Notes: generated by a model from the letters alone, not told the origin. Positions 1-64,000 are shown, counted from the stretch's first letter. The stretch: 64,000 bases of DNA from Spirulina sp. (GCA_044070495.1 JBIPSI010000012.1:64001-128000); one strand, 5' to 3'. Numbers and translations: made by a program.

Positions 1-719
1 TCACCCGTTCTCATCGGTAGGCCATGGTCTGAAGGCTTGGCTGGGGGCGGGGCTGACGTTTTTTCTGACGTTTCTTCTGGGGATAAGTCCTCTAAGGTGG
101 GGGCCGACCTGGGGAAGACGTTGTAAACCACCGTCGGCGGCGTGACCTGATAATGGTTCGCCATCGCCGCCGCCATGGCCTGGGAGGTGGTCAGCCGATA
201 GCGGCAGTGCTGCAACAGAAAGGCTTCTAGCTCGGCGATCCACCGGATAGGCCGCTGGTGATGGGCCGCTGGTAATAGATCCTGCGAAAACCAATCTTCA
301 AAATCGACCCCCACGGCATAGCCCTGCTTCAGGAGTTGCTGGCCCACCCATAGCCCCGCCTCGGAGTGGACGATGGTGAGATCGGCACGGTGGGCCTGGG
401 CAACTTTAAGCAGGCGAGGGGCACCATAGCCCAGCAGGGCCGGATGGTGGAAGCCCAATCCCTGGTAGAGCTTCCGAGCCGTTTTAGCCTGAAGACGAAC
501 GCCAAAGCGGCTGGCTTGTCCGGGCCGAAAGTCTATAACCGGATCAAACGCCCAGGCTTGATCGGCCAACACCGCCCGGTCTCGCTGGGCCAGGGTTTCG
601 TCAAACCAGAGGCCCGCCACCTTCACCTCATGGCCTGCGGCGGCGAGGGCAGTGGCTTCCTTTTGGGGGCGGGGAGCGGTGCAGAGGTGGCCGCCGATTA
701 AAATCAGGATTCTTGCCAT
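1..719 (-). CDS. GT4-type glycosyltransferase, partial (runs off left edge; absent from ORF track)
   Basis: Manual translation from ATG at 719: MARILILIGGHLCTAPRPQKEA...ADLTIVHSEAGLW...VGVDFEDWFSQD...PTVVYNVFP; start overlaps the stop of the upstream GT2. Confidence 0.8.
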   Translation of the reverse strand, partial: MARILILIGGHLCTAPRPQKEATALAAAGHEVKVAGLWFDETLAQRDRAVLADQAWAFDPVIDFRPGQASRFGVRLQAKTARKLYQGLGFHHPALLGYGAPRLLKVAQAHRADLTIVHSEAGLWVGQQLLKQGYAVGVDFEDWFSQDLLPAAHHQRPIRWIAELEAFLLQHCRYRLTTSQAMAAAMANHYQVTPPTVVYNVFPRSAPTLEDLSPEETSEKTSAPPPAKPSDHGLPMRTG

Positions 720-1735
720 TGGGGCGGCTCCTCTGGTAATGCTGGAGCAGATTCGGCGGCGGGCAACATCCGCCCTAGGGGGAGCCGACGATAGCCCCAC
801 TGGTTGACAAAAAGCTGGGCATGGCGGGCCGCTTGCCACCCCACGACCCTGGCCGCCATCTGAAAGAGGGGGCCACCCATGGGCTTTTCGGTGGCCCCGC
901 CCCAGCGGCGCACCTGCTTGGCGGCCAGGTTCCGCAGGGAGGGAACGTCGGGGAACACTTCGTAAATGAACCGCTGCATCAGGTTGGCGCAAACCTGCCG
1001 GGTGCGGGGGCTGTCTTCGGCGGCAAGCAAATATCGGCTCTGCAACGCCACCGCCCGATATTGAGAGGCCCAGGCTTCCGGGGTCTTGCGGCCACTGAGG
1101 CTGACGGCATGGCCGGATCGGTAGTAGCTGCGGGCTTCTTGGCAAAACCGCACCCCCTGGCTGGCGAGGATGACGCGGGCAAAGTATTCCCCATCGTCGT
1201 TCAAAGAAAGGGCCTCGTTCCAGGGGCCAGCGGCTTGAATGAGGGCGCGGGGCACCAGCCAGGCGGCGGGGTGCATCATCCAATGGCCCGACCAGGCGCA
1301 GACCAGCCAATCCACTGGGGCCATGTCTTGCCAGAGGGGTTCGGGGGTGAAGGTGGCCTCCTGGGGCTGGTGCCGAAACCTGGCCCAGGCCCCAGAAATT
1401 AGACAATCAGGATGATCCTGAATTAGGGCCATCTGCCGCTCAACTTTGTCCGGGGCCAGCAGGTCGTCGGCATCCAAAAACTGAATCACCTCTCCCTGGG
1501 CCGCTTCCAAGGCTCGGTTGCGGGCGGCGGCGGCCCCCTGGTTGGCCTGGGCGATAATCCGCAGATTCGGCCCATTAAACCGATGGGCGACGGTGAGGCT
1601 GTCATCGGTGGAGCCATCGTCCACCAGAATCACCTCCAGGTTGGGCCAGGTTTGGGCCAGGGCCGATTCCAGGGTCTCGGCCAGCCAGGGGGCGGCGTTG
1701 TGGCAGGGAATCAGGACAGAGACGAGCGGTTGCAT
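704..1735 (-). CDS. Glycosyltransferase family 2
   Basis: VSVLIPCHN, VDDGSTD, ARNRAL, FLDADD motifs. Confidence 0.93.
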   Translation of the reverse strand: MQPLVSVLIPCHNAAPWLAETLESALAQTWPNLEVILVDDGSTDDSLTVAHRFNGPNLRIIAQANQGAAAARNRALEAAQGEVIQFLDADDLLAPDKVERQMALIQDHPDCLISGAWARFRHQPQEATFTPEPLWQDMAPVDWLVCAWSGHWMMHPAAWLVPRALIQAAGPWNEALSLNDDGEYFARVILASQGVRFCQEARSYYRSGHAVSLSGRKTPEAWASQYRAVALQSRYLLAAEDSPRTRQVCANLMQRFIYEVFPDVPSLRNLAAKQVRRWGGATEKPMGGPLFQMAARVVGWQAARHAQLFVNQWGYRRLPLGRMLPAAESAPALPEEPPQWQES

Positions 1736-1792
1736 AGGTCTGTAGTTTTGGACAGCGATGTTAACGGTTAGCCGTAGCCGATTCGGATCTGG

Positions 1793-2644
1793 TTAACGAC
1801 TGGCCATGGCATTTCTCAAGGGCCTGATGGTGGCTTTTGCGCTTTGCACTAAGGATCTCAGTAGAACTCGCAAATGCTCGATAGGCTGCATTTTGTAAGG
1901 CTCATAAATACAGCCAAAGCCCCTCCAAAACACGCGATAGCCTAAACGCCCATTCACCATTTTTTCCATTTCATAGAGTAGTTCCCTGGGCCGACCGTGA
2001 AAAATTCTCACATCGCGGCAGAGCAAACCGCCGGGGTAGGGAGACAAGCTCCATTCATCCCCCAAAAAGGTAATTCTGAGCTGTTCCGTTTCATAGGCGG
2101 CATGGCGAAAGCTGCGCTGATCCCACTCTCGCCCCATGATCGATTCGTATTCCGAAAAATACTGTCGCCATTTCTCAAAGAAGTTAATCAAAGCAGGACT
2201 ACGACGCATGGCGATGACATTCGTCATCGGTTCTCTAAAGGCTGGAGAAACACCGGGAAGATCGTAATGGAAGCCTCCTAGGGCTGGAGGGACACCAATA
2301 TCAAAAACATCCAGGAGTTGGAACAGTTCGTCTAAGGGCGCAACAATGTAGGTATCGCTATCCAAAAAAACAAAACGGTCGTAGGGGCAGGCATCCATCG
2401 CTAATTTTGAGGCGACAGTGTTAGGCAGATGGTCTTGAATAATGACCTGATCAAAGACGGTATGATCCGTTGGGGCATTGGTGATCAGACATATCGGTTC
2501 TGGATGGAATCGGCGTAGGGATTCAGCCGATAGGGCCGCTTCGTCAACGTACTTTTTTCCGGTGGCAACGTAGACAAAACCCCGTGTTGGGTTAGCCTCA
2601 CTGGCGGAGTAATGGATGGATGTCGGCATGATGGGGTCTTCCAT
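1793..2644 (-). CDS. GT-A fold nucleotide-diphospho-sugar transferase (GT8-like)
   Basis: GFVYVATG, FVFLDSDT (DxD), WDQRSF; position in cluster. Confidence 0.7.
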   Translation of the reverse strand: MEDPIMPTSIHYSASEANPTRGFVYVATGKKYVDEAALSAESLRRFHPEPICLITNAPTDHTVFDQVIIQDHLPNTVASKLAMDACPYDRFVFLDSDTYIVAPLDELFQLLDVFDIGVPPALGGFHYDLPGVSPAFREPMTNVIAMRRSPALINFFEKWRQYFSEYESIMGREWDQRSFRHAAYETEQLRITFLGDEWSLSPYPGGLLCRDVRIFHGRPRELLYEMEKMVNGRLGYRVFWRGFGCIYEPYKMQPIEHLRVLLRSLVQSAKATIRPLRNAMASR

Positions 2645-2704
2645 TTTGGCGCGAAAGAATGAATAGAATCTGGAGCTAAATTTGGCTAAATAGGTATTAG
2701 CAAA

Positions 2705-3679
2705 CTATGGAATGATGTGTCGCCAGCCGTAGCGGAAATACCAGGGTTTGGATTCCGCTACATAGTGGTGCATCACCGATTGAGGATGCTGGGATTCTTG
2801 ACGATCTGGCAACAGCAGGTAGTCGGATTGAGGGGCAATCGCGCATTCCTTTCCAGACAGATACAGACAGCTCAACCCCTGGGTCACGTTGTAGTGGGCA
2901 CCTTCCTGTTCGAGAAAGGTCTGCAACCAGGCTTCAATCTGGTGCCAGTCCATGGCCTCACTCTGTAAGCCAAAAATGCCAATGTTCACTTTTTGCGGTA
3001 GTGGGCCTGGGGCCAGTTTTTGTAAAAGAGCTTCGGAATAGCCGTAGGCGTTTTTCACATCCACCATGTAGCAGGGTTTTTGGGGATGGGCCAGCCAGTC
3101 CAGCAAAAAATGGGGCGTCTGGAAGAACAGCATGTCGGAGTCGAGGAAAAGTTTCCATCCGGTTTCCCCGGCATGGAAGTCAATCAGTTTACGAATCAGG
3201 GGTTGTTTGAGGCGGTGGGATCGCAAACAGGGAAACGTTTCGGCAGGTAGTACCTGGTCTAAACGAGCCTCGACCCGATCCAGAGAAACAAGGTCTGCGT
3301 TGGGAAAGAGTCGCAGAATTTCAACCGTTTGTTCCGGTTGTAACGATCCATCATCGTAGATCACCGGACGCAGATTCACCGGGGAATGCCGCTGCATGGA
3401 GTAGGCGCAAAAACAGGTCTGGTACCAATATTTGCTCCCGGTCATGAAATAGAGGTCGTAGGTGGGGCGGTCGGCCACCATGGCCAAGGGCGGGAGCTGG
3501 CTGACGGCGGCTTCCATCTGCTGCCTGCCGCGATAGCTCAGATAACGGTTTAGGGGGCCACGTTGCCAGGTAGTTTTGACGAACCCTCGCGGGGCATAAA
3601 CCAGCCTGTAGACCAGTTTGCCCAATCCCAGGTGGCGGCCCAGGGTTTGCACAGGAGAAGGCGATGGTGAGAGAGTCAT
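2705..3679 (-). CDS. Putative glycosyltransferase (GT-A fold)
   Basis: LFLDSDMLFF DxD, VNIGIFG, HHYV; start set at MTLSP (3679) because the upstream extension runs through REP repeats. Confidence 0.7.
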   Translation of the reverse strand: MTLSPSPSPVQTLGRHLGLGKLVYRLVYAPRGFVKTTWQRGPLNRYLSYRGRQQMEAAVSQLPPLAMVADRPTYDLYFMTGSKYWYQTCFCAYSMQRHSPVNLRPVIYDDGSLQPEQTVEILRLFPNADLVSLDRVEARLDQVLPAETFPCLRSHRLKQPLIRKLIDFHAGETGWKLFLDSDMLFFQTPHFLLDWLAHPQKPCYMVDVKNAYGYSEALLQKLAPGPLPQKVNIGIFGLQSEAMDWHQIEAWLQTFLEQEGAHYNVTQGLSCLYLSGKECAIAPQSDYLLLPDRQESQHPQSVMHHYVAESKPWYFRYGWRHIIP

Positions 3680-3731
3680 AGTAAAAGTCCGATGAGGGAT
3701 CGAGCCAAACAGGGAATCACAACGACCAGCC

Positions 3732-3841
3732 GTAGGGTGGGCACTGCCCACCAGCCATAGTCCAGTAGCCGTAGGGAGTAGGGTGGGCACTGCCCACCAG
3801 CATCGTTCAGGGACATTGACAGCCGTAGGGCACCGCCCACC
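3732..3841. repeat. Three REP-like palindromes GTAGGGTGGGCACTGCCCACC (third truncated); further copies at 8764-8784 and 9917-9937
   Basis: Direct sequence identity; GTAG followed by hairpin GGTGGGCA-C-TGCCCACC. Confidence 0.85.
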
Positions 3842-3864
3842 AGCTATCGTTCAGTGAAAGCCCC

Positions 3865-4800
3865 CTAGGACAGTCGAGCTTGGCCCTCCAACAGACCACA
3901 GGCTCCTTGCCAGCGAATAGCGGCGGCGGTTCCCGTCCAGGGCCGTAGGGCCAGATAGCTTTTCAACTGGCGCAGGGGCAACGTCCAGGCCGGAATTTTG
4001 GGCCAGGGGCGCAGGCCGTGGAGATCCAACACCTGTACCCAGGAACGGCAAGAGGCCCGATTCATCCGCCGCAGATAATCGGCCTCCAGGCGGCGGGCGG
4101 CAATCAGATGGAGCAAGCTGAGCTGGGGAAAGTAGCCCACGGCCCAGCCCTGTTCCAGCAGGGTCAACATCATGTCGTTGTCTTCGCCGGAGGTGAGGCT
4201 GGCCCCCGTGCGTCCTAGGGCCAAGTGCCGAGCATCGGTCTCCAATGCCTGACAATACGCCTGCATCGCCGCTTTGCGAACCACCAAGCCAGCCCCGATG
4301 GGCGCAAAGGAGGGGTATTGTTTTGGCTCCGATGGCCCCCACTGGCAACGTTGCTCGGTATCCCCAAAATCCCTCAGCCCCATGGGAATCTGAATCTCCT
4401 GAAACCACTCGGCGGGGGGCCGCTCGAACTCAGGCAGGCATTTACCGCCCATGGCCCCCACCTGGGGATGGCGATCCAGAAGGGCGATCACCTGTTCGAG
4501 GTAGTTGGGCGACAGCACATTATCGTCATCCACAAACACCAGGGTGGGGGTTTGGGTTTCGCGAAAGGCCCGCTGTCGGGCGGCGGTCAGCCCCAGGGTG
4601 GTTTCGACGACCATCCGCGCCTGGGGGTGCCAATCCAGCGTCAGCCACGATGCAACGGGCACCGGGCTGGCGTTGTCGATTAGCAGTAGGTTCCAGGCGG
4701 CGGGGGTGAGGGTTTGTTGCTGGAGTGCGGCGATCACCCTGGTGAGGTAATCCTGACGGGGGTTGTGGGTGCAGATAATGACGGTGAGGGGTGGCGACAT
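3865..4800 (-). CDS. Glycosyltransferase family 2
   Basis: VIICTHNP, IDNAS, FVDDDN, SGEDND motifs. Confidence 0.92.
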   Translation of the reverse strand: MSPPLTVIICTHNPRQDYLTRVIAALQQQTLTPAAWNLLLIDNASPVPVASWLTLDWHPQARMVVETTLGLTAARQRAFRETQTPTLVFVDDDNVLSPNYLEQVIALLDRHPQVGAMGGKCLPEFERPPAEWFQEIQIPMGLRDFGDTEQRCQWGPSEPKQYPSFAPIGAGLVVRKAAMQAYCQALETDARHLALGRTGASLTSGEDNDMMLTLLEQGWAVGYFPQLSLLHLIAARRLEADYLRRMNRASCRSWVQVLDLHGLRPWPKIPAWTLPLRQLKSYLALRPWTGTAAAIRWQGACGLLEGQARLS

Positions 4801-4826
4801 GGGGAGAAGCCCTAAAGACCTTAGCT

Positions 4827-6104
4827 TTAGTGTGGGATGGGGGCGTTTGCGATCACGCCTACGGGAATGTCTGTCTTTTGGCCCTGCCGTTGGGGATGAC
4901 GTGCTATGGCCTCGCGGTAGATCTGTTCCTGTAGTTGCCCAATCGTGGCCCGGTTGTAGTGGGTGAGGATGCGTTCACGGGCGGCGTGGCCCAGGCGCAT
5001 CCGCAGGGTAGGATCGTGCAACAACTCGCCCACCGCCGTTGCTATGGCCTGGGGGTTTTGCGGGTTGACCAACCGTCCTACGGCACCCTGATCCAGCATT
5101 TCCACCATGCCCCCGGCGGTGCTGCCGACAATGCCACGGGCGGCGGCCATCGCCTCTAGGCATACCCCAGGAAAGTTCTCCCAGCGGCTCGGAAAAACGC
5201 AGATATCGGTTTCGGCTAGCAATTGGGGAATCGCGGTCAGGGGGACGGCCCCGGTAAATTCAAGCTGCCCCCGATGGCGATGGAGCCGCTTGAGAAGATA
5301 CTGCTCCATATCTAAACCGGGCACTGGCGAAGGCCAAGCCGCACCGACCAAGCGAAACTGCGTCTTGGGATGGTGGCGCAGAATTTGGGGGATGGCCGCC
5401 GCCAGTTCCAACACCCCCTTGCGCACCTCCATCCGACCGATAAAGGTGACGCGATTCGTCTGGGTCGCCACAGGAATCTCCAGCAGATCCGGGGCGGGCA
5501 GGTAGGGGTTGGGCACCACGCGAATGCGGTCGGGGTTGATCTGCCAGGTCTGCGTCAACGCTTGCCCCAACGCCTGGGAGGGTGTAGTAATTAAATCGGC
5601 CTTGAGGGTTTGCCTCCGTTCTGGGTCGGTTGCTGGATCGTAGTCGGGCCTCGACAACAGTGAGGGCATCTGCCCCCGTCGCAAGGCCCCCACCACTCGC
5701 CGCCCCTGCATTCCCACAGTGGGCGGCACGTAATTCACCTGCCGAATTAAATAGGTGGGCGTGTGGAGCTTCACCACCAGGGGCACCTCCGGCACCAACG
5801 CCGTAATGCCCTGGGATTCGGCCCCAATTTCAGGACTTTCGACCACCTCAAATCGGGCCTCTTGATGGCGTTCCGCAAACACCGGGGCCACGGCGGCCAC
5901 AAAGGCAGCCCGGTTTTGGCAATGTACGCGATGCACCAGAATGTTGTGCTCTAAAACGGCTCCTTGCCGATGGTCACTGCCCGCAAACACCTCCACCCGA
6001 TGGCCTCGCTGCTGCATGAGTTGGGCGATTTGCAGGGTGTAGGTGGCAATTCCCCCAACGGCGGTATCGGGGGGATATTCGTAGCTAATCAGGGCAATTT
6101 TCAT
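4827..6104 (-). CDS. Glycosyltransferase family 4
   Basis: GGIATY, FIGRMEVRKG, PSRWENFPGVCLEAMA (E-x7-E). Confidence 0.93.
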   Translation of the reverse strand: MKIALISYEYPPDTAVGGIATYTLQIAQLMQQRGHRVEVFAGSDHRQGAVLEHNILVHRVHCQNRAAFVAAVAPVFAERHQEARFEVVESPEIGAESQGITALVPEVPLVVKLHTPTYLIRQVNYVPPTVGMQGRRVVGALRRGQMPSLLSRPDYDPATDPERRQTLKADLITTPSQALGQALTQTWQINPDRIRVVPNPYLPAPDLLEIPVATQTNRVTFIGRMEVRKGVLELAAAIPQILRHHPKTQFRLVGAAWPSPVPGLDMEQYLLKRLHRHRGQLEFTGAVPLTAIPQLLAETDICVFPSRWENFPGVCLEAMAAARGIVGSTAGGMVEMLDQGAVGRLVNPQNPQAIATAVGELLHDPTLRMRLGHAARERILTHYNRATIGQLQEQIYREAIARHPQRQGQKTDIPVGVIANAPIPH

Positions 6105-6904
6105 GGGGCCACAAAGATATGTTTAAACTGTCGCAACAGGGCAAAAATCGGTTCTGGCAACAGGTGGTAAAGGGCAAAATACAGGTGGTAGTAGCCAATT
6201 AAAAATTCTGTAAATACATCCGCCTGCTTCTTAAGAATGGTTTGTTCTAGCGGGGTATTGGGTTGTGCTTCTAACCCTAGATAGTTTAGACACTGCAATA
6301 AGCTCTCAGACTGATTCTGGACTAGGGTTTCGTAGGAAAGCTGAATGACGTTCTGTGGATATCGAGCAAAAAAATCGTGCCAGTATTGCTCACGATCCTT
6401 AACTCGCCGTAGGGCTGTCTTGAGATAAAAAGGCGTGACCTGGGTTAACCAACTAGGCCGCTTAGCCTGTCCAGCATGATGTTTTTCCCAAGCATCAGTA
6501 TATTCTGCTCGGCTGAGGGAAACGGCCTGCCGTAGCTTGTCTTCCCGTGTCATAAAAATAAAGGATACGTTAGGAAAAACTTTGCCAATCAGGTCAATCT
6601 CCGACAGCGAAGGATCGGGATAGAGTCGTCTTAATTCCCGCAGCAGAATGTCAAAATGATTCTGCATCAGCTTAACGCCGCTCACCCCATTATCTGACGC
6701 TCTTTGGGTGAGTTCTGATTGAATGACACCAATCAAATCAATGGATGGCTCCTCCTCGACGGTTTCCAGGGTAGAAATCAGGAATTCTTTGGGCTTTCCC
6801 GCCAGGTTAGTATTGCTTAAAAGACTGCATAAAAGTGTGCTTCCACTGCGTTGGGTGGCACAGATGATATAGGTACGCTTGAGCTTATTTGATACGGATT
6901 CCAT
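6101..6904 (-). CDS. Stf0-family sulfotransferase
   Basis: 5'-PSB loop CATQRSGSTLL, AGKPKEF, 3'-PB TREDKLRQAVS, LSYETL; likely start MESVS at 6904. Confidence 0.88.
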   Translation of the reverse strand: MESVSNKLKRTYIICATQRSGSTLLCSLLSNTNLAGKPKEFLISTLETVEEEPSIDLIGVIQSELTQRASDNGVSGVKLMQNHFDILLRELRRLYPDPSLSEIDLIGKVFPNVSFIFMTREDKLRQAVSLSRAEYTDAWEKHHAGQAKRPSWLTQVTPFYLKTALRRVKDREQYWHDFFARYPQNVIQLSYETLVQNQSESLLQCLNYLGLEAQPNTPLEQTILKKQADVFTEFLIGYYHLYFALYHLLPEPIFALLRQFKHIFVAP

Positions 6905-6961
6905 GGGGTTTACCTGTGAATAGATGGGAGGCTTGGAGTTGTAAGATGCGGGACGGCCTAG

Positions 6962-7242
6962 GTTTATTGCCCTCACCCTAAATCCCGATCCCTGAGGACT
7001 ATCGCTTATCCATAAGTTTCTATTCCTCTGGATTCCTAGGGTTGATCCCCCCTAGCCCCCCTTAAAAAGGGGGGAACTGGATTCAAAGTCCCCCTTTTTA
7101 AGGGGGATTTAGAGGGATCTCTAAGGACTTGTGGCATGCAAACAAGATTTGTATAAGCTGTAGCTCTGAGGGAGAGGAACTTTGAAAATCTGGTTCCCCT
7201 TCTCCCCTAGGGAGAAGGGGTTAGGGGATGAGGGCAATAAAC
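6962..7242. mobile_element. Nested miniature inverted-repeat elements
   Basis: Outer 14-bp inverted ends GTTTATTGCCCTCA/TGAGGGCAATAAAC; inner element about 6997-7165 flanked by direct CTGAG; contains a double hairpin at 7044-7119. Confidence 0.7.
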
Positions 7243-7336
7243 TGACTTAAGAGGGATGCAACGGTAAGAATATTCTGGTGTCTGGTGGCCTATCAGATAG
7301 TCCTTTCATGGTATTTCTATAGCAAATTTGGCCTCC

Positions 7337-8614
7337 TTATTGAGTTAACACTAGGGGTTGAGAAACTGAGTTGAAGCTGATTTCGGGCTGTAGTAGAGCG
7401 GTGCCGAAATCGCTGTAGGTGAAGGGTACGCCATCGGTGTAGTAAATGCGGGAGGGTAGCTCGAAATCGACGGGGTATTCTAGGGAGGCAATGCATTCTA
7501 CCTTGGGACGAACCAACTCAAAGGAAACGAGATAGGTGCCTCCGGCTAGGATTTTGCTGATGTTGGGATAGTAGAAGGTTTGGGTGATGGTGCCCTGAAA
7601 CGGTGGCAGCAGTTGGCGATGCAGTCGTGGCCCAATAAAGGACACCCGTACCCCCGTTTCTGTGGATAAAATCACCGAAACACCAATGCCCTGTTGTACC
7701 TGTTCAGAGGTGATGTCTACCGAGACTTCTAGGTCGAGTTCTGCCCCGTTTTCAATCAGTCGAGTTCTAGCCCCAGACAGGCCCATGCGGTGGGTTTTTG
7801 AAAAGACCGAGCTGTTGACATTTTCGGACTGAAACTGCCCAAAGGAATCCACATACTGCTTCAACCCTTCGTGGGTAGAGCCGTAGAACATTAAGGTGCC
7901 CTGGTTCAGCAATAGGGACTTAGTACAGAGCCGCTCTACCGTGGCCAGGTGGTGGCTGACGAATAATACCGTGCGTCCGGCTTTGCCCACTTCCTCCATT
8001 TTGCCGAGGCACTTTTTCTGGAAGGCCATGTCGCCCACCGCCAAGACTTCATCTACCACGAGAATCTCCGGTTCTAGGTGGGCCGCCACCGCAAAGGCCA
8101 GCCGCACATACATCCCGGAGGAGTAACGCTTAACAGGAGTATCGAGAAATTTTTCGATTTCGGCAAAGGCCACAATTTCATCAAACTTGCGGCGAATTTC
8201 GGCCTTGCCCATGCCTAAAATGGCCCCATTCAGAAAAATATTCTCCCGCCCCGACAGTTCTGGATGAAAGCCCGTACCCACCTCTAGCAAACTGGCGACC
8301 CTACCCCGCAGACCGATGCGTCCGGTGGTGGGTTCGGTAATGCGGCTGAGAATTTTTAGCAGGGTGGATTTGCCTGCCCCGTTGCGGCCAATAATGCCGA
8401 GACGATCTCCCTGATTAACCGCAAAGCTGACATCATTCAAAGCCCAGAAACCATCCTCTGGGGTTTCAGCCACCCGTCGCCGCCGAGTCAGCCCCCGTCG
8501 CATTTGCCGCAACTGTCGGGCGAGGGTATCTCGCATGGACTGATACTTTTCGGGGCTGCGACCGAGTTTGTAGTATTTACCGAGATTTTCGACGGTGATG
8601 ATGGGGTGGGTCAT
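7337..8614 (-). CDS. wzt: Polysaccharide ABC transporter ATP-binding protein with C-terminal extension
   Basis: GRNGAGKST, YSSGMYVRLAF, VVDEVLAVGD; start MTHPII at 8614 (the longer ORF is translated tandem repeat). Confidence 0.92.
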   Translation of the reverse strand: MTHPIITVENLGKYYKLGRSPEKYQSMRDTLARQLRQMRRGLTRRRRVAETPEDGFWALNDVSFAVNQGDRLGIIGRNGAGKSTLLKILSRITEPTTGRIGLRGRVASLLEVGTGFHPELSGRENIFLNGAILGMGKAEIRRKFDEIVAFAEIEKFLDTPVKRYSSGMYVRLAFAVAAHLEPEILVVDEVLAVGDMAFQKKCLGKMEEVGKAGRTVLFVSHHLATVERLCTKSLLLNQGTLMFYGSTHEGLKQYVDSFGQFQSENVNSSVFSKTHRMGLSGARTRLIENGAELDLEVSVDITSEQVQQGIGVSVILSTETGVRVSFIGPRLHRQLLPPFQGTITQTFYYPNISKILAGGTYLVSFELVRPKVECIASLEYPVDFELPSRIYYTDGVPFTYSDFGTALLQPEISFNSVSQPLVLTQ

Positions 8615-8623
8615 GGGGGGTGG

Positions 8624-8760
8624 GGAAGGTGAAGGGGTGGAAGGTGGAAGGTGGAGGGGTGGAAGGTGAAGGGGTGGAAGGTGAAGGGGTGGAAGGTGGA
8701 AGGTGGAAGGTGGAGGGGTGGAAGGTGAAGGGGTGGAAGGTGGAAGGTGGAGGGGTGGAA
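8624..8760. repeat. Short tandem repeat of 7-8 bp units (GGTGGAA, GGGGTGGA variants)
   Basis: Directly visible tandem array between wzm and wzt. Confidence 0.9.
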
Positions 8761-8847
8761 TCCGTAGGGTGGGCACTGCCCACCAGTTTTGAACCATGGC
8801 CCTGGGAGAGCCTCAACACATGGCGCTGGGAGGGGCAAAATCCAGGG

Positions 8848-9678
8848 TTAAATCACGTCGGCAAAGGTGCGTTCGTAGGCGCGGAAGTACCGAATGCCGT
8901 ACCAGAGGAAGAACACCACCAGGCCGACCGACACCAGGAAGCCCGGTAGGTAGATCTGGGATTCGCCGCCGAGGATGGCCCAGCGGAAGCCGTCAATCAC
9001 TCCGGCCATGGGGTTGAGGGAATAGAGCCAGCGCCACTGGGCCGGGACGACGGCACTACTGAAGCCGACCGGGGAAATATAGAGGCCGAACTGCAAAATA
9101 AAGGGCACCACGTAGCGGAAGTCGCGGTATTTGACATTCAGGGTGGCGAGCAGCAGCCCGACTCCCATGGCGGCGGCGAAGGCAATGGCGATGAAGAAGG
9201 GCAGGGTGATGATGCGCCAACTGGGCACAAAGTGATAGACCACCATCAGCCCCAGCAGAATGAAGCCGGAGATGAAGAAATCCACCAGGCTGACGATGAC
9301 GGCACTGGTGGGGATGACTAGGCGGGGAAAGTACACCTTCGAGATCAGGTTGGAGTTGGAAATCAGGCTATTGCTGCATTCCGATAGGGCATTGGCGAAA
9401 AACTGCCAGGGCAGCATTCCGGCAAACACCAGAATCGGGTAGGGCACCCCATCGGAGGGAAGCTGGGCAATTTTGCCAAACACCACGGTAAACACCACCA
9501 TGGTTAAAAAGGGGCGAATCAAGGCCCAGACAATGCCGATGGCGGTTTGCTTGTAGCGCACCAAAATATCGCGCCAGGCCAAAAAGTAAAACAGTTCCCG
9601 GTAGCGCCACAGGTCTTGCCAGTACTGACGCTGGGCGCGTCCGGCGGTGATCACAAGTTCGGCGGATGGGTAGGGCAT
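8848..9678 (-). CDS. wzm: Polysaccharide ABC transporter permease
   Basis: WRYRELFYFLAWRDILVRYKQT, KVYFPR, NVKYRDFRY, LNPM; several hydrophobic segments. Confidence 0.93.
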   Translation of the reverse strand: MPYPSAELVITAGRAQRQYWQDLWRYRELFYFLAWRDILVRYKQTAIGIVWALIRPFLTMVVFTVVFGKIAQLPSDGVPYPILVFAGMLPWQFFANALSECSNSLISNSNLISKVYFPRLVIPTSAVIVSLVDFFISGFILLGLMVVYHFVPSWRIITLPFFIAIAFAAAMGVGLLLATLNVKYRDFRYVVPFILQFGLYISPVGFSSAVVPAQWRWLYSLNPMAGVIDGFRWAILGGESQIYLPGFLVSVGLVVFFLWYGIRYFRAYERTFADVI

Positions 9679-10025
9679 AGTCAGGGCCTTGAGAGGACTC
9701 TGTTCCCACGGTGGCGTGGGCATGATTGCGATCATGTCCACGCTTTCGTTCATCTTCAAAAGCCTTCATCCCGCCGCTGAATCGCCTACGCAGATCTACG
9801 GAAGTTCCATAATTCTCAAGGTTTCAGCCCCCCCTTTAAGCGGATTCAGTCCCTCCTTTCAGGAAGAAAGAAACAGGCCCAATCTGCAAAACGGATGGGA
9901 GAAATTCCTCTCTCCCGTAGGGTGGGCACTGCCCACCACCCACCCACCGCGCTACGTTCAGGGATCTCACTATGACCGCTATACTGCCTCACCCTCAATT
10001 TGGCTTGTTTGCCCCTGGTATTGGC

Positions 10026-10049
10026 GGGCGAGGAGACCTCGCCCCTACG
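10026..10049. repeat. REP-like palindrome GGGCGAGG-AGA-CCTCGCCCCTACG; related copies at about 13804-13826 and (inverted, diverged) about 20526-20547
   Basis: Hairpin ending in CTAC (reverse complement of GTAG). Confidence 0.7.
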
Positions 10050-10085
10050 GTTGGTCGGGCTGGGAAGCGGAGTTCCCAAATTTGG

Positions 10086-11273
10086 ATGGGGTCTCGCCAC
10101 CGTTCCAGCCTCTACCACTCGCTCCATCGCTGGTGCCTTCCGCTGTATGGATCACTCCTGGCCCTCTACGGCTTCACCCTGCCAGCCCAAGCCGTCACCA
10201 TGGGCGAAGCCACCGCCCAGAGCCAGCCCCTCTACCCGGACGATGCCCTTTATCCCGACGATCCTCTGCCGAACCGGATGCCATCCCTACGGCCCCTGGA
10301 ACCGGCGGAACCGACGGCACTGGATGGCCCGCTCGTCTATCCCCTCGACGACTACCGCCTGACGGTGGGCGACATCATTTACATGATTGTTGCCAATGTG
10401 CCCGACTACAGCGGCACCTTCCAGGTGATGCCCGATGGATCGCTGAACTTGCCCGTGCTGGGGCGAGTGGAAGCCTGGGGCAAAACCCTGACCGAAGTGG
10501 AGCAGGTCATTACCGAGGCCTACACCACCGCCGAAATTCTGGTGGCACCCCGCATCACCGTTACCCTGTCTCAGATCAGCCCTCTGCGGATTGCGGTGAT
10601 TGGGGAAGTCACCCGTCCCGGCACCTATGCCCTCTCCCCGGATCAGGGCAAGCTGCCGACCGTCGCCATTGCCTTGGATGCGGCGGGGGGCATTACCCAG
10701 CGCACCGACCTGCGCTCGATTCAGGTGCGCCGAGTCAGCCCCAGCAATCGCCAGCAGGAAACCCTCACCGTTAGCCTGTGGGATGTGCTGACCCAGGGAG
10801 ACCGCAATCAGAATATTTCCCTGCGGGATGGCGACACGATTGTGGTGCCGAGGGCAGACCCCATTGCCATTGCAGACTCGCGGGAAATGGCTCGGTCTAC
10901 CTTTTCGTCGGGCCAGATTCGGGTCAACCTGGTGGGCGAAATTGCCAGCCCTGGGGTGATGGAAGTGCCCCCCGACACCTCGCTCTCGGAAGCGTTGCTG
11001 CTAGCCGGAAACTTTACCAACCGCTCCCGACGGGTGGATGTCCAACTGGTTCGCCTCAACCCCGATGGCACCGTGACCCAGCGCACCCTACCCGTCGATT
11101 TTGCCAGCGCCATCAACGACGATACCAATCCCCTGCTGCAAGACCGGGATGTGATTTTGGTGGGGCGCAACTGGTCAGCCTCCCTAAGCGACTCCATTGG
11201 CACCGTGCTGCAACCCCTGAGTGGGGCGTCTTCGCTGTTGAACCTGTTCCTGCCGTTTCTGTTACTTCGCTAA
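10086..11273 (+). CDS. wza: Polysaccharide export outer-membrane protein (Wza/KpsD type, SLBB repeats)
   Basis: YRLTVGD, PDGSLNLPVLG, VIGEVTRPGTY, LRDGDTIVVP; start uncertain between 9972 and 10086. Confidence 0.88.
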   Translation: MGSRHRSSLYHSLHRWCLPLYGSLLALYGFTLPAQAVTMGEATAQSQPLYPDDALYPDDPLPNRMPSLRPLEPAEPTALDGPLVYPLDDYRLTVGDIIYMIVANVPDYSGTFQVMPDGSLNLPVLGRVEAWGKTLTEVEQVITEAYTTAEILVAPRITVTLSQISPLRIAVIGEVTRPGTYALSPDQGKLPTVAIALDAAGGITQRTDLRSIQVRRVSPSNRQQETLTVSLWDVLTQGDRNQNISLRDGDTIVVPRADPIAIADSREMARSTFSSGQIRVNLVGEIASPGVMEVPPDTSLSEALLLAGNFTNRSRRVDVQLVRLNPDGTVTQRTLPVDFASAINDDTNPLLQDRDVILVGRNWSASLSDSIGTVLQPLSGASSLLNLFLPFLLLR

Positions 11274-11315
11274 GTTACTTCGCTAAGCCAACCTGCGGGT
11301 GTCTCCCCATCTACC

Positions 11316-13613
11316 ATGACCCACGATCTCGACATTACGACCCAACCCTCGCCCCCCATGTCGCCTATGGCGGGCACCGACTCCGGCCTGATGGGCACGG
11401 TGCTGGGCGTGGTGCGCCGCAAACTCTGGCTGATGCTGACCCTAGGATTGGCCATGGGGGCGATTTCGGTGGTTCAGAATGCCCAGGTGGTGCCTGTTTA
11501 TCAGAGCAGCTTTCGTCTGCTGGTGGAGCCGGTGAGGGATCAAAAAAATCTCTCCCGCCTAACGGATAGCCAACAGGGCGGCACCAAACAGGAGTTAGAC
11601 TACACGACCCAAATCGAGGTGCTGCTCAGCCCCGAAGTGCTTGAGCCGATTCTGGCGCAGGCGACGGATCGCTATCCCGACGTGAGTTATGGCGGCGTGA
11701 TTGGCAAGCTTTCGGTCTATCGCCTAGGGGAAACCAAAATTTTGGAGGTGAAGTATACCCACAGCAACCCGGATCGGGTGAAGGCGCTGCTGGAGGTTGT
11801 TGCCCAGGGATACCTAGAGTACAGCCTAGAATCCCAGCGTTCGCAACTGTTGCAGGGCATCGCCTTTGTGGATGAACGCATTCCCCTCATGCAACAGCGG
11901 GTGAACGATTTACAGCAAAATATCCAGAACCTACAACAAACCTACCAGTTCCTAGAACCCGACGACTTCGCCGCCGACCTGTTTGATCGCACCTCAGGCA
12001 TTACCAGCGCCCGACAGGCCCTACGGGATGAATTCATTGCCCTAGAGGCCCAGTACAACGCGCTCCTCGATCAGGCCAGTGCCTCGGCCACCCTGCGCCA
12101 GTCTGAGGCCTACGAAACCCTGCGCCAGGAATACCAAGTGCTGCGCCAGCAACTCGCCATCGAGTCGGCCCGCTTTGGCCCCAATAGCCCCACCATTCAG
12201 CTCATCCAGCGGCAGCAGGAAAACCTGGCCCCCCTCCTCTTTGAAGAAGCCGAGCGAGTGATTCAAGACCAGATTGCCCAGGTGATGGGCAGCATGGAGG
12301 TGATCGCCGCCCGTGATGAGGAGCTAGCGGCCACCGAAGCGGCCCTGCAAAGCCAAATTCAAGCGGTGCCGGGGGTATCTCGCAGCTACCAAGAACTACA
12401 GCGGGAGCTAATGCTGGCCTCCAACAGCCTGACCCGCTTCCAGGAAACGAAGGAAATTCTACAAATCCAGGCCTCCCAAAATGAAATTCCCTGGGAACTG
12501 ATTACTCCGCCCACCGACGCCCGCCGTAAACCCGGCACCTCTCCGATCAAAGCCTTGATGACGGGGTTTGCCATGGGAGCCGTTCTAGGGCTAGCCCTGG
12601 GCTACCTGATCGAAAAGCTGGCCAACACCTACTACACCCTCGACGACATCAAAAGGAAGGTGCCCCTGCCCGTTCTGGGGGCGATTCCCCTGTACCCCGA
12701 ACTAATGGATGCCCAGCCCGAAGCCCATGTGGTAGACCTGCGGCCAGAGACCGCCGCCACCTCCCTCGCCGCCGATGCAGAGGCCCTCAAAGCTCAGCTC
12801 AAGAGCATCATCAGCCCCAAACTCGGCAACTGGCAGGATTATGTCCTGGAGAAAAAGGCCGCTGACCCGATTCCGTTAGGCTTGGCCGAGACAGATGCCC
12901 AGGCTCCCACCTCGGCAAAATCCGCGAAATCCGATCCGTCCTCCGATTCGCCCTCCCCCGCCGACCGCTGGCTGATGGAATACGACAGCTACGGTTTTCT
13001 GGAAGCCTTTCGGGCCTTGCACGCTAACCTGGAGCCCTTCGCCCTGCGATCCCTCGTGGTCACCTCGGCCCTCCCCGGTGAGGGATCGACCACCGTGGCC
13101 GTACACCTGGTACAGGCCGCCGCCGCCATGGAAAAGCGCGTGCTGTTGGTGGATGGTCAGTTTCGCCGGGGGGGCACTCGGCTGAGTTCCCTACTGGGCA
13201 TTCGGGCGGAACCGGGCCTGAGCGACTACATCAACAACCGGGCCAGCCTCAACGACATTACCCAACGGTTGTCGTGGGAGTCGAATTTGTTTGCCATCAG
13301 TTCGGGTACCCCGTCTATGGACCCCACCCGGTTGCTGTCGTCGTCGCGCATGAAAGAACTGATGGCCCGCATGGAAAAAAACTTTGACCTGGTGGTCTAT
13401 ACCATGCCGCCCCTGATGGGTCTGGCCGATGTCAGTCTGGTGGCCTCGAAGACCAACGGCGTTCTCTTGGTCACCTCCCTCGGTCGCCGCCGCATTGCCG
13501 ATGCCCTCAACCGCACCCTAGAACGAATGCAGGTGGCGCGGGTGCCCATCATCGGGCTAGTGGTGAACCAGGTGAAGAACTACGCCGTAGATTTCTATGC
13601 CCGGTCGGGGTAG
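11316..13613 (+). CDS. wzc: Polysaccharide co-polymerase (Wzc/GumC-like) with degenerate tyrosine-kinase domain
   Basis: Two TM segments around a coiled-coil periplasmic region; PVLGAIP, EAFRAL, VTSALPGEG. Confidence 0.85.
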   Translation: MTHDLDITTQPSPPMSPMAGTDSGLMGTVLGVVRRKLWLMLTLGLAMGAISVVQNAQVVPVYQSSFRLLVEPVRDQKNLSRLTDSQQGGTKQELDYTTQIEVLLSPEVLEPILAQATDRYPDVSYGGVIGKLSVYRLGETKILEVKYTHSNPDRVKALLEVVAQGYLEYSLESQRSQLLQGIAFVDERIPLMQQRVNDLQQNIQNLQQTYQFLEPDDFAADLFDRTSGITSARQALRDEFIALEAQYNALLDQASASATLRQSEAYETLRQEYQVLRQQLAIESARFGPNSPTIQLIQRQQENLAPLLFEEAERVIQDQIAQVMGSMEVIAARDEELAATEAALQSQIQAVPGVSRSYQELQRELMLASNSLTRFQETKEILQIQASQNEIPWELITPPTDARRKPGTSPIKALMTGFAMGAVLGLALGYLIEKLANTYYTLDDIKRKVPLPVLGAIPLYPELMDAQPEAHVVDLRPETAATSLAADAEALKAQLKSIISPKLGNWQDYVLEKKAADPIPLGLAETDAQAPTSAKSAKSDPSSDSPSPADRWLMEYDSYGFLEAFRALHANLEPFALRSLVVTSALPGEGSTTVAVHLVQAAAAMEKRVLLVDGQFRRGGTRLSSLLGIRAEPGLSDYINNRASLNDITQRLSWESNLFAISSGTPSMDPTRLLSSSRMKELMARMEKNFDLVVYTMPPLMGLADVSLVASKTNGVLLVTSLGRRRIADALNRTLERMQVARVPIIGLVVNQVKNYAVDFYARSG

Positions 13614-13621
13614 AAACCTGC

Positions 13622-13762
13622 GGGTGTATGCAACCGTTGGGGGATCCCCCCTGCCCCCCTTGGGAAGGGGGATCTGAGTCCGCCTCAAAGTCCCCCTTCC
13701 CAAGGGGGATTTAGGGGGATCCCCAGCCTGAGCCGTTAGTCCCCCAAGCCCTGGATACGCCC
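13622..13762. mobile_element. MITE-like element with internal double hairpin
   Basis: Imperfect inverted ends GGGTGTAT/ATACGCCC, ACCTGC on both flanks, core related to 7044-7119 and 62924-63000. Confidence 0.6.
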
Positions 13763-13905
13763 GACACCTGCGGGTATGGGCTGACTTGTCTTCGGCATCA
13801 ACGGGCAAGGAAACCTCGCCCCTACGTTTTGCCTAAATGGTTGGGCAAACGTGATCGCAAACATCCGACCCGCACCATAGAAATCATGCCGCACCGGATC
13901 TCCCT

Positions 13906-15273
13906 ATGACGTTGGCCGCCTCTCAGACCGAAAAGCTATCCCCGTCTGGATCTTCTGATCCCCAGCCCTTGCCCCGTCGCGTGCTGATCGTCAGCCCCCA
14001 CTTTCCGCCGATCAATGCGCCCGATCACCAGCGCATTCGCACCGCCTTGCCCTACCTCAGCGAATTTGGCTGGGAGGCCGAAATCCTCACCGTTTCCCCA
14101 AAAGAAGTCCCCCATCCCCAGGATGATCTGCTGCAGCAAGCCCTGCCGGAATCCCTAGCAGTCCACACCGTCAATGCCTTGCCGAAGCGGCTAACCAAGC
14201 TGGTGGGCCTAGGGAATGTGGGCTGGCGTTGTTTGCCCTACCTGGCCCAGGCCGGAAATCAGCTTTTAGCGCAGCAATCCTTCGATTTAGTCTTTTTTTC
14301 GACCACCATCTTTCCGGTGATGATTTTGGGGCCTTACTGGCGGCGGCGGTTTGGCGTTCCCTTTGTGGTGGATTTTCAAGACCCCTGGCGCGTGGAGGCC
14401 GCCCCCGCCGGACAACACCGCCCCGGTGGACGCCTCAAATACGCCCTGGATAAAGCCCTCGCCGCCTTTTGGGAACCCAGGGTGATGTGGCAGGTCAGCC
14501 AGGTGATTTCGGTCTCCCCCGCCTATCCCAAAACCTTGCAGCGCCACTATCCCTGGCTCCAGGCCTATCAGCTTACGGTGCTGCCCTTTGGTGCCCCGGA
14601 GGCAGATTTTGATCGGTTGCCCCATCTACCTATTTGTCAGACCCACTTCAATCCCCAGGATGGCCGCCAGCATTGGGTTTACGTGGGTCGGGGTGGGCCA
14701 GATATGGCCCTGGCGTTGCGCGGCCTGTTTTTGGGCCTAAAGCAATGGCGATGCCAAGACCCAAACCTGCACCAGCGGCTCCACCTTCACTTCGTCGGCA
14801 CTAGCTACGCCCCCGCTGGGCAAGGCACCCCAACCATTCAGCCCATCGCCACGGCCTGCGGCGTCGATGACCTCGTCACCGAGCATCCCCAACGCATCCC
14901 CTACTTTGAGGCCCAAAGGCTGCTCACCGACAGCGATGTCATCCTGCTGATTGGTTCCGCCGACCCCCAATACACGGCCTCCAAGCTCTACCCAGCCATT
15001 TTGGCGAAAAAGCCGATGTTGGCCATTTTCCATCAAGCCAGCTCCGTCGTAGACATTCTGCACCAAACCCAAGCGGGCCAAGCCGTCACCTTTGATGAAC
15101 ACACCGACCCCGCCCACCTTGCGGAGCAAGTGATTCCCCACCTGAAAACCTTACTAGACCACCCTCAAAACACCCCACCGCCCACCGATTGGCAGGCCTT
15201 CGCGCCCTACACCGCCCACACCATGACCCAAACCCTATGCCGAGTGTTTGACCAAGCGGTTCCCTCTCCCTAA
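13906..15273 (+). CDS. Glycosyltransferase, GT4-like
   Basis: VLIVSPHFPP, VVDFQDPW, YVGRGG, YTASKLY. Confidence 0.8.
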   Translation: MTLAASQTEKLSPSGSSDPQPLPRRVLIVSPHFPPINAPDHQRIRTALPYLSEFGWEAEILTVSPKEVPHPQDDLLQQALPESLAVHTVNALPKRLTKLVGLGNVGWRCLPYLAQAGNQLLAQQSFDLVFFSTTIFPVMILGPYWRRRFGVPFVVDFQDPWRVEAAPAGQHRPGGRLKYALDKALAAFWEPRVMWQVSQVISVSPAYPKTLQRHYPWLQAYQLTVLPFGAPEADFDRLPHLPICQTHFNPQDGRQHWVYVGRGGPDMALALRGLFLGLKQWRCQDPNLHQRLHLHFVGTSYAPAGQGTPTIQPIATACGVDDLVTEHPQRIPYFEAQRLLTDSDVILLIGSADPQYTASKLYPAILAKKPMLAIFHQASSVVDILHQTQAGQAVTFDEHTDPAHLAEQVIPHLKTLLDHPQNTPPPTDWQAFAPYTAHTMTQTLCRVFDQAVPSP

Positions 15274-15283
15274 CGCCCAAACC

Positions 15284-16837
15284 ATGGCCCTTCCCCCTCC
15301 CCCTAAACCCCAAACCATGACCCTCCTGTTCTGGGCTGGAATGGCGGCGTTGCTGCTCGCCAACCTAGACAGCTTGCGGTCTGTGCCCCCCTCTACTGCC
15401 CTGGGGGCCTTAGCGATTGGGGTCGCCTGCATGTTCCCCGTGTATCTCTGGTGCGATGGCCAGGTGCAGGGGTTGCCCGTTTTTCCCTTCTTTTCGCTCA
15501 CCTATTTGTGGACGTTTTGCCTACCCCTGCTGAGCGAAAATCCCAATGTGTGGGCCTACAGCCCCGAAGCGCAGCTTCGGGCCGCCCTATCCACGGTGCT
15601 GTTTTTGGTGAGTGGCACCGTGGTTTGGCTACAAATTGTGCGCACACCGAAGGCCATCAAGAAGCCCTTTCGTGCCCTAAAAACCGACACCGCCGATAAC
15701 GTTTTCATCGCCATGGTGGCGGCGGGAGCTTTTTTGAATATGTACGTGGTCGGCGGCTGGAGCGGCATCCCCGACAAGCTGTTTACCATCGTGCGGGGGA
15801 TCATTCTGGGGCTGAGCTTTTTAGGAATCTTTGTGCTGGCCTACCGGGCGGGGCAAAATTCCATGCCGCGCACCAAGCAGTACATTTTCTTTGCGGCCCT
15901 GGTGGCCAATATCGCCACCGCTGCGGCAGGATTGATCCTCAAAACAGCGCTAACCCTGTTTTTGCTGTCGGTGATGGCCTATGTTATTGGCGGCAAAAGA
16001 CTTCCTGTGATTGGCTTGTTGATGGGATTTTTTCTGCTGCTGCCTCTCCACTATGGCAAACACGAAATGCGCCATAAATATTGGGAAAGTGAAACGGCTC
16101 ACTATGTGCAGCCTTGGCAGTATCCAGCCTGGTTTAGCGAGTGGCATGGCTATGCCAAAGAAAACAAAAATCATGTTCCTGAACGGTGGGAAAAAGTCGA
16201 AAAAAAAGAGTCCTTTGTGGAACGATCCAGCGTTATCCATATGCTGATGATGGCACAGGAAAAGATTCCAGAACCCTACCCCTACCTAGGCGGCAAAACC
16301 TACGCCATTATTCCTGGACTGTTGGTACCAAGAATTTTGAATCCTCAAAAACCCCGCAGTCACGAAGGCACTCACATGCTGAACGTCCATGTGCGGCGGC
16401 AAACCTACCAACAAACCTGGAAAACCACCATCGCCTGGGGATTACTGCCAGAAGCCTACGCTAACTTCGGCTATTTTGGCTGCCTGCTGATTGGCGGCAT
16501 TATGGGCGCATTCTACGGCACCATTACCCTAGCGGCCATTGGCACTCCACCCTTCTCCGCTCGAATGATGTTTTGTGTCTTGGTGATGAGTTTGGCCTTA
16601 GCCTCTACAGAATGGACGGCAGGTGTGTATGCTGCCACGCTCTTTCAATCGTCAGTGCCCATTGTTGGCATCAAGTATGCCTTTATGAAAGTCTATCGGC
16701 CTAACTCGCGAGGTCGAAAACCGAATAATCTCCTAGCCTATAAATCTCCAGTTAAAAATTACTATCCCTATTTAATACAGCCCAAAAGACAAGAACATCA
16801 GGCCGTGAGTCGTGATCCGACACAGCTAAATCTGTAG
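15284..16837 (+). CDS. Polytopic membrane protein, putative Wzy-like polymerase
   Basis: About 10-12 hydrophobic segments, large loop with VPRILNPQKP and EAYANFG; position in cluster. Confidence 0.6.
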   Translation: MALPPPPKPQTMTLLFWAGMAALLLANLDSLRSVPPSTALGALAIGVACMFPVYLWCDGQVQGLPVFPFFSLTYLWTFCLPLLSENPNVWAYSPEAQLRAALSTVLFLVSGTVVWLQIVRTPKAIKKPFRALKTDTADNVFIAMVAAGAFLNMYVVGGWSGIPDKLFTIVRGIILGLSFLGIFVLAYRAGQNSMPRTKQYIFFAALVANIATAAAGLILKTALTLFLLSVMAYVIGGKRLPVIGLLMGFFLLLPLHYGKHEMRHKYWESETAHYVQPWQYPAWFSEWHGYAKENKNHVPERWEKVEKKESFVERSSVIHMLMMAQEKIPEPYPYLGGKTYAIIPGLLVPRILNPQKPRSHEGTHMLNVHVRRQTYQQTWKTTIAWGLLPEAYANFGYFGCLLIGGIMGAFYGTITLAAIGTPPFSARMMFCVLVMSLALASTEWTAGVYAATLFQSSVPIVGIKYAFMKVYRPNSRGRKPNNLLAYKSPVKNYYPYLIQPKRQEHQAVSRDPTQLNL

Positions 16838-16882
16838 GTTGGGTGTAGCGATAGCGGAACCCAACAGTCTAGTGTTGGGTTC
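16834..16882. repeat. REP-like GTAGGTTGGGT...AACCCAAC element, partial copy of the 85-bp element
   Basis: Similarity to 21843-21927; supplies the TAG stop of the upstream gene. Confidence 0.75.
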
Positions 16883-16924
16883 TATCGTACCGATTCTTTA
16901 AAACCTTCGTTCCGGTAAAATCCC

Positions 16925-18094
16925 ATGGCTCGCCTTGCTGTCATCACCTCCCACCCAATTCAATACTACGCACCCTGGTTTCGTTACCTGCAAACAAGCT
17001 CTAGTTTAACCCTGCGAGTTTTTTATTTATTGGATTCAACGGTCACAAATCAGGCCGATCAACAGTTTAAGGGGGGTATGCAATGGGATATTCCTTTACT
17101 AGAAGGCCATGATTATGAATTTGTCCCCAACATCAGCCACAGACCGGGGACAGGTCACTTTTGGGGATTACAAAATCCAACCCTCATCCAACAGGTGAAA
17201 GCTTTCCAACCGGATGCGGTGTTGATGATGAACTACAACTACGCCAGCCTGTACAGGTTTTTATCTTCTTGGAAAGGCACGCCGCTGCTGTTTCGGGGAG
17301 ATTCCCATCGCCTGATCCCTGAAATCGGTCTAAAGGCTAACCTGAAGCGACAGTGGATTACCCAGATTTATCGACGCTTTGATGCCTGTCTCTATGTGGG
17401 TAAGGCGAATCGAGATTATTTTCGATATCACGGCGTTGAGGAAAATCGACTCTTCTTTTCGCCCCACGCCATCGACAATGATCGGTTTATCGGACAGGCT
17501 AAAACAGCCGCCCTAGAAGCTGTTCAGTGGAAGAAAGATCTGGGTATCCTCCTAGATCACCAAGTCATTCTATTTGCGGGCAAGTTTATTGCCAAAAAAC
17601 GTCCCTTAGATTTGCTTCAGGCTTTTCTCAAGGCAGACTTATCTAACGTCTCGCTACTCTTTGTCGGTGCGGGTGAATTGGAAGATGACCTCAGACGACA
17701 GGCCCAGCTATCTAAACATCCCCATATTTACTTTGCACCCTTTCAAAATCAAAGCACGATGCCCCGCACCTATGCGGCGGGGGATGTGATGGTTTTACCG
17801 AGCTATGGCCCCAGCGAAACCTGGGGGCTAGCCGTTAACGAAGCTTTCTGTTTGGGAGTACCCGTGATCGTGAGCGACCATGTGGGTTGCGCGTCGGATC
17901 TCGTCATACCCGAAAAAACGGGTTTAATCTTTCCTGCCGGGGATGTTGATGCCCTGAGCCGCAGCTTACAGACTGCCTTTAGCGAGGGTGGTCGGCAACT
18001 CACATTATGGGGACAAAACGGACAACACCACATTGCCCACTACAGCTATCGCTACGCCACCGAGGGATTACTCTCGGCCCTCTCGGCCTCATAA
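16925..18094 (+). CDS. Glycosyltransferase family 4
   Basis: SHPIQYYAP, FAGKFIAKKRP, ETWGLAVNEA. Confidence 0.92.
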   Translation: MARLAVITSHPIQYYAPWFRYLQTSSSLTLRVFYLLDSTVTNQADQQFKGGMQWDIPLLEGHDYEFVPNISHRPGTGHFWGLQNPTLIQQVKAFQPDAVLMMNYNYASLYRFLSSWKGTPLLFRGDSHRLIPEIGLKANLKRQWITQIYRRFDACLYVGKANRDYFRYHGVEENRLFFSPHAIDNDRFIGQAKTAALEAVQWKKDLGILLDHQVILFAGKFIAKKRPLDLLQAFLKADLSNVSLLFVGAGELEDDLRRQAQLSKHPHIYFAPFQNQSTMPRTYAAGDVMVLPSYGPSETWGLAVNEAFCLGVPVIVSDHVGCASDLVIPEKTGLIFPAGDVDALSRSLQTAFSEGGRQLTLWGQNGQHHIAHYSYRYATEGLLSALSAS

Positions 18095-18181
18095 AGTCAT
18101 ACATCCACGAACACGATGCTAAACCCGAACGCAAACTTGCCTCCCCCAAACTAAGAACTATCAACTCTCTTCCCACACATT

Positions 18182-19228
18182 ATGTTTCCACTGATAGTTC
18201 TGGGGGCTGCGGCCCTAACGGTTGTGAGCCTAACACCTATAGTCCAAAGTCTGGGCCTGAAATTAGATTGTGTGGATCAGCCCAACGCCCGCAAGATTCA
18301 TCAACAACCCATCGTCCGGATTGGTGGGGTCGGAATTTTTGCGGGCACCTTTTTGGCTTGGTTACTGGTGGGCAGATTGGGCCTAAATGCCCTAGACAGC
18401 TCTATTTTTCTGGGCCTGTTGTTGGGCGGTCTGGGCTTTTTTGCCACGGGTTTATTGGATGACCTGTTTAACCTATCGCCCTTTGTGCGGTTGGGGATGC
18501 AGGCGATCCTGTCGGCAACGGTGTGGAGTCTGGGTATCCGGCTGGAGGCTCTGCCCCTGCCCGGTTTGACGGAAGCGTTACCGCCCTGGCTGAGCCTGCT
18601 GGTGACGTTCCTCTGGCTGGCGGGCATGGCCAACGCCATCAACTGGCTAGACGGCATGGATGGCCTAGCCGCAGGCACCACCACCGTCGCTGCCGCCGTT
18701 TTAGCCGCCATGATCTGGCCCCTGCATCCCGCCCTAGCGCTGATGGCCCTGGGCCTCTGCGGTGCCACCCTAGGCTTTTTGAAATACAACGCCGCCCCCG
18801 CCCGCATCTTCATGGGAGATGGCGGTTCCTACTTCCTAGGCTTTGCCCTCGCCGCTCTGGCCACCATCGGCCTCCCCACCAATGGATCCTTCACCACCGC
18901 CCTGCTGCCCTTCATGGTTCTCCTGGTTCCTGTGCTGGATATGACCCTAGTGATTGGGGCCAGACTAAGCGACCGCAAATCCCCCTTCCACCCCGACCAA
19001 CGCCACATCCACCACCGCCTGATGCACGCCCAGTTGCCAAAAGCCACCGTCGTCTGGTGCATCTACGGCCTCACCCTGCTATCCGGCCTAGGAGCCATGG
19101 CGCTCCAGCATACCAACGCGGGCTGGTGGCTGGTGGGAACGGCCCTCGCCCTCTTCACCCTCACCACTCGCACCCTCTGGCCCCAACCAGAAGAAACCCT
19201 TGCCAGTCTCCCCTCCGTCAGTCCATAA
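18182..19228 (+). CDS. WecA/MraY-family undecaprenyl-phosphate sugar-1-phosphate transferase
   Basis: RKIH, GLLDD, NAINWLDGMDGLA, IFMGDGGS, HIHHRL. Confidence 0.93.
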   Translation: MFPLIVLGAAALTVVSLTPIVQSLGLKLDCVDQPNARKIHQQPIVRIGGVGIFAGTFLAWLLVGRLGLNALDSSIFLGLLLGGLGFFATGLLDDLFNLSPFVRLGMQAILSATVWSLGIRLEALPLPGLTEALPPWLSLLVTFLWLAGMANAINWLDGMDGLAAGTTTVAAAVLAAMIWPLHPALALMALGLCGATLGFLKYNAAPARIFMGDGGSYFLGFALAALATIGLPTNGSFTTALLPFMVLLVPVLDMTLVIGARLSDRKSPFHPDQRHIHHRLMHAQLPKATVVWCIYGLTLLSGLGAMALQHTNAGWWLVGTALALFTLTTRTLWPQPEETLASLPSVSP

Positions 19229-19231
19229 AAA

Positions 19232-19301
19232 ATCCCCCCTCACCTTCACCTCCCCACCCCCTCACCTCCCCACCTTCCCACCCCTTCACCCCCACCCTCA
19301 C
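19232..19301. repeat. Short tandem C-rich repeat (CCCCTCAC-like units)
   Basis: Visible intergenic tandem array. Confidence 0.75.
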
Positions 19302-19302
19302 C

Positions 19303-20496
19303 ATGTCCCAAACCATCCACCTCTGGACCCCTGGCCTCTTTGACTTCAAAGGCGGCATTCAAACCTACTCAGGCTTTCTGCTTCAGGCGTTAAAGGCCGT
19401 CTTGCCGGAGGCCACCCTGCGCGTATTTACCATGCATGATCGGCCCATGGGGTTATCTCGAAAGGGCGTCTCCCGACTCACCTTTCACACGGCAGGGCAA
19501 GTTCATCCCCGGTTACGGACGGCCTACTTTGCCGCCCAGACGTTTCAAGAGGCTCTGTGGGAGCGGCCCGACCTAATCATCACCACCCACGTCAATTTCA
19601 CGCCCGTCGCCCATGCCCTCAAAACGCTGGTTGGGATTCCCTACATTGGCATCGCCCACGGGTTTGAAGCCTGGGACGTGAAGAAGCCCCAGGTGCGGCG
19701 GGGCATGGCCGGGGCCGACCGCATTTTGGCGGTGAGTGGCTTTACCTGCGACCGCATCCGCCAGTCCCAAGGGCTTCAGAACCTAGGCATTTTGCCCAAT
19801 ACCTTTGATGCCAATCGGTTTCAGATTAAGGCCAAACCAGACTACCTCCTCCAGCGCTATGGGCTGCAACCCGATCAGCCCGTCATCCTCACCGTTAACC
19901 GACTGGCAGCAGGCGAACCCTTCCACAGCTACGACCAGATTTTGGCGGCAATGCCCGCCATCCGCCAATCCCTCCCCAACGTGCATTACCTGATTGTTGG
20001 CAAAGGCGACGACCGACCCCGCCTAGAGCGGCTGATTGCCGAAGGCAACCTACAAGATTGCGTCACCCTGGCCGGGTTCATTGCCGACGACGAACTGCCC
20101 AACTACTACGCCCTCTGCGATGTGTTTGCCATGCCCAGCAAACTCGAAGGCTTCGGCATTGTCTACCTAGAAGCCCTGGCCAGCGGCAAACCTGTCCTAG
20201 CTGGATTCGACGGTGGCCGCAACGCCCTCAAACAGGGGGAACTCGGTGCCCTGGTCAATCCAGACAACGTGGACGCTATCGCCACCACCCTGACCCAAAT
20301 TCTGTCCGGCACCTACCCCAATGCCCTGATGTACGAACCCCAAATGCTCCGGCGAAACGTCATCCAAGCCTTTGGCCAGCCCACCTTTCAGCGCATTCTG
20401 GCGGAACATCTCTCCCAACTCTTGCAGCCTGCCGCCCCACCCCTCGACCAATCCGCAGAACCCCTGCATCCCGCGAGATTACTGGTTTCGCGATGA
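19303..20496 (+). CDS. Glycosyltransferase family 4
   Basis: KGGIQTY, AHGFE, EGFGIVYLEALA; start MSQTI at 19303. Confidence 0.92.
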   Translation: MSQTIHLWTPGLFDFKGGIQTYSGFLLQALKAVLPEATLRVFTMHDRPMGLSRKGVSRLTFHTAGQVHPRLRTAYFAAQTFQEALWERPDLIITTHVNFTPVAHALKTLVGIPYIGIAHGFEAWDVKKPQVRRGMAGADRILAVSGFTCDRIRQSQGLQNLGILPNTFDANRFQIKAKPDYLLQRYGLQPDQPVILTVNRLAAGEPFHSYDQILAAMPAIRQSLPNVHYLIVGKGDDRPRLERLIAEGNLQDCVTLAGFIADDELPNYYALCDVFAMPSKLEGFGIVYLEALASGKPVLAGFDGGRNALKQGELGALVNPDNVDAIATTLTQILSGTYPNALMYEPQMLRRNVIQAFGQPTFQRILAEHLSQLLQPAAPPLDQSAEPLHPARLLVSR

Positions 20497-20572
20497 CACC
20501 AAATCTACGGGATCCCCACCCCCCCGCAGGGGCAGGGTCTCCCCGCCCGCCCACCCCCATCCAGGCCCATCC

Positions 20573-21841
20573 ATGATGAAGATCCTCCACATCATCCCTT
20601 CCCTGTCCCCCGTCCGGGGTGGCCCCAGCCAGGCCCTATTAGAAATGGTGCAAGCCCAACGCCAGCAGGGCATGGATGCCGTCATCGCCACCACTAACGA
20701 CCACGGAGACACCACCTTCTCAGCCCCCTTTGGGCAGCGCATCGACAGCGGATCGATTCCTGAACTGGTCGGCCCCTCCGTTCCCGTCTGGGTTTTCCCA
20801 AGGGTGCTGTTCCAGCGGGCGGCCCTGCGAGAATTTGCCATCGCCCCGGCCCTGGCCCCTTGGCTGTGGCGGCATGTCCCAGAGTTTGACCTGGTTCACA
20901 TCCACGCGATTTTTAACTATCCCACCACGATGGCGATGGCCGTGGCTAAGGCGAGGGGCGTGCCCTACGTCGTGCGTCCCATCGGTTCCCTGTGCCGCTG
21001 GTCGTTGGAGCAGAGCCGCACGAAAAAACAGCTCTACCTAAACACGGTGGGTCGCAGATTGCTAGAGAACAGCGATGCCCTCCATTTCACTACCGTCCAA
21101 GAACAACAAGAGGCCTTGGAAGCTGGGTTCAGCGGGTCGAACTTTATTCTGCCCCATGGGGTGCAGGTGCCCACCGTTTTAAGCCATGCCCGTCAACAAT
21201 TGCAGGCCGAATTACAGATTCCCGCTGATCACCACATTCTGCTGTTTCTCTCGCGGCTGCATCCCAAAAAAGGAATTGAGCATTTAATCGATGCCCTAGC
21301 CAATTTACCGGAGGAAAATTTTACCCTGGTGATTGCAGGCAGTGGCGATTCTAGTTACGAAATAGCGATTAACCAGCGCATCCGAATGGCCGGATTGAGC
21401 GAGAAAATCCGACAAATTGGCTTCGTCAGCGGTGAATGGAAAAACCTCCTGCTCCAAGGATCTGACCTGTTTGTGCTGCCCTCCTACTCAGAGAATTTAG
21501 GGATTGCCGTGCTAGAAGCCATGGCCGCCGGATTGCCCGTCATTACAACGCCGGAGGTGGCCATTTCACCCTTGATCCAAACCCACCAAACGGGCCTAGT
21601 GACCACCGCTCATCCCCCCGCCTTGGCGGGGGCAATTCAGCACTATCTATACCATTCCGACCTCGCTGACAGGGATGGCAAAAACGGTCGCACCCTGGTG
21701 GAAACCCAATTTAGCTGGCCAACCCAGGCCGCAAGGTTGATGGAGCAATACGCTCGTTTAATCCACCAGAAAACCGATGCATCCCCAGTTTCAAATAGCC
21801 CGGAACCATCCCAAATTCCTGATGGCCTGACACATCCCTAA
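20573..21841 (+). CDS. Glycosyltransferase family 4
   Basis: MKILHIIPS...GGP, SRLHPKKG, ENLGIAVLEAMA. Confidence 0.92.
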   Translation: MMKILHIIPSLSPVRGGPSQALLEMVQAQRQQGMDAVIATTNDHGDTTFSAPFGQRIDSGSIPELVGPSVPVWVFPRVLFQRAALREFAIAPALAPWLWRHVPEFDLVHIHAIFNYPTTMAMAVAKARGVPYVVRPIGSLCRWSLEQSRTKKQLYLNTVGRRLLENSDALHFTTVQEQQEALEAGFSGSNFILPHGVQVPTVLSHARQQLQAELQIPADHHILLFLSRLHPKKGIEHLIDALANLPEENFTLVIAGSGDSSYEIAINQRIRMAGLSEKIRQIGFVSGEWKNLLLQGSDLFVLPSYSENLGIAVLEAMAAGLPVITTPEVAISPLIQTHQTGLVTTAHPPALAGAIQHYLYHSDLADRDGKNGRTLVETQFSWPTQAARLMEQYARLIHQKTDASPVSNSPEPSQIPDGLTHP

Positions 21842-21842
21842 C

Positions 21843-21927
21843 GTAGGTTGGGTGCAGCGGAGCGGAACCCAACACCCGCCAGAGGTTTCAGGCTGGTTGG
21901 GTTCTGCTATCGAGTCACCCAACCTAC
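21843..21927. repeat. 85-bp paired inverted REP element (GTAGGTTGGGTG...CACCCAACCTAC)
   Basis: Terminal inverted repeats; similar copy at 22965-23049. Confidence 0.85.
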
Positions 21928-21964
21928 TGACTAGCCATTACACCCGACTACCCACCCAAAACCT

Positions 21965-22768
21965 ATGCAAACTCTCACCCTGTCTACCCAAGCCGCTAAC
22001 CCCATGCTGGCCTCTATTACGCCAGTGATTTTGACCTACAACGAGGCCGACAACATTAGCCGCACCCTGCAACGGTTAACCTGGGCCAATCGCATTGTGG
22101 TGGTAGACAGTTTCAGCACCGACGAAACCCTGGATATTCTAGAGAACTATCCCCAAGTAGACTTGTATCAGCGCCCCTTTGATACCCATGCGAATCAGTG
22201 GAACTATGGGCTATCTTTAGTCGCAACTCCCTGGGTACTCTCCTTAGATGCCGACTATGGTTTGAGTGACGAATTGACCGATGAATTGACCTCCCTTGAC
22301 TCAGAAAGTGAGGTGGATTGCTACAGAATTCCCTTTCAATACTGTGTCTTTGGCAAGCCCCTAAGGGGAAACATTCTGCCGCCAAGAGCGGCCCTATTTC
22401 GCCGGGATAAAGCCACCTACATTGACGATGGCCATACCCAGTTGTTGCAGTGCTGGGGCAAGGCCGCTACCCTCAAAAGTTCTATTCTACATGATGATCG
22501 CAAGCCTCTAAGTCGCTGGCTTTGGGCACAGGATCGCTATGCTCGGTTGGAAGTTCAAAAGCAATTCAATATCCCCCTAAAGGAATTGGGATGGAGTGAT
22601 CGTATCCGTCGCGTTCCTGGTCTGTCTGCCCCCATTATTTTGGTCTATTGTTTGATCCTAAAAGGGGGAATTCTCGATGGCTGGGCCGGATGGTACTACG
22701 CCTTTCAGCGGGTGGTGGCGGAGTTAATTCTTTCCCTGCGGTTGATCGAGGCTAAATTATACGATTAG
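21965..22768 (+). CDS. Glycosyltransferase family 2
   Basis: ILTYNE, VVDSFSTD, LSLDADY. Confidence 0.9.
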   Translation: MQTLTLSTQAANPMLASITPVILTYNEADNISRTLQRLTWANRIVVVDSFSTDETLDILENYPQVDLYQRPFDTHANQWNYGLSLVATPWVLSLDADYGLSDELTDELTSLDSESEVDCYRIPFQYCVFGKPLRGNILPPRAALFRRDKATYIDDGHTQLLQCWGKAATLKSSILHDDRKPLSRWLWAQDRYARLEVQKQFNIPLKELGWSDRIRRVPGLSAPIILVYCLILKGGILDGWAGWYYAFQRVVAELILSLRLIEAKLYD

Positions 22769-22964
22769 CCTACTCTTTTATAGCGAGCTTCACTTGGATG
22801 AAGTTGATTGTGATGATCCCCCCTGCCCCCCTTATCAAGGGGGGTAAAGCGTAAAACCTAGACCGCTAGGTACCTGATTGCCTGACACATCTTCAAAGTA
22901 GCAATGCACCACCCAGAGCCTTGGCCAGAGAAATCAGATCCAGCGTTTTAGATCTGATGCGCTA

Positions 22965-23049
22965 GTAGGTTGGGTGCAGCGAAGCGGAACCCAACACTCG
23001 CCGAGAATTTTGGGCTGGTTGGGTTCTGCTATCGCGCCACCCAACCTAC
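22965..23049. repeat. 85-bp paired inverted REP element, second copy
   Basis: Same length and orientation as 21843-21927. Confidence 0.85.
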
Positions 23050-23095
23050 GAGAAGTCATTGATATCTCATTTTTGCGATGTCATGCTGCTACGTT

Positions 23096-23575
23096 CTAAT
23101 GCTGAACCTTAGCTAATTTGAAATCTCGCTTGCCATCGAGTTGAGCTTGCAGTTCGTGAATGGTTTGCTGAGCGACGAGTAAGTTTTGGGTGAGGAAGTG
23201 GGTTTGCAACACCCGCCGCACCCGCTGACGCAGCACCGCCCAGTGGATCGGTTTGGTGACGTAATCTACCGCGCCTACGGCAAAGGCCCGTTCTACGGAG
23301 GGATTGTCTGACAGGGCCGTAATCATCAGGACGGGGGGGCAGTGGTCGCCAAAGGTGGTGTGTAGGGTCTCGCAGCAGGTGAAGCCATCCATCTCCGGCA
23401 TGAGGGCATCCATCAAGATCAGGTCGGGTAGGTGTTGCTCGCAGAAGCTGAGGCAGGCTTTGCCGTTGCTGGCGGTTTCGACTTGGTAGCCTTCGACGGT
23501 GATGGCGTGGGTGAGTAGGCGGCGCAGGTTACGCTCGTCGTCCACAATTAGAACCGTAGGTTGGGGAAGGGGCAT
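23096..23575 (-). CDS. Single-domain response regulator with short C-terminal helix
   Basis: VLIVDD, LMDALMPEMDG, MITA, DYVTKP. Confidence 0.93.
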   Translation of the reverse strand: MPLPQPTVLIVDDERNLRRLLTHAITVEGYQVETASNGKACLSFCEQHLPDLILMDALMPEMDGFTCCETLHTTFGDHCPPVLMITALSDNPSVERAFAVGAVDYVTKPIHWAVLRQRVRRVLQTHFLTQNLLVAQQTIHELQAQLDGKRDFKLAKVQH

Positions 23576-23592
23576 GGTAAGGAAGGGTCATG

Positions 23593-26562
23593 TTACAGGA
23601 AGGATAGAGCGGTCACTTCGGACTGTAGGGCCACCATGACCTCGGCGTAGAGGTGCTCGATTTCAGCCAGGGTAGTTCTCTGGTCGTCGGGCGACATCTG
23701 ACTATGACGCAGTTCCAAACCCTGGCAAAGGTTCCCTAGGGAAAGCGCCCCCAGGTTCAAACTCATCGACCGCAGGGCGTGGGCCTGGTGGCGGATCTGG
23801 CTACCCTCCTGGTCTTGAATCGCCTGGTGGAGTTGTTGAAGGCAGCGGGCGGCATCTTCTTGATAGTTGGCGATTAACTCGGCCAGCAGGATGTCGGCCT
23901 CCTCGCCCGCCATGGCGCGAATGCTGTTGATCATCTCCCGATCCAGCAGCGGTTGATCGGGGTTGGGGGCAGATGGATCGGGTTGGTCAGCGGTAGGCCA
24001 CGAAAACTGAGCCATGGCATCCGGGTGGTAGATCCGTCCGTAGCGCACCAGACCATCCGTCAGGGATTGCAGCAGAATCGGCTTGCTGAGAAAGTCGTTC
24101 ATCCCCGCTTGCAAAGACCGCTGGCGATCCTGCTGGTTAGAGTGGGCCGTCATGGCCACAATCCAGGGACGTTCGGGCGTAACGGCAGGCAGGTGGCGAA
24201 TCAGCTCGGTGGTTTCGTAGCCATCCATCCCCGGCATTTGCACATCCATCAGCACCAAGTCGTAGGAAACCTGCTGCACCCGGTCGAAGGCCGATAGGCC
24301 GTCGCTGACACAGTCTGGCTCATACCCCAGCCGTTGCAGCATTTTGACGGCAACTTTCTGGTTTACGGCCAGGTCATCGACCACCAGAATCGCCAGCGGC
24401 AACGCATCTCCCAGGCGTCGGGCGCATTCTGGGTGGCTATCCGCCGGGGTAGAGGTCTCGGCCTCAACGGGTTTGGCCGCATCGGGGTGGTGGGGAGAGA
24501 GCAGCAGCGGAGCCTGAATGGTGAAGTGGAAGGTGGTGCCCACGCCCGGTTGAGTCTGGAATCCGATGGTGCCCCCCATGGCTTCTACGAGCTTTTTGCA
24601 GATCGCTAACCCCAACCCCGTGCCGCCGAAGCGCCGGTTGACGGAAGTATCCAGTTGGCAAAAGGCTTTGAACAATCCACCACAGTGTTCCTCAGGAATG
24701 CCTACGCCCGTATCTTGAACGGCAAAGTAAATTTCAACGGTATGCTCAAGGGCTGTAGCGTCGTTTTGAACGGCTACGTCGATAATGACGCGACCTTTTT
24801 GGGTAAATTTCACCCCGTTGCTGACCAGGTTAATCAGCACCTGCCGCAATCGGGTCACATCGCCAATGATGCGGCGGGGAACGTCGGGGGCGATGTGCGC
24901 CCGCAGTTCCAGTCCCTTCTCTTCCGCCAGGGACATCATCATATGCACCACATCCTGCACACAGCGATGCAGGTCAAAGCCCCGCCGCTCTAGTTCTAGC
25001 TTGTCGGCCTCAATTTTCGAGAAGTCTAGAATGTCGTTAATCAGTGCTAGCAGCATCGATCCGCTGTTGTGGATGGTATCGACAAAATCCTGCTGTTCGT
25101 CATCCAGGCGGGTGAGGCGCAGCAGATCGGTGAGGCCGATGATAGCATTGAGGGGGGTGCGAATTTCGTGGCTCATGGTGGCTAAAAAGTTTGATTTAGC
25201 CCGGTTTGCCGCTTCAGTAGACCGGATTGCCTGCTCTAGCTGTTGCTGCACCCGTTTGCGCTCGGTAATGTCGCGATACTGCCAGAGATGCCCCTGATAG
25301 TCGTTGTCAATGAAGATGGGAATGTAGTCTCGCTCCAGGGTGCGACCATCAATCAACTGAATTTCCTGGCCGATCAGGGGTTGGCGGATCTGGAGAATCT
25401 GTTGAATGTCTTCAATAACAGTCTGGGGATCCTGGAATAGGGCCGCCGCCTGCCGCAGCAGACTTTCACAATCGGGGCCCCGCAGGGCTTCGGGGGAAAG
25501 GGGCAGCCGAAAGATATCGCAAAAGGTCTGGTTGGCCAGCAAAATCCGACGGGTTTCGTCCTCTACTAAAATGCCAGATTCCAGGTTTTGAATCAGGGTG
25601 GTCAGGCGAGATGTGGTCTTTCTCAGTTGCAGTTCCGTCTGCTTTTGTTCGGTGATGTCCCGCACCAGCCCCAGGCACCCCAATACGTTGCCCGATGGAT
25701 CGGTCAGCGGGCTATAGCGGGCTTCAAACACCCCCTTCTGCCCGCTTTCGGGTACGGTAAAGGCTCGATTTTGGGCCACGACAGAATGCCCCGCCATGGC
25801 CATGGCCATCAGCTTGTCTTCGCCCTTGTCTTTCAGGAAGGGAAACACCTCCCAAGCCACCTGGCCGATCACCTCTTTGTGAGATAGGCCAGACATCTTT
25901 TCCATTGGCCCATTCCAGACCTGATAGCGAAAGTTGGTATCTAGGGCAATAATGCCATCCACCGCACTCTCAATCAGCCGGTCAGAAAATTGCCGCAGTT
26001 GCACCTGGTGAATGGCGTGGAACAGGTGTTGGGCCAACTGCCGCAAAAACGACAGTTCTAGCGGGCTCCAGTGGCGAGAATGGCTCTGCTGTGCCACCAA
26101 GAACCCCCATACCTCAAGGGTGGAGGGGATAGTATCCTGCCATTGTGAGGGCTTTTGCCAATCTAGGCTGAGGTAGATAGGAACGAGCACACTGGCCTGA
26201 ATGCCTAGGGCCGAGAGCATGGTCTGCTCGCAGGGGGTCAGATCGGCCTTAGTCAGATCATCAATGGCCCTAGGCGTTTGCAGGGTTGCCTCCGCCAACC
26301 AGCGCTGTAGGCACTGGGAAAAATCAACGGAATTGTCCGGCAAGGGGGGCAAGATAGCCTTGGTCTGCACAGCCGCTGCCTGAGCCTGACCAGAGGCATC
26401 CATCTGGTAAATGACGACCCGGTCAGTTCCCAGCAGCTTTTGGACATCATCCACGGTGTTTTGCAGAATTTCCTTCAGGCTATCGGCCTGGTACAACCGT
26501 AGGGCCGTCGCAGAAACAAAATCCAAAAAGTGGGGCGCACCACTGGGGCTAGGCAGACTCAT
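23593..26562 (-). CDS. Hybrid histidine kinase GAF-PAS-PAS-HisKA-HATPase-REC-Hpt
   Basis: H-box MSHEIRTPLN, NLVSNGVKFT, DTGVGI, GGTGLGL, LMDVQMP, Hpt AHALRSMS; start MSLPS at 26562. Confidence 0.92.
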   Translation of the reverse strand: MSLPSPSGAPHFLDFVSATALRLYQADSLKEILQNTVDDVQKLLGTDRVVIYQMDASGQAQAAAVQTKAILPPLPDNSVDFSQCLQRWLAEATLQTPRAIDDLTKADLTPCEQTMLSALGIQASVLVPIYLSLDWQKPSQWQDTIPSTLEVWGFLVAQQSHSRHWSPLELSFLRQLAQHLFHAIHQVQLRQFSDRLIESAVDGIIALDTNFRYQVWNGPMEKMSGLSHKEVIGQVAWEVFPFLKDKGEDKLMAMAMAGHSVVAQNRAFTVPESGQKGVFEARYSPLTDPSGNVLGCLGLVRDITEQKQTELQLRKTTSRLTTLIQNLESGILVEDETRRILLANQTFCDIFRLPLSPEALRGPDCESLLRQAAALFQDPQTVIEDIQQILQIRQPLIGQEIQLIDGRTLERDYIPIFIDNDYQGHLWQYRDITERKRVQQQLEQAIRSTEAANRAKSNFLATMSHEIRTPLNAIIGLTDLLRLTRLDDEQQDFVDTIHNSGSMLLALINDILDFSKIEADKLELERRGFDLHRCVQDVVHMMMSLAEEKGLELRAHIAPDVPRRIIGDVTRLRQVLINLVSNGVKFTQKGRVIIDVAVQNDATALEHTVEIYFAVQDTGVGIPEEHCGGLFKAFCQLDTSVNRRFGGTGLGLAICKKLVEAMGGTIGFQTQPGVGTTFHFTIQAPLLLSPHHPDAAKPVEAETSTPADSHPECARRLGDALPLAILVVDDLAVNQKVAVKMLQRLGYEPDCVSDGLSAFDRVQQVSYDLVLMDVQMPGMDGYETTELIRHLPAVTPERPWIVAMTAHSNQQDRQRSLQAGMNDFLSKPILLQSLTDGLVRYGRIYHPDAMAQFSWPTADQPDPSAPNPDQPLLDREMINSIRAMAGEEADILLAELIANYQEDAARCLQQLHQAIQDQEGSQIRHQAHALRSMSLNLGALSLGNLCQGLELRHSQMSPDDQRTTLAEIEHLYAEVMVALQSEVTALSFL

Positions 26563-28864
26563 ACTGCACCTCTCGCACGAATAGGCATTGTTCAAGGGTT
26601 TGGATTCTGTCGGCGGTGAAGGATCGGTTGTGTCGCAAACTATCCACCAGCAGCCGCTGCATGTGGTAGTAGGTGCGCGTAGACTCGTCCGTAGACCCGC
26701 CCGTAGATCCATTCGTAGACCCGTCCGTAGACCCGTCCGTAGACCCATCACCCCAATCGCCACTCCAGCCGCGATAGCGGAACACGGCCTCCTGAAGACC
26801 TTGCCACCACGCCGCCCCCTCGGACTCGCACCAGGTCGCCAAGTCCCCCTGCTCTTCCAGCACATCCAGCAGTTGAGTCTGGAGTTGGCTCAGCGCATCT
26901 GCCAAATCCTGCCCCAGGGAAAATCGCTGGTGCAGATCCATGGCAAAGGCCAGGTCAAACCCCCGCTGCCCATCGGGAACCCTCAGCCAGTGCCGAGCCT
27001 GGTGCAGCAGGCGTATCAGGGCCTCATCTAGGGCGAGGCTGGGGGGCAAATCTACCGCCAGTCGGGCCTCTAAGGCGGTAGCTAGGTCGATTCCCTGCTC
27101 CAACCGCAGGCCCAGGTAAAATCCCCGCAGCGCCGCTGGATGATAGTCCTCGGCGATGGCTTCCGCCTGATCTTTGGCCCAACCTACCAGCGCCATCAAC
27201 CGGGGATGGGCTAGGACGTACTGCTGGCTTTGTCGCCAGAGGGCTTCCCACAGGGCGTCGGGTTGGGGCACCATTTCCACCGTGAGGAGGATCACCTCCC
27301 GCCAGCGGGCATCGGCAACGTGGCTGGCCAGGTCGGCCCAGTCCTCGGCCCCGGTTCTTTGCAGCGCCGTTAAGGCCCATCGGCGGGCGGTGAGGAATTC
27401 CTGAAAGCTGAGGTGGGCAAAGGCATAGCTGCCCAATTCCCGCTCCGTCAACATCCCGTAGTGTTCAATCAACACTTGCAGCATGGCTTTGCTGTCGGCC
27501 CACAGCCGCTCTAGGGTATCGCCCTGGGCACCCCGATTCACCAGGCTTTTGGCAATCAGACCCAGCAGTTCCGCCTCTTCTAGCACCACCCGGCCCTGCT
27601 CAAAGCTGTGGGCCGCAACGTCGGCCAAAACTCCGGTCAAATCTAGGGGAGATAGGTGTCGTAGGGGGTGGCTGCGATGGATGCCCCGCTGCTGATCCCA
27701 CTGCCCCAGCAGCAAATCTAGCGCCTGCTGGTACAGTTTGCTGCGCTGCTCTGGAAACTGGCCAAACCGCTGAAAAACCAGACACATCAAATGCAGCAGG
27801 ATGGGGGTGAGGGCCATTTCCCGCAGGCGGTCGTTCTCTGGGTGGTTGAGGGTTTGCAAGCAGGTTTGGGCAAACCATTCTCCCTGGATGGGCTGGCTGG
27901 CCGCAAACCACTTATAGACAAAGGCCTCGACCTGTTGGGGGGCAAATTCCGTCAGTTCCAGGGTGACTAAGCCATTAAGCTGGGGCAGAGGCCCACCGCT
28001 GCGCCCAGATATCAGCACCCGCAGGCCGGGGTAGGTATCCAATAGGGCCTGGATTTGCTGCGTTACGGCCCGATGCTGCTCTATGGGAAGTTCGTCCCAG
28101 CCATCCAGCAAGAGCCAGATCCGGCCCTGCTGCCACAGATGATCCACTTGCGATGGGCTTAACCCACTGGCTAACCAGCGCTGGTTGAGGTACTGCTGCA
28201 CAGGGATGTCCGTCTCAGACACCAGGGCCAACTGACGTAGGCGCAGAAAAACGGGCAGGTAAGCCATCCCGTCGCCCCGCCAGCCATCGGCGCTGATTTC
28301 CAAAACCAGATGCTGCAACAGGGTGGTTTTACCCGCCCCCGGCCCCCCCACGATCAACACCCGCGAGTGGGGCTGTATGGCTTCGGTAGCGGGTGTTTTG
28401 GCGAGGCTAGCCGCTGCTCCAAACCGTTGGTGGGGCCGTAAATAGGCTTCTGTGTAGAGTTGGGCCAGGGTGATGGGCTGGTGCAGATCGAGGGGGATCT
28501 CCAGCAGGTGGCACTGGGATTGGGCCAGGGTGATCAGGTGCAACCGCGCCTCGGCTAAATCACCCGCTGGGTTCTCGGCGGTCGAGGCAACGGCAGCCTG
28601 GGATTCCTCCGCCACCAGATCCGGCGTATCTGCAACAAAGGCGGATCGGTCAACAATATCTTCCCAATCCAGATCCAGGGTGAAACAGATATCGATAAAA
28701 ATGTGGCGTTCTACCGGACGCCCAGAAAAAAATTTCCACACCGACTGACGGGTTTGCAAACCCACCTCAGCCGCCAAATATTCCTGGGTCCATCCTCGCA
28801 AGTCAAAGGCTCGCTTGGCCCTAATGATGCCGTCTTGAGATGCCTTGAACGACCGTTTCGCCAT
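26549..28864 (-). CDS. NACHT (STAND) NTPase with N-terminal HTH
   Basis: WTQEYLAAEVG..RQSVWKFF HTH; Walker A GGPGAGKTT; Walker B LLLDGWDE; TPILL; YAFAHLSFQEFL; WREV. Confidence 0.9.
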   Translation of the reverse strand: MAKRSFKASQDGIIRAKRAFDLRGWTQEYLAAEVGLQTRQSVWKFFSGRPVERHIFIDICFTLDLDWEDIVDRSAFVADTPDLVAEESQAAVASTAENPAGDLAEARLHLITLAQSQCHLLEIPLDLHQPITLAQLYTEAYLRPHQRFGAAASLAKTPATEAIQPHSRVLIVGGPGAGKTTLLQHLVLEISADGWRGDGMAYLPVFLRLRQLALVSETDIPVQQYLNQRWLASGLSPSQVDHLWQQGRIWLLLDGWDELPIEQHRAVTQQIQALLDTYPGLRVLISGRSGGPLPQLNGLVTLELTEFAPQQVEAFVYKWFAASQPIQGEWFAQTCLQTLNHPENDRLREMALTPILLHLMCLVFQRFGQFPEQRSKLYQQALDLLLGQWDQQRGIHRSHPLRHLSPLDLTGVLADVAAHSFEQGRVVLEEAELLGLIAKSLVNRGAQGDTLERLWADSKAMLQVLIEHYGMLTERELGSYAFAHLSFQEFLTARRWALTALQRTGAEDWADLASHVADARWREVILLTVEMVPQPDALWEALWRQSQQYVLAHPRLMALVGWAKDQAEAIAEDYHPAALRGFYLGLRLEQGIDLATALEARLAVDLPPSLALDEALIRLLHQARHWLRVPDGQRGFDLAFAMDLHQRFSLGQDLADALSQLQTQLLDVLEEQGDLATWCESEGAAWWQGLQEAVFRYRGWSGDWGDGSTDGSTDGSTNGSTGGSTDESTRTYYHMQRLLVDSLRHNRSFTADRIQTLEQCLFVREVQYESA
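26678..26746. repeat. 12-bp in-frame tandem repeat encoding (D/N/G)GST in the NACHT C-terminus
   Basis: GTAGACCCGTCC-like units; peptide DGSTDGSTDGSTNGSTGGSTDEST. Confidence 0.85.
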
Positions 28865-28948
28865 GGTTTTTCCGGATATACAGCACTTCCCACTTCAGCA
28901 AAGGACACACCAGGGGATTAGTGCCCTTCGATAGACCGCCAACCACCC

Positions 28949-29055
28949 TATAGCGCTGCTCTGTCTAATGAGGTACATCCTTGTGGGGGCAAATGGCTTG
29001 ATGACAAGGGGCATGATCCCCTTGCCTGTACCTCACGGGCGTGAGAGGCGCTGTA
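28949..29055. mobile_element. MITE-like element upstream of the NACHT gene
   Basis: Imperfect inverted ends TATAGCGC...TGAGGTACA / TGTACCTCA...GCGCTGTA with internal hairpin CAAGGGG-CATGAT-CCCCTTG. Confidence 0.65.
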
Positions 29056-29368
29056 TCTTGAGTTCGTAGCAAGTAATTGCTTTCTAAACCACTTTTCTAA
29101 GCACCATCCTCCAGAACCGGAAATAAACCAAGAAGACAGACAAAAATCAGTATTTATGCCGTCATACTGAACCCGAGTCTATTTTTCCCTTGAGGCTTTA
29201 CGTAGGATCACGCAAGTATCATAGACATTTGACGGCATTTCCCAATCCATAGCGATACCTGGCAATCGCGATACCTGGAGAGGATACCAAAGCTTACTTG
29301 GCGACCCCCGTTCCCCAGGGATGCATTGCAGCGAATCAATTGGTATAAAATCGCCGTTTACGCCTAAT

Positions 29369-32302
29369 CTACTTCGCTTCCATCCAGTTGGGGCCAGTGT
29401 GGGCGTCTACCTTTAGGGGCACTTTTAGGGTAACGGCAGATTCCATGGCAGCGGTGATTTTGGGTTGCAGTTCGTCCCATTCATCGGGGGGGATTTCAAA
29501 CACCAATTCATCGTGAACTTGCAGAAGCAGATTGGCCTGGTAGTCCTTCAGGAGTTCATGCAGGCGAATCATAGCGATTTTGATGATATCGGCACTGCTG
29601 CCCTGGATAGGAGCGTTGGCGGCGGCGCGTAGCAGTCCGGCTTCGTAGCCGTTGGTGCGAAGTTTATCGAGGTCGATGGTGGCAGGGTCGGTGCCGTAGA
29701 GAGAACGCAGTTTGCCATCCGTGAAATTGAAGTAGCGTCGCCGTCCGCAGAGGGTTTGCACATAGCCCTTGGCGATGGCCTCCCGCTGCATTTGTTGCAG
29801 GTATTCAAACACCTTGGGATAGCGCTCGTAGTAGCGGTCGATGAAGGTTTTGGCCTCGGTGCGGTTGACGCCAGCCTCGCGGGCAAAGCGGGACGCCCCC
29901 ATGCCGTAAATCACCCCAAAGTTGATGATTTTGCCGAGGCGACGTTCTTCCGTGGAAATATCATCTTTTTCTAGCAATAATTTAGCGGTGAGAGCGTGAA
30001 CATCGTCATTGTTGTTGTAGGCCTCGACGAGGACAGGTTCACCGCTGAGGTGGGCCAGAATTCGTAGCTCGATTTGGGAATAGTCCGCCGCCGCCAGTTG
30101 CCAGCCCTCGGCGGGAATAAACGCCGCCCGAATTTGCCGACTAAAGGCCGTACGAATGGGAATATTTTGCAGGTTGGGGTTCGATGACGACAGCCGCCCC
30201 GTGGCCGTCACCGCCTGATTAAAATCGGTATGCACCCGGTGAGTATCGGGCCGAATCAGGAGGGGCAAAGCATCCACATAGGTGGATTTAAGCTTAGACA
30301 GAGTGCGGTGGTCGATGATTAAATCTACAAATGGATGACCTTCAAATTTTTCTAGAGTGGCAGCATCAGTAGAGTAAGCACCGGACTTGGTTCTGCGAGA
30401 CTTCTTTTTATCCAAGCCCATTTTCTCAAAAAGAATTTCGCTGAGTTGTTTGGGAGAGGCCAAGTTAAAGGTTTCCCCGGCTTCCTCGTAGGCTTTTTTC
30501 TCAATGTCGGCCAGGTCAGTTTCTAGCCTTTTTGAGAACGTGGCTAGGTAATCCGCATCCACCCGCACGCCAATGGTTTCCATTTCCGCCAACACGGGTT
30601 CTAGGGGCAGTTCAATATCGGTAAATAGGCTGTACAGATCCGGATTTTCTTCCAGTTCTGCCCTCAGCTTCGGCACCAGCAAATAGGTCGTGTGGACATC
30701 GGCCCCGCAGTAGTTCGCTACGGCAGGAATGGCAATATCCGCGATAGTTTTTCCCTTGGGCACCAGATCGGTGTAACTCTGGGCAACCAGGTTGAGATAG
30801 CGCAGACTGAGATCAGTTAAATTGTGGCTCGATTCTGGATTCAGCACATAGCTGGCCAGCATCGTGTCAAAGGTGACTCCGGCCAGTTGGATGCCCTGAT
30901 TTCGCAGCACTAAACGGTCGTACTTGGCATTTTGCAATGCTTTAGGAAATTCGACATTTTCCAGAATAGGGCGCAATGCTTCTAGGACGGTTTCCAGTGG
31001 TAACTGATCGCCCTCAGAATGGCCCACGGGAATGTAGGCCATCTGATCCCGACCACTGCCCCAACAGCAGCCAATCCCCACCAACTGGGCATCCCTCGGT
31101 TCCAACGAGGTCGTTTCCGTGTCCCAAGCAACGGGGTTTTCGGGGTTGGTTTGGGCCGAAAGAATATCCAGCAACTCATAAAGCTGGGCTTCTGTGGTAA
31201 CAATCTGGGGCCGAATCGCCACCGCCTGCACCGCCTGGGCCTCGTCCGTTTCTGCTGCCGAAAAAAACGCAACGTCCGCCCCTAAACCATCCCCCGAATC
31301 CGGCTCCAAATTGGACTTCTGACTCCCAACTCCCGACTCCCGACTCCCGACTCCCGACTCCCCTCCAAAGGCCACCTGCAACTTGCCCAGGCGGTTAATA
31401 AAATTCTGAAACTCCAGCTTCTTCAGTGCCGGAATCACCACATCGGGGTCGAAACCTGTGAGTTTGCAGGTGGCTAAATCCGCCCCCAACTCCACATCGG
31501 TAACGATTTTGGCCATAAACCGCGAGTGGTAGGCGGCCTCCTTGCCTTCGATCAGCTTTTTCTGGGTGGCTCCCTTAATATTGTCAATATTGGCGTAAAT
31601 CGTATCTAAATCGCCAAATTCCGCCAGCAGTTTGGCCGCCGTTTTCGCCCCAATCCCCTTCACGCCAGGGATGTTGTCGGAAGAGTCGCCGCACAGCGCC
31701 TTGTAATCCACCACCTGGGAAGGCAGAATATCCAGCTTCGCCTTCACCTCATCGGCCTTAAACTCCTGGGCTAGGCCGTTTTTGGCCCCTTTGGCAAAGG
31801 CGTTACCCAGGTGCAGCACGGTGATCTGCTCCTCCGGGTCGATGAGCTGAAACAAATCCTGGTCGCCGCTGAGGATCTTCACCCGCAGACCCGCTGCCTT
31901 GCCCTGGTGGGCCAGGGTGCCAATCACATCATCAGCCTCAAAGCCCGGTGCGGTATAGATATTTAGGCCAAAATCTGTCAGCAGTTCTTGCAGATTGTTG
32001 ACATCCTCAATGAAGCCCTCCGGCGTTTCGGGACGGCCATCCTTGTAGGTAGTGTCCGCTTCGTGGCGAAAGGTGGGCTGGGCCAAATCGAAGGCCACGG
32101 CGGCATACTGGGGCTTCTCTACCTCCATCATGTCCAGCAAGGATTTGAGGAAGCCGTAGCAGACGCTGGTGGGTACCCCCGTGGAGGTACGCAGGCCGCC
32201 CTCGGCATTTTTGGCAAAGGCATAGAAGGAACGAAAGGCCAGGGAATGGCCATCGACCAACAGCAGGGTGGGCGTTTCGGTGGAGGAAGAGGGGGCAGCC
32301 AC
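29369..32302 (-). CDS. polA: DNA polymerase I
   Basis: LLVDGHSLAFR, GDSSDNIPGV, TGRLSSSNPNLQNIP, DYSQIELR, QVHDEL. Confidence 0.98.
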   Translation of the reverse strand: MAAPSSSTETPTLLLVDGHSLAFRSFYAFAKNAEGGLRTSTGVPTSVCYGFLKSLLDMMEVEKPQYAAVAFDLAQPTFRHEADTTYKDGRPETPEGFIEDVNNLQELLTDFGLNIYTAPGFEADDVIGTLAHQGKAAGLRVKILSGDQDLFQLIDPEEQITVLHLGNAFAKGAKNGLAQEFKADEVKAKLDILPSQVVDYKALCGDSSDNIPGVKGIGAKTAAKLLAEFGDLDTIYANIDNIKGATQKKLIEGKEAAYHSRFMAKIVTDVELGADLATCKLTGFDPDVVIPALKKLEFQNFINRLGKLQVAFGGESGVGSRESGVGSQKSNLEPDSGDGLGADVAFFSAAETDEAQAVQAVAIRPQIVTTEAQLYELLDILSAQTNPENPVAWDTETTSLEPRDAQLVGIGCCWGSGRDQMAYIPVGHSEGDQLPLETVLEALRPILENVEFPKALQNAKYDRLVLRNQGIQLAGVTFDTMLASYVLNPESSHNLTDLSLRYLNLVAQSYTDLVPKGKTIADIAIPAVANYCGADVHTTYLLVPKLRAELEENPDLYSLFTDIELPLEPVLAEMETIGVRVDADYLATFSKRLETDLADIEKKAYEEAGETFNLASPKQLSEILFEKMGLDKKKSRRTKSGAYSTDAATLEKFEGHPFVDLIIDHRTLSKLKSTYVDALPLLIRPDTHRVHTDFNQAVTATGRLSSSNPNLQNIPIRTAFSRQIRAAFIPAEGWQLAAADYSQIELRILAHLSGEPVLVEAYNNNDDVHALTAKLLLEKDDISTEERRLGKIINFGVIYGMGASRFAREAGVNRTEAKTFIDRYYERYPKVFEYLQQMQREAIAKGYVQTLCGRRRYFNFTDGKLRSLYGTDPATIDLDKLRTNGYEAGLLRAAANAPIQGSSADIIKIAMIRLHELLKDYQANLLLQVHDELVFEIPPDEWDELQPKITAAMESAVTLKVPLKVDAHTGPNWMEAK
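31318..31362. repeat. Heptamer tandem repeat (GACTCCC)n inside the polA linker
   Basis: Encodes ESGVGSRESGVGSQ. Confidence 0.85.
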
Positions 32303-32388
32303 GGCAATACTCAGTCTTGGGATGGGGACTTCTATTGTAAGGGGTGGGCTGGCGGTGAAGGCGATGGGGGATAAGCCTTGTGGTGGAA

Positions 32389-32421
32389 AGATCCCAGGGT
32401 TCTTGAAGAACCCTGGGATCT
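32389..32421. repeat. Palindromic dispersed repeat AGATCCCAGGGTTCT-TGA-AGAACCCTGGGATCT; related copies at 48806-48838 and (diverged) 37952-37990
   Basis: Perfect 15-bp stem; copies lie just downstream of genes and may act as terminators or stabilisers. Confidence 0.8.
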
Positions 32422-32509
32422 ATAAAGCGTGGAAGCCTTAGATGATTGGATCTTCACCCCATGAGGTGGCCTTGCAGTTCTGGATACCTTGGAAACAGCC
32501 TATCCACAA

Positions 32510-32821
32510 TTACTTCAGACATTCCCAGTCTTCTTCGTCAACGATGGGGCTAACAATGTCGCCTAGAATTTTGGCCTTGCCTGCAATGGAAGCCGCAGGA
32601 GAACGGCGTTTCAAGGGAGCAGGGGATTCTTCCTCGTCTTCTTTCTCGAAGATGGTGACGCGGGAAGCCTCAAGAAACTGTCGCTGCACGGAGATTGTGG
32701 ATTCTTCCTTGTCTGCTTCCTCTAGGATGGTGACGATGATGCGGGCTGAGGTGACTTGGGGTTGGTCGGACAACCATTTGAGTTGCCCGTTGTCGTAGAT
32801 GGCTTCGTAGCTTTTCAGCAT
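32510..32821 (-). CDS. Small protein with DUF104/AF2212-like antitoxin-type N-terminus
   Basis: MLKSYEAIYDNGQLKWL N-terminus; GDIVSPIVDEEDWE C-terminus. Confidence 0.6.
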   Translation of the reverse strand: MLKSYEAIYDNGQLKWLSDQPQVTSARIIVTILEEADKEESTISVQRQFLEASRVTIFEKEDEEESPAPLKRRSPAASIAGKAKILGDIVSPIVDEEDWECLK

Positions 32822-33032
32822 GGCATGTACCTCCCGATTGAGGGATGGGGCTTACGTTGACGCTAGCACAGGGAATAGTGGCCTGGTGCTGGGTAATGTT
32901 GGTATGGGCTGAGCGCTGTGAGTAGAGAAGAGAGAAGCCCGGATTCTTGAAAAATCTGGGGTTATGGGAACCTATGCGTGATCTCAGTGTTAGGATGGGC
33001 AGCAATCGCGGTGGTCTGGCGGCGAGGGGCTA

Positions 33033-34004
33033 TCAACGAAGCACCACAATCGGGTCTTGGCCTTGGGCCAGGATGGCAATCTGGCGGGTTTGGGGCTGGA
33101 GGAGGGCGATCTGGTGCCCTCCAAGCTGAAAGATCGCTAGGTCTCCAGTTAGGTGGGTAACGTAGCGAATTTGCCAAGACAACATCGGAGTTTCTAGGGC
33201 CAGGTGAAATCGTTCATTCTGGCTAGTTTTTTGGCCTGTTAATCCAGGCTTTGAGCGATTGAGAAAATATTGCCAGTTACCCGTTTCGGCCTTGGATATT
33301 CCCTGCGGAGGAAGCAGTTGGGGCACGGGGCCAAAGCGGTCTACCCGTTGGGGTTCCAGATCGGCAAAGACCTCTGGGGCAACGTGCTCAGCCCCAGTAC
33401 CATCCAAATTGATTTGCATAGGCTGGCCCTCCAGGGTTTTGAAATACAGCACGTAGGCCGCACTGGGCTGCAACTGCTGGGCAGGCACCAGACTGAACTG
33501 AGTCAGCAGAGTGGTTTGGCTACTGAGGGCATACCACCCCACCAGCACCAGATAGCTGATGCTGTGGATGAGTAAGTTGGCCTTTAGCGCCGTTTTGGCG
33601 GCCTGGGGCTTCTGTCGAAACAGCGCCCACACAAAGGGATACTCCATCACCAGGGTGATCACCAAGGCCAGCCCCAGCGCCCCCAGCAACCAACCCCAGG
33701 CCGTCGATAAAGCCACCCTGGGATGGTTCGATAGCCACCCCGGCAACAGCGCCAACCCCACCCAGGCCGAGGCCAAATTCGCGAACACCATCACTCCAAA
33801 CGACAATCGCCGGGGGGTATGGAATACTCTGGCAAGAATCCCGGACTCCAGATAGCCAATGCCCAAGTTGCCCAACATCAAGGGCCAAAACCCCACCCAC
33901 AGCATGGCGCTGCCACTATTGGCCTGGGCAGGGTGGGGCCAGAGGGCCAGGGCAAAACCTAGGCAGAGCCAGCGTAGGGGGAATTGTTTTAGACAAGTTA
34001 GCAT
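33033..34004 (-). CDS. Hypothetical membrane protein (signal peptide, about 4 TM segments, soluble C-terminus)
   Basis: PAQA signal-cleavage-like motif and hydrophobic segments. Confidence 0.7.
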   Translation of the reverse strand: MLTCLKQFPLRWLCLGFALALWPHPAQANSGSAMLWVGFWPLMLGNLGIGYLESGILARVFHTPRRLSFGVMVFANLASAWVGLALLPGWLSNHPRVALSTAWGWLLGALGLALVITLVMEYPFVWALFRQKPQAAKTALKANLLIHSISYLVLVGWYALSSQTTLLTQFSLVPAQQLQPSAAYVLYFKTLEGQPMQINLDGTGAEHVAPEVFADLEPQRVDRFGPVPQLLPPQGISKAETGNWQYFLNRSKPGLTGQKTSQNERFHLALETPMLSWQIRYVTHLTGDLAIFQLGGHQIALLQPQTRQIAILAQGQDPIVVLR

Positions 34005-34133
34005 TCGTCACCCTCGGAACAAGGAAATGGGAAGCCTGTATTTTGCGATTGGTAGGATAGGTTAACGCCAGCGCAATGAATCATTTTTTGTGATTCTTAG
34101 GCACAATTTTCAGCATTGAACCAGGCATCAACA

Positions 34134-34844
34134 TTAATCAAGATTGGTGTATGTAAATTCAATGCTGCCATCGCGAGTGCTACAGATCGCCGCACGATAT
34201 TGTCCACCAATGCGAGTGACCCCACAAGTACCCTCTTTTTCAGCGGTTTCGCCGTTATACATCACCCCAACTACGCGATAGCTCAAACCATGACCCATCT
34301 CAAATTCAGAGGCCGTGGTGGTCACAAAGGAAAAGGGCTGATTGTCAAAGTAGTAGCTAAAGACAAGGGCACCTTCGGAGGGCATCATGGTCATGCGAAA
34401 GGCTTCACATTGGAGAGGATTACTGCCTTGGGTATGGCATCGGGTGGGGCGGTTATCGTGATGAATAATTTGGAGATCGTCCGATGCCTGGGCAGTGGCA
34501 GAAGGGACTGGTGGGGAAGTCACTGGCATAGAACTCGCACTGGGCGCAGGTGCCGGAGGAGCGGCCTGGGGGGCTTGATTTCCACCGCCAATTTGCTGAA
34601 GAAAAGAATCAACGGTATTGATGGTTTCAATGACCGCACCTGCATCCCGAATAGCATCACCAATTTGGCGAAAAATATTGGCGACTAAAACAGAATCGGA
34701 TTCAGTGACAGATGCAGATTCAGTCCTTTGGGCGGCGGCAACACTAGGAGAGTGCCCCAAAAGGGAAACCAGCAGGATACCGGAGAGGCTGAGTCTATGG
34801 GCAAAGCTGGCACTTTTACGATAACGGGTCGTTAAGAATAGCAT
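34134..34844 (-). CDS. Secreted hypothetical protein (VAN-motif array member)
   Basis: Signal peptide, VLVANIF motif, Pro/Ala linker, C-terminal domain with 4 Cys. Confidence 0.75.
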   Translation of the reverse strand: MLFLTTRYRKSASFAHRLSLSGILLVSLLGHSPSVAAAQRTESASVTESDSVLVANIFRQIGDAIRDAGAVIETINTVDSFLQQIGGGNQAPQAAPPAPAPSASSMPVTSPPVPSATAQASDDLQIIHHDNRPTRCHTQGSNPLQCEAFRMTMMPSEGALVFSYYFDNQPFSFVTTTASEFEMGHGLSYRVVGVMYNGETAEKEGTCGVTRIGGQYRAAICSTRDGSIEFTYTNLD

Positions 34845-34892
34845 TGTGTTGTCCTCGTTAATGATTTGAGTGTAATCATGCTCAAGGTGGTA

Positions 34893-34919
34893 TATTTCTC
34901 ACCCGTTTGAGCCTATTCA
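34893..34919 (-). promoter_or_regulatory. Putative alternative-sigma promoter TGAATAGG-N12-AGAAATA
   Basis: Minus strand TGAATAGG ctcaaacgggtg AGAAATA, about 50 nt upstream of ATG 34844. Confidence 0.7.
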
Positions 34920-34981
34920 ATATCAGGGCCTTGTTTGCATCAGGGCATTCATCAACTGCTGAATACTGCCTTGATGGATAT

Positions 34982-35416
34982 TCAGTGGACGGCTAGCCTC
35001 TTCTTCTTTGTCAAACTGTGGAGGGTATTCACCATAGTCAGGATTGAGGTCATAAAAGCAGCATCACGAGAGAGTATCCTATCCGCAGCCGCCATGTATC
35101 GCATAAACCCGCTATCGGTCGCGAGATTGTAGCCGCGAGGTGACAAATTAGCCTTTTGTAAGGCTTCATAGCCATGGCGAACCATTACAGCGCAGTTGGA
35201 TCGAACCATCGCGACAATTCCCTGTCCGGACTGCATGGATGAGGGCAACGCCGCTTCGCAGGTGTCCGAAGCATTTTCCATGGCTTCCGATAGATCAGCG
35301 ATGAAGTGACTGGGCGCATGGTGTGCTGAAACGTGTTTGGGAATCATCGCACCCAGCGTAAAGGTGCTGGAAATACAGGTAAGAACTATTAGCTTGGTTA
35401 GCTTTTTTATGGGCAT
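34982..35416 (-). CDS. Secreted hypothetical protein
   Basis: Basic N-terminus, hydrophobic stretch, VSA cleavage-like site. Confidence 0.6.
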   Translation of the reverse strand: MPIKKLTKLIVLTCISSTFTLGAMIPKHVSAHHAPSHFIADLSEAMENASDTCEAALPSSMQSGQGIVAMVRSNCAVMVRHGYEALQKANLSPRGYNLATDSGFMRYMAAADRILSRDAAFMTSILTMVNTLHSLTKKKRLAVH

Positions 35417-35473
35417 GAGAAATTCTGGAGATGGGCAGTATTAATCAAAACAAAAGGATCAATTCTTCCTTAA

Positions 35474-36028
35474 TCAATCCTGTCTACACGCTGCAATTCT
35501 GTGTCTTAGGCAAATGTCTACTTCGTCGCTACTGCTGGAATTATCAGAACTATCCCCATTCTCCAACAACCACAAAATTATTGCGGCGGCGGCCTCCGCC
35601 TGGGCAGCTTGCCGAGCCCGCTGCTCTGCCAGATAGGCCTGCTGCTGTTCAGGGGTGAGGCTTTCAAAGTACTGGCGCTGGCGTTCGGCTTCTAGCTGCT
35701 GCTGCTCAGCCGCCGCTTGACGGATGGCCTCTTGCTGTTGAATCTGCTGTTGTCGAACGGCCTCCCATTCTCGTCGCTCTTGCTCTCGCTGCTGCCGCTC
35801 AATTTCCCGCTGCACTTGTTGGGCACCACGGTTGATGTCTCGGAGAATATTGCCAAGGTTAGCGACCATGACAGGCTCAGACGAATGAGACGTGGTCTGC
35901 ATGGTGGCCTGGGTGGCCGCACTGGCAGGGGGCGACCCCACCAATAGGGAGGCCAGCGCTAGGGCGGGCACCCCCAGGGCTAGGGTCAGGTAACGAGGGG
36001 ATAGATTCTGCATGGGACATATCCTCAT
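35474..36028 (-). CDS. Secreted coiled-coil protein (VAN-motif array member)
   Basis: Signal peptide ending ASA, VMVANLG, Q/E/R-rich helix, LTPEQQQAYL; start may be 36013. Confidence 0.75.
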   Translation of the reverse strand: MRICPMQNLSPRYLTLALGVPALALASLLVGSPPASAATQATMQTTSHSSEPVMVANLGNILRDINRGAQQVQREIERQQREQERREWEAVRQQQIQQQEAIRQAAAEQQQLEAERQRQYFESLTPEQQQAYLAEQRARQAAQAEAAAAIILWLLENGDSSDNSSSSDEVDICLRHRIAACRQD

Positions 36029-36056
36029 AAATACGTTAGGGTCAATTATTTGCTTC

Positions 36057-36083
36057 TAGTTCTGGGTCAAATAAACTTATTCA
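36057..36083 (-). promoter_or_regulatory. Putative alternative-sigma promoter TGAATAAG-N12-AGAACTA
   Basis: Minus strand TGAATAAG tttatttgaccc AGAACTA, upstream of 36028. Confidence 0.6.
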
Positions 36084-36177
36084 ACCGAGTAGATGTCGAG
36101 GCGGCGAATGTCAGAGATGCAGTCTGGCCCCAGATCATCTATACACAGACGGCATGCTGACTTCTGCTGAAGGGACG

Positions 36178-36204
36178 TATTGCTGGAGAACTTCAACCTA
36201 TTCA
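36178..36204 (-). promoter_or_regulatory. Putative alternative-sigma promoter TGAATAGG-N12-AGCAATA
   Basis: Minus strand TGAATAGG ttgaagttctcc AGCAATA. Confidence 0.6.
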
Positions 36205-36228
36205 AAGGGGCGATGTTGGCGTGGCCTA

Positions 36229-36444
36229 TCAGTTTGGGCTTTGCACGGATCGCCAATCCCGAATGAACGTGTCCAATAGACCCGTCAGTAGTTCTCTTTC
36301 TGCCGAAGCGTAGCTAACTCTATAGCCTAGAGATCCATAGCCCCCACCCCTGCTGTAGATATCCGCTTCAATGGTGCGGCCATTGAGCTGAACGGTGTGA
36401 AACACGCTGCCCCTGACGCTAATGGCCCCACCGTCATCGGTACA
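36229..36444 (-). pseudogene. Possible 3' remnant of a gene
   Basis: Stop-free frame of about 70 codons CTDDGGAISV...ELLTGLLDTFIRDWRSVQSPN*, preceded by TAA with no ATG. Confidence 0.35.
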
Positions 36445-36495
36445 TTAGTTGCCCTGACAAAATAGGACATTAACTACAGTGATTAATCTTTAGTA

Positions 36496-37110
36496 CTAGC
36501 GTGAGCAAACAGGATCGATGTAGCAAACCCATTCTTCACGGCTCATGCCTCGACGGTGGCTGGGGCCAGTCGGTTCATGCTCAGCCCTGGAGGCTTCCAC
36601 GGCGGCCCAGCCTTCAAACATGAAGTTCCACAGGCCATTGACCGTGTCCCGCTCTGCCTGCAAAAAAGCCTCTCGTTCTTCGGGGGTTAGGGTTTGCAGA
36701 AAGGCTTCTCGCTCTTGGCGACGGGCTTCTCGGCGGGCGGCATCTTCGGCTCGGCGACGCTGATAATCGTTCGCAAATTCACTACTGTTTTGCTGCCATT
36801 GTTCTAGCCGATCCTGGCGCATTTCCGTGCGTACCTGCGCTCCAGAATGGGGGGTCTGGGTTCTGGGCGTAGCGCGAGGGGCCTGTCCGCCCTGCGTGAT
36901 ACCTTCTAGGAGTTGCAGTCCATCGTGGACGGTTTGGAAAATATCAAACAGGTTGGCCACCCTAGCCGGATCGTCGGCAGTAGCGGTGCTTTCAGCAGGG
37001 GTGACGGCGGCGAGGCCGGGAACGGTGCCTAGCCAGGAAGCCAGGGCCAAGGTGGGTAGGGCAGCGCCTAGGCGAAACGTGTTGAACCAAGACATAGACC
37101 ATATCCTCAT
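36496..37110 (-). CDS. Secreted coiled-coil protein (VAN-motif array member)
   Basis: Signal peptide, ARVANLF, LTPEEREAFL, terminal Cys pair; start may be 37095. Confidence 0.75.
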   Translation of the reverse strand: MRIWSMSWFNTFRLGAALPTLALASWLGTVPGLAAVTPAESTATADDPARVANLFDIFQTVHDGLQLLEGITQGGQAPRATPRTQTPHSGAQVRTEMRQDRLEQWQQNSSEFANDYQRRRAEDAARREARRQEREAFLQTLTPEEREAFLQAERDTVNGLWNFMFEGWAAVEASRAEHEPTGPSHRRGMSREEWVCYIDPVCSR

Positions 37111-37139
37111 AACGGGGGTTGACTGCGGTCATGGGGATC

Positions 37140-37166
37140 TATTTCTGGGGCAGGCGAACCTATTCA
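37140..37166 (-). promoter_or_regulatory. Putative alternative-sigma promoter TGAATAGG-N12-AGAAATA
   Basis: Minus strand TGAATAGG ttcgcctgcccc AGAAATA, upstream of 37110. Confidence 0.7.
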
Positions 37167-37174
37167 CGGATGGG

Positions 37175-37559
37175 CTAGATTTCTCCAATTTCTTGTATGG
37201 CTAGGGCTAGGAATTGGCCAGCGCGATCAATCTGGTCGGCAGCTTGTGCAACGGTTACAGCGTTTAACTGACCGTAATCACCCATCGTTCGCAGCGCTTG
37301 GGCCTCAATCAAAAATTGATGAAATATCGTGGGCAGTTGTTGGGTTTTTGCAAATTCTCGTCCGAAGGCAGCAATCACCGCAGAGTGTTTAGAGAAGGAA
37401 AGCCCTTTACCATCTAAAAAAGCCTCCGCGATGTAGAACATTGCGTAGTAAGACCGCTAGACGGCATAGTCTGGATAGTTAGTTGTTGGTCAGGAGCAGT
37501 TTTGAGGCTTCTAGACTTTGTCTGGCCTTTTGCAGGAGTTCCTGTTGCTCTGAGGTCAT
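37175..37559 (-). pseudogene. HEPN-domain gene disrupted by a frameshift and a nonsense codon
   Basis: MTSEQQELLQKARQSLEASKLLL..., AACT duplication giving TAA, then YPDYAV*RSYYAMFY...SKHSAVIAAFG...LRTMGDYG. Confidence 0.8.
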
Positions 37560-37876
37560 AATAAAATGCCTTCTTTACGGATGTTGCGAAGCAGGGCTGT
37601 ATTGCGAGTTTGATACTGGATATCATCCATAAATAGGCAGGTAATCACGACATCATGATGAAGGGATAAATCGGCTACAACGTTACCCGTTCGCTGGATT
37701 TCTTCACCTGGATTGATTGGGGACTTGAGCACCACTAAAACATCAATATCGGATTCGGGTGTCGCATTGCCGCGAGATTGGGAACCAAACAGGGTGAGAT
37801 GGACTAAGCGATCCCTGTAGATGTCAGAGAGCGCTTGCTTAAGTTGAGCCAAGATAACAGCAAGGGCAGCATCCAT
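37556..37876 (-). CDS. Minimal nucleotidyltransferase (MNT) antitoxin-type protein
   Basis: LFGSQSRG..PESDIDVLVV; stop overlaps the HEPN start. Confidence 0.88.
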   Translation of the reverse strand: MDAALAVILAQLKQALSDIYRDRLVHLTLFGSQSRGNATPESDIDVLVVLKSPINPGEEIQRTGNVVADLSLHHDVVITCLFMDDIQYQTRNTALLRNIRKEGILL

Positions 37877-37993
37877 AGAAAAAGCCAGCAAGAAGTTCCT
37901 ATTTCTAGGGTAGAAGAGGTTTTGCAAATCAGGTTTAAGGTATTTGTAATGCCTAGATGCCCGGTTTCTTGAAGCAACTGGGCATCTAGGATG

Positions 37994-38797
37994 CTAGGAG
38001 GTGATTTCTTCGCTACAGATGGTGTCGATGAGGGTGGTTTGTAGGGTGGTGAGGGCCGGGGTAAGGTCGGTTTCGTCTACGGAAAAGAGGATGTGCAGGG
38101 CATCGGCGGGCATGTCCTGTTCTAGGAAGTAAGTGGCTTTGGCCTCGGCAATGGCGGCACTATTCGCCCCTTGGGCCACCAAGTCGGTGTGCAATTGGGC
38201 GAGGTCGATGGTGATTTGGTCGCGATCTGGGCCGTTGGACATGACCCGAAAGGGCAGGATGTAGGTTGGTAGACCTGAGTTCTCGGCACGGGCGGAGGTT
38301 TGATAGATGCGCCACTCGTAGCGGGTGCCCGGTTCTAGGGGGGTGGCCTCAAAGGGCGCTTTAACCAAAGCATCACCGACGGCATTGGGGGCAACGCTCC
38401 AGAGCACAAGCGGGGGTGGGTCAATGCGGCGTCGCAGAAAGGGCTGAAATTCCTTCACCTCCATACGACTGACCCGCCCCTGGATCAGGAAAAGGGGTTG
38501 GAGATGCCAGAGGGTATCGTTTCTGCCGGGGTTGAGGATGCAGGTGCGGCTGGGTTCAGCTTCGCTACCCTCCGCTGTTTCGACCCAGCCATCGCCCCTG
38601 GAGGTGCCATCGCGGCCTCGGTTGCGGTCTTCGGGGTCGCGCCGGAAAAATTCGATGATGGTTGGGTCTGGGCTGAGCTGGGTCGGCTCTACCTGGGCGG
38701 CGGCGGACGGCCCATTAACGAGTATCGAGGCTAACCCTAGGGTCACGGCACCTAGTCCCAGGCTCGCGGTAATCGTGATCGGTCTAATGGGTTGCAT
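37994..38797 (-). CDS. Secreted DUF928-like protein
   Basis: Signal peptide ending AAAQ, GRDGTSRG, PLEPGTRYEW, C-terminal helices with ADALHIL; overlaps the CHAT-CHASE2 stop. Confidence 0.7.
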   Translation of the reverse strand: MQPIRPITITASLGLGAVTLGLASILVNGPSAAAQVEPTQLSPDPTIIEFFRRDPEDRNRGRDGTSRGDGWVETAEGSEAEPSRTCILNPGRNDTLWHLQPLFLIQGRVSRMEVKEFQPFLRRRIDPPPLVLWSVAPNAVGDALVKAPFEATPLEPGTRYEWRIYQTSARAENSGLPTYILPFRVMSNGPDRDQITIDLAQLHTDLVAQGANSAAIAEAKATYFLEQDMPADALHILFSVDETDLTPALTTLQTTLIDTICSEEITS

Positions 38798-41168
38798 CCG
38801 TATTTCCTCTTAGACTAGACAAACCATAACACCCCACCACCAGCGACGGCAGCAGCCAGGGCAGCAGCACCGCCCCGCTGATGTAAAGCTGTAACGACAG
38901 CAGTCCGTAGCCAGTGGTGGCCAATCCCAGGCCCAAGCTCACCTGCCAGCGGGGGCGAGGATGGACAGCCAGGTGCAGGCTCAGGGCTTTGCCCAGCCCA
39001 GCGGCAACGAGAATCAGCCACAGGTCTGGGATGGGCACTACCAGGCGGTTGTTCAGTAAATGGTGAACCATGTAGGCGTGGGCTTCGCCGCCGGTGATGT
39101 GGGTGGCGGGTTGGTTGGCCCGTCGTCGCCAGTGGGCCAGGGCGGGGGGGATGGGCATATTGTCTTCGCCAGCGGCCACCAGTCCGGCGGCATGGTAGCC
39201 TCCGGGGGCCACAACCACCACGGCATTGGTGAGGTCGGGCAGATCGGCGGCATTTTCCCAAAGCTGCCAGGCGGGGATGGTGACAAAGACCCGATCCGGC
39301 GGCAGGGAAAAGTCCATCAAGGGCTGAAGCCACTGTTGCCAAATCCAATCTGAGGCATAGGTGATGGGGTGGAGGGTGGCGCGACGGGGCAGACCCAGAT
39401 CGTGCTGTTGGCGGTAGGCGGCGACCTGGTCGGCCAGGGGTGGGCCATCCAAAGCAGGGCGCGGTGCGGCGGGGGCGGTTTGGCGCTGGTGCAAACGGTG
39501 GGCCACGGCCAGTTGATAGCTGAAGGGGTTTTGCAAATGGGGGGCTGAACGCTGGGGCAACATCCGCCACCAGGGCACCCGCACATTGCCCAGCAGCACA
39601 CGATCCGGGGCAATGACATGGGGATGGGGCGTCAACCAAGCGCCCCCCTGACGAGCCGTAGCCACCACGGGCCAGATGCCTTGATTGATAGCGGATTCTA
39701 GGGCTTGGCGCAGTTCAGCATCGTGGGCGGGCTGGGCCAAATCGAGGATGTAGTCTAGGCCAATGACCGGGGCTTGGCGACGGCTGATTTCAGCCACAAT
39801 CGTCGCCAGCATGGCCCGGTTGATGGGCGTATAGTCCGTCGCCCCCCAGCGAATAAAGCTCTCGCCGTCCACCTGCACCAGCACCACGGGCGGGTTAGCC
39901 GGGGGTAGCTGTCCGGTCAGGTCGCGATACACCGCCTGCGCCGCCACCCGCTGATCCATCAGCCAAGCCTGGGGTACCCAGTTGGCCTCGGCAGGAATTA
40001 GGCTAATCGCCGCCAGGGCGCTAACGATCAGGGCTTCGCGGCGGGTGGGTTGCCAGCGTCGCCACCGACTACGCCAGCCCGTAGGTTCGAGTTGGTAGGG
40101 CACCGAGGCCGGATGGCGAAACAGCGACGGCACCAGGTAGGCCGAGGGATAGGTGAGGTTTTGCGCTAGCTTGAGGAATTGGCAGGCTCCGCGCAGGGCT
40201 GCCTGGACGTTTTCGCCACGGGCAAGGCGCTGGAGCAACTGCACTAAAAAGGTTTGGGCCACCTGGTTATGGATCGGCTCCCGCATAACCGCCACCTGGC
40301 TGAGGCCGAGGTTAATCAACCCCTGGGCAATGTCTAGGCCGCTGCACGAATTGAACAGGGCAAACTGAAGCCCCCGCCGCTGGGCCTGTTGCAGAGCGGG
40401 GGTGAGATCCTGAATCGACAGGGCCAAGTTGGGGGCAATGGCCACCTCGCCCCCCACCCAGGCCGCCTCGTTGCTGTGGCCCGCAAAAAAGAGAATGTCC
40501 CAGCCCTGGGGATCCGCAATAGCCTCGTAGATGCGACGCTTCAGGGCATTGGCCTCCTCCTCCGGCTGCCAGCCCACATAGTGAATGTCCATCACCACTG
40601 CCTGGGCGGCGAGGGCGTTGCGTTCCTCGGTGAAGTTCAGCCCGGTTTCGTCGCCCAAAATCGCCAAGACCCGCGTTTTGCCCCGCCGAAAGGAACGCCG
40701 ATTCACCGCCTCGGCCCGAATGGTGGGCGGCGACCGCAAAATCTGCACTGGGGGGCCAAATTCCCAGGTTTCCCAGGGCAACCGAGCCAAGTCCAGCGGC
40801 GTGCAGGTGAGAAATAGCTCCAGCGGGGCGGCGGGATGCGCAGACTGAGCGGCCCTGACAATTTCCTGGCGCAGATCAAACAAATCCCCCTGCCGCAGCC
40901 AGCGATGGAACTCCGACAACAGCCGCGCCTCCGCCTGCCCCAGTTGGCTGTGCCAATCCACCGGAGCCGCCACCACCTGCCCCATCGCCCCGGCCCGCCC
41001 CCGCAGGGCTTGCTTGTAATAGCCCAAATAGGCCCGCCGCCAGGTGTCGTAGAGCGGCAACAGGGTGTCAGGAAAGGCCACCGTCGCCGTGATTCGCTGC
41101 CCCTCGCCCCAGGTGAGATCGAACAGGCCGCTCTGATCGATTTTGTGAACAGTAAGGCGGTAGGGCAT
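38784..41168 (-). CDS. Membrane protein: CHAT (caspase-like) domain, TM, CHASE2 sensor, C-terminal TMs
   Basis: LARLPWE, FFAGHS (His), LFNSCSG (Cys), VAVMREPI; VVLVQVD, INRAMLA, VIGLDYILD, GGEAHA; start MPYRL at 41168. Confidence 0.85.
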   Translation of the reverse strand: MPYRLTVHKIDQSGLFDLTWGEGQRITATVAFPDTLLPLYDTWRRAYLGYYKQALRGRAGAMGQVVAAPVDWHSQLGQAEARLLSEFHRWLRQGDLFDLRQEIVRAAQSAHPAAPLELFLTCTPLDLARLPWETWEFGPPVQILRSPPTIRAEAVNRRSFRRGKTRVLAILGDETGLNFTEERNALAAQAVVMDIHYVGWQPEEEANALKRRIYEAIADPQGWDILFFAGHSNEAAWVGGEVAIAPNLALSIQDLTPALQQAQRRGLQFALFNSCSGLDIAQGLINLGLSQVAVMREPIHNQVAQTFLVQLLQRLARGENVQAALRGACQFLKLAQNLTYPSAYLVPSLFRHPASVPYQLEPTGWRSRWRRWQPTRREALIVSALAAISLIPAEANWVPQAWLMDQRVAAQAVYRDLTGQLPPANPPVVLVQVDGESFIRWGATDYTPINRAMLATIVAEISRRQAPVIGLDYILDLAQPAHDAELRQALESAINQGIWPVVATARQGGAWLTPHPHVIAPDRVLLGNVRVPWWRMLPQRSAPHLQNPFSYQLAVAHRLHQRQTAPAAPRPALDGPPLADQVAAYRQQHDLGLPRRATLHPITYASDWIWQQWLQPLMDFSLPPDRVFVTIPAWQLWENAADLPDLTNAVVVVAPGGYHAAGLVAAGEDNMPIPPALAHWRRRANQPATHITGGEAHAYMVHHLLNNRLVVPIPDLWLILVAAGLGKALSLHLAVHPRPRWQVSLGLGLATTGYGLLSLQLYISGAVLLPWLLPSLVVGCYGLSSLRGNTDATH

Positions 41169-41222
41169 GGGATGGCGGAATGGCGGAATGGCGGGATGGC
41201 GGGATGGCGGGATGGCGGGATG
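41169..41222. repeat. 8-bp tandem repeat GG(G/A)ATGGC
   Basis: Visible array immediately upstream of the CHAT-CHASE2 start. Confidence 0.85.
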
Positions 41223-41306
41223 GGGCAAAGCGTAGGGCATAACGCCAGGGTGAGACTAGCGCCAGGGCGAAGCAATGCACCATCTACTCACGAAGCAATG
41301 CCCTAT

Positions 41307-42530
41307 TTATTGAACCGGATCCTCTGGGCGAAAGACAAAGGGGGGCCAATGGAGGGTTGCGCCGTTGGGGAGTTGAATGGCCACGGTGAAGGCTTCTTCC
41401 CAGGTGCCGAAGACCTGGACATAGAGGTATTGGGCGGAACTTTGGGCATCGAGGGAACTATCCGCCAGCAGCCCTGTAGCATCGCTGACCTGGAGGCGTA
41501 CCCCATCTGGTAGCGTATCGCCGGGGGCTGGCCCTAGGACTAGAAACAGGCACCATTCTGGCTCAGGATGCTCCCACACAGGCCAGATCAGGGCATAGAG
41601 CCGCAGGGGCAATCCGGTGGCCTGGAGATCGGTGTAGGCTCCCCTGGCGGCGGCGGGGATTTCCACTCCGGCGGGGGCCAGTTCGCGCAAAACGGCCTCT
41701 AGGGTATCGGCGGGGCTTTGTGCGGCCATCAGGGCATGGGAGAGGGCAAGGGGCGGCAACAGGTTCCAGGTCAGGGTTTCGGTAACATGGGCGGTGACCG
41801 CATCAAGCCGATCCTGAAGCCATGGCCCCACATTGATCCATGGCCTGGTGGGCGAATCTGGGACGGATGCCATCGTCGGAGAGGTCGGGGGGGCTGGGGC
41901 GGTTTCCGGTGCCGCCGCCAAAAGCTGATCGGGGTTCAAACAGGTGAGGTAGAGCAAAATCTCCTCCGGTTCGGTATCAAACAGGGCGATGGGCAGGGTG
42001 TAGGTGTCGCCGTTATGGGTCAGGTGGCCGCTGGCTTGGTGGGACAACAGGCGATCCCGGCGTAGGCCACCCAGTATCGTCACCTGGTCGGCTTCTTCGC
42101 GCACTTCGACTAAGAGGTAGATGTGGGCGAAGGATGGTGGGGTGATGGGGTGGTGGGGTGGTGGGGTGGTGGGGTGGTGGGTGGTGGGGTGGTGGGTGGT
42201 TTGGGGGATGGTGACTTGGTCGTCGCTGAGGCTGCCTTGCACGACTAAACACAGGCGAAAACCGTTGACTTCGGCCTGGATGCCTGTGCCTGGGGGCTGG
42301 GTGGGGTCGTAGGTGAGGGTTAGTCCGGTGCTGCCCTGCCGCAGCCAGTGATCGACCCCCCGTAGCGCCATAGCCCGCAAAAAGGTGAGCCACTGGTGGG
42401 CTTCGGGTTCGGATTGGCCGATTTGCACCGCCCAATCTACCTCTGCCGGGGAGAGGTGAACCGTGGCGGGGTGAAGGCGATCAAACTCGACATCGGGGGC
42501 GAGGTCTGGGAATTCGGGGGAAGCACTCAT
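41307..42530 (-). CDS. DUF1822-family protein
   Basis: EVNGFRLCLV, VTIP, FAHIYLLVEVREE, INVGPWLQ, C-terminal beta-rich domain ending LPNGATLHWPPF. Confidence 0.8.
   Translation of the reverse strand: MSASPEFPDLAPDVEFDRLHPATVHLSPAEVDWAVQIGQSEPEAHQWLTFLRAMALRGVDHWLRQGSTGLTLTYDPTQPPGTGIQAEVNGFRLCLVVQGSLSDDQVTIPQTTHHPTTHHPTTPPPHHPITPPSFAHIYLLVEVREEADQVTILGGLRRDRLLSHQASGHLTHNGDTYTLPIALFDTEPEEILLYLTCLNPDQLLAAAPETAPAPPTSPTMASVPDSPTRPWINVGPWLQDRLDAVTAHVTETLTWNLLPPLALSHALMAAQSPADTLEAVLRELAPAGVEIPAAARGAYTDLQATGLPLRLYALIWPVWEHPEPEWCLFLVLGPAPGDTLPDGVRLQVSDATGLLADSSLDAQSSAQYLYVQVFGTWEEAFTVAIQLPNGATLHWPPFVFRPEDPVQ
42135..42200. repeat. G-rich tandem repeat (GGGGTGGT/GGGTGGT) in frame within the DUF1822 gene
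   Basis: Encodes TTHHPTTHHPTTPPPHHPITPP. Confidence 0.8.
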
Positions 42531-42585
42531 AGGGCATAGACTCGCGATGGGGTGGGTGAGGTAGGAATACATTAGAGTTGAGGGC

Positions 42586-43941
42586 TTAGGGTTGAGGGGG
42601 TAAAAAGGCGTGGATTTCGGTACAGAGGTGCTGGCTAAAGCGGCTTTTTACCGGGCGGGGTTTGGGCGCTTGGGCCTCGGCGGCGGCTTCGGCAATTAGG
42701 TCATCCACCGTTTCTGCTAACAGGGTTTCTAAGGTTTGATCGATGGCCTGGAGCCGATCCGCCGAGACGTAATTCAGGGCTTCCTGGCGCAGGGTGGCGT
42801 GCAGTTGGGGAATCAGCCGATGGCGCACCTCCGCCCGCAGCCGTTTCAGGTTCAGCAGCCGCGTCACCTGCACCTGGGAACTCAGGCCAATGCGCGGAGC
42901 TACGGCCCCCATGGCCAACCCTTCACACTGGCGCAGATAGAGACCCTGCACGTAGGCGCTGTCCTGGGGTGGGGTGCGCTGGCGAAGCTGGCGCATTTGG
43001 TCGGCGATCACCTGGCGTAGGGTGCCCCCCAAATGGTGATTCAGGCTGGCCCGATAGCGATCCAAAAAATCCATCTGTTCATCCGGGACTGGGGCCGCTT
43101 GGCGGGTTTGGGCGATGCTTTCGAGTTCAGAGTCGTCCTGGGGTTGGTAAAGCTGGGGATGTCCACCCCGTCCGTGGATGCGGTATTGCCGGAGTTGGGT
43201 GGCCAACTGCCGCAGATTGGCCTTCACCTGTTTGGGGGAGCGGGTGGAATCCATGGCCTGCAATTGGTCGGGGCTGGGTTCTGGACAGCGTCCGGCCTTA
43301 CCCTGTTGTCGCTGGCGCAGCCGATCCTGGCGATAGACCCGATGGTAGCTCTCCAGCAGGGCCACCGCCTGATCGACCTCGTAGGTGCTGCACAGATGAT
43401 AGTCGCGTAAAATGCGCTGCACCTGGGCGGGGGTGGTGTCGTTCAAAATCGCCCAATCGCTGGCCTGGTATAGTCCCTTTTCTAGCAGCCATTGGTTGAG
43501 GTCGGGATGGGTTTTGGTGAGGCGATGGCTCCAGGCACTGAGACGCCCCTTGGTGGGGTCGTAGCTCTCCAAAATCCGCAGGGTGAAGGGCTGATGGCGG
43601 GGGCGAGGGCGTCCATCATCCTCTAAAACCAGGGGCAGCAGGTCGGCGGTGGTAAAGCCGTAGCGTTCTCCATGGCGCTGGGCCAACCCCATACAGCAAC
43701 TCCGAATCTGGTGGGTCACCCAACCGCGCAAGCTCAACTGGGCCAGATCGGCCTCCGCCTGCCCCCTCTGCCAACGGTCAAACAGCGCCCGCTGAAGCTG
43801 GGCTTCCTGCTCCTCCAGGTTGTCTAACCAAGGGGCGAAGGCCTCCTGAAGCCAGGGTTTCACCGTCGCCAGTTCCAGGGTTTGAAGCTGGCCTCCACTG
43901 GTGAGCCGCACCAGGTGCCAATATCGTGAAGCGTTATTCAT
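42586..43941 (-). CDS. Hypothetical protein, probable divergent sigma-70-like factor
   Basis: Region-2.3-like ILESYDPTKGRLSAWSHR; region-4.2-like HTH LYLRQCEGLAMGAVAPRIGLSSQVQVTRLL; start MNNAS at 43941. Confidence 0.6.
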   Translation of the reverse strand: MNNASRYWHLVRLTSGGQLQTLELATVKPWLQEAFAPWLDNLEEQEAQLQRALFDRWQRGQAEADLAQLSLRGWVTHQIRSCCMGLAQRHGERYGFTTADLLPLVLEDDGRPRPRHQPFTLRILESYDPTKGRLSAWSHRLTKTHPDLNQWLLEKGLYQASDWAILNDTTPAQVQRILRDYHLCSTYEVDQAVALLESYHRVYRQDRLRQRQQGKAGRCPEPSPDQLQAMDSTRSPKQVKANLRQLATQLRQYRIHGRGGHPQLYQPQDDSELESIAQTRQAAPVPDEQMDFLDRYRASLNHHLGGTLRQVIADQMRQLRQRTPPQDSAYVQGLYLRQCEGLAMGAVAPRIGLSSQVQVTRLLNLKRLRAEVRHRLIPQLHATLRQEALNYVSADRLQAIDQTLETLLAETVDDLIAEAAAEAQAPKPRPVKSRFSQHLCTEIHAFLPPQP

Positions 43942-44053
43942 AGCAGGGCAAACATTCTGCCTATCACAGTAAGTTGAACGGTCTCTCAACATCCCTCTAC
44001 CCGTGGGAGAGGGATTTAGGGTAAGGGCTAGTTCGGCTAAAGCTGTTCTACCG

Positions 44054-44080
44054 TATTTCTGAGCAGGGAAGACCTATTCA
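44054..44080 (-). promoter_or_regulatory. Putative autoregulatory promoter TGAATAGG-N12-AGAAATA
   Basis: Minus strand TGAATAGG tcttccctgctc AGAAATA, upstream of the sigma-like gene. Confidence 0.7.
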
Positions 44081-44249
44081 CCGGAAGGAGAAAGGTTTAG
44101 CGTTCTGGGGTGCAGTGGCTATGATAGACAGCAGTTGTTGGCGCGCCCTTAGCCCCCGCCATGGAACATCGGGCGTAGCCCTGGCCCACGGTGCCCCCTA
44201 GCCCATCGTTCTAGGCAAGGCCATTCCCTGAGCAATCCTTGGTTGAACC

Positions 44250-44381
44250 ATGAATGCCGTCGAAATCGAAGAAGCCGTTTCCCAACTGGCCGAAGCCCCC
44301 TTTGACCCCGAAGCGTTTCCCTTTGCCTTCCTGGAAGCCTTTGGCAATAAGGCCACCATGATCAAGAAGCTCAGGAGATAG
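44250..44381 (+). pseudogene. 43-codon N-terminal remnant of an MmeI-like restriction-modification gene
   Basis: MNAVEIEEAVSQLAEAPFDPEAFPFAFLEAFGNKATMIKKLRR*; family recognised from memory. Confidence 0.65.
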
Positions 44382-44469
44382 TATTCGTATCAACGATCAG
44401 TGGCGCATTTGTTTTTTGTGGACAGATGAAAATAATGCAGATCAAGTTGAAATTGTAGATTATCACTGA
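44380..44469 (+). pseudogene. higB: C-terminal remnant of HigB-like toxin
   Basis: SIRINDQWRICFLW...VEIVDYH*. Confidence 0.8.
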
Positions 44470-44477
44470 GAACGGCT

Positions 44478-44790
44478 ATGGATAACGCACGTCTGTCAAA
44501 TATTCACCCCGGCGAAATTCTACGGCTAGAATTTCTAGAGCCGCTTTTCTAAGGCCGCTTGATATTACACCCTACCAATTAAGTAAAGATATTGGTGTAG
44601 CCCAGACGCGAATTAGCGAAATTTCATCTGAAAAGCTCTAAAAAGCGCAGCATTACAGCCGATACATCCCTGCGACCATCAAAATATTTTAGCAATAGCG
44701 CTCAGTTTTGGATGAACCTACAGTCTCAGTACGATTTACGCCAAGCCTAGGAAGAAAACAAAGAAATTTACAAACATATTCCTGAACAAC
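44478..44790 (+). pseudogene. higA: HigA antitoxin pseudogene with frameshifts and stops
   Basis: IHPGEILRLEFLEPL, ITPYQLSKDIGV, RSITADTSLR, FWMNLQSQYDL split across frames. Confidence 0.82.
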
Positions 44791-44856
44791 AACAACTGTG
44801 TATAAATCGAACAGGGTTTCGCTGCCGTCTCCTAAGGTAACGATGTCGAAGGCACT

Positions 44857-45135
44857 TCAAGATAAGTTGGGCTCTTCCGGGTTCAGGGTGATGGCGGCTT
44901 GTTCTCCTGGGTCAAGGGTATTGAGGGTTGGATCAACTTCGGGAACAGATTGCACGGTAAGCCAGGAAGGAGGTTTGGCAATCCATTGTTGGAGAATGAG
45001 GGGAGCATCAGGGTCGATCATTTCATCTCGAACAACATCGGGAATGATGATTTTCTGAAATAATTGGGGCAGGAGATGAACCTGGCCAATCAGCAGTAGA
45101 TAGTTGATGGGCGAGGTATCGGAAACGACAATCAT
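44857..45135 (-). pseudogene. Truncated DUF3368/PIN-type toxin
   Basis: IVVSDTSPINYL...LDPGEQAAITL then abrupt end at 92 aa. Confidence 0.7.
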
Positions 45136-45410
45136 GAAGCACTGTGAACTTGCTTTTCGCGGAGTTGACGGAGAGTGCCACGGTCTTGCTCTAAATCTGC
45201 CTCGTCGTAATGTAGTTCAACATTATGCTGCTTTAAGAAATTATCTACGGCCCAACGAGAGGGTAAGCCTAGTATGTGACCCACTTCGGCACTGGTAATT
45301 TTTTCTGCTTGGTAGGCTTGTATTGTAAGGGCTTCTAGAATTTCGCGGGAAAGGTTGTCTGGGTTAAAGTATTGAGCCAGTGAATCAGGCAGATCGAGAA
45401 TGATTTGCAT
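45132..45410 (-). CDS. UPF0175-family antitoxin-like protein
   Basis: YQAEKITSAEVGHILGL.SRW; ATGA overlap with the PIN gene. Confidence 0.8.
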   Translation of the reverse strand: MQIILDLPDSLAQYFNPDNLSREILEALTIQAYQAEKITSAEVGHILGLPSRWAVDNFLKQHNVELHYDEADLEQDRGTLRQLREKQVHSAS

Positions 45411-45489
45411 AGGGGAACCCCGTATATTCATACATCTTCAAGCAAGTGAGTGACCAGAACTGCTAAGGGTTTTCAGGCAAAATTAATCA

Positions 45490-45726
45490 TCAATTCTCGA
45501 TAGTCTCTAGCAATTTTGCTTGAACTTCTTTGGACAATTCCACAATCACAAACCGTTTTTGTGGATAAAGATAGTCTTCGCCAGATTCATCAATGACTCG
45601 TAGACATTCGACTTCCGCTGCTTTTGTATCTGGTAAGACTCGATAAATCTTCCATGCCTCCAGATCACTATCTTCTTCAGCGGCAATACAGATGGCAAAT
45701 TTGATGTTTGAATCTATGGTATACAT
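45490..45726 (-). CDS. Small hypothetical protein, partner of 45732-45971
   Basis: 78-aa ORF with KIYRVLPD and LRVIDESGEDYLYP. Confidence 0.7.
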   Translation of the reverse strand: MYTIDSNIKFAICIAAEEDSDLEAWKIYRVLPDTKAAEVECLRVIDESGEDYLYPQKRFVIVELSKEVQAKLLETIEN

Positions 45727-45731
45727 CGTTT

Positions 45732-45971
45732 TTAGTCCAGGATACGCTTAACTTTCATTTTGCGCCGACCTACCCCGTGAGCTTCATACCAGTGCAGTTC
45801 GGCTTGGCAAACCTCTCCATTGGAAAACTGGACTAAGCCAGTACCTTTCAATTTGCGCCAGCGACGACCTCCAAATTCATCCTTAAGTCTTCGCAGTTCT
45901 CGAATTGACAGATTGACGGCGATAACTTCAATGTCTGTCAGTTTACTAATTAGCTCAAAGTCACTCTCCAT
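45732..45971 (-). CDS. Small basic hypothetical protein, possible TA component
   Basis: RWRKLKG...AELHWYEAHGVG; 5 nt from the next gene. Confidence 0.7.
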   Translation of the reverse strand: MESDFELISKLTDIEVIAVNLSIRELRRLKDEFGGRRWRKLKGTGLVQFSNGEVCQAELHWYEAHGVGRRKMKVKRILD

Positions 45972-46130
45972 GATTCAAGGTCAACATTCTGTGGGTAATC
46001 TTGAAGCATCATAATCATTCTTCATGTTGTTAGTTCTAATTTGGTAATCAATTAGGCGTTGTCGGCAGCGGGTTAAGGATCTGTGAGCAACTCAGAGTAA
46101 ACTGAGACACCTGAAATTTTTGTAGATCTG

Positions 46131-47126
46131 CTAATGCTCCAACCAAATGAACGGCTCGTTATTGTCCTTCAATAGATTTTGCCAGTGATTAAACTTCTCA
46201 CGCGGAGTTATCTTTAGGATCTCGTAATGAACATTGACATTGTTGCTTGTATTTTTACATCCGTAGCGGTAAAGATCTAGAATGACATCAAGTTCACCTT
46301 CAGTAAACTTATGTTCTTTGCTTAAAAGATACTGTTCGTACAATTCATCCAAGATGCCTGGACTGCAAAGTTGGCTTGAAAAATTCTCTAATGTTTGAAG
46401 CCTCAGCATCGGATAGTCAAGACTCTTGTCTTGCAAATAGCGTTTTGTTAAATATGCTTTAAGTAAATTGGCATAAGCACTTTGCAAGCATTGTGTTAAA
46501 TCAAGAGAAACATTAATTTCATCTCTGTCAAGATGCTTTCCAATCAGCATCTCTATTAGAGACTCAATACTATTAAATAATTTTGAGATTTCGTTGTCTA
46601 GATACTCACTCCATCCTAAATCTTCCATCTGATGTATGAGCGTTATACAATCTTTTATATGACACCTAACGTCTGCGACTAGCTTGCTTAACTCATGCTT
46701 GATGAGTTCTGAAATTTTGGTGTCTAAAGCGCGAATCTGATTGCAAATCTCATTTAGTTTTTTGTCAATTTTATTTAACTGATATACGACAACTGCAAAG
46801 CCTACTACAGCCACTCCTAGCGTCGTGCCAGAAATAGCTAGGTTGAGAGTACTCAAGGCTTTAATTTCTTGGGTTAGACTGATTATTTTATTAAGTTTTG
46901 AAGTATCGCCAACCATTTTAAGTCCAGCACCTGCGACGGCAAAGGCTGGATGTACGGCACCAAGAGCACCTAATGTCTGTGGGCCAGCGGCTTTCGCCAT
47001 TTCAAGATGAGCAACTATCGCTTTAGTTCCTGCATCTCTCACCACTCCACTTTCAATTATAATTTTTCCTGCTTTTAAGGCAGATTCTAAATGCTGAGGT
47101 AGTTGAAGCAAGTATTGATATGTCAT
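46131..47126 (-). CDS. Hypothetical protein with hydrophobic hairpin and coiled coil (AT-rich)
   Basis: 331-aa ORF; LNLAISGTTLGVAVVGFAVVVYQLNKIDKKL. Confidence 0.75.
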   Translation of the reverse strand: MTYQYLLQLPQHLESALKAGKIIIESGVVRDAGTKAIVAHLEMAKAAGPQTLGALGAVHPAFAVAGAGLKMVGDTSKLNKIISLTQEIKALSTLNLAISGTTLGVAVVGFAVVVYQLNKIDKKLNEICNQIRALDTKISELIKHELSKLVADVRCHIKDCITLIHQMEDLGWSEYLDNEISKLFNSIESLIEMLIGKHLDRDEINVSLDLTQCLQSAYANLLKAYLTKRYLQDKSLDYPMLRLQTLENFSSQLCSPGILDELYEQYLLSKEHKFTEGELDVILDLYRYGCKNTSNNVNVHYEILKITPREKFNHWQNLLKDNNEPFIWLEH

Positions 47127-47950
47127 GTTAGTTGACCCTTTCTTCCTCTTTCTTTGAGTTCATTTTGATAACGAAAAGTGTAAATAGAAAGAATTGCCTG
47201 AATAAAGCGCAGTTTCTCTTGTTCACTGCCGAGCTTAATTAAGGATAGAGCAATACTTAATCCTCCAGTGCCAATGGCAATCCCCCATCCGATAGGCCCT
47301 GCTAATGCGCCAAGAACAGCTACTTGGAGTGCTTTCTGTCCCATTACATTAATCAAAAGCCATGCCATAAATCCTCGTGTAAGCTGCTGAAGCATTACGC
47401 CAGCAACAAGTGGAACGGCAATGGGGACAGCGCCACCAATACCACCAAAAAGCAAATAATAGACTGAATTATTAATTTCTTGCTCTGTGAATTTCCGATT
47501 ATACCTTCCTTCTAGATCCTTTTTTACCGTATCAACAAATTTATCTTTATCCTGATCGCTAGATTCTTTCCAAAGAAGTAAAAATATATCTCTAGCAACC
47601 GTAACCATTAAATCAGAGTCATTCAACTTATCTTTAGAATCTAGTGCTTTTAGATCTTTGACTACCTGATCTCTCTGAGATTGATTCTCAGGCTTGACTG
47701 TTTTCTTACCTAAAACTTCTAGAACGTAATCTCTCCACAGAACAAGAACTCTATAGGACTCTGAAGGTAGTTTCTGCTTTGCTGAAGCATAATGCTCTCT
47801 GAGTTTAGTTTTTATTCTTGCATTAAGATGGCTCTTCTGATTAATTTCATTGAATGATTGATACTCTTTAGCCTTGTTAACACCTAGAGTTTCTGCTACT
47901 GATTTAAGTTGATCTAGCTGTAAATCATTTATTGTCGCAAATAAACTCAT
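47123..47950 (-). CDS. Hypothetical protein with Gly-rich hydrophobic C-terminus, possibly YaaW-like (AT-rich)
   Basis: LAGPIGWGIAIG; ATGA overlap with the next gene. Confidence 0.7.
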   Translation of the reverse strand: MSLFATINDLQLDQLKSVAETLGVNKAKEYQSFNEINQKSHLNARIKTKLREHYASAKQKLPSESYRVLVLWRDYVLEVLGKKTVKPENQSQRDQVVKDLKALDSKDKLNDSDLMVTVARDIFLLLWKESSDQDKDKFVDTVKKDLEGRYNRKFTEQEINNSVYYLLFGGIGGAVPIAVPLVAGVMLQQLTRGFMAWLLINVMGQKALQVAVLGALAGPIGWGIAIGTGGLSIALSLIKLGSEQEKLRFIQAILSIYTFRYQNELKERGRKGQLT

Positions 47951-48031
47951 ATCTTGACCTCAAAGAGATTTTGACTCCAGGAATTTGACTCCAGAGAATA
48001 TCTTTTCAAGATTTTCTGGTATTCTAACGAA

Positions 48032-48370
48032 TCAAGCCACTGCGAAACCTGTATGCTGTCGTATTCTAGGATGACGGAAACCTAATACAATATCTTTTCT
48101 AGAAACCCCTGCCTGCATTAAATCTGTGGCTACTCCTTCTTCAGTGTCATCATATTGCACCCAAACCTTATCGCCAACTAAGCTGATGTGGATTGGGGTT
48201 GAGTGAAGGTAACGATCACCGTTCCAGCCCATATCTAGAATCAGGTATTGTCCTCGTTCATCATCAAAGACGAGTTGAGAGGTGTAACCATCAGGCAATG
48301 CGGCACGATAATCAGCGTGATTTTGCAAAACTTTTTTGATGATGGCTTGGTATCTCAGTCGGGTATCCAT
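48032..48370 (-). CDS. xisI: XisI-family protein
   Basis: FDDERGQYL..MGW, KVWVQYDDTEEGVATDL, IVLGF. Confidence 0.92.
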   Translation of the reverse strand: MDTRLRYQAIIKKVLQNHADYRAALPDGYTSQLVFDDERGQYLILDMGWNGDRYLHSTPIHISLVGDKVWVQYDDTEEGVATDLMQAGVSRKDIVLGFRHPRIRQHTGFAVA

Positions 48371-48774
48371 TGTACAATTGCCTCACTTTCATCATCGAAG
48401 ACCAATAATTTGACTATCTGATTTTTGAGTAATACCTGTCCTAATTCTATCGTGAACACACTGTTGAAGGTTGGTTGAGTTACGGCTAGATAAAGGCTAC
48501 GCTCGATGCCCATTTCATTGAGAATCTGACGATACAGAACATACTGTCCTAGTGCCTGTTCCAAATCTCTAACATCTGACTGACCTACAAAGCTTTTTAC
48601 TTCAACAACGATGCGCTGGAATCCCCGTTCAGCGCTAATTAGCCGCTCAGCACCCAAATCAGCCGATAGACGCTTCTTGCCGATCTGAAGTGGAAAGGGA
48701 TCATGGGTGATTGTCCATCCATCCTTTTGTAGAGCACGTCTTACAGCGTCATGGTAAATGTCTTTTGCTGGCAC
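48355..48774 (-). CDS. xisH: XisH-family protein
   Basis: AKDIYHDAVRRALQKDGWTITHDP, VEVKSF, ALGQY. Confidence 0.93.
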   Translation of the reverse strand: MPAKDIYHDAVRRALQKDGWTITHDPFPLQIGKKRLSADLGAERLISAERGFQRIVVEVKSFVGQSDVRDLEQALGQYVLYRQILNEMGIERSLYLAVTQPTFNSVFTIELGQVLLKNQIVKLLVFDDESEAIVQWIPD

Positions 48775-48848
48775 AGAAACCCTGAAGTAATGAAACTAAC
48801 TGATCAGATCCCAGGGTTCTCGGAGAACCCTGGGATCTTGGCATACTC

Positions 48849-51800
48849 CTAGGCCAACTCTGATCGCACGTTCTCCTCAATAATGGCCACCTGTTCATTA
48901 GTCAGGCCCAGTTCTTCCTGAAGCTCCAGCAGTTGGGCCTGTTCTTCCAGGTCAACTTCGCCATCATTTTCGATGAACGCCCGGAACATCAGGCCATATT
49001 CGGCGGCGGCTTGTTCGATGGTGTCTTGGGGTTGGTATTGGGCCGCAATCGCATTTGCCTGTTCTACCGAAACCCCATACTTCACCCGGAATTTCTCCAA
49101 CAGTTCTAGTTCCGTGGCAGAAGGATTGCCGCGACGGTAGCAGGTATCGACCAGTTTGGTGTATTTGCCCAGATTTTCATCGGCGGAGGCTGGGTTGGGT
49201 TGGGGCGCACTGCTGTGCGCCCGTACAGGATCTTGGGGAGCGGCGGTAGGTTGGGGCGCGGGATTTTCGCCAGGAATAAACAGTCGGTGGGTGGTGACGA
49301 AATTAGAAATCGCCGCCTGGATGCGTTTGTAGTCGTCGCTGTCGGGGCCACCGGGGAGGGTTTGTTCCTGCTGTTGTAGGTAGGTCATCACCTGGGCGTA
49401 GAGGGTTTGTTTTTGGGGTTTGGTGGCGGCCTGTTCACCAATGGCGCGAATGGCATTGTCTAGGGTTTCGGCGAGGCGGCGGTTTTGGTCGGTGAGGAGG
49501 AAGTCTTCGGCCTCTTGCCAGGTGGCCCCCATCACGTCGGTTTTGTCGAAGCCCGTGAGCTTGTCGCGGTAGGTAAATTTGATTTCCCCAAAGCCCGTCA
49601 CCCGGTTCTCCTCCTCGCGCACCAGGCCCAGGGCGTTGGCCAGCATCAGGTTATAGCGGGCCTGCCGTTCGTTGCTGGTTTCGGGCATGATGTCGCCGAA
49701 CTGGCGGTAATCTTGGTGGGTGTGGAGGGGGTTGTGGTCGGCCTGGGAAACGGCGCGGTAGAGGGATCGCATCCGTTCCATGCCCTCAATCATCCGCAGG
49801 GGAAAGGCTCCGGTTTCCTGCACAAAATAGATGTGGTAGGGGTCGTTGAGGGGGCGAATTTCCTTGTCGGTGACGGTGCTGGTTTTGCGGATCATCGGCA
49901 GCAGGGCCGACACGGCGGGGTCGGTGGGTTTGCTGCCACCCTGGATGCCCACCAGCTTTTGGTATTTCTCCAGTTTGTCGTCCCAGCCCAGTTTTTTCTG
50001 CTCTTGGCTGAGGCGCAGAAAGGCTTCGGATTTCTCGAAGGTAGTTTTGATTTGGGCTTCCTGCATTTCCACGGTGGGGTATTGTTCCAGGAACTTGCGG
50101 GCGGTGGAAATGTCGAGTTGGCTGCGGCGACGGAACACTTCCATCGATTGACCCAATAGCCGTTCGTAGAGGTCTTTGGTTTTTAGGGTATCAAATTGGT
50201 AGAGATCAAACAGGCGCAGACGCAACTCTTCAAGCACCTGTTGAGAAAGGGTTTGGCAGAGGGTTTCTTCCTGATCAGCAACGGTTTTGCTGTAGGCGGC
50301 GTCGATTTCCTTTTCGTCGTAGAGCAAGATGCCGTTGACGGTAAGTCCCCCGGTTTCGCGGGTGTAGACGCGCTCTTTGTCCTTCAGCTCGGTGTGGACG
50401 TTGGCTAGGACAGTTTCAAAGGCGGTGAGATCCACCAAAAGCTGATCAATTTCCTCCCGTAGGCCATCCAGCAGCATGACCCCCAGGGTGCGGGCTTTGA
50501 CTTCTACTTTGGACACATAGATCTGCTCTAGCGCCTGCATAATGCCATTGAAATCGTCTTCAATCACCTTTTTGCGATTGAGCATTAGCATTTGCTGAGC
50601 GTGGTTATCGATTTGCTTCAGCAGGGTTTGTAGGGCGTTTTGGGCCGAGCGTTCTTTGGGCAACCAGTTTTTCTGACGATCTTGATCAAACTTGCTGCGG
50701 AAGTCGGCAAAAACTTCGATTAAGACTTCCAAAAACTGCCGAGTAAACTTTGGCCCCCGGAAGCGATCTTCCACCATTTGATACACCGTGGCCCGCAGTT
50801 CCTTGCGCTTTTCAGGAATCAGCCAACTGAGGTTATCCCACATTTTTTGGAAGTAGTCGCTCCAGCGTTTGGGGTCGGTGCCCGTATCGTGGAAGTGGGG
50901 GGCGTATTTCTCCTGCTCGTTGGAGATAAACCGCTGCAAATTCTCGAAGGGAATATTCAGATCGTTGCGACGCTTGCGGATGCCCGCCGCCCAGTCCGCC
51001 ACCTCCTTAGCGTAGGGCTTCTTGTTATCGCCCATGCTGATGCTGTCGATGATCTGGTGGTCGTGCTCAGATTCTGCCAAAAACAGTCCCGGCAAAATCT
51101 CGGTGCGAATCAAATCCGACATCGCCGAAGGAGCTGGGGTGGGATTACTCCACCAGTCCACCAATTTACCCGCCAGCCGCGCCGAACAAGCATTCAACAC
51201 CCGCTCCACCGGAAACTGAATACTCGACAGGCCAAAGCTCATAAAGTTTTGGGGATAGCCCAGGGCATCGGGGCTGGCCCAGTGTTTGCGGACGTTGTCT
51301 CGCACCATTTTTTTGTACTGGCTAAAGCCGGAGGTGAAATCCAAAAACACGTTCTGGGAGACCATTTCTAGCACGTTACCCAGGGTAGGAAACGTCACCT
51401 TGTCGTTGCTGTTGCCCACCAAATAGGTGAAATTAAAGGGCATATCCAGGCCGCTTTGGCTGGTGATGCGGTCGCTCTGGCTGTCGCTGTACTGCACATC
51501 AAAACGGGTATCGCCTCGGCTGAAGTGATTGAGTTCCATCAGCGCCGCGTAGGCATTGGCAATCACCCGATCCCCCAGGCCCGAAAAGGCCCCTGGCAAC
51601 ACCAAAAAGGCACTGGTCTGGGGTAGTTCGGAAATCGGCACCCAGTCCCGCAGGTTGTAGGCCAAATCCAACACCATGCCGGAACCCGTACCGCCAGATA
51701 GGGAACAGACCACAAAAATATTGATGCCCTTATCCAACTGGACTTTCCACCGATCCAGCATGAATTTCTCATGGCCAACGATGCGTCCCTTGGCCTTATT

Positions 51801-52205
51801 GAAATAGTCCTTAATCAGCGGGTAATTCAAGCTAAAAGCAAATCGCCCCAGGGCACGAATTTGCCCCGCCCCCGCCAAAATAGAATCCGTTCCCTTCAGT
51901 TCGCTGGGGAACCATTCATCCAAATAGCTGTAGGCGGAAAGCTTATTCAAAATCGCCTTGGCATCCTCCACCTTGGCCCAAATTTGCTCAATGGGTCGCA
52001 GGGAAATATCCTGTTTCAGCACCGTCTGCGCCTCAGATACCCGCGCATTTTGCTCGGTATCGATATGCAGAAATGACACAATTGGCAACGCATCCAACGA
52101 TCCGTACTGCTCCACAATCATGCGGCGGATTTTAATCAAAATCTCTTTGCCAGTTCCCCCCAAACCAATGATGACGGTGGGGGTCATGCCTGTGTATTCG
52201 CTCAT
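48849..52205 (-). CDS. Large protein with N-terminal tubulin/FtsZ-like GTPase domain
   Basis: IIGLGGTG, GAGQIRALGR, SLSGGTGSG, ANAYAALMEL; start MSEYT at 52205. Confidence 0.88.
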   Translation of the reverse strand: MSEYTGMTPTVIIGLGGTGKEILIKIRRMIVEQYGSLDALPIVSFLHIDTEQNARVSEAQTVLKQDISLRPIEQIWAKVEDAKAILNKLSAYSYLDEWFPSELKGTDSILAGAGQIRALGRFAFSLNYPLIKDYFNKAKGRIVGHEKFMLDRWKVQLDKGINIFVVCSLSGGTGSGMVLDLAYNLRDWVPISELPQTSAFLVLPGAFSGLGDRVIANAYAALMELNHFSRGDTRFDVQYSDSQSDRITSQSGLDMPFNFTYLVGNSNDKVTFPTLGNVLEMVSQNVFLDFTSGFSQYKKMVRDNVRKHWASPDALGYPQNFMSFGLSSIQFPVERVLNACSARLAGKLVDWWSNPTPAPSAMSDLIRTEILPGLFLAESEHDHQIIDSISMGDNKKPYAKEVADWAAGIRKRRNDLNIPFENLQRFISNEQEKYAPHFHDTGTDPKRWSDYFQKMWDNLSWLIPEKRKELRATVYQMVEDRFRGPKFTRQFLEVLIEVFADFRSKFDQDRQKNWLPKERSAQNALQTLLKQIDNHAQQMLMLNRKKVIEDDFNGIMQALEQIYVSKVEVKARTLGVMLLDGLREEIDQLLVDLTAFETVLANVHTELKDKERVYTRETGGLTVNGILLYDEKEIDAAYSKTVADQEETLCQTLSQQVLEELRLRLFDLYQFDTLKTKDLYERLLGQSMEVFRRRSQLDISTARKFLEQYPTVEMQEAQIKTTFEKSEAFLRLSQEQKKLGWDDKLEKYQKLVGIQGGSKPTDPAVSALLPMIRKTSTVTDKEIRPLNDPYHIYFVQETGAFPLRMIEGMERMRSLYRAVSQADHNPLHTHQDYRQFGDIMPETSNERQARYNLMLANALGLVREEENRVTGFGEIKFTYRDKLTGFDKTDVMGATWQEAEDFLLTDQNRRLAETLDNAIRAIGEQAATKPQKQTLYAQVMTYLQQQEQTLPGGPDSDDYKRIQAAISNFVTTHRLFIPGENPAPQPTAAPQDPVRAHSSAPQPNPASADENLGKYTKLVDTCYRRGNPSATELELLEKFRVKYGVSVEQANAIAAQYQPQDTIEQAAAEYGLMFRAFIENDGEVDLEEQAQLLELQEELGLTNEQVAIIEENVRSELA

Positions 52206-52512
52206 AGCTGGGACACCGAAGGTAGGTGAAGGATGGTGGACACGGACTGCTCCTAGTCTAGCCAGCAATCCACGGCCCTGCCCCTAAGCTAGACCAGCCC
52301 TAGGGCTTGCCCCCGCAATCTTCAAGAAAATTCGAGAATTGGAACGGGAAAGCTCATGTAAAGCGGGTTTTCATCCGTTGTAGGACACTGTTAGGCGAAG
52401 CGGTAACGCACCTTTACCTAAGACTGGTACCCACCCTCAAGCGCTGATGCATTACGCTGGAGCTAATGTAGCCTACCGATCTCGAATTCTGGCTCACAGC
52501 AAGCTATCGCCC

Positions 52513-52848
52513 ATGAATACCCAACTGGCCAATTCCCTTGCAGAAGCCGTATCAGCCCTTCCTCTGGAAGACTTTCAGGCGTTTCAGGTAGCCCTACTGG
52601 ATCATATGGTGCAAAAAACGCCGGGGGTCGCTGGGGGCCATGCCTGCATTCGCCAGACCCGCATTGCTGTGTGGACACTGATTTCCCTCACCCATCAAGG
52701 AATGGACGATGAGCGGATCTTGAGCAACTTTCCAGGGTTAACCCCCCTAGATCTTTTAGCGGCCAAAGCCTACTACCAGACCTGCCAGGCCGAAATTGAT
52801 GCTTTGATCACCTCTCACCACAGCGAGGATGGTTGGGATGAGGTTTAG
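52513..52848 (+). CDS. DUF433-domain antitoxin-like protein
   Basis: KTPGVAGGHACIRQTRIAVW. Confidence 0.85.
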   Translation: MNTQLANSLAEAVSALPLEDFQAFQVALLDHMVQKTPGVAGGHACIRQTRIAVWTLISLTHQGMDDERILSNFPGLTPLDLLAAKAYYQTCQAEIDALITSHHSEDGWDEV

Positions 52849-53230
52849 GTTCTATGCCAATGAGAACTTAACGGCAGAATTAGTCGAGGCACTACGAAAA
52901 CTGGGTCACGATGTTTTGACCTCCTACGAAGCGGGGACTGCCAATCAACGCATTCCCGATAATCAGGTTTTAGCGAATGCTACCGCTGACGAACGGGCGG
53001 TGCTCACCTTCAATCGCGATGATTTTTTAGCCTTGCATCGTAGCGGAATCAATCACAGCGGCATTGTGGTGTGCAAGGACAACAGTGATGAGCAAAAGCT
53101 CAGCCACGCTCTGAACGACTACCTCGCAACGCAGGACACCCTAAACGACCGATTACTAAGGGTTATGCAACGGAATCAGCCTGGACTCAGTCAGCCCGTG
53201 TTCATCGTGCGTGAGTATGGCCGCTGTTAA
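52838..53230 (+). CDS. DUF5615 PIN-like toxin
   Basis: FYANENL, GHDVLT, IPDNQVL, VLTFNRDDF, HSGI. Confidence 0.85.
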   Translation: MRFRFYANENLTAELVEALRKLGHDVLTSYEAGTANQRIPDNQVLANATADERAVLTFNRDDFLALHRSGINHSGIVVCKDNSDEQKLSHALNDYLATQDTLNDRLLRVMQRNQPGLSQPVFIVREYGRC

Positions 53231-53258
53231 AGTCGGGCATCGAAGGGATTTAGATCGA

Positions 53259-53501
53259 TCAATAAATCTCGGGTTCGGGCTGGGGGACGGCGAAGTTAGA
53301 GGGGTCGTTGAGGTAGCGCAGGGCGTCTTCCTCTAGGCGATGGATAAGGTAAGGCTCTAGGGCATCGGCGTGGCGCAGGGCGGCCAAGTAGCCTTCTAAG
53401 AAGAGGCGGAGGTCGCTGGTGCGATAGCCTCGGTGCCAATGGTCTACAAAGGCATCGGTTATCCGCTGATAGTAACGAACCGCTTTGGCATCCTGAAGCA
53501 T
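53259..53501 (-). CDS. Conserved small cyanobacterial protein (DUF6761-like)
   Basis: MLQD...RYYQRITD...GYLAALR...IHRLEE; recognised from memory. Confidence 0.7.
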   Translation of the reverse strand: MLQDAKAVRYYQRITDAFVDHWHRGYRTSDLRLFLEGYLAALRHADALEPYLIHRLEEDALRYLNDPSNFAVPQPEPEIY

Positions 53502-53788
53502 AGGTCTTTTGGTAATGGCTCCACTACGATGGGGGATCTAGGCGTCCCCCTATTGAATAAAGTTCCCACTTTTGAGAGAACGACACCCTACCCCTTAATG
53601 TAGCTTCATAGTCGAGTGAGGGAAGTTCGTGTTAACAACTTCTTATTGTTTACATTTACCATTCTAGCGGATATCCCCATGGCCCTGGGGGCGGTGCGGT
53701 GCGGTGTTGGGCAGGGCCATTTCTGGGGCTGGCGCAACGCGCTAAGATAGGAAGCTGCGTCCTAGTATTACCTCCAGAGCGACACCCT

Positions 53789-55150
53789 ATGTCTGGTTCC
53801 GCCCGTCAATACCACATCACCACCTTCGGCTGCCAAATGAACAAAGCCGACTCTGAACGCATGGCAGGGATTCTGGACGACATGGGCATGGTGTGGACGG
53901 ATGACCCCTACCAGGCCGATGTGGTGCTGTACAACACCTGCACCATTCGCGACAACGCCGAGCAAAAGGTCTATTCCTATCTGGGGCGGCAGGCCAAACG
54001 CAAGCAGGAGAAGCCGGATCTGACCCTGATTGTGGCGGGTTGTGTGGCCCAGCAAGAAGGGGAATCCCTGCTGCGGCGGGTGCCAGAACTGGATTTGATT
54101 ATGGGGCCGCAGCACGCCAACCGTCTGCAAGATTTGCTGGAACAGGTGATGGACGGCAACCAGGTCGTCGCCACCGAGTCCATCGACATTATGGAGGACA
54201 TCACCAAGCCCCGCCGCGACAGCGACGTAACGGCCTGGGTGAACGTGATCTACGGCTGCAACGAGCGCTGTACCTACTGCGTGGTACCCGGTGTGCGCGG
54301 CATCGAGCAATCCCGCACGCCGGAAGCTATTCGGGCAGAAATGGAGGAACTGGGTCGCCAGGGCTTTAAGGAAGTGACCCTGTTGGGCCAAAATATCGAC
54401 GCCTACGGACGGGATTTGCCCGGTTCCACCGCCGATGGCCGCCACCAGCACACCTTCACCGACCTGCTGTACTTCGTCCACGATGTCCCCGGCATCGAGC
54501 GCATCCGCTTTGCCACCAGCCACCCCCGCTACTTCACCGAGCGGCTGATTCGCGCCTGTGCCGAACTGCCCAAGGTCTGCGAACATTTCCACATCCCCTT
54601 CCAGTCGGGCGACAACGATGTTCTCAAAGCCATGGCACGGGGCTACACCCACGAAAAATATCGCCGCATCATCGACACCCTCCGCCGCTACATGCCCGAC
54701 GCCGCCATCAGTGCCGATGCCATTGTGGGCTTTCCCGGCGAAACCGAGGAACAGTTCCAGCACACCCTCGATCTGGTCAACGACATCGCCTTCGACCAAC
54801 TGAACACCGCCGCCTACTCCCCCCGCCCCGGCACCCCCGCCGCCCTGTGGGAAAACCAGCTTTCCGAAGACGTCAAGGCCGACCGTCTGCAACGGCTGAA
54901 TCACCTCGTCGCCCAAAAGGCCGCCGAACGCTCCCAGCGCTACCAGGGCCGTATCGAAGAGGTGCTGGTGGAAGCCACCAACCCCAAAAATCCCGCCCAG
55001 GTGATGGGCCGCACCCGTGGCAATCGCCTCACCTTCTTCCCTGGAGACATCGCCACAATGAAGGGTGAATTAATCCAGGTGAAAATCACCGAAGTCCGGC
55101 CTTTTAGTCTTACCGGAGATCCCCTCCAAGCGCTAGTAACTGCTGGGTAG
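53789..55150 (+). CDS. miaB: tRNA-i6A37 methylthiotransferase
   Basis: [26 protein letters not shown] radical-SAM motif, C-terminal TRAM domain. Confidence 0.97.
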
Positions 55151-55198
55151 AGCAGCCTCAAGCACTCTGAACCGCCAACCTCAATTAGGAGATTTTCG

Positions 55199-55423
55199 AT
55201 GCAGGTACACCTTGATCTGCCAGACTCCATCAACGTTGATGCGACCTATGTCCAAGAGGCCCTGATGGCGGTGCTGTACTCTACGGGCAAGGTATCTGCC
55301 CACCAAGCCTGTCAAATTCTTAATCGAACTCGTCGGTCTTTTGAGGAAATGCCGCCTCAGTATGGTGTCTCGGTGCTAGTCGATAGCGACGATAACCTAG
55401 CTATTGAATTGGATGTTGAATGA
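55199..55423 (+). CDS. UPF0175-family antitoxin-like protein
   Basis: LYSTGKVSAHQACQIL.RTRRSFEE. Confidence 0.75.
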   Translation: MQVHLDLPDSINVDATYVQEALMAVLYSTGKVSAHQACQILNRTRRSFEEMPPQYGVSVLVDSDDNLAIELDVE

Positions 55424-55851
55424 CATTAGCTGCAATTGTGAGTGATACTGGGCCATTGATCAGCCTGGAAAAGTTATCGGTGGGCTACGGCTGGATGCAA
55501 CAAATCTATGGGCAGATTTTGATTCCTAACGTTGTAGCCTAGGAACTCTATCAAGCTATGTTCCCTAACTGGGACGCTTACCGAAATCACTATGGCATCA
55601 GGGGCTTTATCGTTGTTGTGGATATGGCCGACATGGCAGCCTTCCCAGGATGCGAACGGTTAGATATCGGAGAAAGGCAAGCGATCCAACTGGCATGGCA
55701 GAAAGATTTGCCTTTATTGATTGAGGAAGAGCAAGGCAGGCAGGTTGCCCAAGCACTAGGTCTTTGGCAAAAGGCTATACGCTGGGCTGATGGAAGCGCT
55801 GTAGCGATAAACGTTCCAAAGGCCGGAGGGGTGGCAGCCTTGGTGTGGTGA
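55420..55851 (+). pseudogene. DUF3368/PIN toxin pseudogene
   Basis: MTLAAIVSDTGPLISLEK..., in-frame TAG at 55540-55542, then LDIGERQAIQLA...LLIEE. Confidence 0.75.
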
Positions 55852-55933
55852 AGGATATCCTTAAATAAGCGGATCAGGTAATGCCACCTAGAAGATGCAG
55901 GCTGACTGTTGTTGCCTATCAGGCTTGATAAGA

Positions 55934-56092
55934 ATGCCAGCGCAATTCATCCATGGTTATCCATTACTCGTTGGAGTGGGTAGGACTTTAGATCCACGGT
56001 TCTCGTTGCCTGTAACGGTTCAAGATGCTCAGGCGATCAAAGATTCGGGACATAGAATATTGGACGAGGCTACCAAGGCCTACTGTATTTAA
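55934..56092 (+). pseudogene. N-terminal remnant of a caspase-family (C14) gene
   Basis: FIHGYPLLVGVG...SLPVTVQDAQAI resembles the first strand and helix of bacterial metacaspases. Confidence 0.5.
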
Positions 56093-56485
56093 TTTCCCAT
56101 GATTTTAATCCCCAGGCCGTTGATCAAACCGTACTCTCAGCCGAGACGTTGGGTGCATGGGGGAGGTGCTGAAGGTTCTGAGGTGAGCCGTGCCGCCGTT
56201 GCGGTTTGAGTTTGGGTAGCAGGTGGTCGGCGAAATCTTGCATGGGATCCGTTTCTGAGAACTCGTCCTGGCTTTCACGGGTTGGGGGAGAAGTCTCTCA
56301 GAATCAGTCAACCGCAGAAAATTCAATCTTTTCGGCCCATAAGCCCCCGCGTTTGACCAACAAAAGTTAACATAGGTATTAACAAAACTTTAGTCAGGTC
56401 AGATAGGGCTGAGTCGTCCTCCACAGACGCGTTTTCCCTAGGCTTGACACCCCCCTCACCCTACCGACGCAGGAGCTACTGAGTT

Positions 56486-56896
56486 ATGACTGGATTTATT
56501 CGCGGTTTGTTTGGCGGCAAGGCCAAGAACCCCGGCGAAGCGGATCGTCCCGCCAAGGCCAAGCCACAGCCCAGCATCGAATCCGCTGGCGGTTCCTACT
56601 ACCTCGATCCCGATGACGCCAAGAGCTTTGGCAACATCGAATACATGCGTTCCTCCAAAACCGTGCGCCGTACCTTTGCCAAAAAGCGGGGCGAAACCGA
56701 GGAAAAGGAAAGCATCCGCAAAGTCTCCGCCATGGAAGCGGTGAAGCTAGATGAGAGCGGTCTGCCCAAGGCCAAAACCATCCCCACCGAGTCCACCGTG
56801 CCGTCCACCACCCCCAGCAGCTTTACCAGCCGCAACCTCAAAACCGACACTAACCTCGATATGTTCCGCAAAATGGCTAAGGACATCAAAAAGTAG
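56486..56896 (+). CDS. Hypothetical protein
   Basis: Host-like codon usage; YYLDPDDAKSFGNIEYMR, DMFRKMAKDIKK. Confidence 0.8.
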   Translation: MTGFIRGLFGGKAKNPGEADRPAKAKPQPSIESAGGSYYLDPDDAKSFGNIEYMRSSKTVRRTFAKKRGETEEKESIRKVSAMEAVKLDESGLPKAKTIPTESTVPSTTPSSFTSRNLKTDTNLDMFRKMAKDIKK

Positions 56897-57168
56897 TCCA
56901 TTGCCTACGCTAACCCCAAAACGTTGTAACAGGATGTAGCTCTTTAGCTATGTCCTGTTTTCTTTGTAGATTTATTGCGCTATCGCGATCTCCCCAAAAA
57001 GCCTGGGCAGGATCGTTCGCCAAAAATAACCGCAAGTTGGCGTGGGAACCTTGCCTCACCGGGTTCTGCCAATTGCAAGATGCTGTATTCACCTCAAGAT
57101 TTATGTGCCTAACGTTCTTCTTCAACGGTGGTAGACAACTTTGATTAAGCTGCAAGGGAATTGTTATC

Positions 57169-58110
57169 TCAAATTTTGACATTTCGATTTTCGATAATTC
57201 TTTGGCAAGCATACTGAATGGTCTGCCTCAACCAAAGGTTTTCAAAATTTTGATCGTCAAGCGAATTCCAAATCATGGATATTGACCAAGGCGATAAATT
57301 GAGTGGAATATCGAATGTCTGCAGGGAATAGTGCCGAGTAACATGGGCTGCCATACAGGAGGGGATAGCTACTAACAGATCAGAAGACTCGATGGCCGAA
57401 GGTAAGGCAAACCAGAAGGGAACCGTGAGGGCAATGCGTCGTTTTAACCCCTGATTAGCTAGGGCTTGATCGATGATCCCAGTATCATCTCGCCGTAACG
57501 TAAATAGCGCATGGGGAAAAACAACAAAATCCTCTAAGCTTATCACCCCATTCTTTAGCGCCGAGTGTCCGCTACGGGCAATACCAACAAACTTCTCTGA
57601 CAGTAGCGTTTGTTGAAGAATATAGGGCGGTAAATCATCGAACGTTCCTACGGCCACATCCACCTTGTCGTTTTCGATTGACTTAACCAGTGATTCCTTT
57701 TCCACTGGTAGAAAGCGTAGATTTATCAGTGGAGCTTGATGGCTGAGAATGTCTAGTAACACTGGGAGAATCATGCTGGCAAAATAATCTGATGTGGCAA
57801 CGGTGAAGGTTTTCTGCGAAGAGGCCGGATCAAAGGTCTGCGGATCAGCCAATGTGGCCCGAATCGTGTCTAGGGCAGAGATCACCTGTGGCGCGATCTC
57901 CACGGCCCTAGACGTTGGCTTCATTTCTCGCCCTACACGCACAAATAATTCATTGCCAAAGAGTGCGCGCAATCGCCCTAGTGCTGCACTCATCGCGGGT
58001 TGCCCGATGTGAATATGTCGAGCAGCGAGGGTAACACTTTGATGGATGTACAAGGCCTCGAAGGCGACGAGGAGATTGAGATCCACGGCACCAAGCTCAA
58101 TCGATTTCAT
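57169..58110 (-). CDS. LysR-family transcriptional regulator
   Basis: DLNLLVAFEAL...SVTLAA...QPAMSAALGRLR...LFVR. Confidence 0.93.
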   Translation of the reverse strand: MKSIELGAVDLNLLVAFEALYIHQSVTLAARHIHIGQPAMSAALGRLRALFGNELFVRVGREMKPTSRAVEIAPQVISALDTIRATLADPQTFDPASSQKTFTVATSDYFASMILPVLLDILSHQAPLINLRFLPVEKESLVKSIENDKVDVAVGTFDDLPPYILQQTLLSEKFVGIARSGHSALKNGVISLEDFVVFPHALFTLRRDDTGIIDQALANQGLKRRIALTVPFWFALPSAIESSDLLVAIPSCMAAHVTRHYSLQTFDIPLNLSPWSISMIWNSLDDQNFENLWLRQTIQYACQRIIENRNVKI

Positions 58111-58269
58111 TGATTTCAAGAATCTCTATAATCAATTTGATTTATCCTAATCTTGCCACTATTCTAATTTTTAAACAAGCTTTTCTAGATACAGGAGCGA
58201 TAGTTCCTATGACTGACTGCGCAAATTATTTTGCTAAATTCGCTACGGATTGAGGTTGAGGTAAAAGTC

Positions 58270-59166
58270 ATGCAATTACCTGATATCTATGCTGAAACAC
58301 CTGTTTCTTTGCTGTCTGCCCAGTCCGTTGCAACATTTCCTGTGAATACATTTCTAGAAAATTTGGTGATCCTTCCCTCGGGTGAAATCTATCTTACTAA
58401 CCACGAAGCTGGGGCGGTTGTTCAGGTAAATCTAGATGGTCACTGGACGACCTATGCTCAACTCAGCGGCAAAGTCAGCGGCATTGCCTGGATTGAGCCA
58501 GATCAGTTCCTCGTCAATGGCTGGAATGCAGACGGTGTTCCCTTTCTTGCCGTGTTATCAGAGGGTGAGGTGCAATTCCTCCAGACGTTACCACAGGCCC
58601 AGTTTCTCAATGGCATCACGCCATTGTCTCCCCGCCATTACCTGATAGCCGATTCCTATCGAGGCGCAATCTGGTCGTTTGATCTCTCCACCCAAATCGT
58701 TGATCTTTGGTTGGAACATCCTCTCCTCGCTCGCAGTGATGCGACTAGCCTGTTTCCAGCCGTTAATGGCATCAAGCGTTTTGGCAAGAGTCTCTATGCC
58801 TCTAATACCCAGCGGATGTTGCTATTGCAGATTCCATTAGATGAGAGCCTCAAACCACAAGAGCCAGAGATTGTCATCGAAGGAACCAATATTGACGATT
58901 TTGCCTTTGATAGTCACGGCAATCTCTATGGCGCTACCCATGTTTACAACAGTGTGATTCGCATTGATCGCGATCACCATACGACTATCATTGCCCAGGC
59001 AGAACAGGGGGTCACAGGTTGCACGGCTGTTGCCTTCCATGGCACTGATTTATACGTTGTCAATAATGGCGGGATGTTTTTACCCCCTAAAACTGGAGTG
59101 GAACCCGCTCAGGTGGTTCGTCTAGCGGTTGGTGTGAATGGTGCGCCCTTGTTAAGCAAAGGCTAG
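58270..59166 (+). CDS. SMP-30/gluconolactonase-like beta-propeller protein
   Basis: [31 protein letters not shown]. Confidence 0.75.
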
Positions 59167-59170
59167 AACC

Positions 59171-59722
59171 ATGCACACCGATCCTCCCGTAACCGTAGAT
59201 GTGGTACAGCGCGTCAGACCGAGCAAGGAGCGAGACTTTGAAGTGCTATTAGAGCACATTATCAGTACGGCTAGCACCTTTGAAGGGTATCTAGGGTCAT
59301 CGGTATTTCGCCCTAGCCTACCAAATGACGGCGAATACCGCATCGTCTTCAAGTTTGACCGCTTAGAAAACCTGAAACGATGGGAACATTCCTCAGTCCG
59401 CCAGCGCCTTCTGACCGAGGTTCGTCATTTCACCGTAGATGCTGGTACATTCTCAATTATTACCGGGCTGGAAACCTGGTTCACGCTGCCCGCAAAGCCA
59501 GGGATACCGCCCCCACCGCGCTACAAAATGGTGCTGGTTTCCGGCATCGCCATTTTTGGCATTAATCAAATCTTGGCTATTTTGCCCCTGGCGTGGTTGG
59601 AGCAGTTACCGCCTGGAATCCACCTTCTAATTCTGGTTTTTCTAACAACCACACTGATGACCTACGTTGTGATGCCAAGGCTCACAAAGCTGTTGGCCTG
59701 GTGGTTGTATCCCCAACGTTAA
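59171..59722 (+). CDS. ABM-domain membrane protein
   Basis: FEGYLG, VFKFD..ENLKRWE.S, GLETWF, PPRYKM, LMTYVVMP. Confidence 0.8.
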   Translation: MHTDPPVTVDVVQRVRPSKERDFEVLLEHIISTASTFEGYLGSSVFRPSLPNDGEYRIVFKFDRLENLKRWEHSSVRQRLLTEVRHFTVDAGTFSIITGLETWFTLPAKPGIPPPPRYKMVLVSGIAIFGINQILAILPLAWLEQLPPGIHLLILVFLTTTLMTYVVMPRLTKLLAWWLYPQR

Positions 59723-59751
59723 ACATTGCCGTCAATCAAGGAGAAATCATC

Positions 59752-60402
59752 ATGGCTAACTTATGCGCGATTGTTGGCATGGGCGAAGGCAATGGCATGG
59801 CAATCGCCCGTCGATTTGCCAAGGAAGGATTTGAGATCGCCATGCTGGCAAGGAATGAGCAAAAGCTTCAGGGGTATCAAGCCACCTTGCAAGCTGAAGG
59901 CATTGCTTCGCATTACTTCCTCGCCGATGCGGGGGATGAAGCTGCTCTCACCGCCGCCTTTACCCGTATCCAAAATCAGTTGGGAACACCAGCAGTACTC
60001 ATCTACAACGCTGCCGTACCCCGAATGGAAAACATCCTCCAAACAACCTACGAAACACTCGTGAACGACTTTCGAGCAAATGTCGCAGGGGCAATGGTTT
60101 CTGTTCAATCTGTCCTGCCAGGGATGCAACAGCAACAAAGCGGCACGATTTTGCTAACCGGAGGCGGATTTTCCCTCTATCCTCAGCCTGATTTTGTATC
60201 ACTATCCATTGGCAAGGCGGGAATTCGTGTCCTAGCAAATACCCTTCATGAAGCTCTCAAAGACTCACCGATTAAAGTCGGAACCGTCACCATCTGCGGC
60301 ACCGTCAACGGTGAAGACCCCAAGTACAGTAGCGATCTCATTGCCGAAGAGTACTGGAAATTGCATATTACCGAGGGTGCAGAGTACGAAATTGTTTATT
60401 AG
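59752..60402 (+). CDS. Short-chain dehydrogenase/reductase
   Basis: IVGMGEGNGMAIARRFAKEG, LIYNAA, ILLTG. Confidence 0.9.
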   Translation: MANLCAIVGMGEGNGMAIARRFAKEGFEIAMLARNEQKLQGYQATLQAEGIASHYFLADAGDEAALTAAFTRIQNQLGTPAVLIYNAAVPRMENILQTTYETLVNDFRANVAGAMVSVQSVLPGMQQQQSGTILLTGGGFSLYPQPDFVSLSIGKAGIRVLANTLHEALKDSPIKVGTVTICGTVNGEDPKYSSDLIAEEYWKLHITEGAEYEIVY

Positions 60403-61098
60403 CTAAACTGCGCAACCCCTTGCAGATGACATCAAGCTGAACCGCGAACGCCGTCGAGTACGATGTCGTCGAGCTAGCGGTGTTCGTCGGCTCCAGCGAG
60501 ATTGTTCTTCCGAAGTTTCGAGATTTTAGCCTATACTTTCAAGCATTTGTACTACTGCGGAAGGGAAACTCATTATACTGACTCTTTCCTTGTACCTGCC
60601 TCCTCTGAAGTAGTTATCCCGATGTTTTTCGTATAATTCACCCTAGGTAGGGAGTTATATCGACAGTTTCCGTGCGGTACACCTGGGTCGGACAATTGTA
60701 CGGAAACCTTCTAGAAACATTCAGATTTCAATCGCATGGGAATACCCTGCGGCTGGCATCGGCAACCTGAGTACACCTACTCTGCGATAGCCTTCTCTCC
60801 TCAGCGGTTTGATCAAGGTCATCAGGTGCTGGGGGGCAGACATTACTTTTACGAAAAAGCCATATTTAGTGGACTTAAGTGCTTTGTTACCCTCCCCTTC
60901 GATGGAGCCACCGGGGGAGATAGAGGGCGTTGCAAAATGATGACAATATTCCCACCGTGCAGGAGTGGTTGGGGCCCAAGGCTGTGCAGACCTCCCACCA
61001 TTCCACCCTGCCCCCTACCGACTGCCCCCACTTTTAGTTACTCTTTGTAAAGATCCCTGTAAAGACTCCCCGCCATCCTTCACCTTTGGAGACCTTCC

Positions 61099-62829
61099 AT
61101 GCTGCGTTTAGAGCACATCAGCAAAATTTATCCCACCGGGGAAGTTCTCAAGGATGTGAACTGGGAGGTGAAACCAGGGGATCGCATCGGCCTAGTGGGG
61201 GTGAACGGAGCGGGAAAATCCACCCAACTCAAGATCATCACTGGAAAAGAGGAGCCCACGGCGGGGGCGATTGTGCGGGCACCGAGTTTGAAGATTGCCT
61301 ACCTGTCCCAGGAGTTTGAGGTGGATCCTAGCCGCACGGTGCGGGAGGAATTTTGGACGGTGTTCCACGAAGCCAACGAGGTGCAATCGAAGCTGCACCA
61401 TATCCCGGCGCTGATGGAGCAGGCCGATCCCGACGAGTTGGACAAGCTAATCCACGAGATGGACAAGCTGCAACGGCGGTTTGAGGCCATGGACGGCTAC
61501 GGGTTAGAGGCTCGCATCGAGAAAATTTTGCCGGAGATGGGCTTTGCGCCGGGGGATGGCGACCGCTACGTCAGCGAATTTAGCGGCGGCTGGCAGATGC
61601 GGATGGGCCTAGGCAAAATTTTGCTGCAAAAGCCCGACATCCTGCTGATGGACGAACCGACCAACCACCTGGATTTGGACACCATCGAGTGGCTGGAGAT
61701 CTATTTAAAAGGACTGACCACGCCGATGGTGATCGTTTCCCACGACCGGGAATTTTTGGATCGCCTCTGCACCCAAATTGTGGAAACCGAGCGGGGCGTT
61801 TCGACCACCTACCTGGGCAACTACAGCGCCTACCTGCTGCAAAAGGAAGAAAACCAGGCCGCCCAACTCAGCGCCTACGAGCGGCAGCAGAAGGAACTGG
61901 CCAAGCAGGAAGCCTTTGTGGAAAAATTCCGAGCCAGCGCCACCCGCAGCACCCAGGCCAAAAGCCGCGAGAAACTGCTGGATAAAGTTGAGCGCATCGA
62001 AGCCCCAGAAGGCTCGGTGCGGACGCTGCATTTTCGCTTTCCTCCGGCCCCCCGCAGCGGTCGTGAAGTGGTAATGATCGAAGACCTGACCCACACCTAC
62101 GACGAGAAAATTCTGTTCCTGGGGGCAAATTTGCTGATTGAGCGGGGGGATCGGATCGCCTTTTTGGGCCACAACGGAGCCGGAAAGTCCACCCTGCTGC
62201 GCCTGATTGCCGGACTGGAACCCCCCACCGACGGCAAGGTGACCATGGGGGCGCACAACGTCATCCCCAGCTACTTTGAACAAAACCAGGCGGAAGCCCT
62301 GGATCTCGACAAAACCGTCCTGGAAACCGTCCACGACGAAGTGCCCGACTGGACGAACGAAGAAGTGCGTACCCTGCTAGGGCGCTTCCTATTTAGCGGC
62401 GACATGGTGTACAAACAGGTGAACGCCCTCAGCGGTGGGGAAAAGGCCCGCCTTGCCCTGGCCAAGATGCTGCTGCGTCCTGCCAACCTGATGATGCTGG
62501 ACGAACCCACCAACCACCTCGACATTCCCGCCAAGGAAATGCTAGAGGAAGCCCTGCAACACTACGACGGCACCGTGCTGCTGGTCTCCCACGACCGCTA
62601 CTTTATCTCCCGCGTGGCCACCAAAATCGTAGAAATCCGCGATGGCGAACTGCGCCTCTACCGGGGCGACTACCACTACTATTTGGACAAAATTGCCGAA
62701 GAAGCCGCCGCCGAACAGCAAGCCGCCCTAGAAGCCGAGCGCCAAGCCAAGGCCGCAGCCAAGCGCCAAAAGCAACAGGAAAAGCTGAAGGAAAAGCAGA
62801 CCGCCAAAGCTGGAAAACCCCAATCCTAG
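61099..62829 (+). CDS. ABC-F family ATPase
   Basis: Two ABC cassettes (GVNGAGKST/FSGGW/DEPTNHLD and GHNGAGKST/LSGGE/DEPTNHLD), no TM segments. Confidence 0.95.
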   Translation: MLRLEHISKIYPTGEVLKDVNWEVKPGDRIGLVGVNGAGKSTQLKIITGKEEPTAGAIVRAPSLKIAYLSQEFEVDPSRTVREEFWTVFHEANEVQSKLHHIPALMEQADPDELDKLIHEMDKLQRRFEAMDGYGLEARIEKILPEMGFAPGDGDRYVSEFSGGWQMRMGLGKILLQKPDILLMDEPTNHLDLDTIEWLEIYLKGLTTPMVIVSHDREFLDRLCTQIVETERGVSTTYLGNYSAYLLQKEENQAAQLSAYERQQKELAKQEAFVEKFRASATRSTQAKSREKLLDKVERIEAPEGSVRTLHFRFPPAPRSGREVVMIEDLTHTYDEKILFLGANLLIERGDRIAFLGHNGAGKSTLLRLIAGLEPPTDGKVTMGAHNVIPSYFEQNQAEALDLDKTVLETVHDEVPDWTNEEVRTLLGRFLFSGDMVYKQVNALSGGEKARLALAKMLLRPANLMMLDEPTNHLDIPAKEMLEEALQHYDGTVLLVSHDRYFISRVATKIVEIRDGELRLYRGDYHYYLDKIAEEAAAEQQAALEAERQAKAAAKRQKQQEKLKEKQTAKAGKPQS

Positions 62830-62876
62830 GCGATCCCCGCTTTCAATCCCTCAGTTCCTCTCCCAAGTAGGCTACT

Positions 62877-63046
62877 GACTACCGTTGATCCATGCGCCTT
62901 TAGTCTGCTTTGTACCAAGCGTTGATCCCCCCTAGCCCCCCTTGAAAAGGGGGGAATTCGATTCAAAGTCCCCCTTCCCAAGGGGGATTGAGGGGGATCC
63001 CACAGGCATGACGGTATGAGAACAAGCTGTGTATGAGCCGTAGCCC
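62877..63046. mobile_element. MITE-like element, same family as the inner element at 6997-7165
   Basis: Left end GACTACCGTTGATCCAT vs GACTATCGCTTATCCAT; right end AACAAGCTGTGTATGAGCCGTAGC vs AACAAGATTTGTATAAGCTGTAGC; shared hairpin core. Confidence 0.7.
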
Positions 63047-63434
63047 AAGGGCTGATCGTCTGCATCCGTAGCCTAGGCAATGATCCCCGCCCTGGGGGTA
63101 CCGCATGGCACAGGGGCAAATGTTGGGCAGATTATAAAAATTGGCGGTTGTAGAGTAAAATCCCTCTTATAAAACTTTTATAAAGCCCGTTTTAACCAAT
63201 TTTTCTATCTTTCCGACCCTGTGCCCAAGGCTATCTTCCCTGGGTGTAGCCCCCCAAATGCCAGTATCTTCTCCCTGGCTAGGTCAAGGGCTTTCAGGTC
63301 TGTTTCAAAGCATAGGATTCGCCAGGATGTGCGGCTCTAGCCGTTTAGGAAAACGCCTTTTCCAGGCGATATCCCCTAAAATGCCAATGCTATGATCGCT
63401 GAGACGCTAGTCACAATCACAAGGATTCTCACCC

Positions 63435-64000
63435 ATGAATCAGACGTCTGTGCCGCCGATGGTGCTCATTATTCTCGATGGTTGGGGATATCGAGACACC
63501 GCAGATGGTAATGCCGTTGCTACCGCCAAGACGCCTGTGATGGACAGCCTTTGGGCCGCCTATCCCCACACCCTGATCCGCACCTCCGGTAAGGATGTTG
63601 GTCTGCCCGACGGGCAAATGGGCAACTCGGAAGTGGGCCACCTGAACATTGGTGCAGGCCGCATTGTGCCCCAGGAACTGGTCAGAATTTCCGATGCCGT
63701 GGAAGATGGCACCCTGCAAGAAAACGAAGCCCTGCTGAAGGTGTGTCAGACGGTGCGCTACCAGAAAAGCAAGCTGCACCTGATCGGGTTGTGTTCCGAG
63801 GGCGGGGTTCACTCCCACCTCAACCACCTGTTTGGCCTGATTGACATGGCCAAGGCCCAAGACATCGATGAAGTCTGCATCCATGTCATCACCGATGGCC
63901 GCGATACGAAACCCACGGAGGGTAAAAACGCCATCCAAAAAATTCAGGATTACGTCGATCAAGCCGGACTCGGTCGCCTCGTCACCATCAGCGGGCGCTA
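63435..64000 (+). CDS. gpmI: 2,3-bisphosphoglycerate-independent phosphoglycerate mutase, partial (absent from ORF track)
   Basis: MVLIILDGWG, VGLPDGQMGNSEVGHLNIGAGR, GGVHSH, TDGRDT. Confidence 0.96.
   Translation, partial: MNQTSVPPMVLIILDGWGYRDTADGNAVATAKTPVMDSLWAAYPHTLIRTSGKDVGLPDGQMGNSEVGHLNIGAGRIVPQELVRISDAVEDGTLQENEALLKVCQTVRYQKSKLHLIGLCSEGGVHSHLNHLFGLIDMAKAQDIDEVCIHVITDGRDTKPTEGKNAIQKIQDYVDQAGLGRLVTISGR

Follow-up and report, generated by a model that had tools for sequence, protein, structure and literature searches.

A rigidly spaced two-box motif as a probable promoter of a sigma-like operon and exported-protein genes in Spirulina sp.

Five copies of a bipartite motif, TGAATARG-N12-AGMAMTA, were found in the 64,000-nucleotide stretch of Spirulina sp. 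DNA that was analyzed (the window). We consider it probable, at roughly three chances in four, that they are promoters read by RNA polymerase together with a 451-aa sigma-like protein (42586-43941, minus strand), and that they drive the operon of this protein as well as exported-protein genes.

An earlier note on this DNA had described five minus-strand copies with a constant 12-nt spacer of variable sequence, and an exact pattern search returned the same five, all on the minus strand, and no other strict match in the window. The spacer was 12 nt in every match and the five spacers differed from one another, and three of the five copies were found to carry identical boxes (TGAATAGG followed by AGAAATA), as had been noticed. 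When up to two mismatches were allowed, a single extra site appeared at 51923-51949, within a long ORF. The strict pattern gave no match in 100 dinucleotide-preserving shuffles of the window, and a scan of the whole genome (5,313,730 bases in 74 contigs), which the note had proposed, found it six times, namely the five copies and one site at C9:81290. Strict boxes with a spacer of 10, 11, 13 or 14 nt did not occur anywhere in the genome. The five copies are not due to chance.

Each of the five copies sits between ORFs and is aimed at the next gene, and the distance to the start codon, earlier put at about 30-150 nt, was measured as 28-149 nt (61, 29, 149, 28 and 48 nt from the motif end to the first possible ATG for copies 1-5, numbered from 44054 downwards). 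Two conserved boxes at a fixed spacing, near the downstream gene and directed at it, are traits of a bacterial promoter. Copy 1 (44054-44080; TGAATAGG-N12-AGAAATA) would serve as the autoregulated promoter of the sigma-like operon and ends 112 nt before the sigma-like start that is backed by homolog alignment. Copy 2 (37140-37166; TGAATAGG-N12-AGAAATA) precedes the gene of a 204-aa exported protein (36496-37110), whose likely true start is at 37095, behind GAGGA. Copies 3 (36178-36204; TGAATAGG-N12-AGCAATA) and 4 (36057-36083; TGAATAAG-N12-AGAACTA) form a tandem pair before the gene of a 184-aa exported protein (35474-36028, likely true start 36013), a paralog of the 204-aa one, copy 3 being the upstream member and copy 4 the proximal presumed promoter. 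The next gene, for a 144-aa exported protein (34982-35416), has no motif of its own and may share a transcript with the 184-aa gene. Copy 5 (34893-34919; TGAATAGG-N12-AGAAATA) stands before the gene of a 236-aa exported protein (34134-34844), which shares an N-terminal signature with the 204-aa and 184-aa proteins; all of these genes are on the minus strand.

The regions upstream of homologous sigma-like genes, which had also been put forward for comparison, were scanned in 80 loci whose sigma-like proteins are 35-93% identical, using the pattern TG[AC]ATA[AG][AG]-N12-[AG]GNNNT[AG] within 400 nt upstream on the strand of the sigma-like gene. The boxes with the 12-nt spacer were present in 56 of the 80 loci from other cyanobacteria, against 0.065 loci on average in shuffled sequence, although these counts and the permutation tests below overstate independence because related loci are kin. 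The remaining 24 loci lacked the pattern as written. On the reverse strand upstream of the sigma-like gene it occurred in none of the 80 loci, spacers of 8-11 or 13-17 nt were each seen in at most one locus, and only 80 of 6110 other 400-nt windows in those loci held the pattern. The boxes formed the sole invariant island ahead of the start codon in the upstream alignment (A2), and the element has been held at orthologous positions while the proteins diverged to 35% identity. Over 1.27 Mb, the strand of the sigma-like gene carried 118 sites and the opposite strand 27, and by a lenient ORF rule (at least 50 aa) an ORF start followed within 100 nt downstream of 116 of the 145 sites. The orthologs of the 184-aa gene in loci L002 and L004 are likewise preceded by tandem copies, 60 nt apart, and the genes associated with the motif in other loci encode exported TPR-CHAT proteases, caspases and RTX-TPR proteins.

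A third element was observed downstream of the boxes. A pyrimidine-purine step, which had played no part in finding the sites, is located 9-10 nt past box 2 (motif positions 36 and 37) in all five window copies, in 54 of 56 sites upstream of sigma-like genes and in 76 of 87 other sites; at other offsets such a step was seen in 0-25 of the 56 and 4-42 of the 87, respectively. We infer that this step marks the transcription start, which would place the boxes at -36 to -29 and -16 to -10 and the predicted starts at 44044 (A), 37130 (G), 36168 (A), 36047 (A) and 34883 (G) for copies 1-5. The original description as TGAA-N16-AGAA with ECF-like geometry can be kept as to a promoter, and its register would be better written as GAATAR (-35 to -30)-N16-NMTA (-13 to -10)-N8-Y(-1)R(+1), with T-36, G-29, A-16 and G-15 also conserved. 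Taken together, the conserved boxes and spacing, the pyrimidine-purine step, the co-occurrence with the sigma-like gene and the system-specific variants described below favor the earlier preference for a -35/-10 promoter over a duplicated repeat.

The ORF of the sigma-like protein is open from 43992, and the start at 43941 is backed by alignment A1. Its AlphaFold2 model (pLDDT 87) predicts an N-terminal hairpin region (residues 1-45), sigma domain 2 (about 45-157), a middle domain of 110 aa (158-268, followed in the segmentation 158-266 by a low-confidence linker at 267-286), sigma domain 4 (about 299-378) and a 70-aa C-terminal extension (380-451). Sequence searches against Pfam and NCBIfam, sigma models included, gave no match for the 451-aa protein, Sigma70_r4 of Pfam among them, and the alignment profile found no sigma factor among solved structures. 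TIGR02937 was weakly matched by 5 of 32 family members, and Sigma70_r4 was present in 12-87% of the members of the nearest named ESM Atlas clusters. The top rows of a Foldseek search were sigma factors, with a best E of 0.021 and none at E ≤ 0.001. Structural alignment with VIA-align matched residues 45-157 to domain 2 of sigmaA (Z 7.6, rmsd 2.8, 93 aa), region 2 of RpoS (Z 7.6), SigI6 (6.7), the N-terminal domain of SigE (6.3) and SigC (5.9), and residues 299-378 to region 4 of E. coli sigmaE on -35 DNA (Z 4.9, rmsd 2.3, 68/69 aa) and of SigL (Z 4.8), all of these being below the caution line of Z 8, under which, as the tool warns, a match can reflect a common helical arrangement. Folded alone, the middle domain had a best Z of 5.5 and no clear match. 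In sigma factors, domain 2 binds the beta-prime coiled coil and the -10 element, and domain 4 is a helix-turn-helix that reads the -35 element; the modeled protein looks like such a factor, with putative domain 2 followed by putative domain 4 as expected. The sigma/DUF1822/CHAT-receptor cluster occurs widely among cyanobacteria, one scan having retrieved 430 relatives; in five genomes of a different family (f7), a search with the family profile A1 had no hit at E ≤ 10.

Canonical ECF sigma factors are about 200 aa long, have no domains besides sigma 2 and sigma 4, and are recognized by the Pfam models Sigma70_r2 and r4. Their systems use a rigidly spaced bipartite promoter of their own, which also stands before the operon of the sigma gene, and a co-encoded inhibitor that is released by proteolysis; many ECF groups have an 'AAC' core in the -35 box and a 'CGT' core in the -10 box. 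The private, rigidly spaced promoter, the copy at the own operon and the co-encoded candidate inhibitor are shared by the system described here, whereas the length of 451 aa, the lack of a Sigma70_r2 or r4 match in Pfam and boxes without 'AAC' and 'CGT' cores set it apart. A canonical small two-domain ECF sigma was ruled out, given 451 aa with further domains. Comparative sequence evidence favors the tie to the neighboring sigma-like gene.

Three genes follow the sigma-like gene on the minus strand in the presumed operon. The first encodes a DUF1822 protein (41307-42572; Pfam PF08852, E 3.1e-23), and an ORF of 300-600 aa was found after the sigma-like gene in 69 of the 80 loci. The second encodes a membrane receptor (38784-41240) whose N-terminal part is a CHAT (caspase-like) protease domain (Pfam, E 1e-06) and which also has a CHASE2 domain (Pfam, E 1.7e-13); pairwise alignment shows its His and Cys motifs to be conserved. 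The last (37994-38797) overlaps the tail of the receptor gene and encodes a protein of 267 aa whose N-terminus holds a signal-like segment; this protein had no Pfam match even at E 5 and has a 32%-identical paralog at the equivalent position on contig C35. A complex model of the sigma-like and DUF1822 proteins scored 0.75, a value reached by 116 of 157 solved complexes and 2 of 215 mismatched pairs, while the best control scored 0.00; the runs agreed in at least 51% of contacts, with a partner pLDDT of at least 69. The predicted interface covers residues 153-258 of the sigma-like protein, in the middle domain. DUF1822 is put forward as a predicted binding partner and candidate inhibitor.

The sigma-like gene was present in 24 of 201 genomes of the phylum, and all seven genomes with at least 10 pattern hits carried it; the top count read from the table for the 177 genomes without the gene was six. 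Few strict hits were found in several gene-carrying genomes (three in G017, one each in G038 and G059), and in eight further genomes the pattern was located 50-165 nt upstream of the sigma-like gene. Promoters of this type might still depend chiefly on the paralogous sigma-like factor of contig C35, or serve the two factors indiscriminately, with adjacency reflecting the neighborhood only. This is very unlikely in our judgment, even though the paralog is 56.5% identical and the C35 island holds 12 sites with boxes and spacing as in the window. The sites of the two clusters differ, in a comparison of 5 and 12 sites only, at position 7 (G in 4 of 5 C12 sites versus 1 of 12 C35 sites, p 0.0099) and at position 24 (A in 5 of 5 versus 2 of 12, p 0.0034). 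In 39 of 63 pairs across loci, a neighboring site had at position 24 the base of the local sigma promoter (permuted mean 23.7; none of 2000 permutations reached 39), the box variants track the clades of the protein tree, and this split recurs in other genomes having two or three systems. Cross-recognition is possible because the two paralogous sigmas here have similar motifs.

The motif could also be an ordinary transcription-factor site, for an activator or repressor such as a response regulator on two half-sites, with a housekeeping or group-2 sigma carrying out transcription and the sigma-like protein being that factor or unrelated. We regard this as unlikely. It would fit the failure of the 451-aa protein against every sigma sequence model and the GAATA/GAAATA-like core common to both boxes, as in tandem half-sites, but the invariant spacing, an orientation that follows the downstream gene and a pyrimidine-purine step at a fixed distance all argue for a promoter. 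Variation in box 2 does not mirror that in box 1, and a simple consensus scan detected no sigma-70-like promoter beside any copy (none in 33900-44400; shuffle mean 5.1). The predicted fold has the two sigma domains in the right order, and Pfam found no DNA-binding domain in the other conserved genes of the cluster. It is hardly credible that we are looking at relics of some duplicated or mobile repeat, or at a motif acting in RNA, with no role in initiation: the copies are short sequences repeated within 9 kb on one strand, but their spacers and flanks are unrelated, the boxes are not mutually complementary, and the element persists at orthologous positions as noted above.

The promoters proposed for the 451-aa protein have a close parallel in sigma-HetZ of Anabaena sp. 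PCC 7120, described as an ECF-type factor with three inserted domains (i1, sigma 2, i2, sigma 3.2, sigma 4, i3) that reads TCCGGA-N16-17-TGNA-N7-9-T and is inhibited by PatU3, which cross-links to i1, i3 and sigma 4 of HetZ (Hu et al., PNAS 2026, PMC13342950); PatU3 is cleaved by the CHAT protease HetF (PNAS 2022, PMC9457339). Judged by that description of HetZ, the modeled protein appears to be a large ECF-type factor as well, predicted to carry extra segments ahead of sigma 2, between the two sigma domains and behind sigma 4. The geometry also agrees, with a hexamer at -35 to -30, 16 nt, a tetramer ending in A at -10, 8 nt and a pyrimidine before the start, as do a partner gene directly downstream and a membrane CHAT protease in the system. 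In contrast to TCCGGA and TGNA, the boxes here are GAATAR and NMTA with the four further conserved bases, the partner is a DUF1822 protein with its predicted interface on the middle domain rather than on the segments of HetZ that cross-link to PatU3, and the protease has CHASE2 instead of the periplasmic TPRs of HetF and is encoded in the sigma-like operon. Unlike that of sigma-HetZ, the predicted regulon here consists of exported proteins, and the closest relatives of the organism are, judged by record names, Nodosilinea/Leptolyngbya-like.

A neighborhood of EACC2-caspase, sigma and DUF1822 genes was reported by Kaur, Iyer, Burroughs and Aravind (eLife 2021, PMC8195603), who proposed that its sigma controls 'a multiplicity of genes'. 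The cluster here corresponds to it, with a caspase-fold (CHAT) protein of variable C-terminus (here CHASE2), DUF1822 and a sigma recognized by fold. The portions of that paper considered here contain no promoter, regulon or experiment and no mention of HetF, HetZ or PatU; to that picture the present analysis adds the motif with its register, and the target genes.

On the preferred reading, box 1 would be read by the sigma-4-like domain and box 2 by the sigma 2 domain with the inserted domains, and initiation would take place at the conserved purine 10 nt past box 2. Copy 1 would drive the operon of the sigma-like, DUF1822, receptor and 267-aa proteins; a copy driving the factor's own operon would therefore create positive feedback. 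The other four copies would drive the three small exported-protein genes, one of them from tandem promoters. By analogy with HetF, PatU3 and HetZ, we infer that DUF1822 may keep the factor inactive until the CHAT protease of the receptor, triggered via CHASE2, removes it.

As far as we found, the sigma/DUF1822/CHAT-receptor cluster appears in the literature consulted only as a single computed gene neighborhood, and a dedicated promoter with a rigid grammar makes this neighborhood a testable circuit, since the motif names targets (three small exported proteins and the operon here) and predicts start sites to the base. More tentatively, at a little under even odds, sigma-HetZ-like factors may form a large cyanobacterial family whose members are insulated from one another, with two or three often present in a single genome. 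Every member would read its own version of the rigid grammar (GAATAR/GCATAR, N16, NMTA, N8, YR), be restrained by a DUF1822 partner until a caspase-like protease linked to a receptor released it, and control a separate set of exported proteins (TPR-CHAT proteases, caspases, RTX-TPR proteins and small secreted proteins), HetZ of heterocyst formers being a specialized offshoot of an older device for signaling from outside the cell to transcription. If this is true, the motif would let every such regulon be read straight from genome sequence. The dedicated promoter also offers apparently orthogonal natural sigma/promoter pairs as possible switches for cyanobacterial engineering. Viewed beside the HetF, PatU3 and HetZ studies of 2022 and 2026, it suggests that the heterocyst switch may be one case of a more general mechanism.

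An exact-pattern search of the window for the bipartite motif TGAATARG-N12-AGMAMTA returned exactly five matches, all on the minus strand (copies 1-5 at 44054-44080, 37140-37166, 36178-36204, 36057-36083 and 34893-34919), in agreement with the earlier note, and no match of the strict motif was obtained in 100 dinucleotide-preserving shuffles of the window. Re-reading of the sequence also bore out that three copies are TGAATAGG...AGAAATA, that all five 12-nt spacers differ, and that each copy lies between ORFs and is oriented towards the next gene. When two mismatches were allowed, one extra site appeared in the window (51923-51949), within a long ORF. Across the 74 contigs of the genome (5.31 Mb; the window is C12:64001-128000) the strict motif occurred six times, and strict boxes separated by 10, 11, 13 or 14 nt were found nowhere. 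The only strict copy outside the clusters on contigs C12 (the contig of the window) and C35 was C9:81290-81316 (+), which is intergenic and carries C-A at positions 36/37 (counting from the first T of box 1); no convincing gene was found up to 125 nt downstream of it. A weight-matrix scan of the genome with a cut-off of 17.5 bits gave 25 sites, six on C12, 12 on C35 (all on the same strand), three on C73 and C74 together and four elsewhere. Matches of this matrix at C20:979, C53:11835 and C12:115949 are probably due to chance, because they sit inside long ORFs; the first two also have no pyrimidine-purine (Y-R) step at positions 36/37.

Copy 1 precedes the gene of the 451-aa sigma-like protein (42586-43941, minus strand), whose ORF is open from 43992, yet the homologues begin at MNNASRYW. 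On the same strand it is followed directly by the gene of a DUF1822 protein (41307-42572), then by genes of a CHAT plus CHASE2 protein (38784-41240) and of a 267-aa protein overlapping the end of the CHAT-CHASE2 gene (37994-38797); the name DUF928 was rejected for the latter, since no Pfam match was obtained even at E 5. Between this presumed operon and the first motif-driven gene, a HEPN gene is paired with a nucleotidyltransferase gene (PF01909, E 1.2e-10; pair at 37175-37927, minus strand). At 88 aa the HEPN ORF is short, covering positions 35-113 of the 117-position model, and its start is overlapped in another frame by a 70-aa ORF (37414-37626), so that the gene may be frameshifted or truncated. 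The downstream part of the cluster encodes four small signal-peptide proteins of 204, 184, 144 and 236 aa, again on the minus strand; of these, the 204-aa gene has copy 2 ahead of it, the 184-aa gene copies 3 and 4, and the 236-aa gene copy 5. These three motif-driven proteins (36496-37110, 35474-36028 and 34134-34844) form one small exported family without a Pfam match, with members also at three related loci (L002, L003, L004), in which the signal peptide is followed by 'SEPVxVANL' and a Q/E/R-rich stretch with 'SLTPEQQ', and most members end in 'GMSxxEYxCYIDPxCGR'. A 58-aa ORF without a family match (36229-36405, minus strand), which may be a gene remnant, was seen in the 468-nt gap between the 204- and 184-aa genes, just upstream of copy 3. 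Outside the cluster, the minus strand also carries conflict-system-like genes, namely a 771-aa NACHT STAND NTPase (26549-28864), a UPF0175 antitoxin-like protein beside a 92-aa ORF (45132-45431) and a 1139-aa tubulin-like (PF13809) protein (48849-52268), and the G+C content falls to 0.38-0.46 at 44-48 kb, directly beside the cluster.

Several explanations were considered for the repeated boxes. An origin of the copies from a duplicated repeat or mobile element was rejected, given that neither their spacers nor their flanks are related to one another, and an RNA structure formed by pairing of the two boxes was rejected as well, because the boxes are not complementary. A simple consensus scan gave no sigma-70-like promoter in the whole 10.5-kb cluster (33900-44400; shuffles: mean 5.1, sd 2.7) and only two terminator-like sites (shuffles: mean 9.8). 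The reading in which the five copies are promoters was examined in relatives. A scan with one genome per species gave 430 relatives of the 451-aa protein, of which the best 80 loci were kept (identity down to 35%), and the 400 nt upstream on the gene's strand were searched with the loosened pattern TG[AC]ATA[AG][AG]-N12-[AG]GNNNT[AG]. A homologue with 57% identity is present in Leptolyngbya sp. BL0902. This check upstream of homologous sigma-like genes, which the earlier note had proposed, turned out in favour of the motif: the pattern was present in 56/80 loci (57 if a match overlapping a start codon is counted), whereas it was found in 0/80 on the reverse strand, in a mean of 0.065 loci after shuffling of the upstream regions and in 80/6110 of the remaining 400-nt windows at these loci. 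When the spacer was set to 8-11 or 13-17 nt instead, each length gave 0-1 of the 80 loci. A motif copy ahead of the sigma-like factor's own operon is thus the rule among related loci. When the sequences upstream of the gene were aligned for the six closest relatives, the boxes formed the only invariant island ahead of the start codon, and over all 80 loci 118 sites lay on the sigma strand versus 27 on the opposite one.

A third conserved element became apparent among 52 unique sigma-upstream instances, in which positions 36 and 37 were conspicuous. A pyrimidine at 36 followed by a purine at 37 was present at 54/56 sigma-upstream sites and at 76/87 other sites, the latter having played no part in noticing the signal; at any other offset, such a step occurred in 0-25 of the 56 and 4-42 of the 87. 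All five window copies have it (CA, TG, CA, TA and TG). At bacterial start sites, position -1 tends to be a pyrimidine and +1 a purine. If the Y-R step is read as the start, box 1 occupies -36 to -29 and box 2 -16 to -10, and from the sequence we infer transcription starts at 44044, 37130, 36168, 36047 and 34883 on the minus strand. The leaders to the likely start codons would then be 103 (52 with an upstream ATG), 35, 155, 34 and 39 nt long.

The motif was also found to accompany the sigma-like gene across the phylum, where this gene was present in 24 of 201 genomes. Seven genomes had at least ten pattern matches (15, 22, 11, 11, 10, 13 and 12), and all of them carry the sigma-like gene; in the 177 genomes without it, the highest count was 6 (table read by eye), and the reversed-pattern control gave 0-7. 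Eight further genomes had a listed match 50-165 nt upstream of the sigma-like gene. Some carriers showed few strict matches (3, 1 and 1), in keeping with the 24/80 loci in which the motif, if there is one, has diverged from the pattern.

The genome itself has a second, paralogous system on contig C35 (3403-44639, plus strand), with a sigma-like protein 56.5% identical to that of the window, a DUF1822 protein and a CHAT-CHASE2 protein 22 kb further on; the sites on C73 and C74 and at C11:108796 were grouped with it. The C35 sigma gene has the genome's best-scoring motif site 98 nt ahead of it, and the 12 C35 sites stand before genes of large proteins (700-1160 aa) with signal peptides. The two systems differ in their boxes, since position 7 is G in 4/5 C12 sites versus 1/12 C35 sites (Fisher p 0.0099) and position 24 is A in 5/5 versus 2/12 (p 0.0034). 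Among related loci, 39/63 pairs of a local sigma promoter and a neighbouring site shared the base at position 24 (permuted mean 23.7; 0/2000 permutations reached 39). The box variants follow protein-tree clades, and where a genome has two or three systems their variants differ. These tests overstate independence, since the loci are kin.

By sequence, no significant match was obtained for the 451-aa protein in Pfam (E 0.01 and E 5) or NCBIfam; a profile built from 32 homologues and run against every PDB sequence likewise gave nothing significant (best, a MarR protein, E 0.084), and TIGR02937 was weakly matched by 5/32 family members (best E 0.0058). AlphaFold modelling from the alignment (pLDDT 87, pTM 0.53) was followed by a Foldseek search against the PDB, whose top rows were almost all sigma factors (best E 0.021, none at E ≤ 0.001). 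With VIA-align, residues 45-157 matched sigma domain 2 (4x8k_A, Z 7.6, rmsd 2.8, 93 aa; 5h6x_B, Z 7.6; 8i24_F, Z 6.7) and residues 299-378 matched sigma region 4 (2h27_D, Z 4.9, rmsd 2.3, 68/69 aa; 3hug_A, Z 4.8), all below the caution line of Z 8. Folded by itself and searched with VIA-align, the middle domain had no clear counterpart (best Z 5.5; sigma-related rows at Z 4.0-4.7). In the ESM Atlas, the closest clusters that have a name consist of cyanobacterial proteins of 340-550 aa, with Sigma70_r4 in 12-87% of members. The two predicted domains in the right order, together with the sigma factors dominating the top rows, support a sigma-like fold for the modelled protein.

An ORF of 300-600 aa comes after the sigma-like gene in 69/80 loci. 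A model of the complex between the sigma-like and DUF1822 proteins, built from the alignments of both families, scored 0.75, a value reached by 116/157 solved complexes and 2/215 mismatched pairs, and none of the three controls rose above 0.00; the runs shared at least 51% of contacts, with a partner pLDDT of at least 69. The modelling supports a putative binding of the sigma-like protein to DUF1822. The predicted interface is formed by sigma-like residues 161-169, which are its centre, and the middle domain on one side, and by DUF1822 residues 42-65, 112-118 and 157-163, including the invariant W61 and E160, on the other. Residues 161-169 ('SDWAILNDT') are the most conserved stretch of the family, in which W163, A164, L166, N167 and D168 do not vary among 32 sequences.

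At related loci, the products of 49 genes lying downstream of motif sites were scanned for families. They included nine signal-peptide TPR-CHAT proteins, TPR-only proteins, RTX-repeat plus TPR proteins, small PPC-domain proteins, two caspase-DUF4384 proteins, a trypsin-like peptidase, a pilin-like protein, a CHAT-CHASE2 receptor and many small exported proteins without a family. At three Nodosilinea loci (L016:2848-3132, L019:5604-5888 and L021:5145-5429, minus strand) the motif lies ahead of the gene of a 95-aa peptide with a double-glycine-like 'CSGG' at the end of its N-terminal half; this may resemble the leader peptide of exported bacteriocin-type peptides.

The same gene set is catalogued by Kaur et al. 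(PMC8195603), the available portions of which give no promoter or regulon and make no mention of HetF, HetZ or PatU. According to Hu et al. 2026 (PMC13342950), HetZ was shown by cryo-EM and in vitro transcription to be an ECF-type sigma with three inserted domains, which reads TCCGGA at -35 to -30 and TGNA at -13 to -10 (consensus TCCGGA-N16-17-TGNA-N7-9-T), with PatU3 as its likely anti-sigma; the supplementary information, as far as available, does not mention the sigma-like family of the window. PatU3 is cleaved by the CHAT protease HetF, as shown in a 2022 paper (PMC9457339). Sigma-HetZ is an experimentally proven analogue for the promoter reading. The register of the motif is alike (GAATAR at positions 2-7, then 16 nt, a tetramer closing with the invariant A27, another 8 nt and a pyrimidine), and so appears the order of parts in the 451-aa model when set against the published description of HetZ. 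In contrast, the box sequences differ, and the window motif has additional conserved T-36, G-29, A-16 and G-15; the window also has a DUF1822 partner, a different predicted interface, a CHASE2 sensor and an exported-protein regulon. In five genomes of another family (f7), the profile of the 32 homologues found nothing at E ≤ 10. Neither this promoter motif nor TGAATAAG as a cyanobacterial promoter was described in the literature searched.

The conservation upstream of orthologous genes, the Y-R step, the co-occurrence with the sigma-like gene and the system-specific variants support the promoter interpretation of the earlier note, and the sequence comparisons support a refined register and the addition of a putative start-site element. 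We consider the five copies to be promoters with a probability of about 0.85, and it is likely, with somewhat less assurance, that the adjacent sigma-like protein reads them. Since sigma-HetZ is already established, the mechanism itself is no longer surprising; the value of the candidate system would lie in a readable regulon and base-precise predictions for a widespread signalling module.
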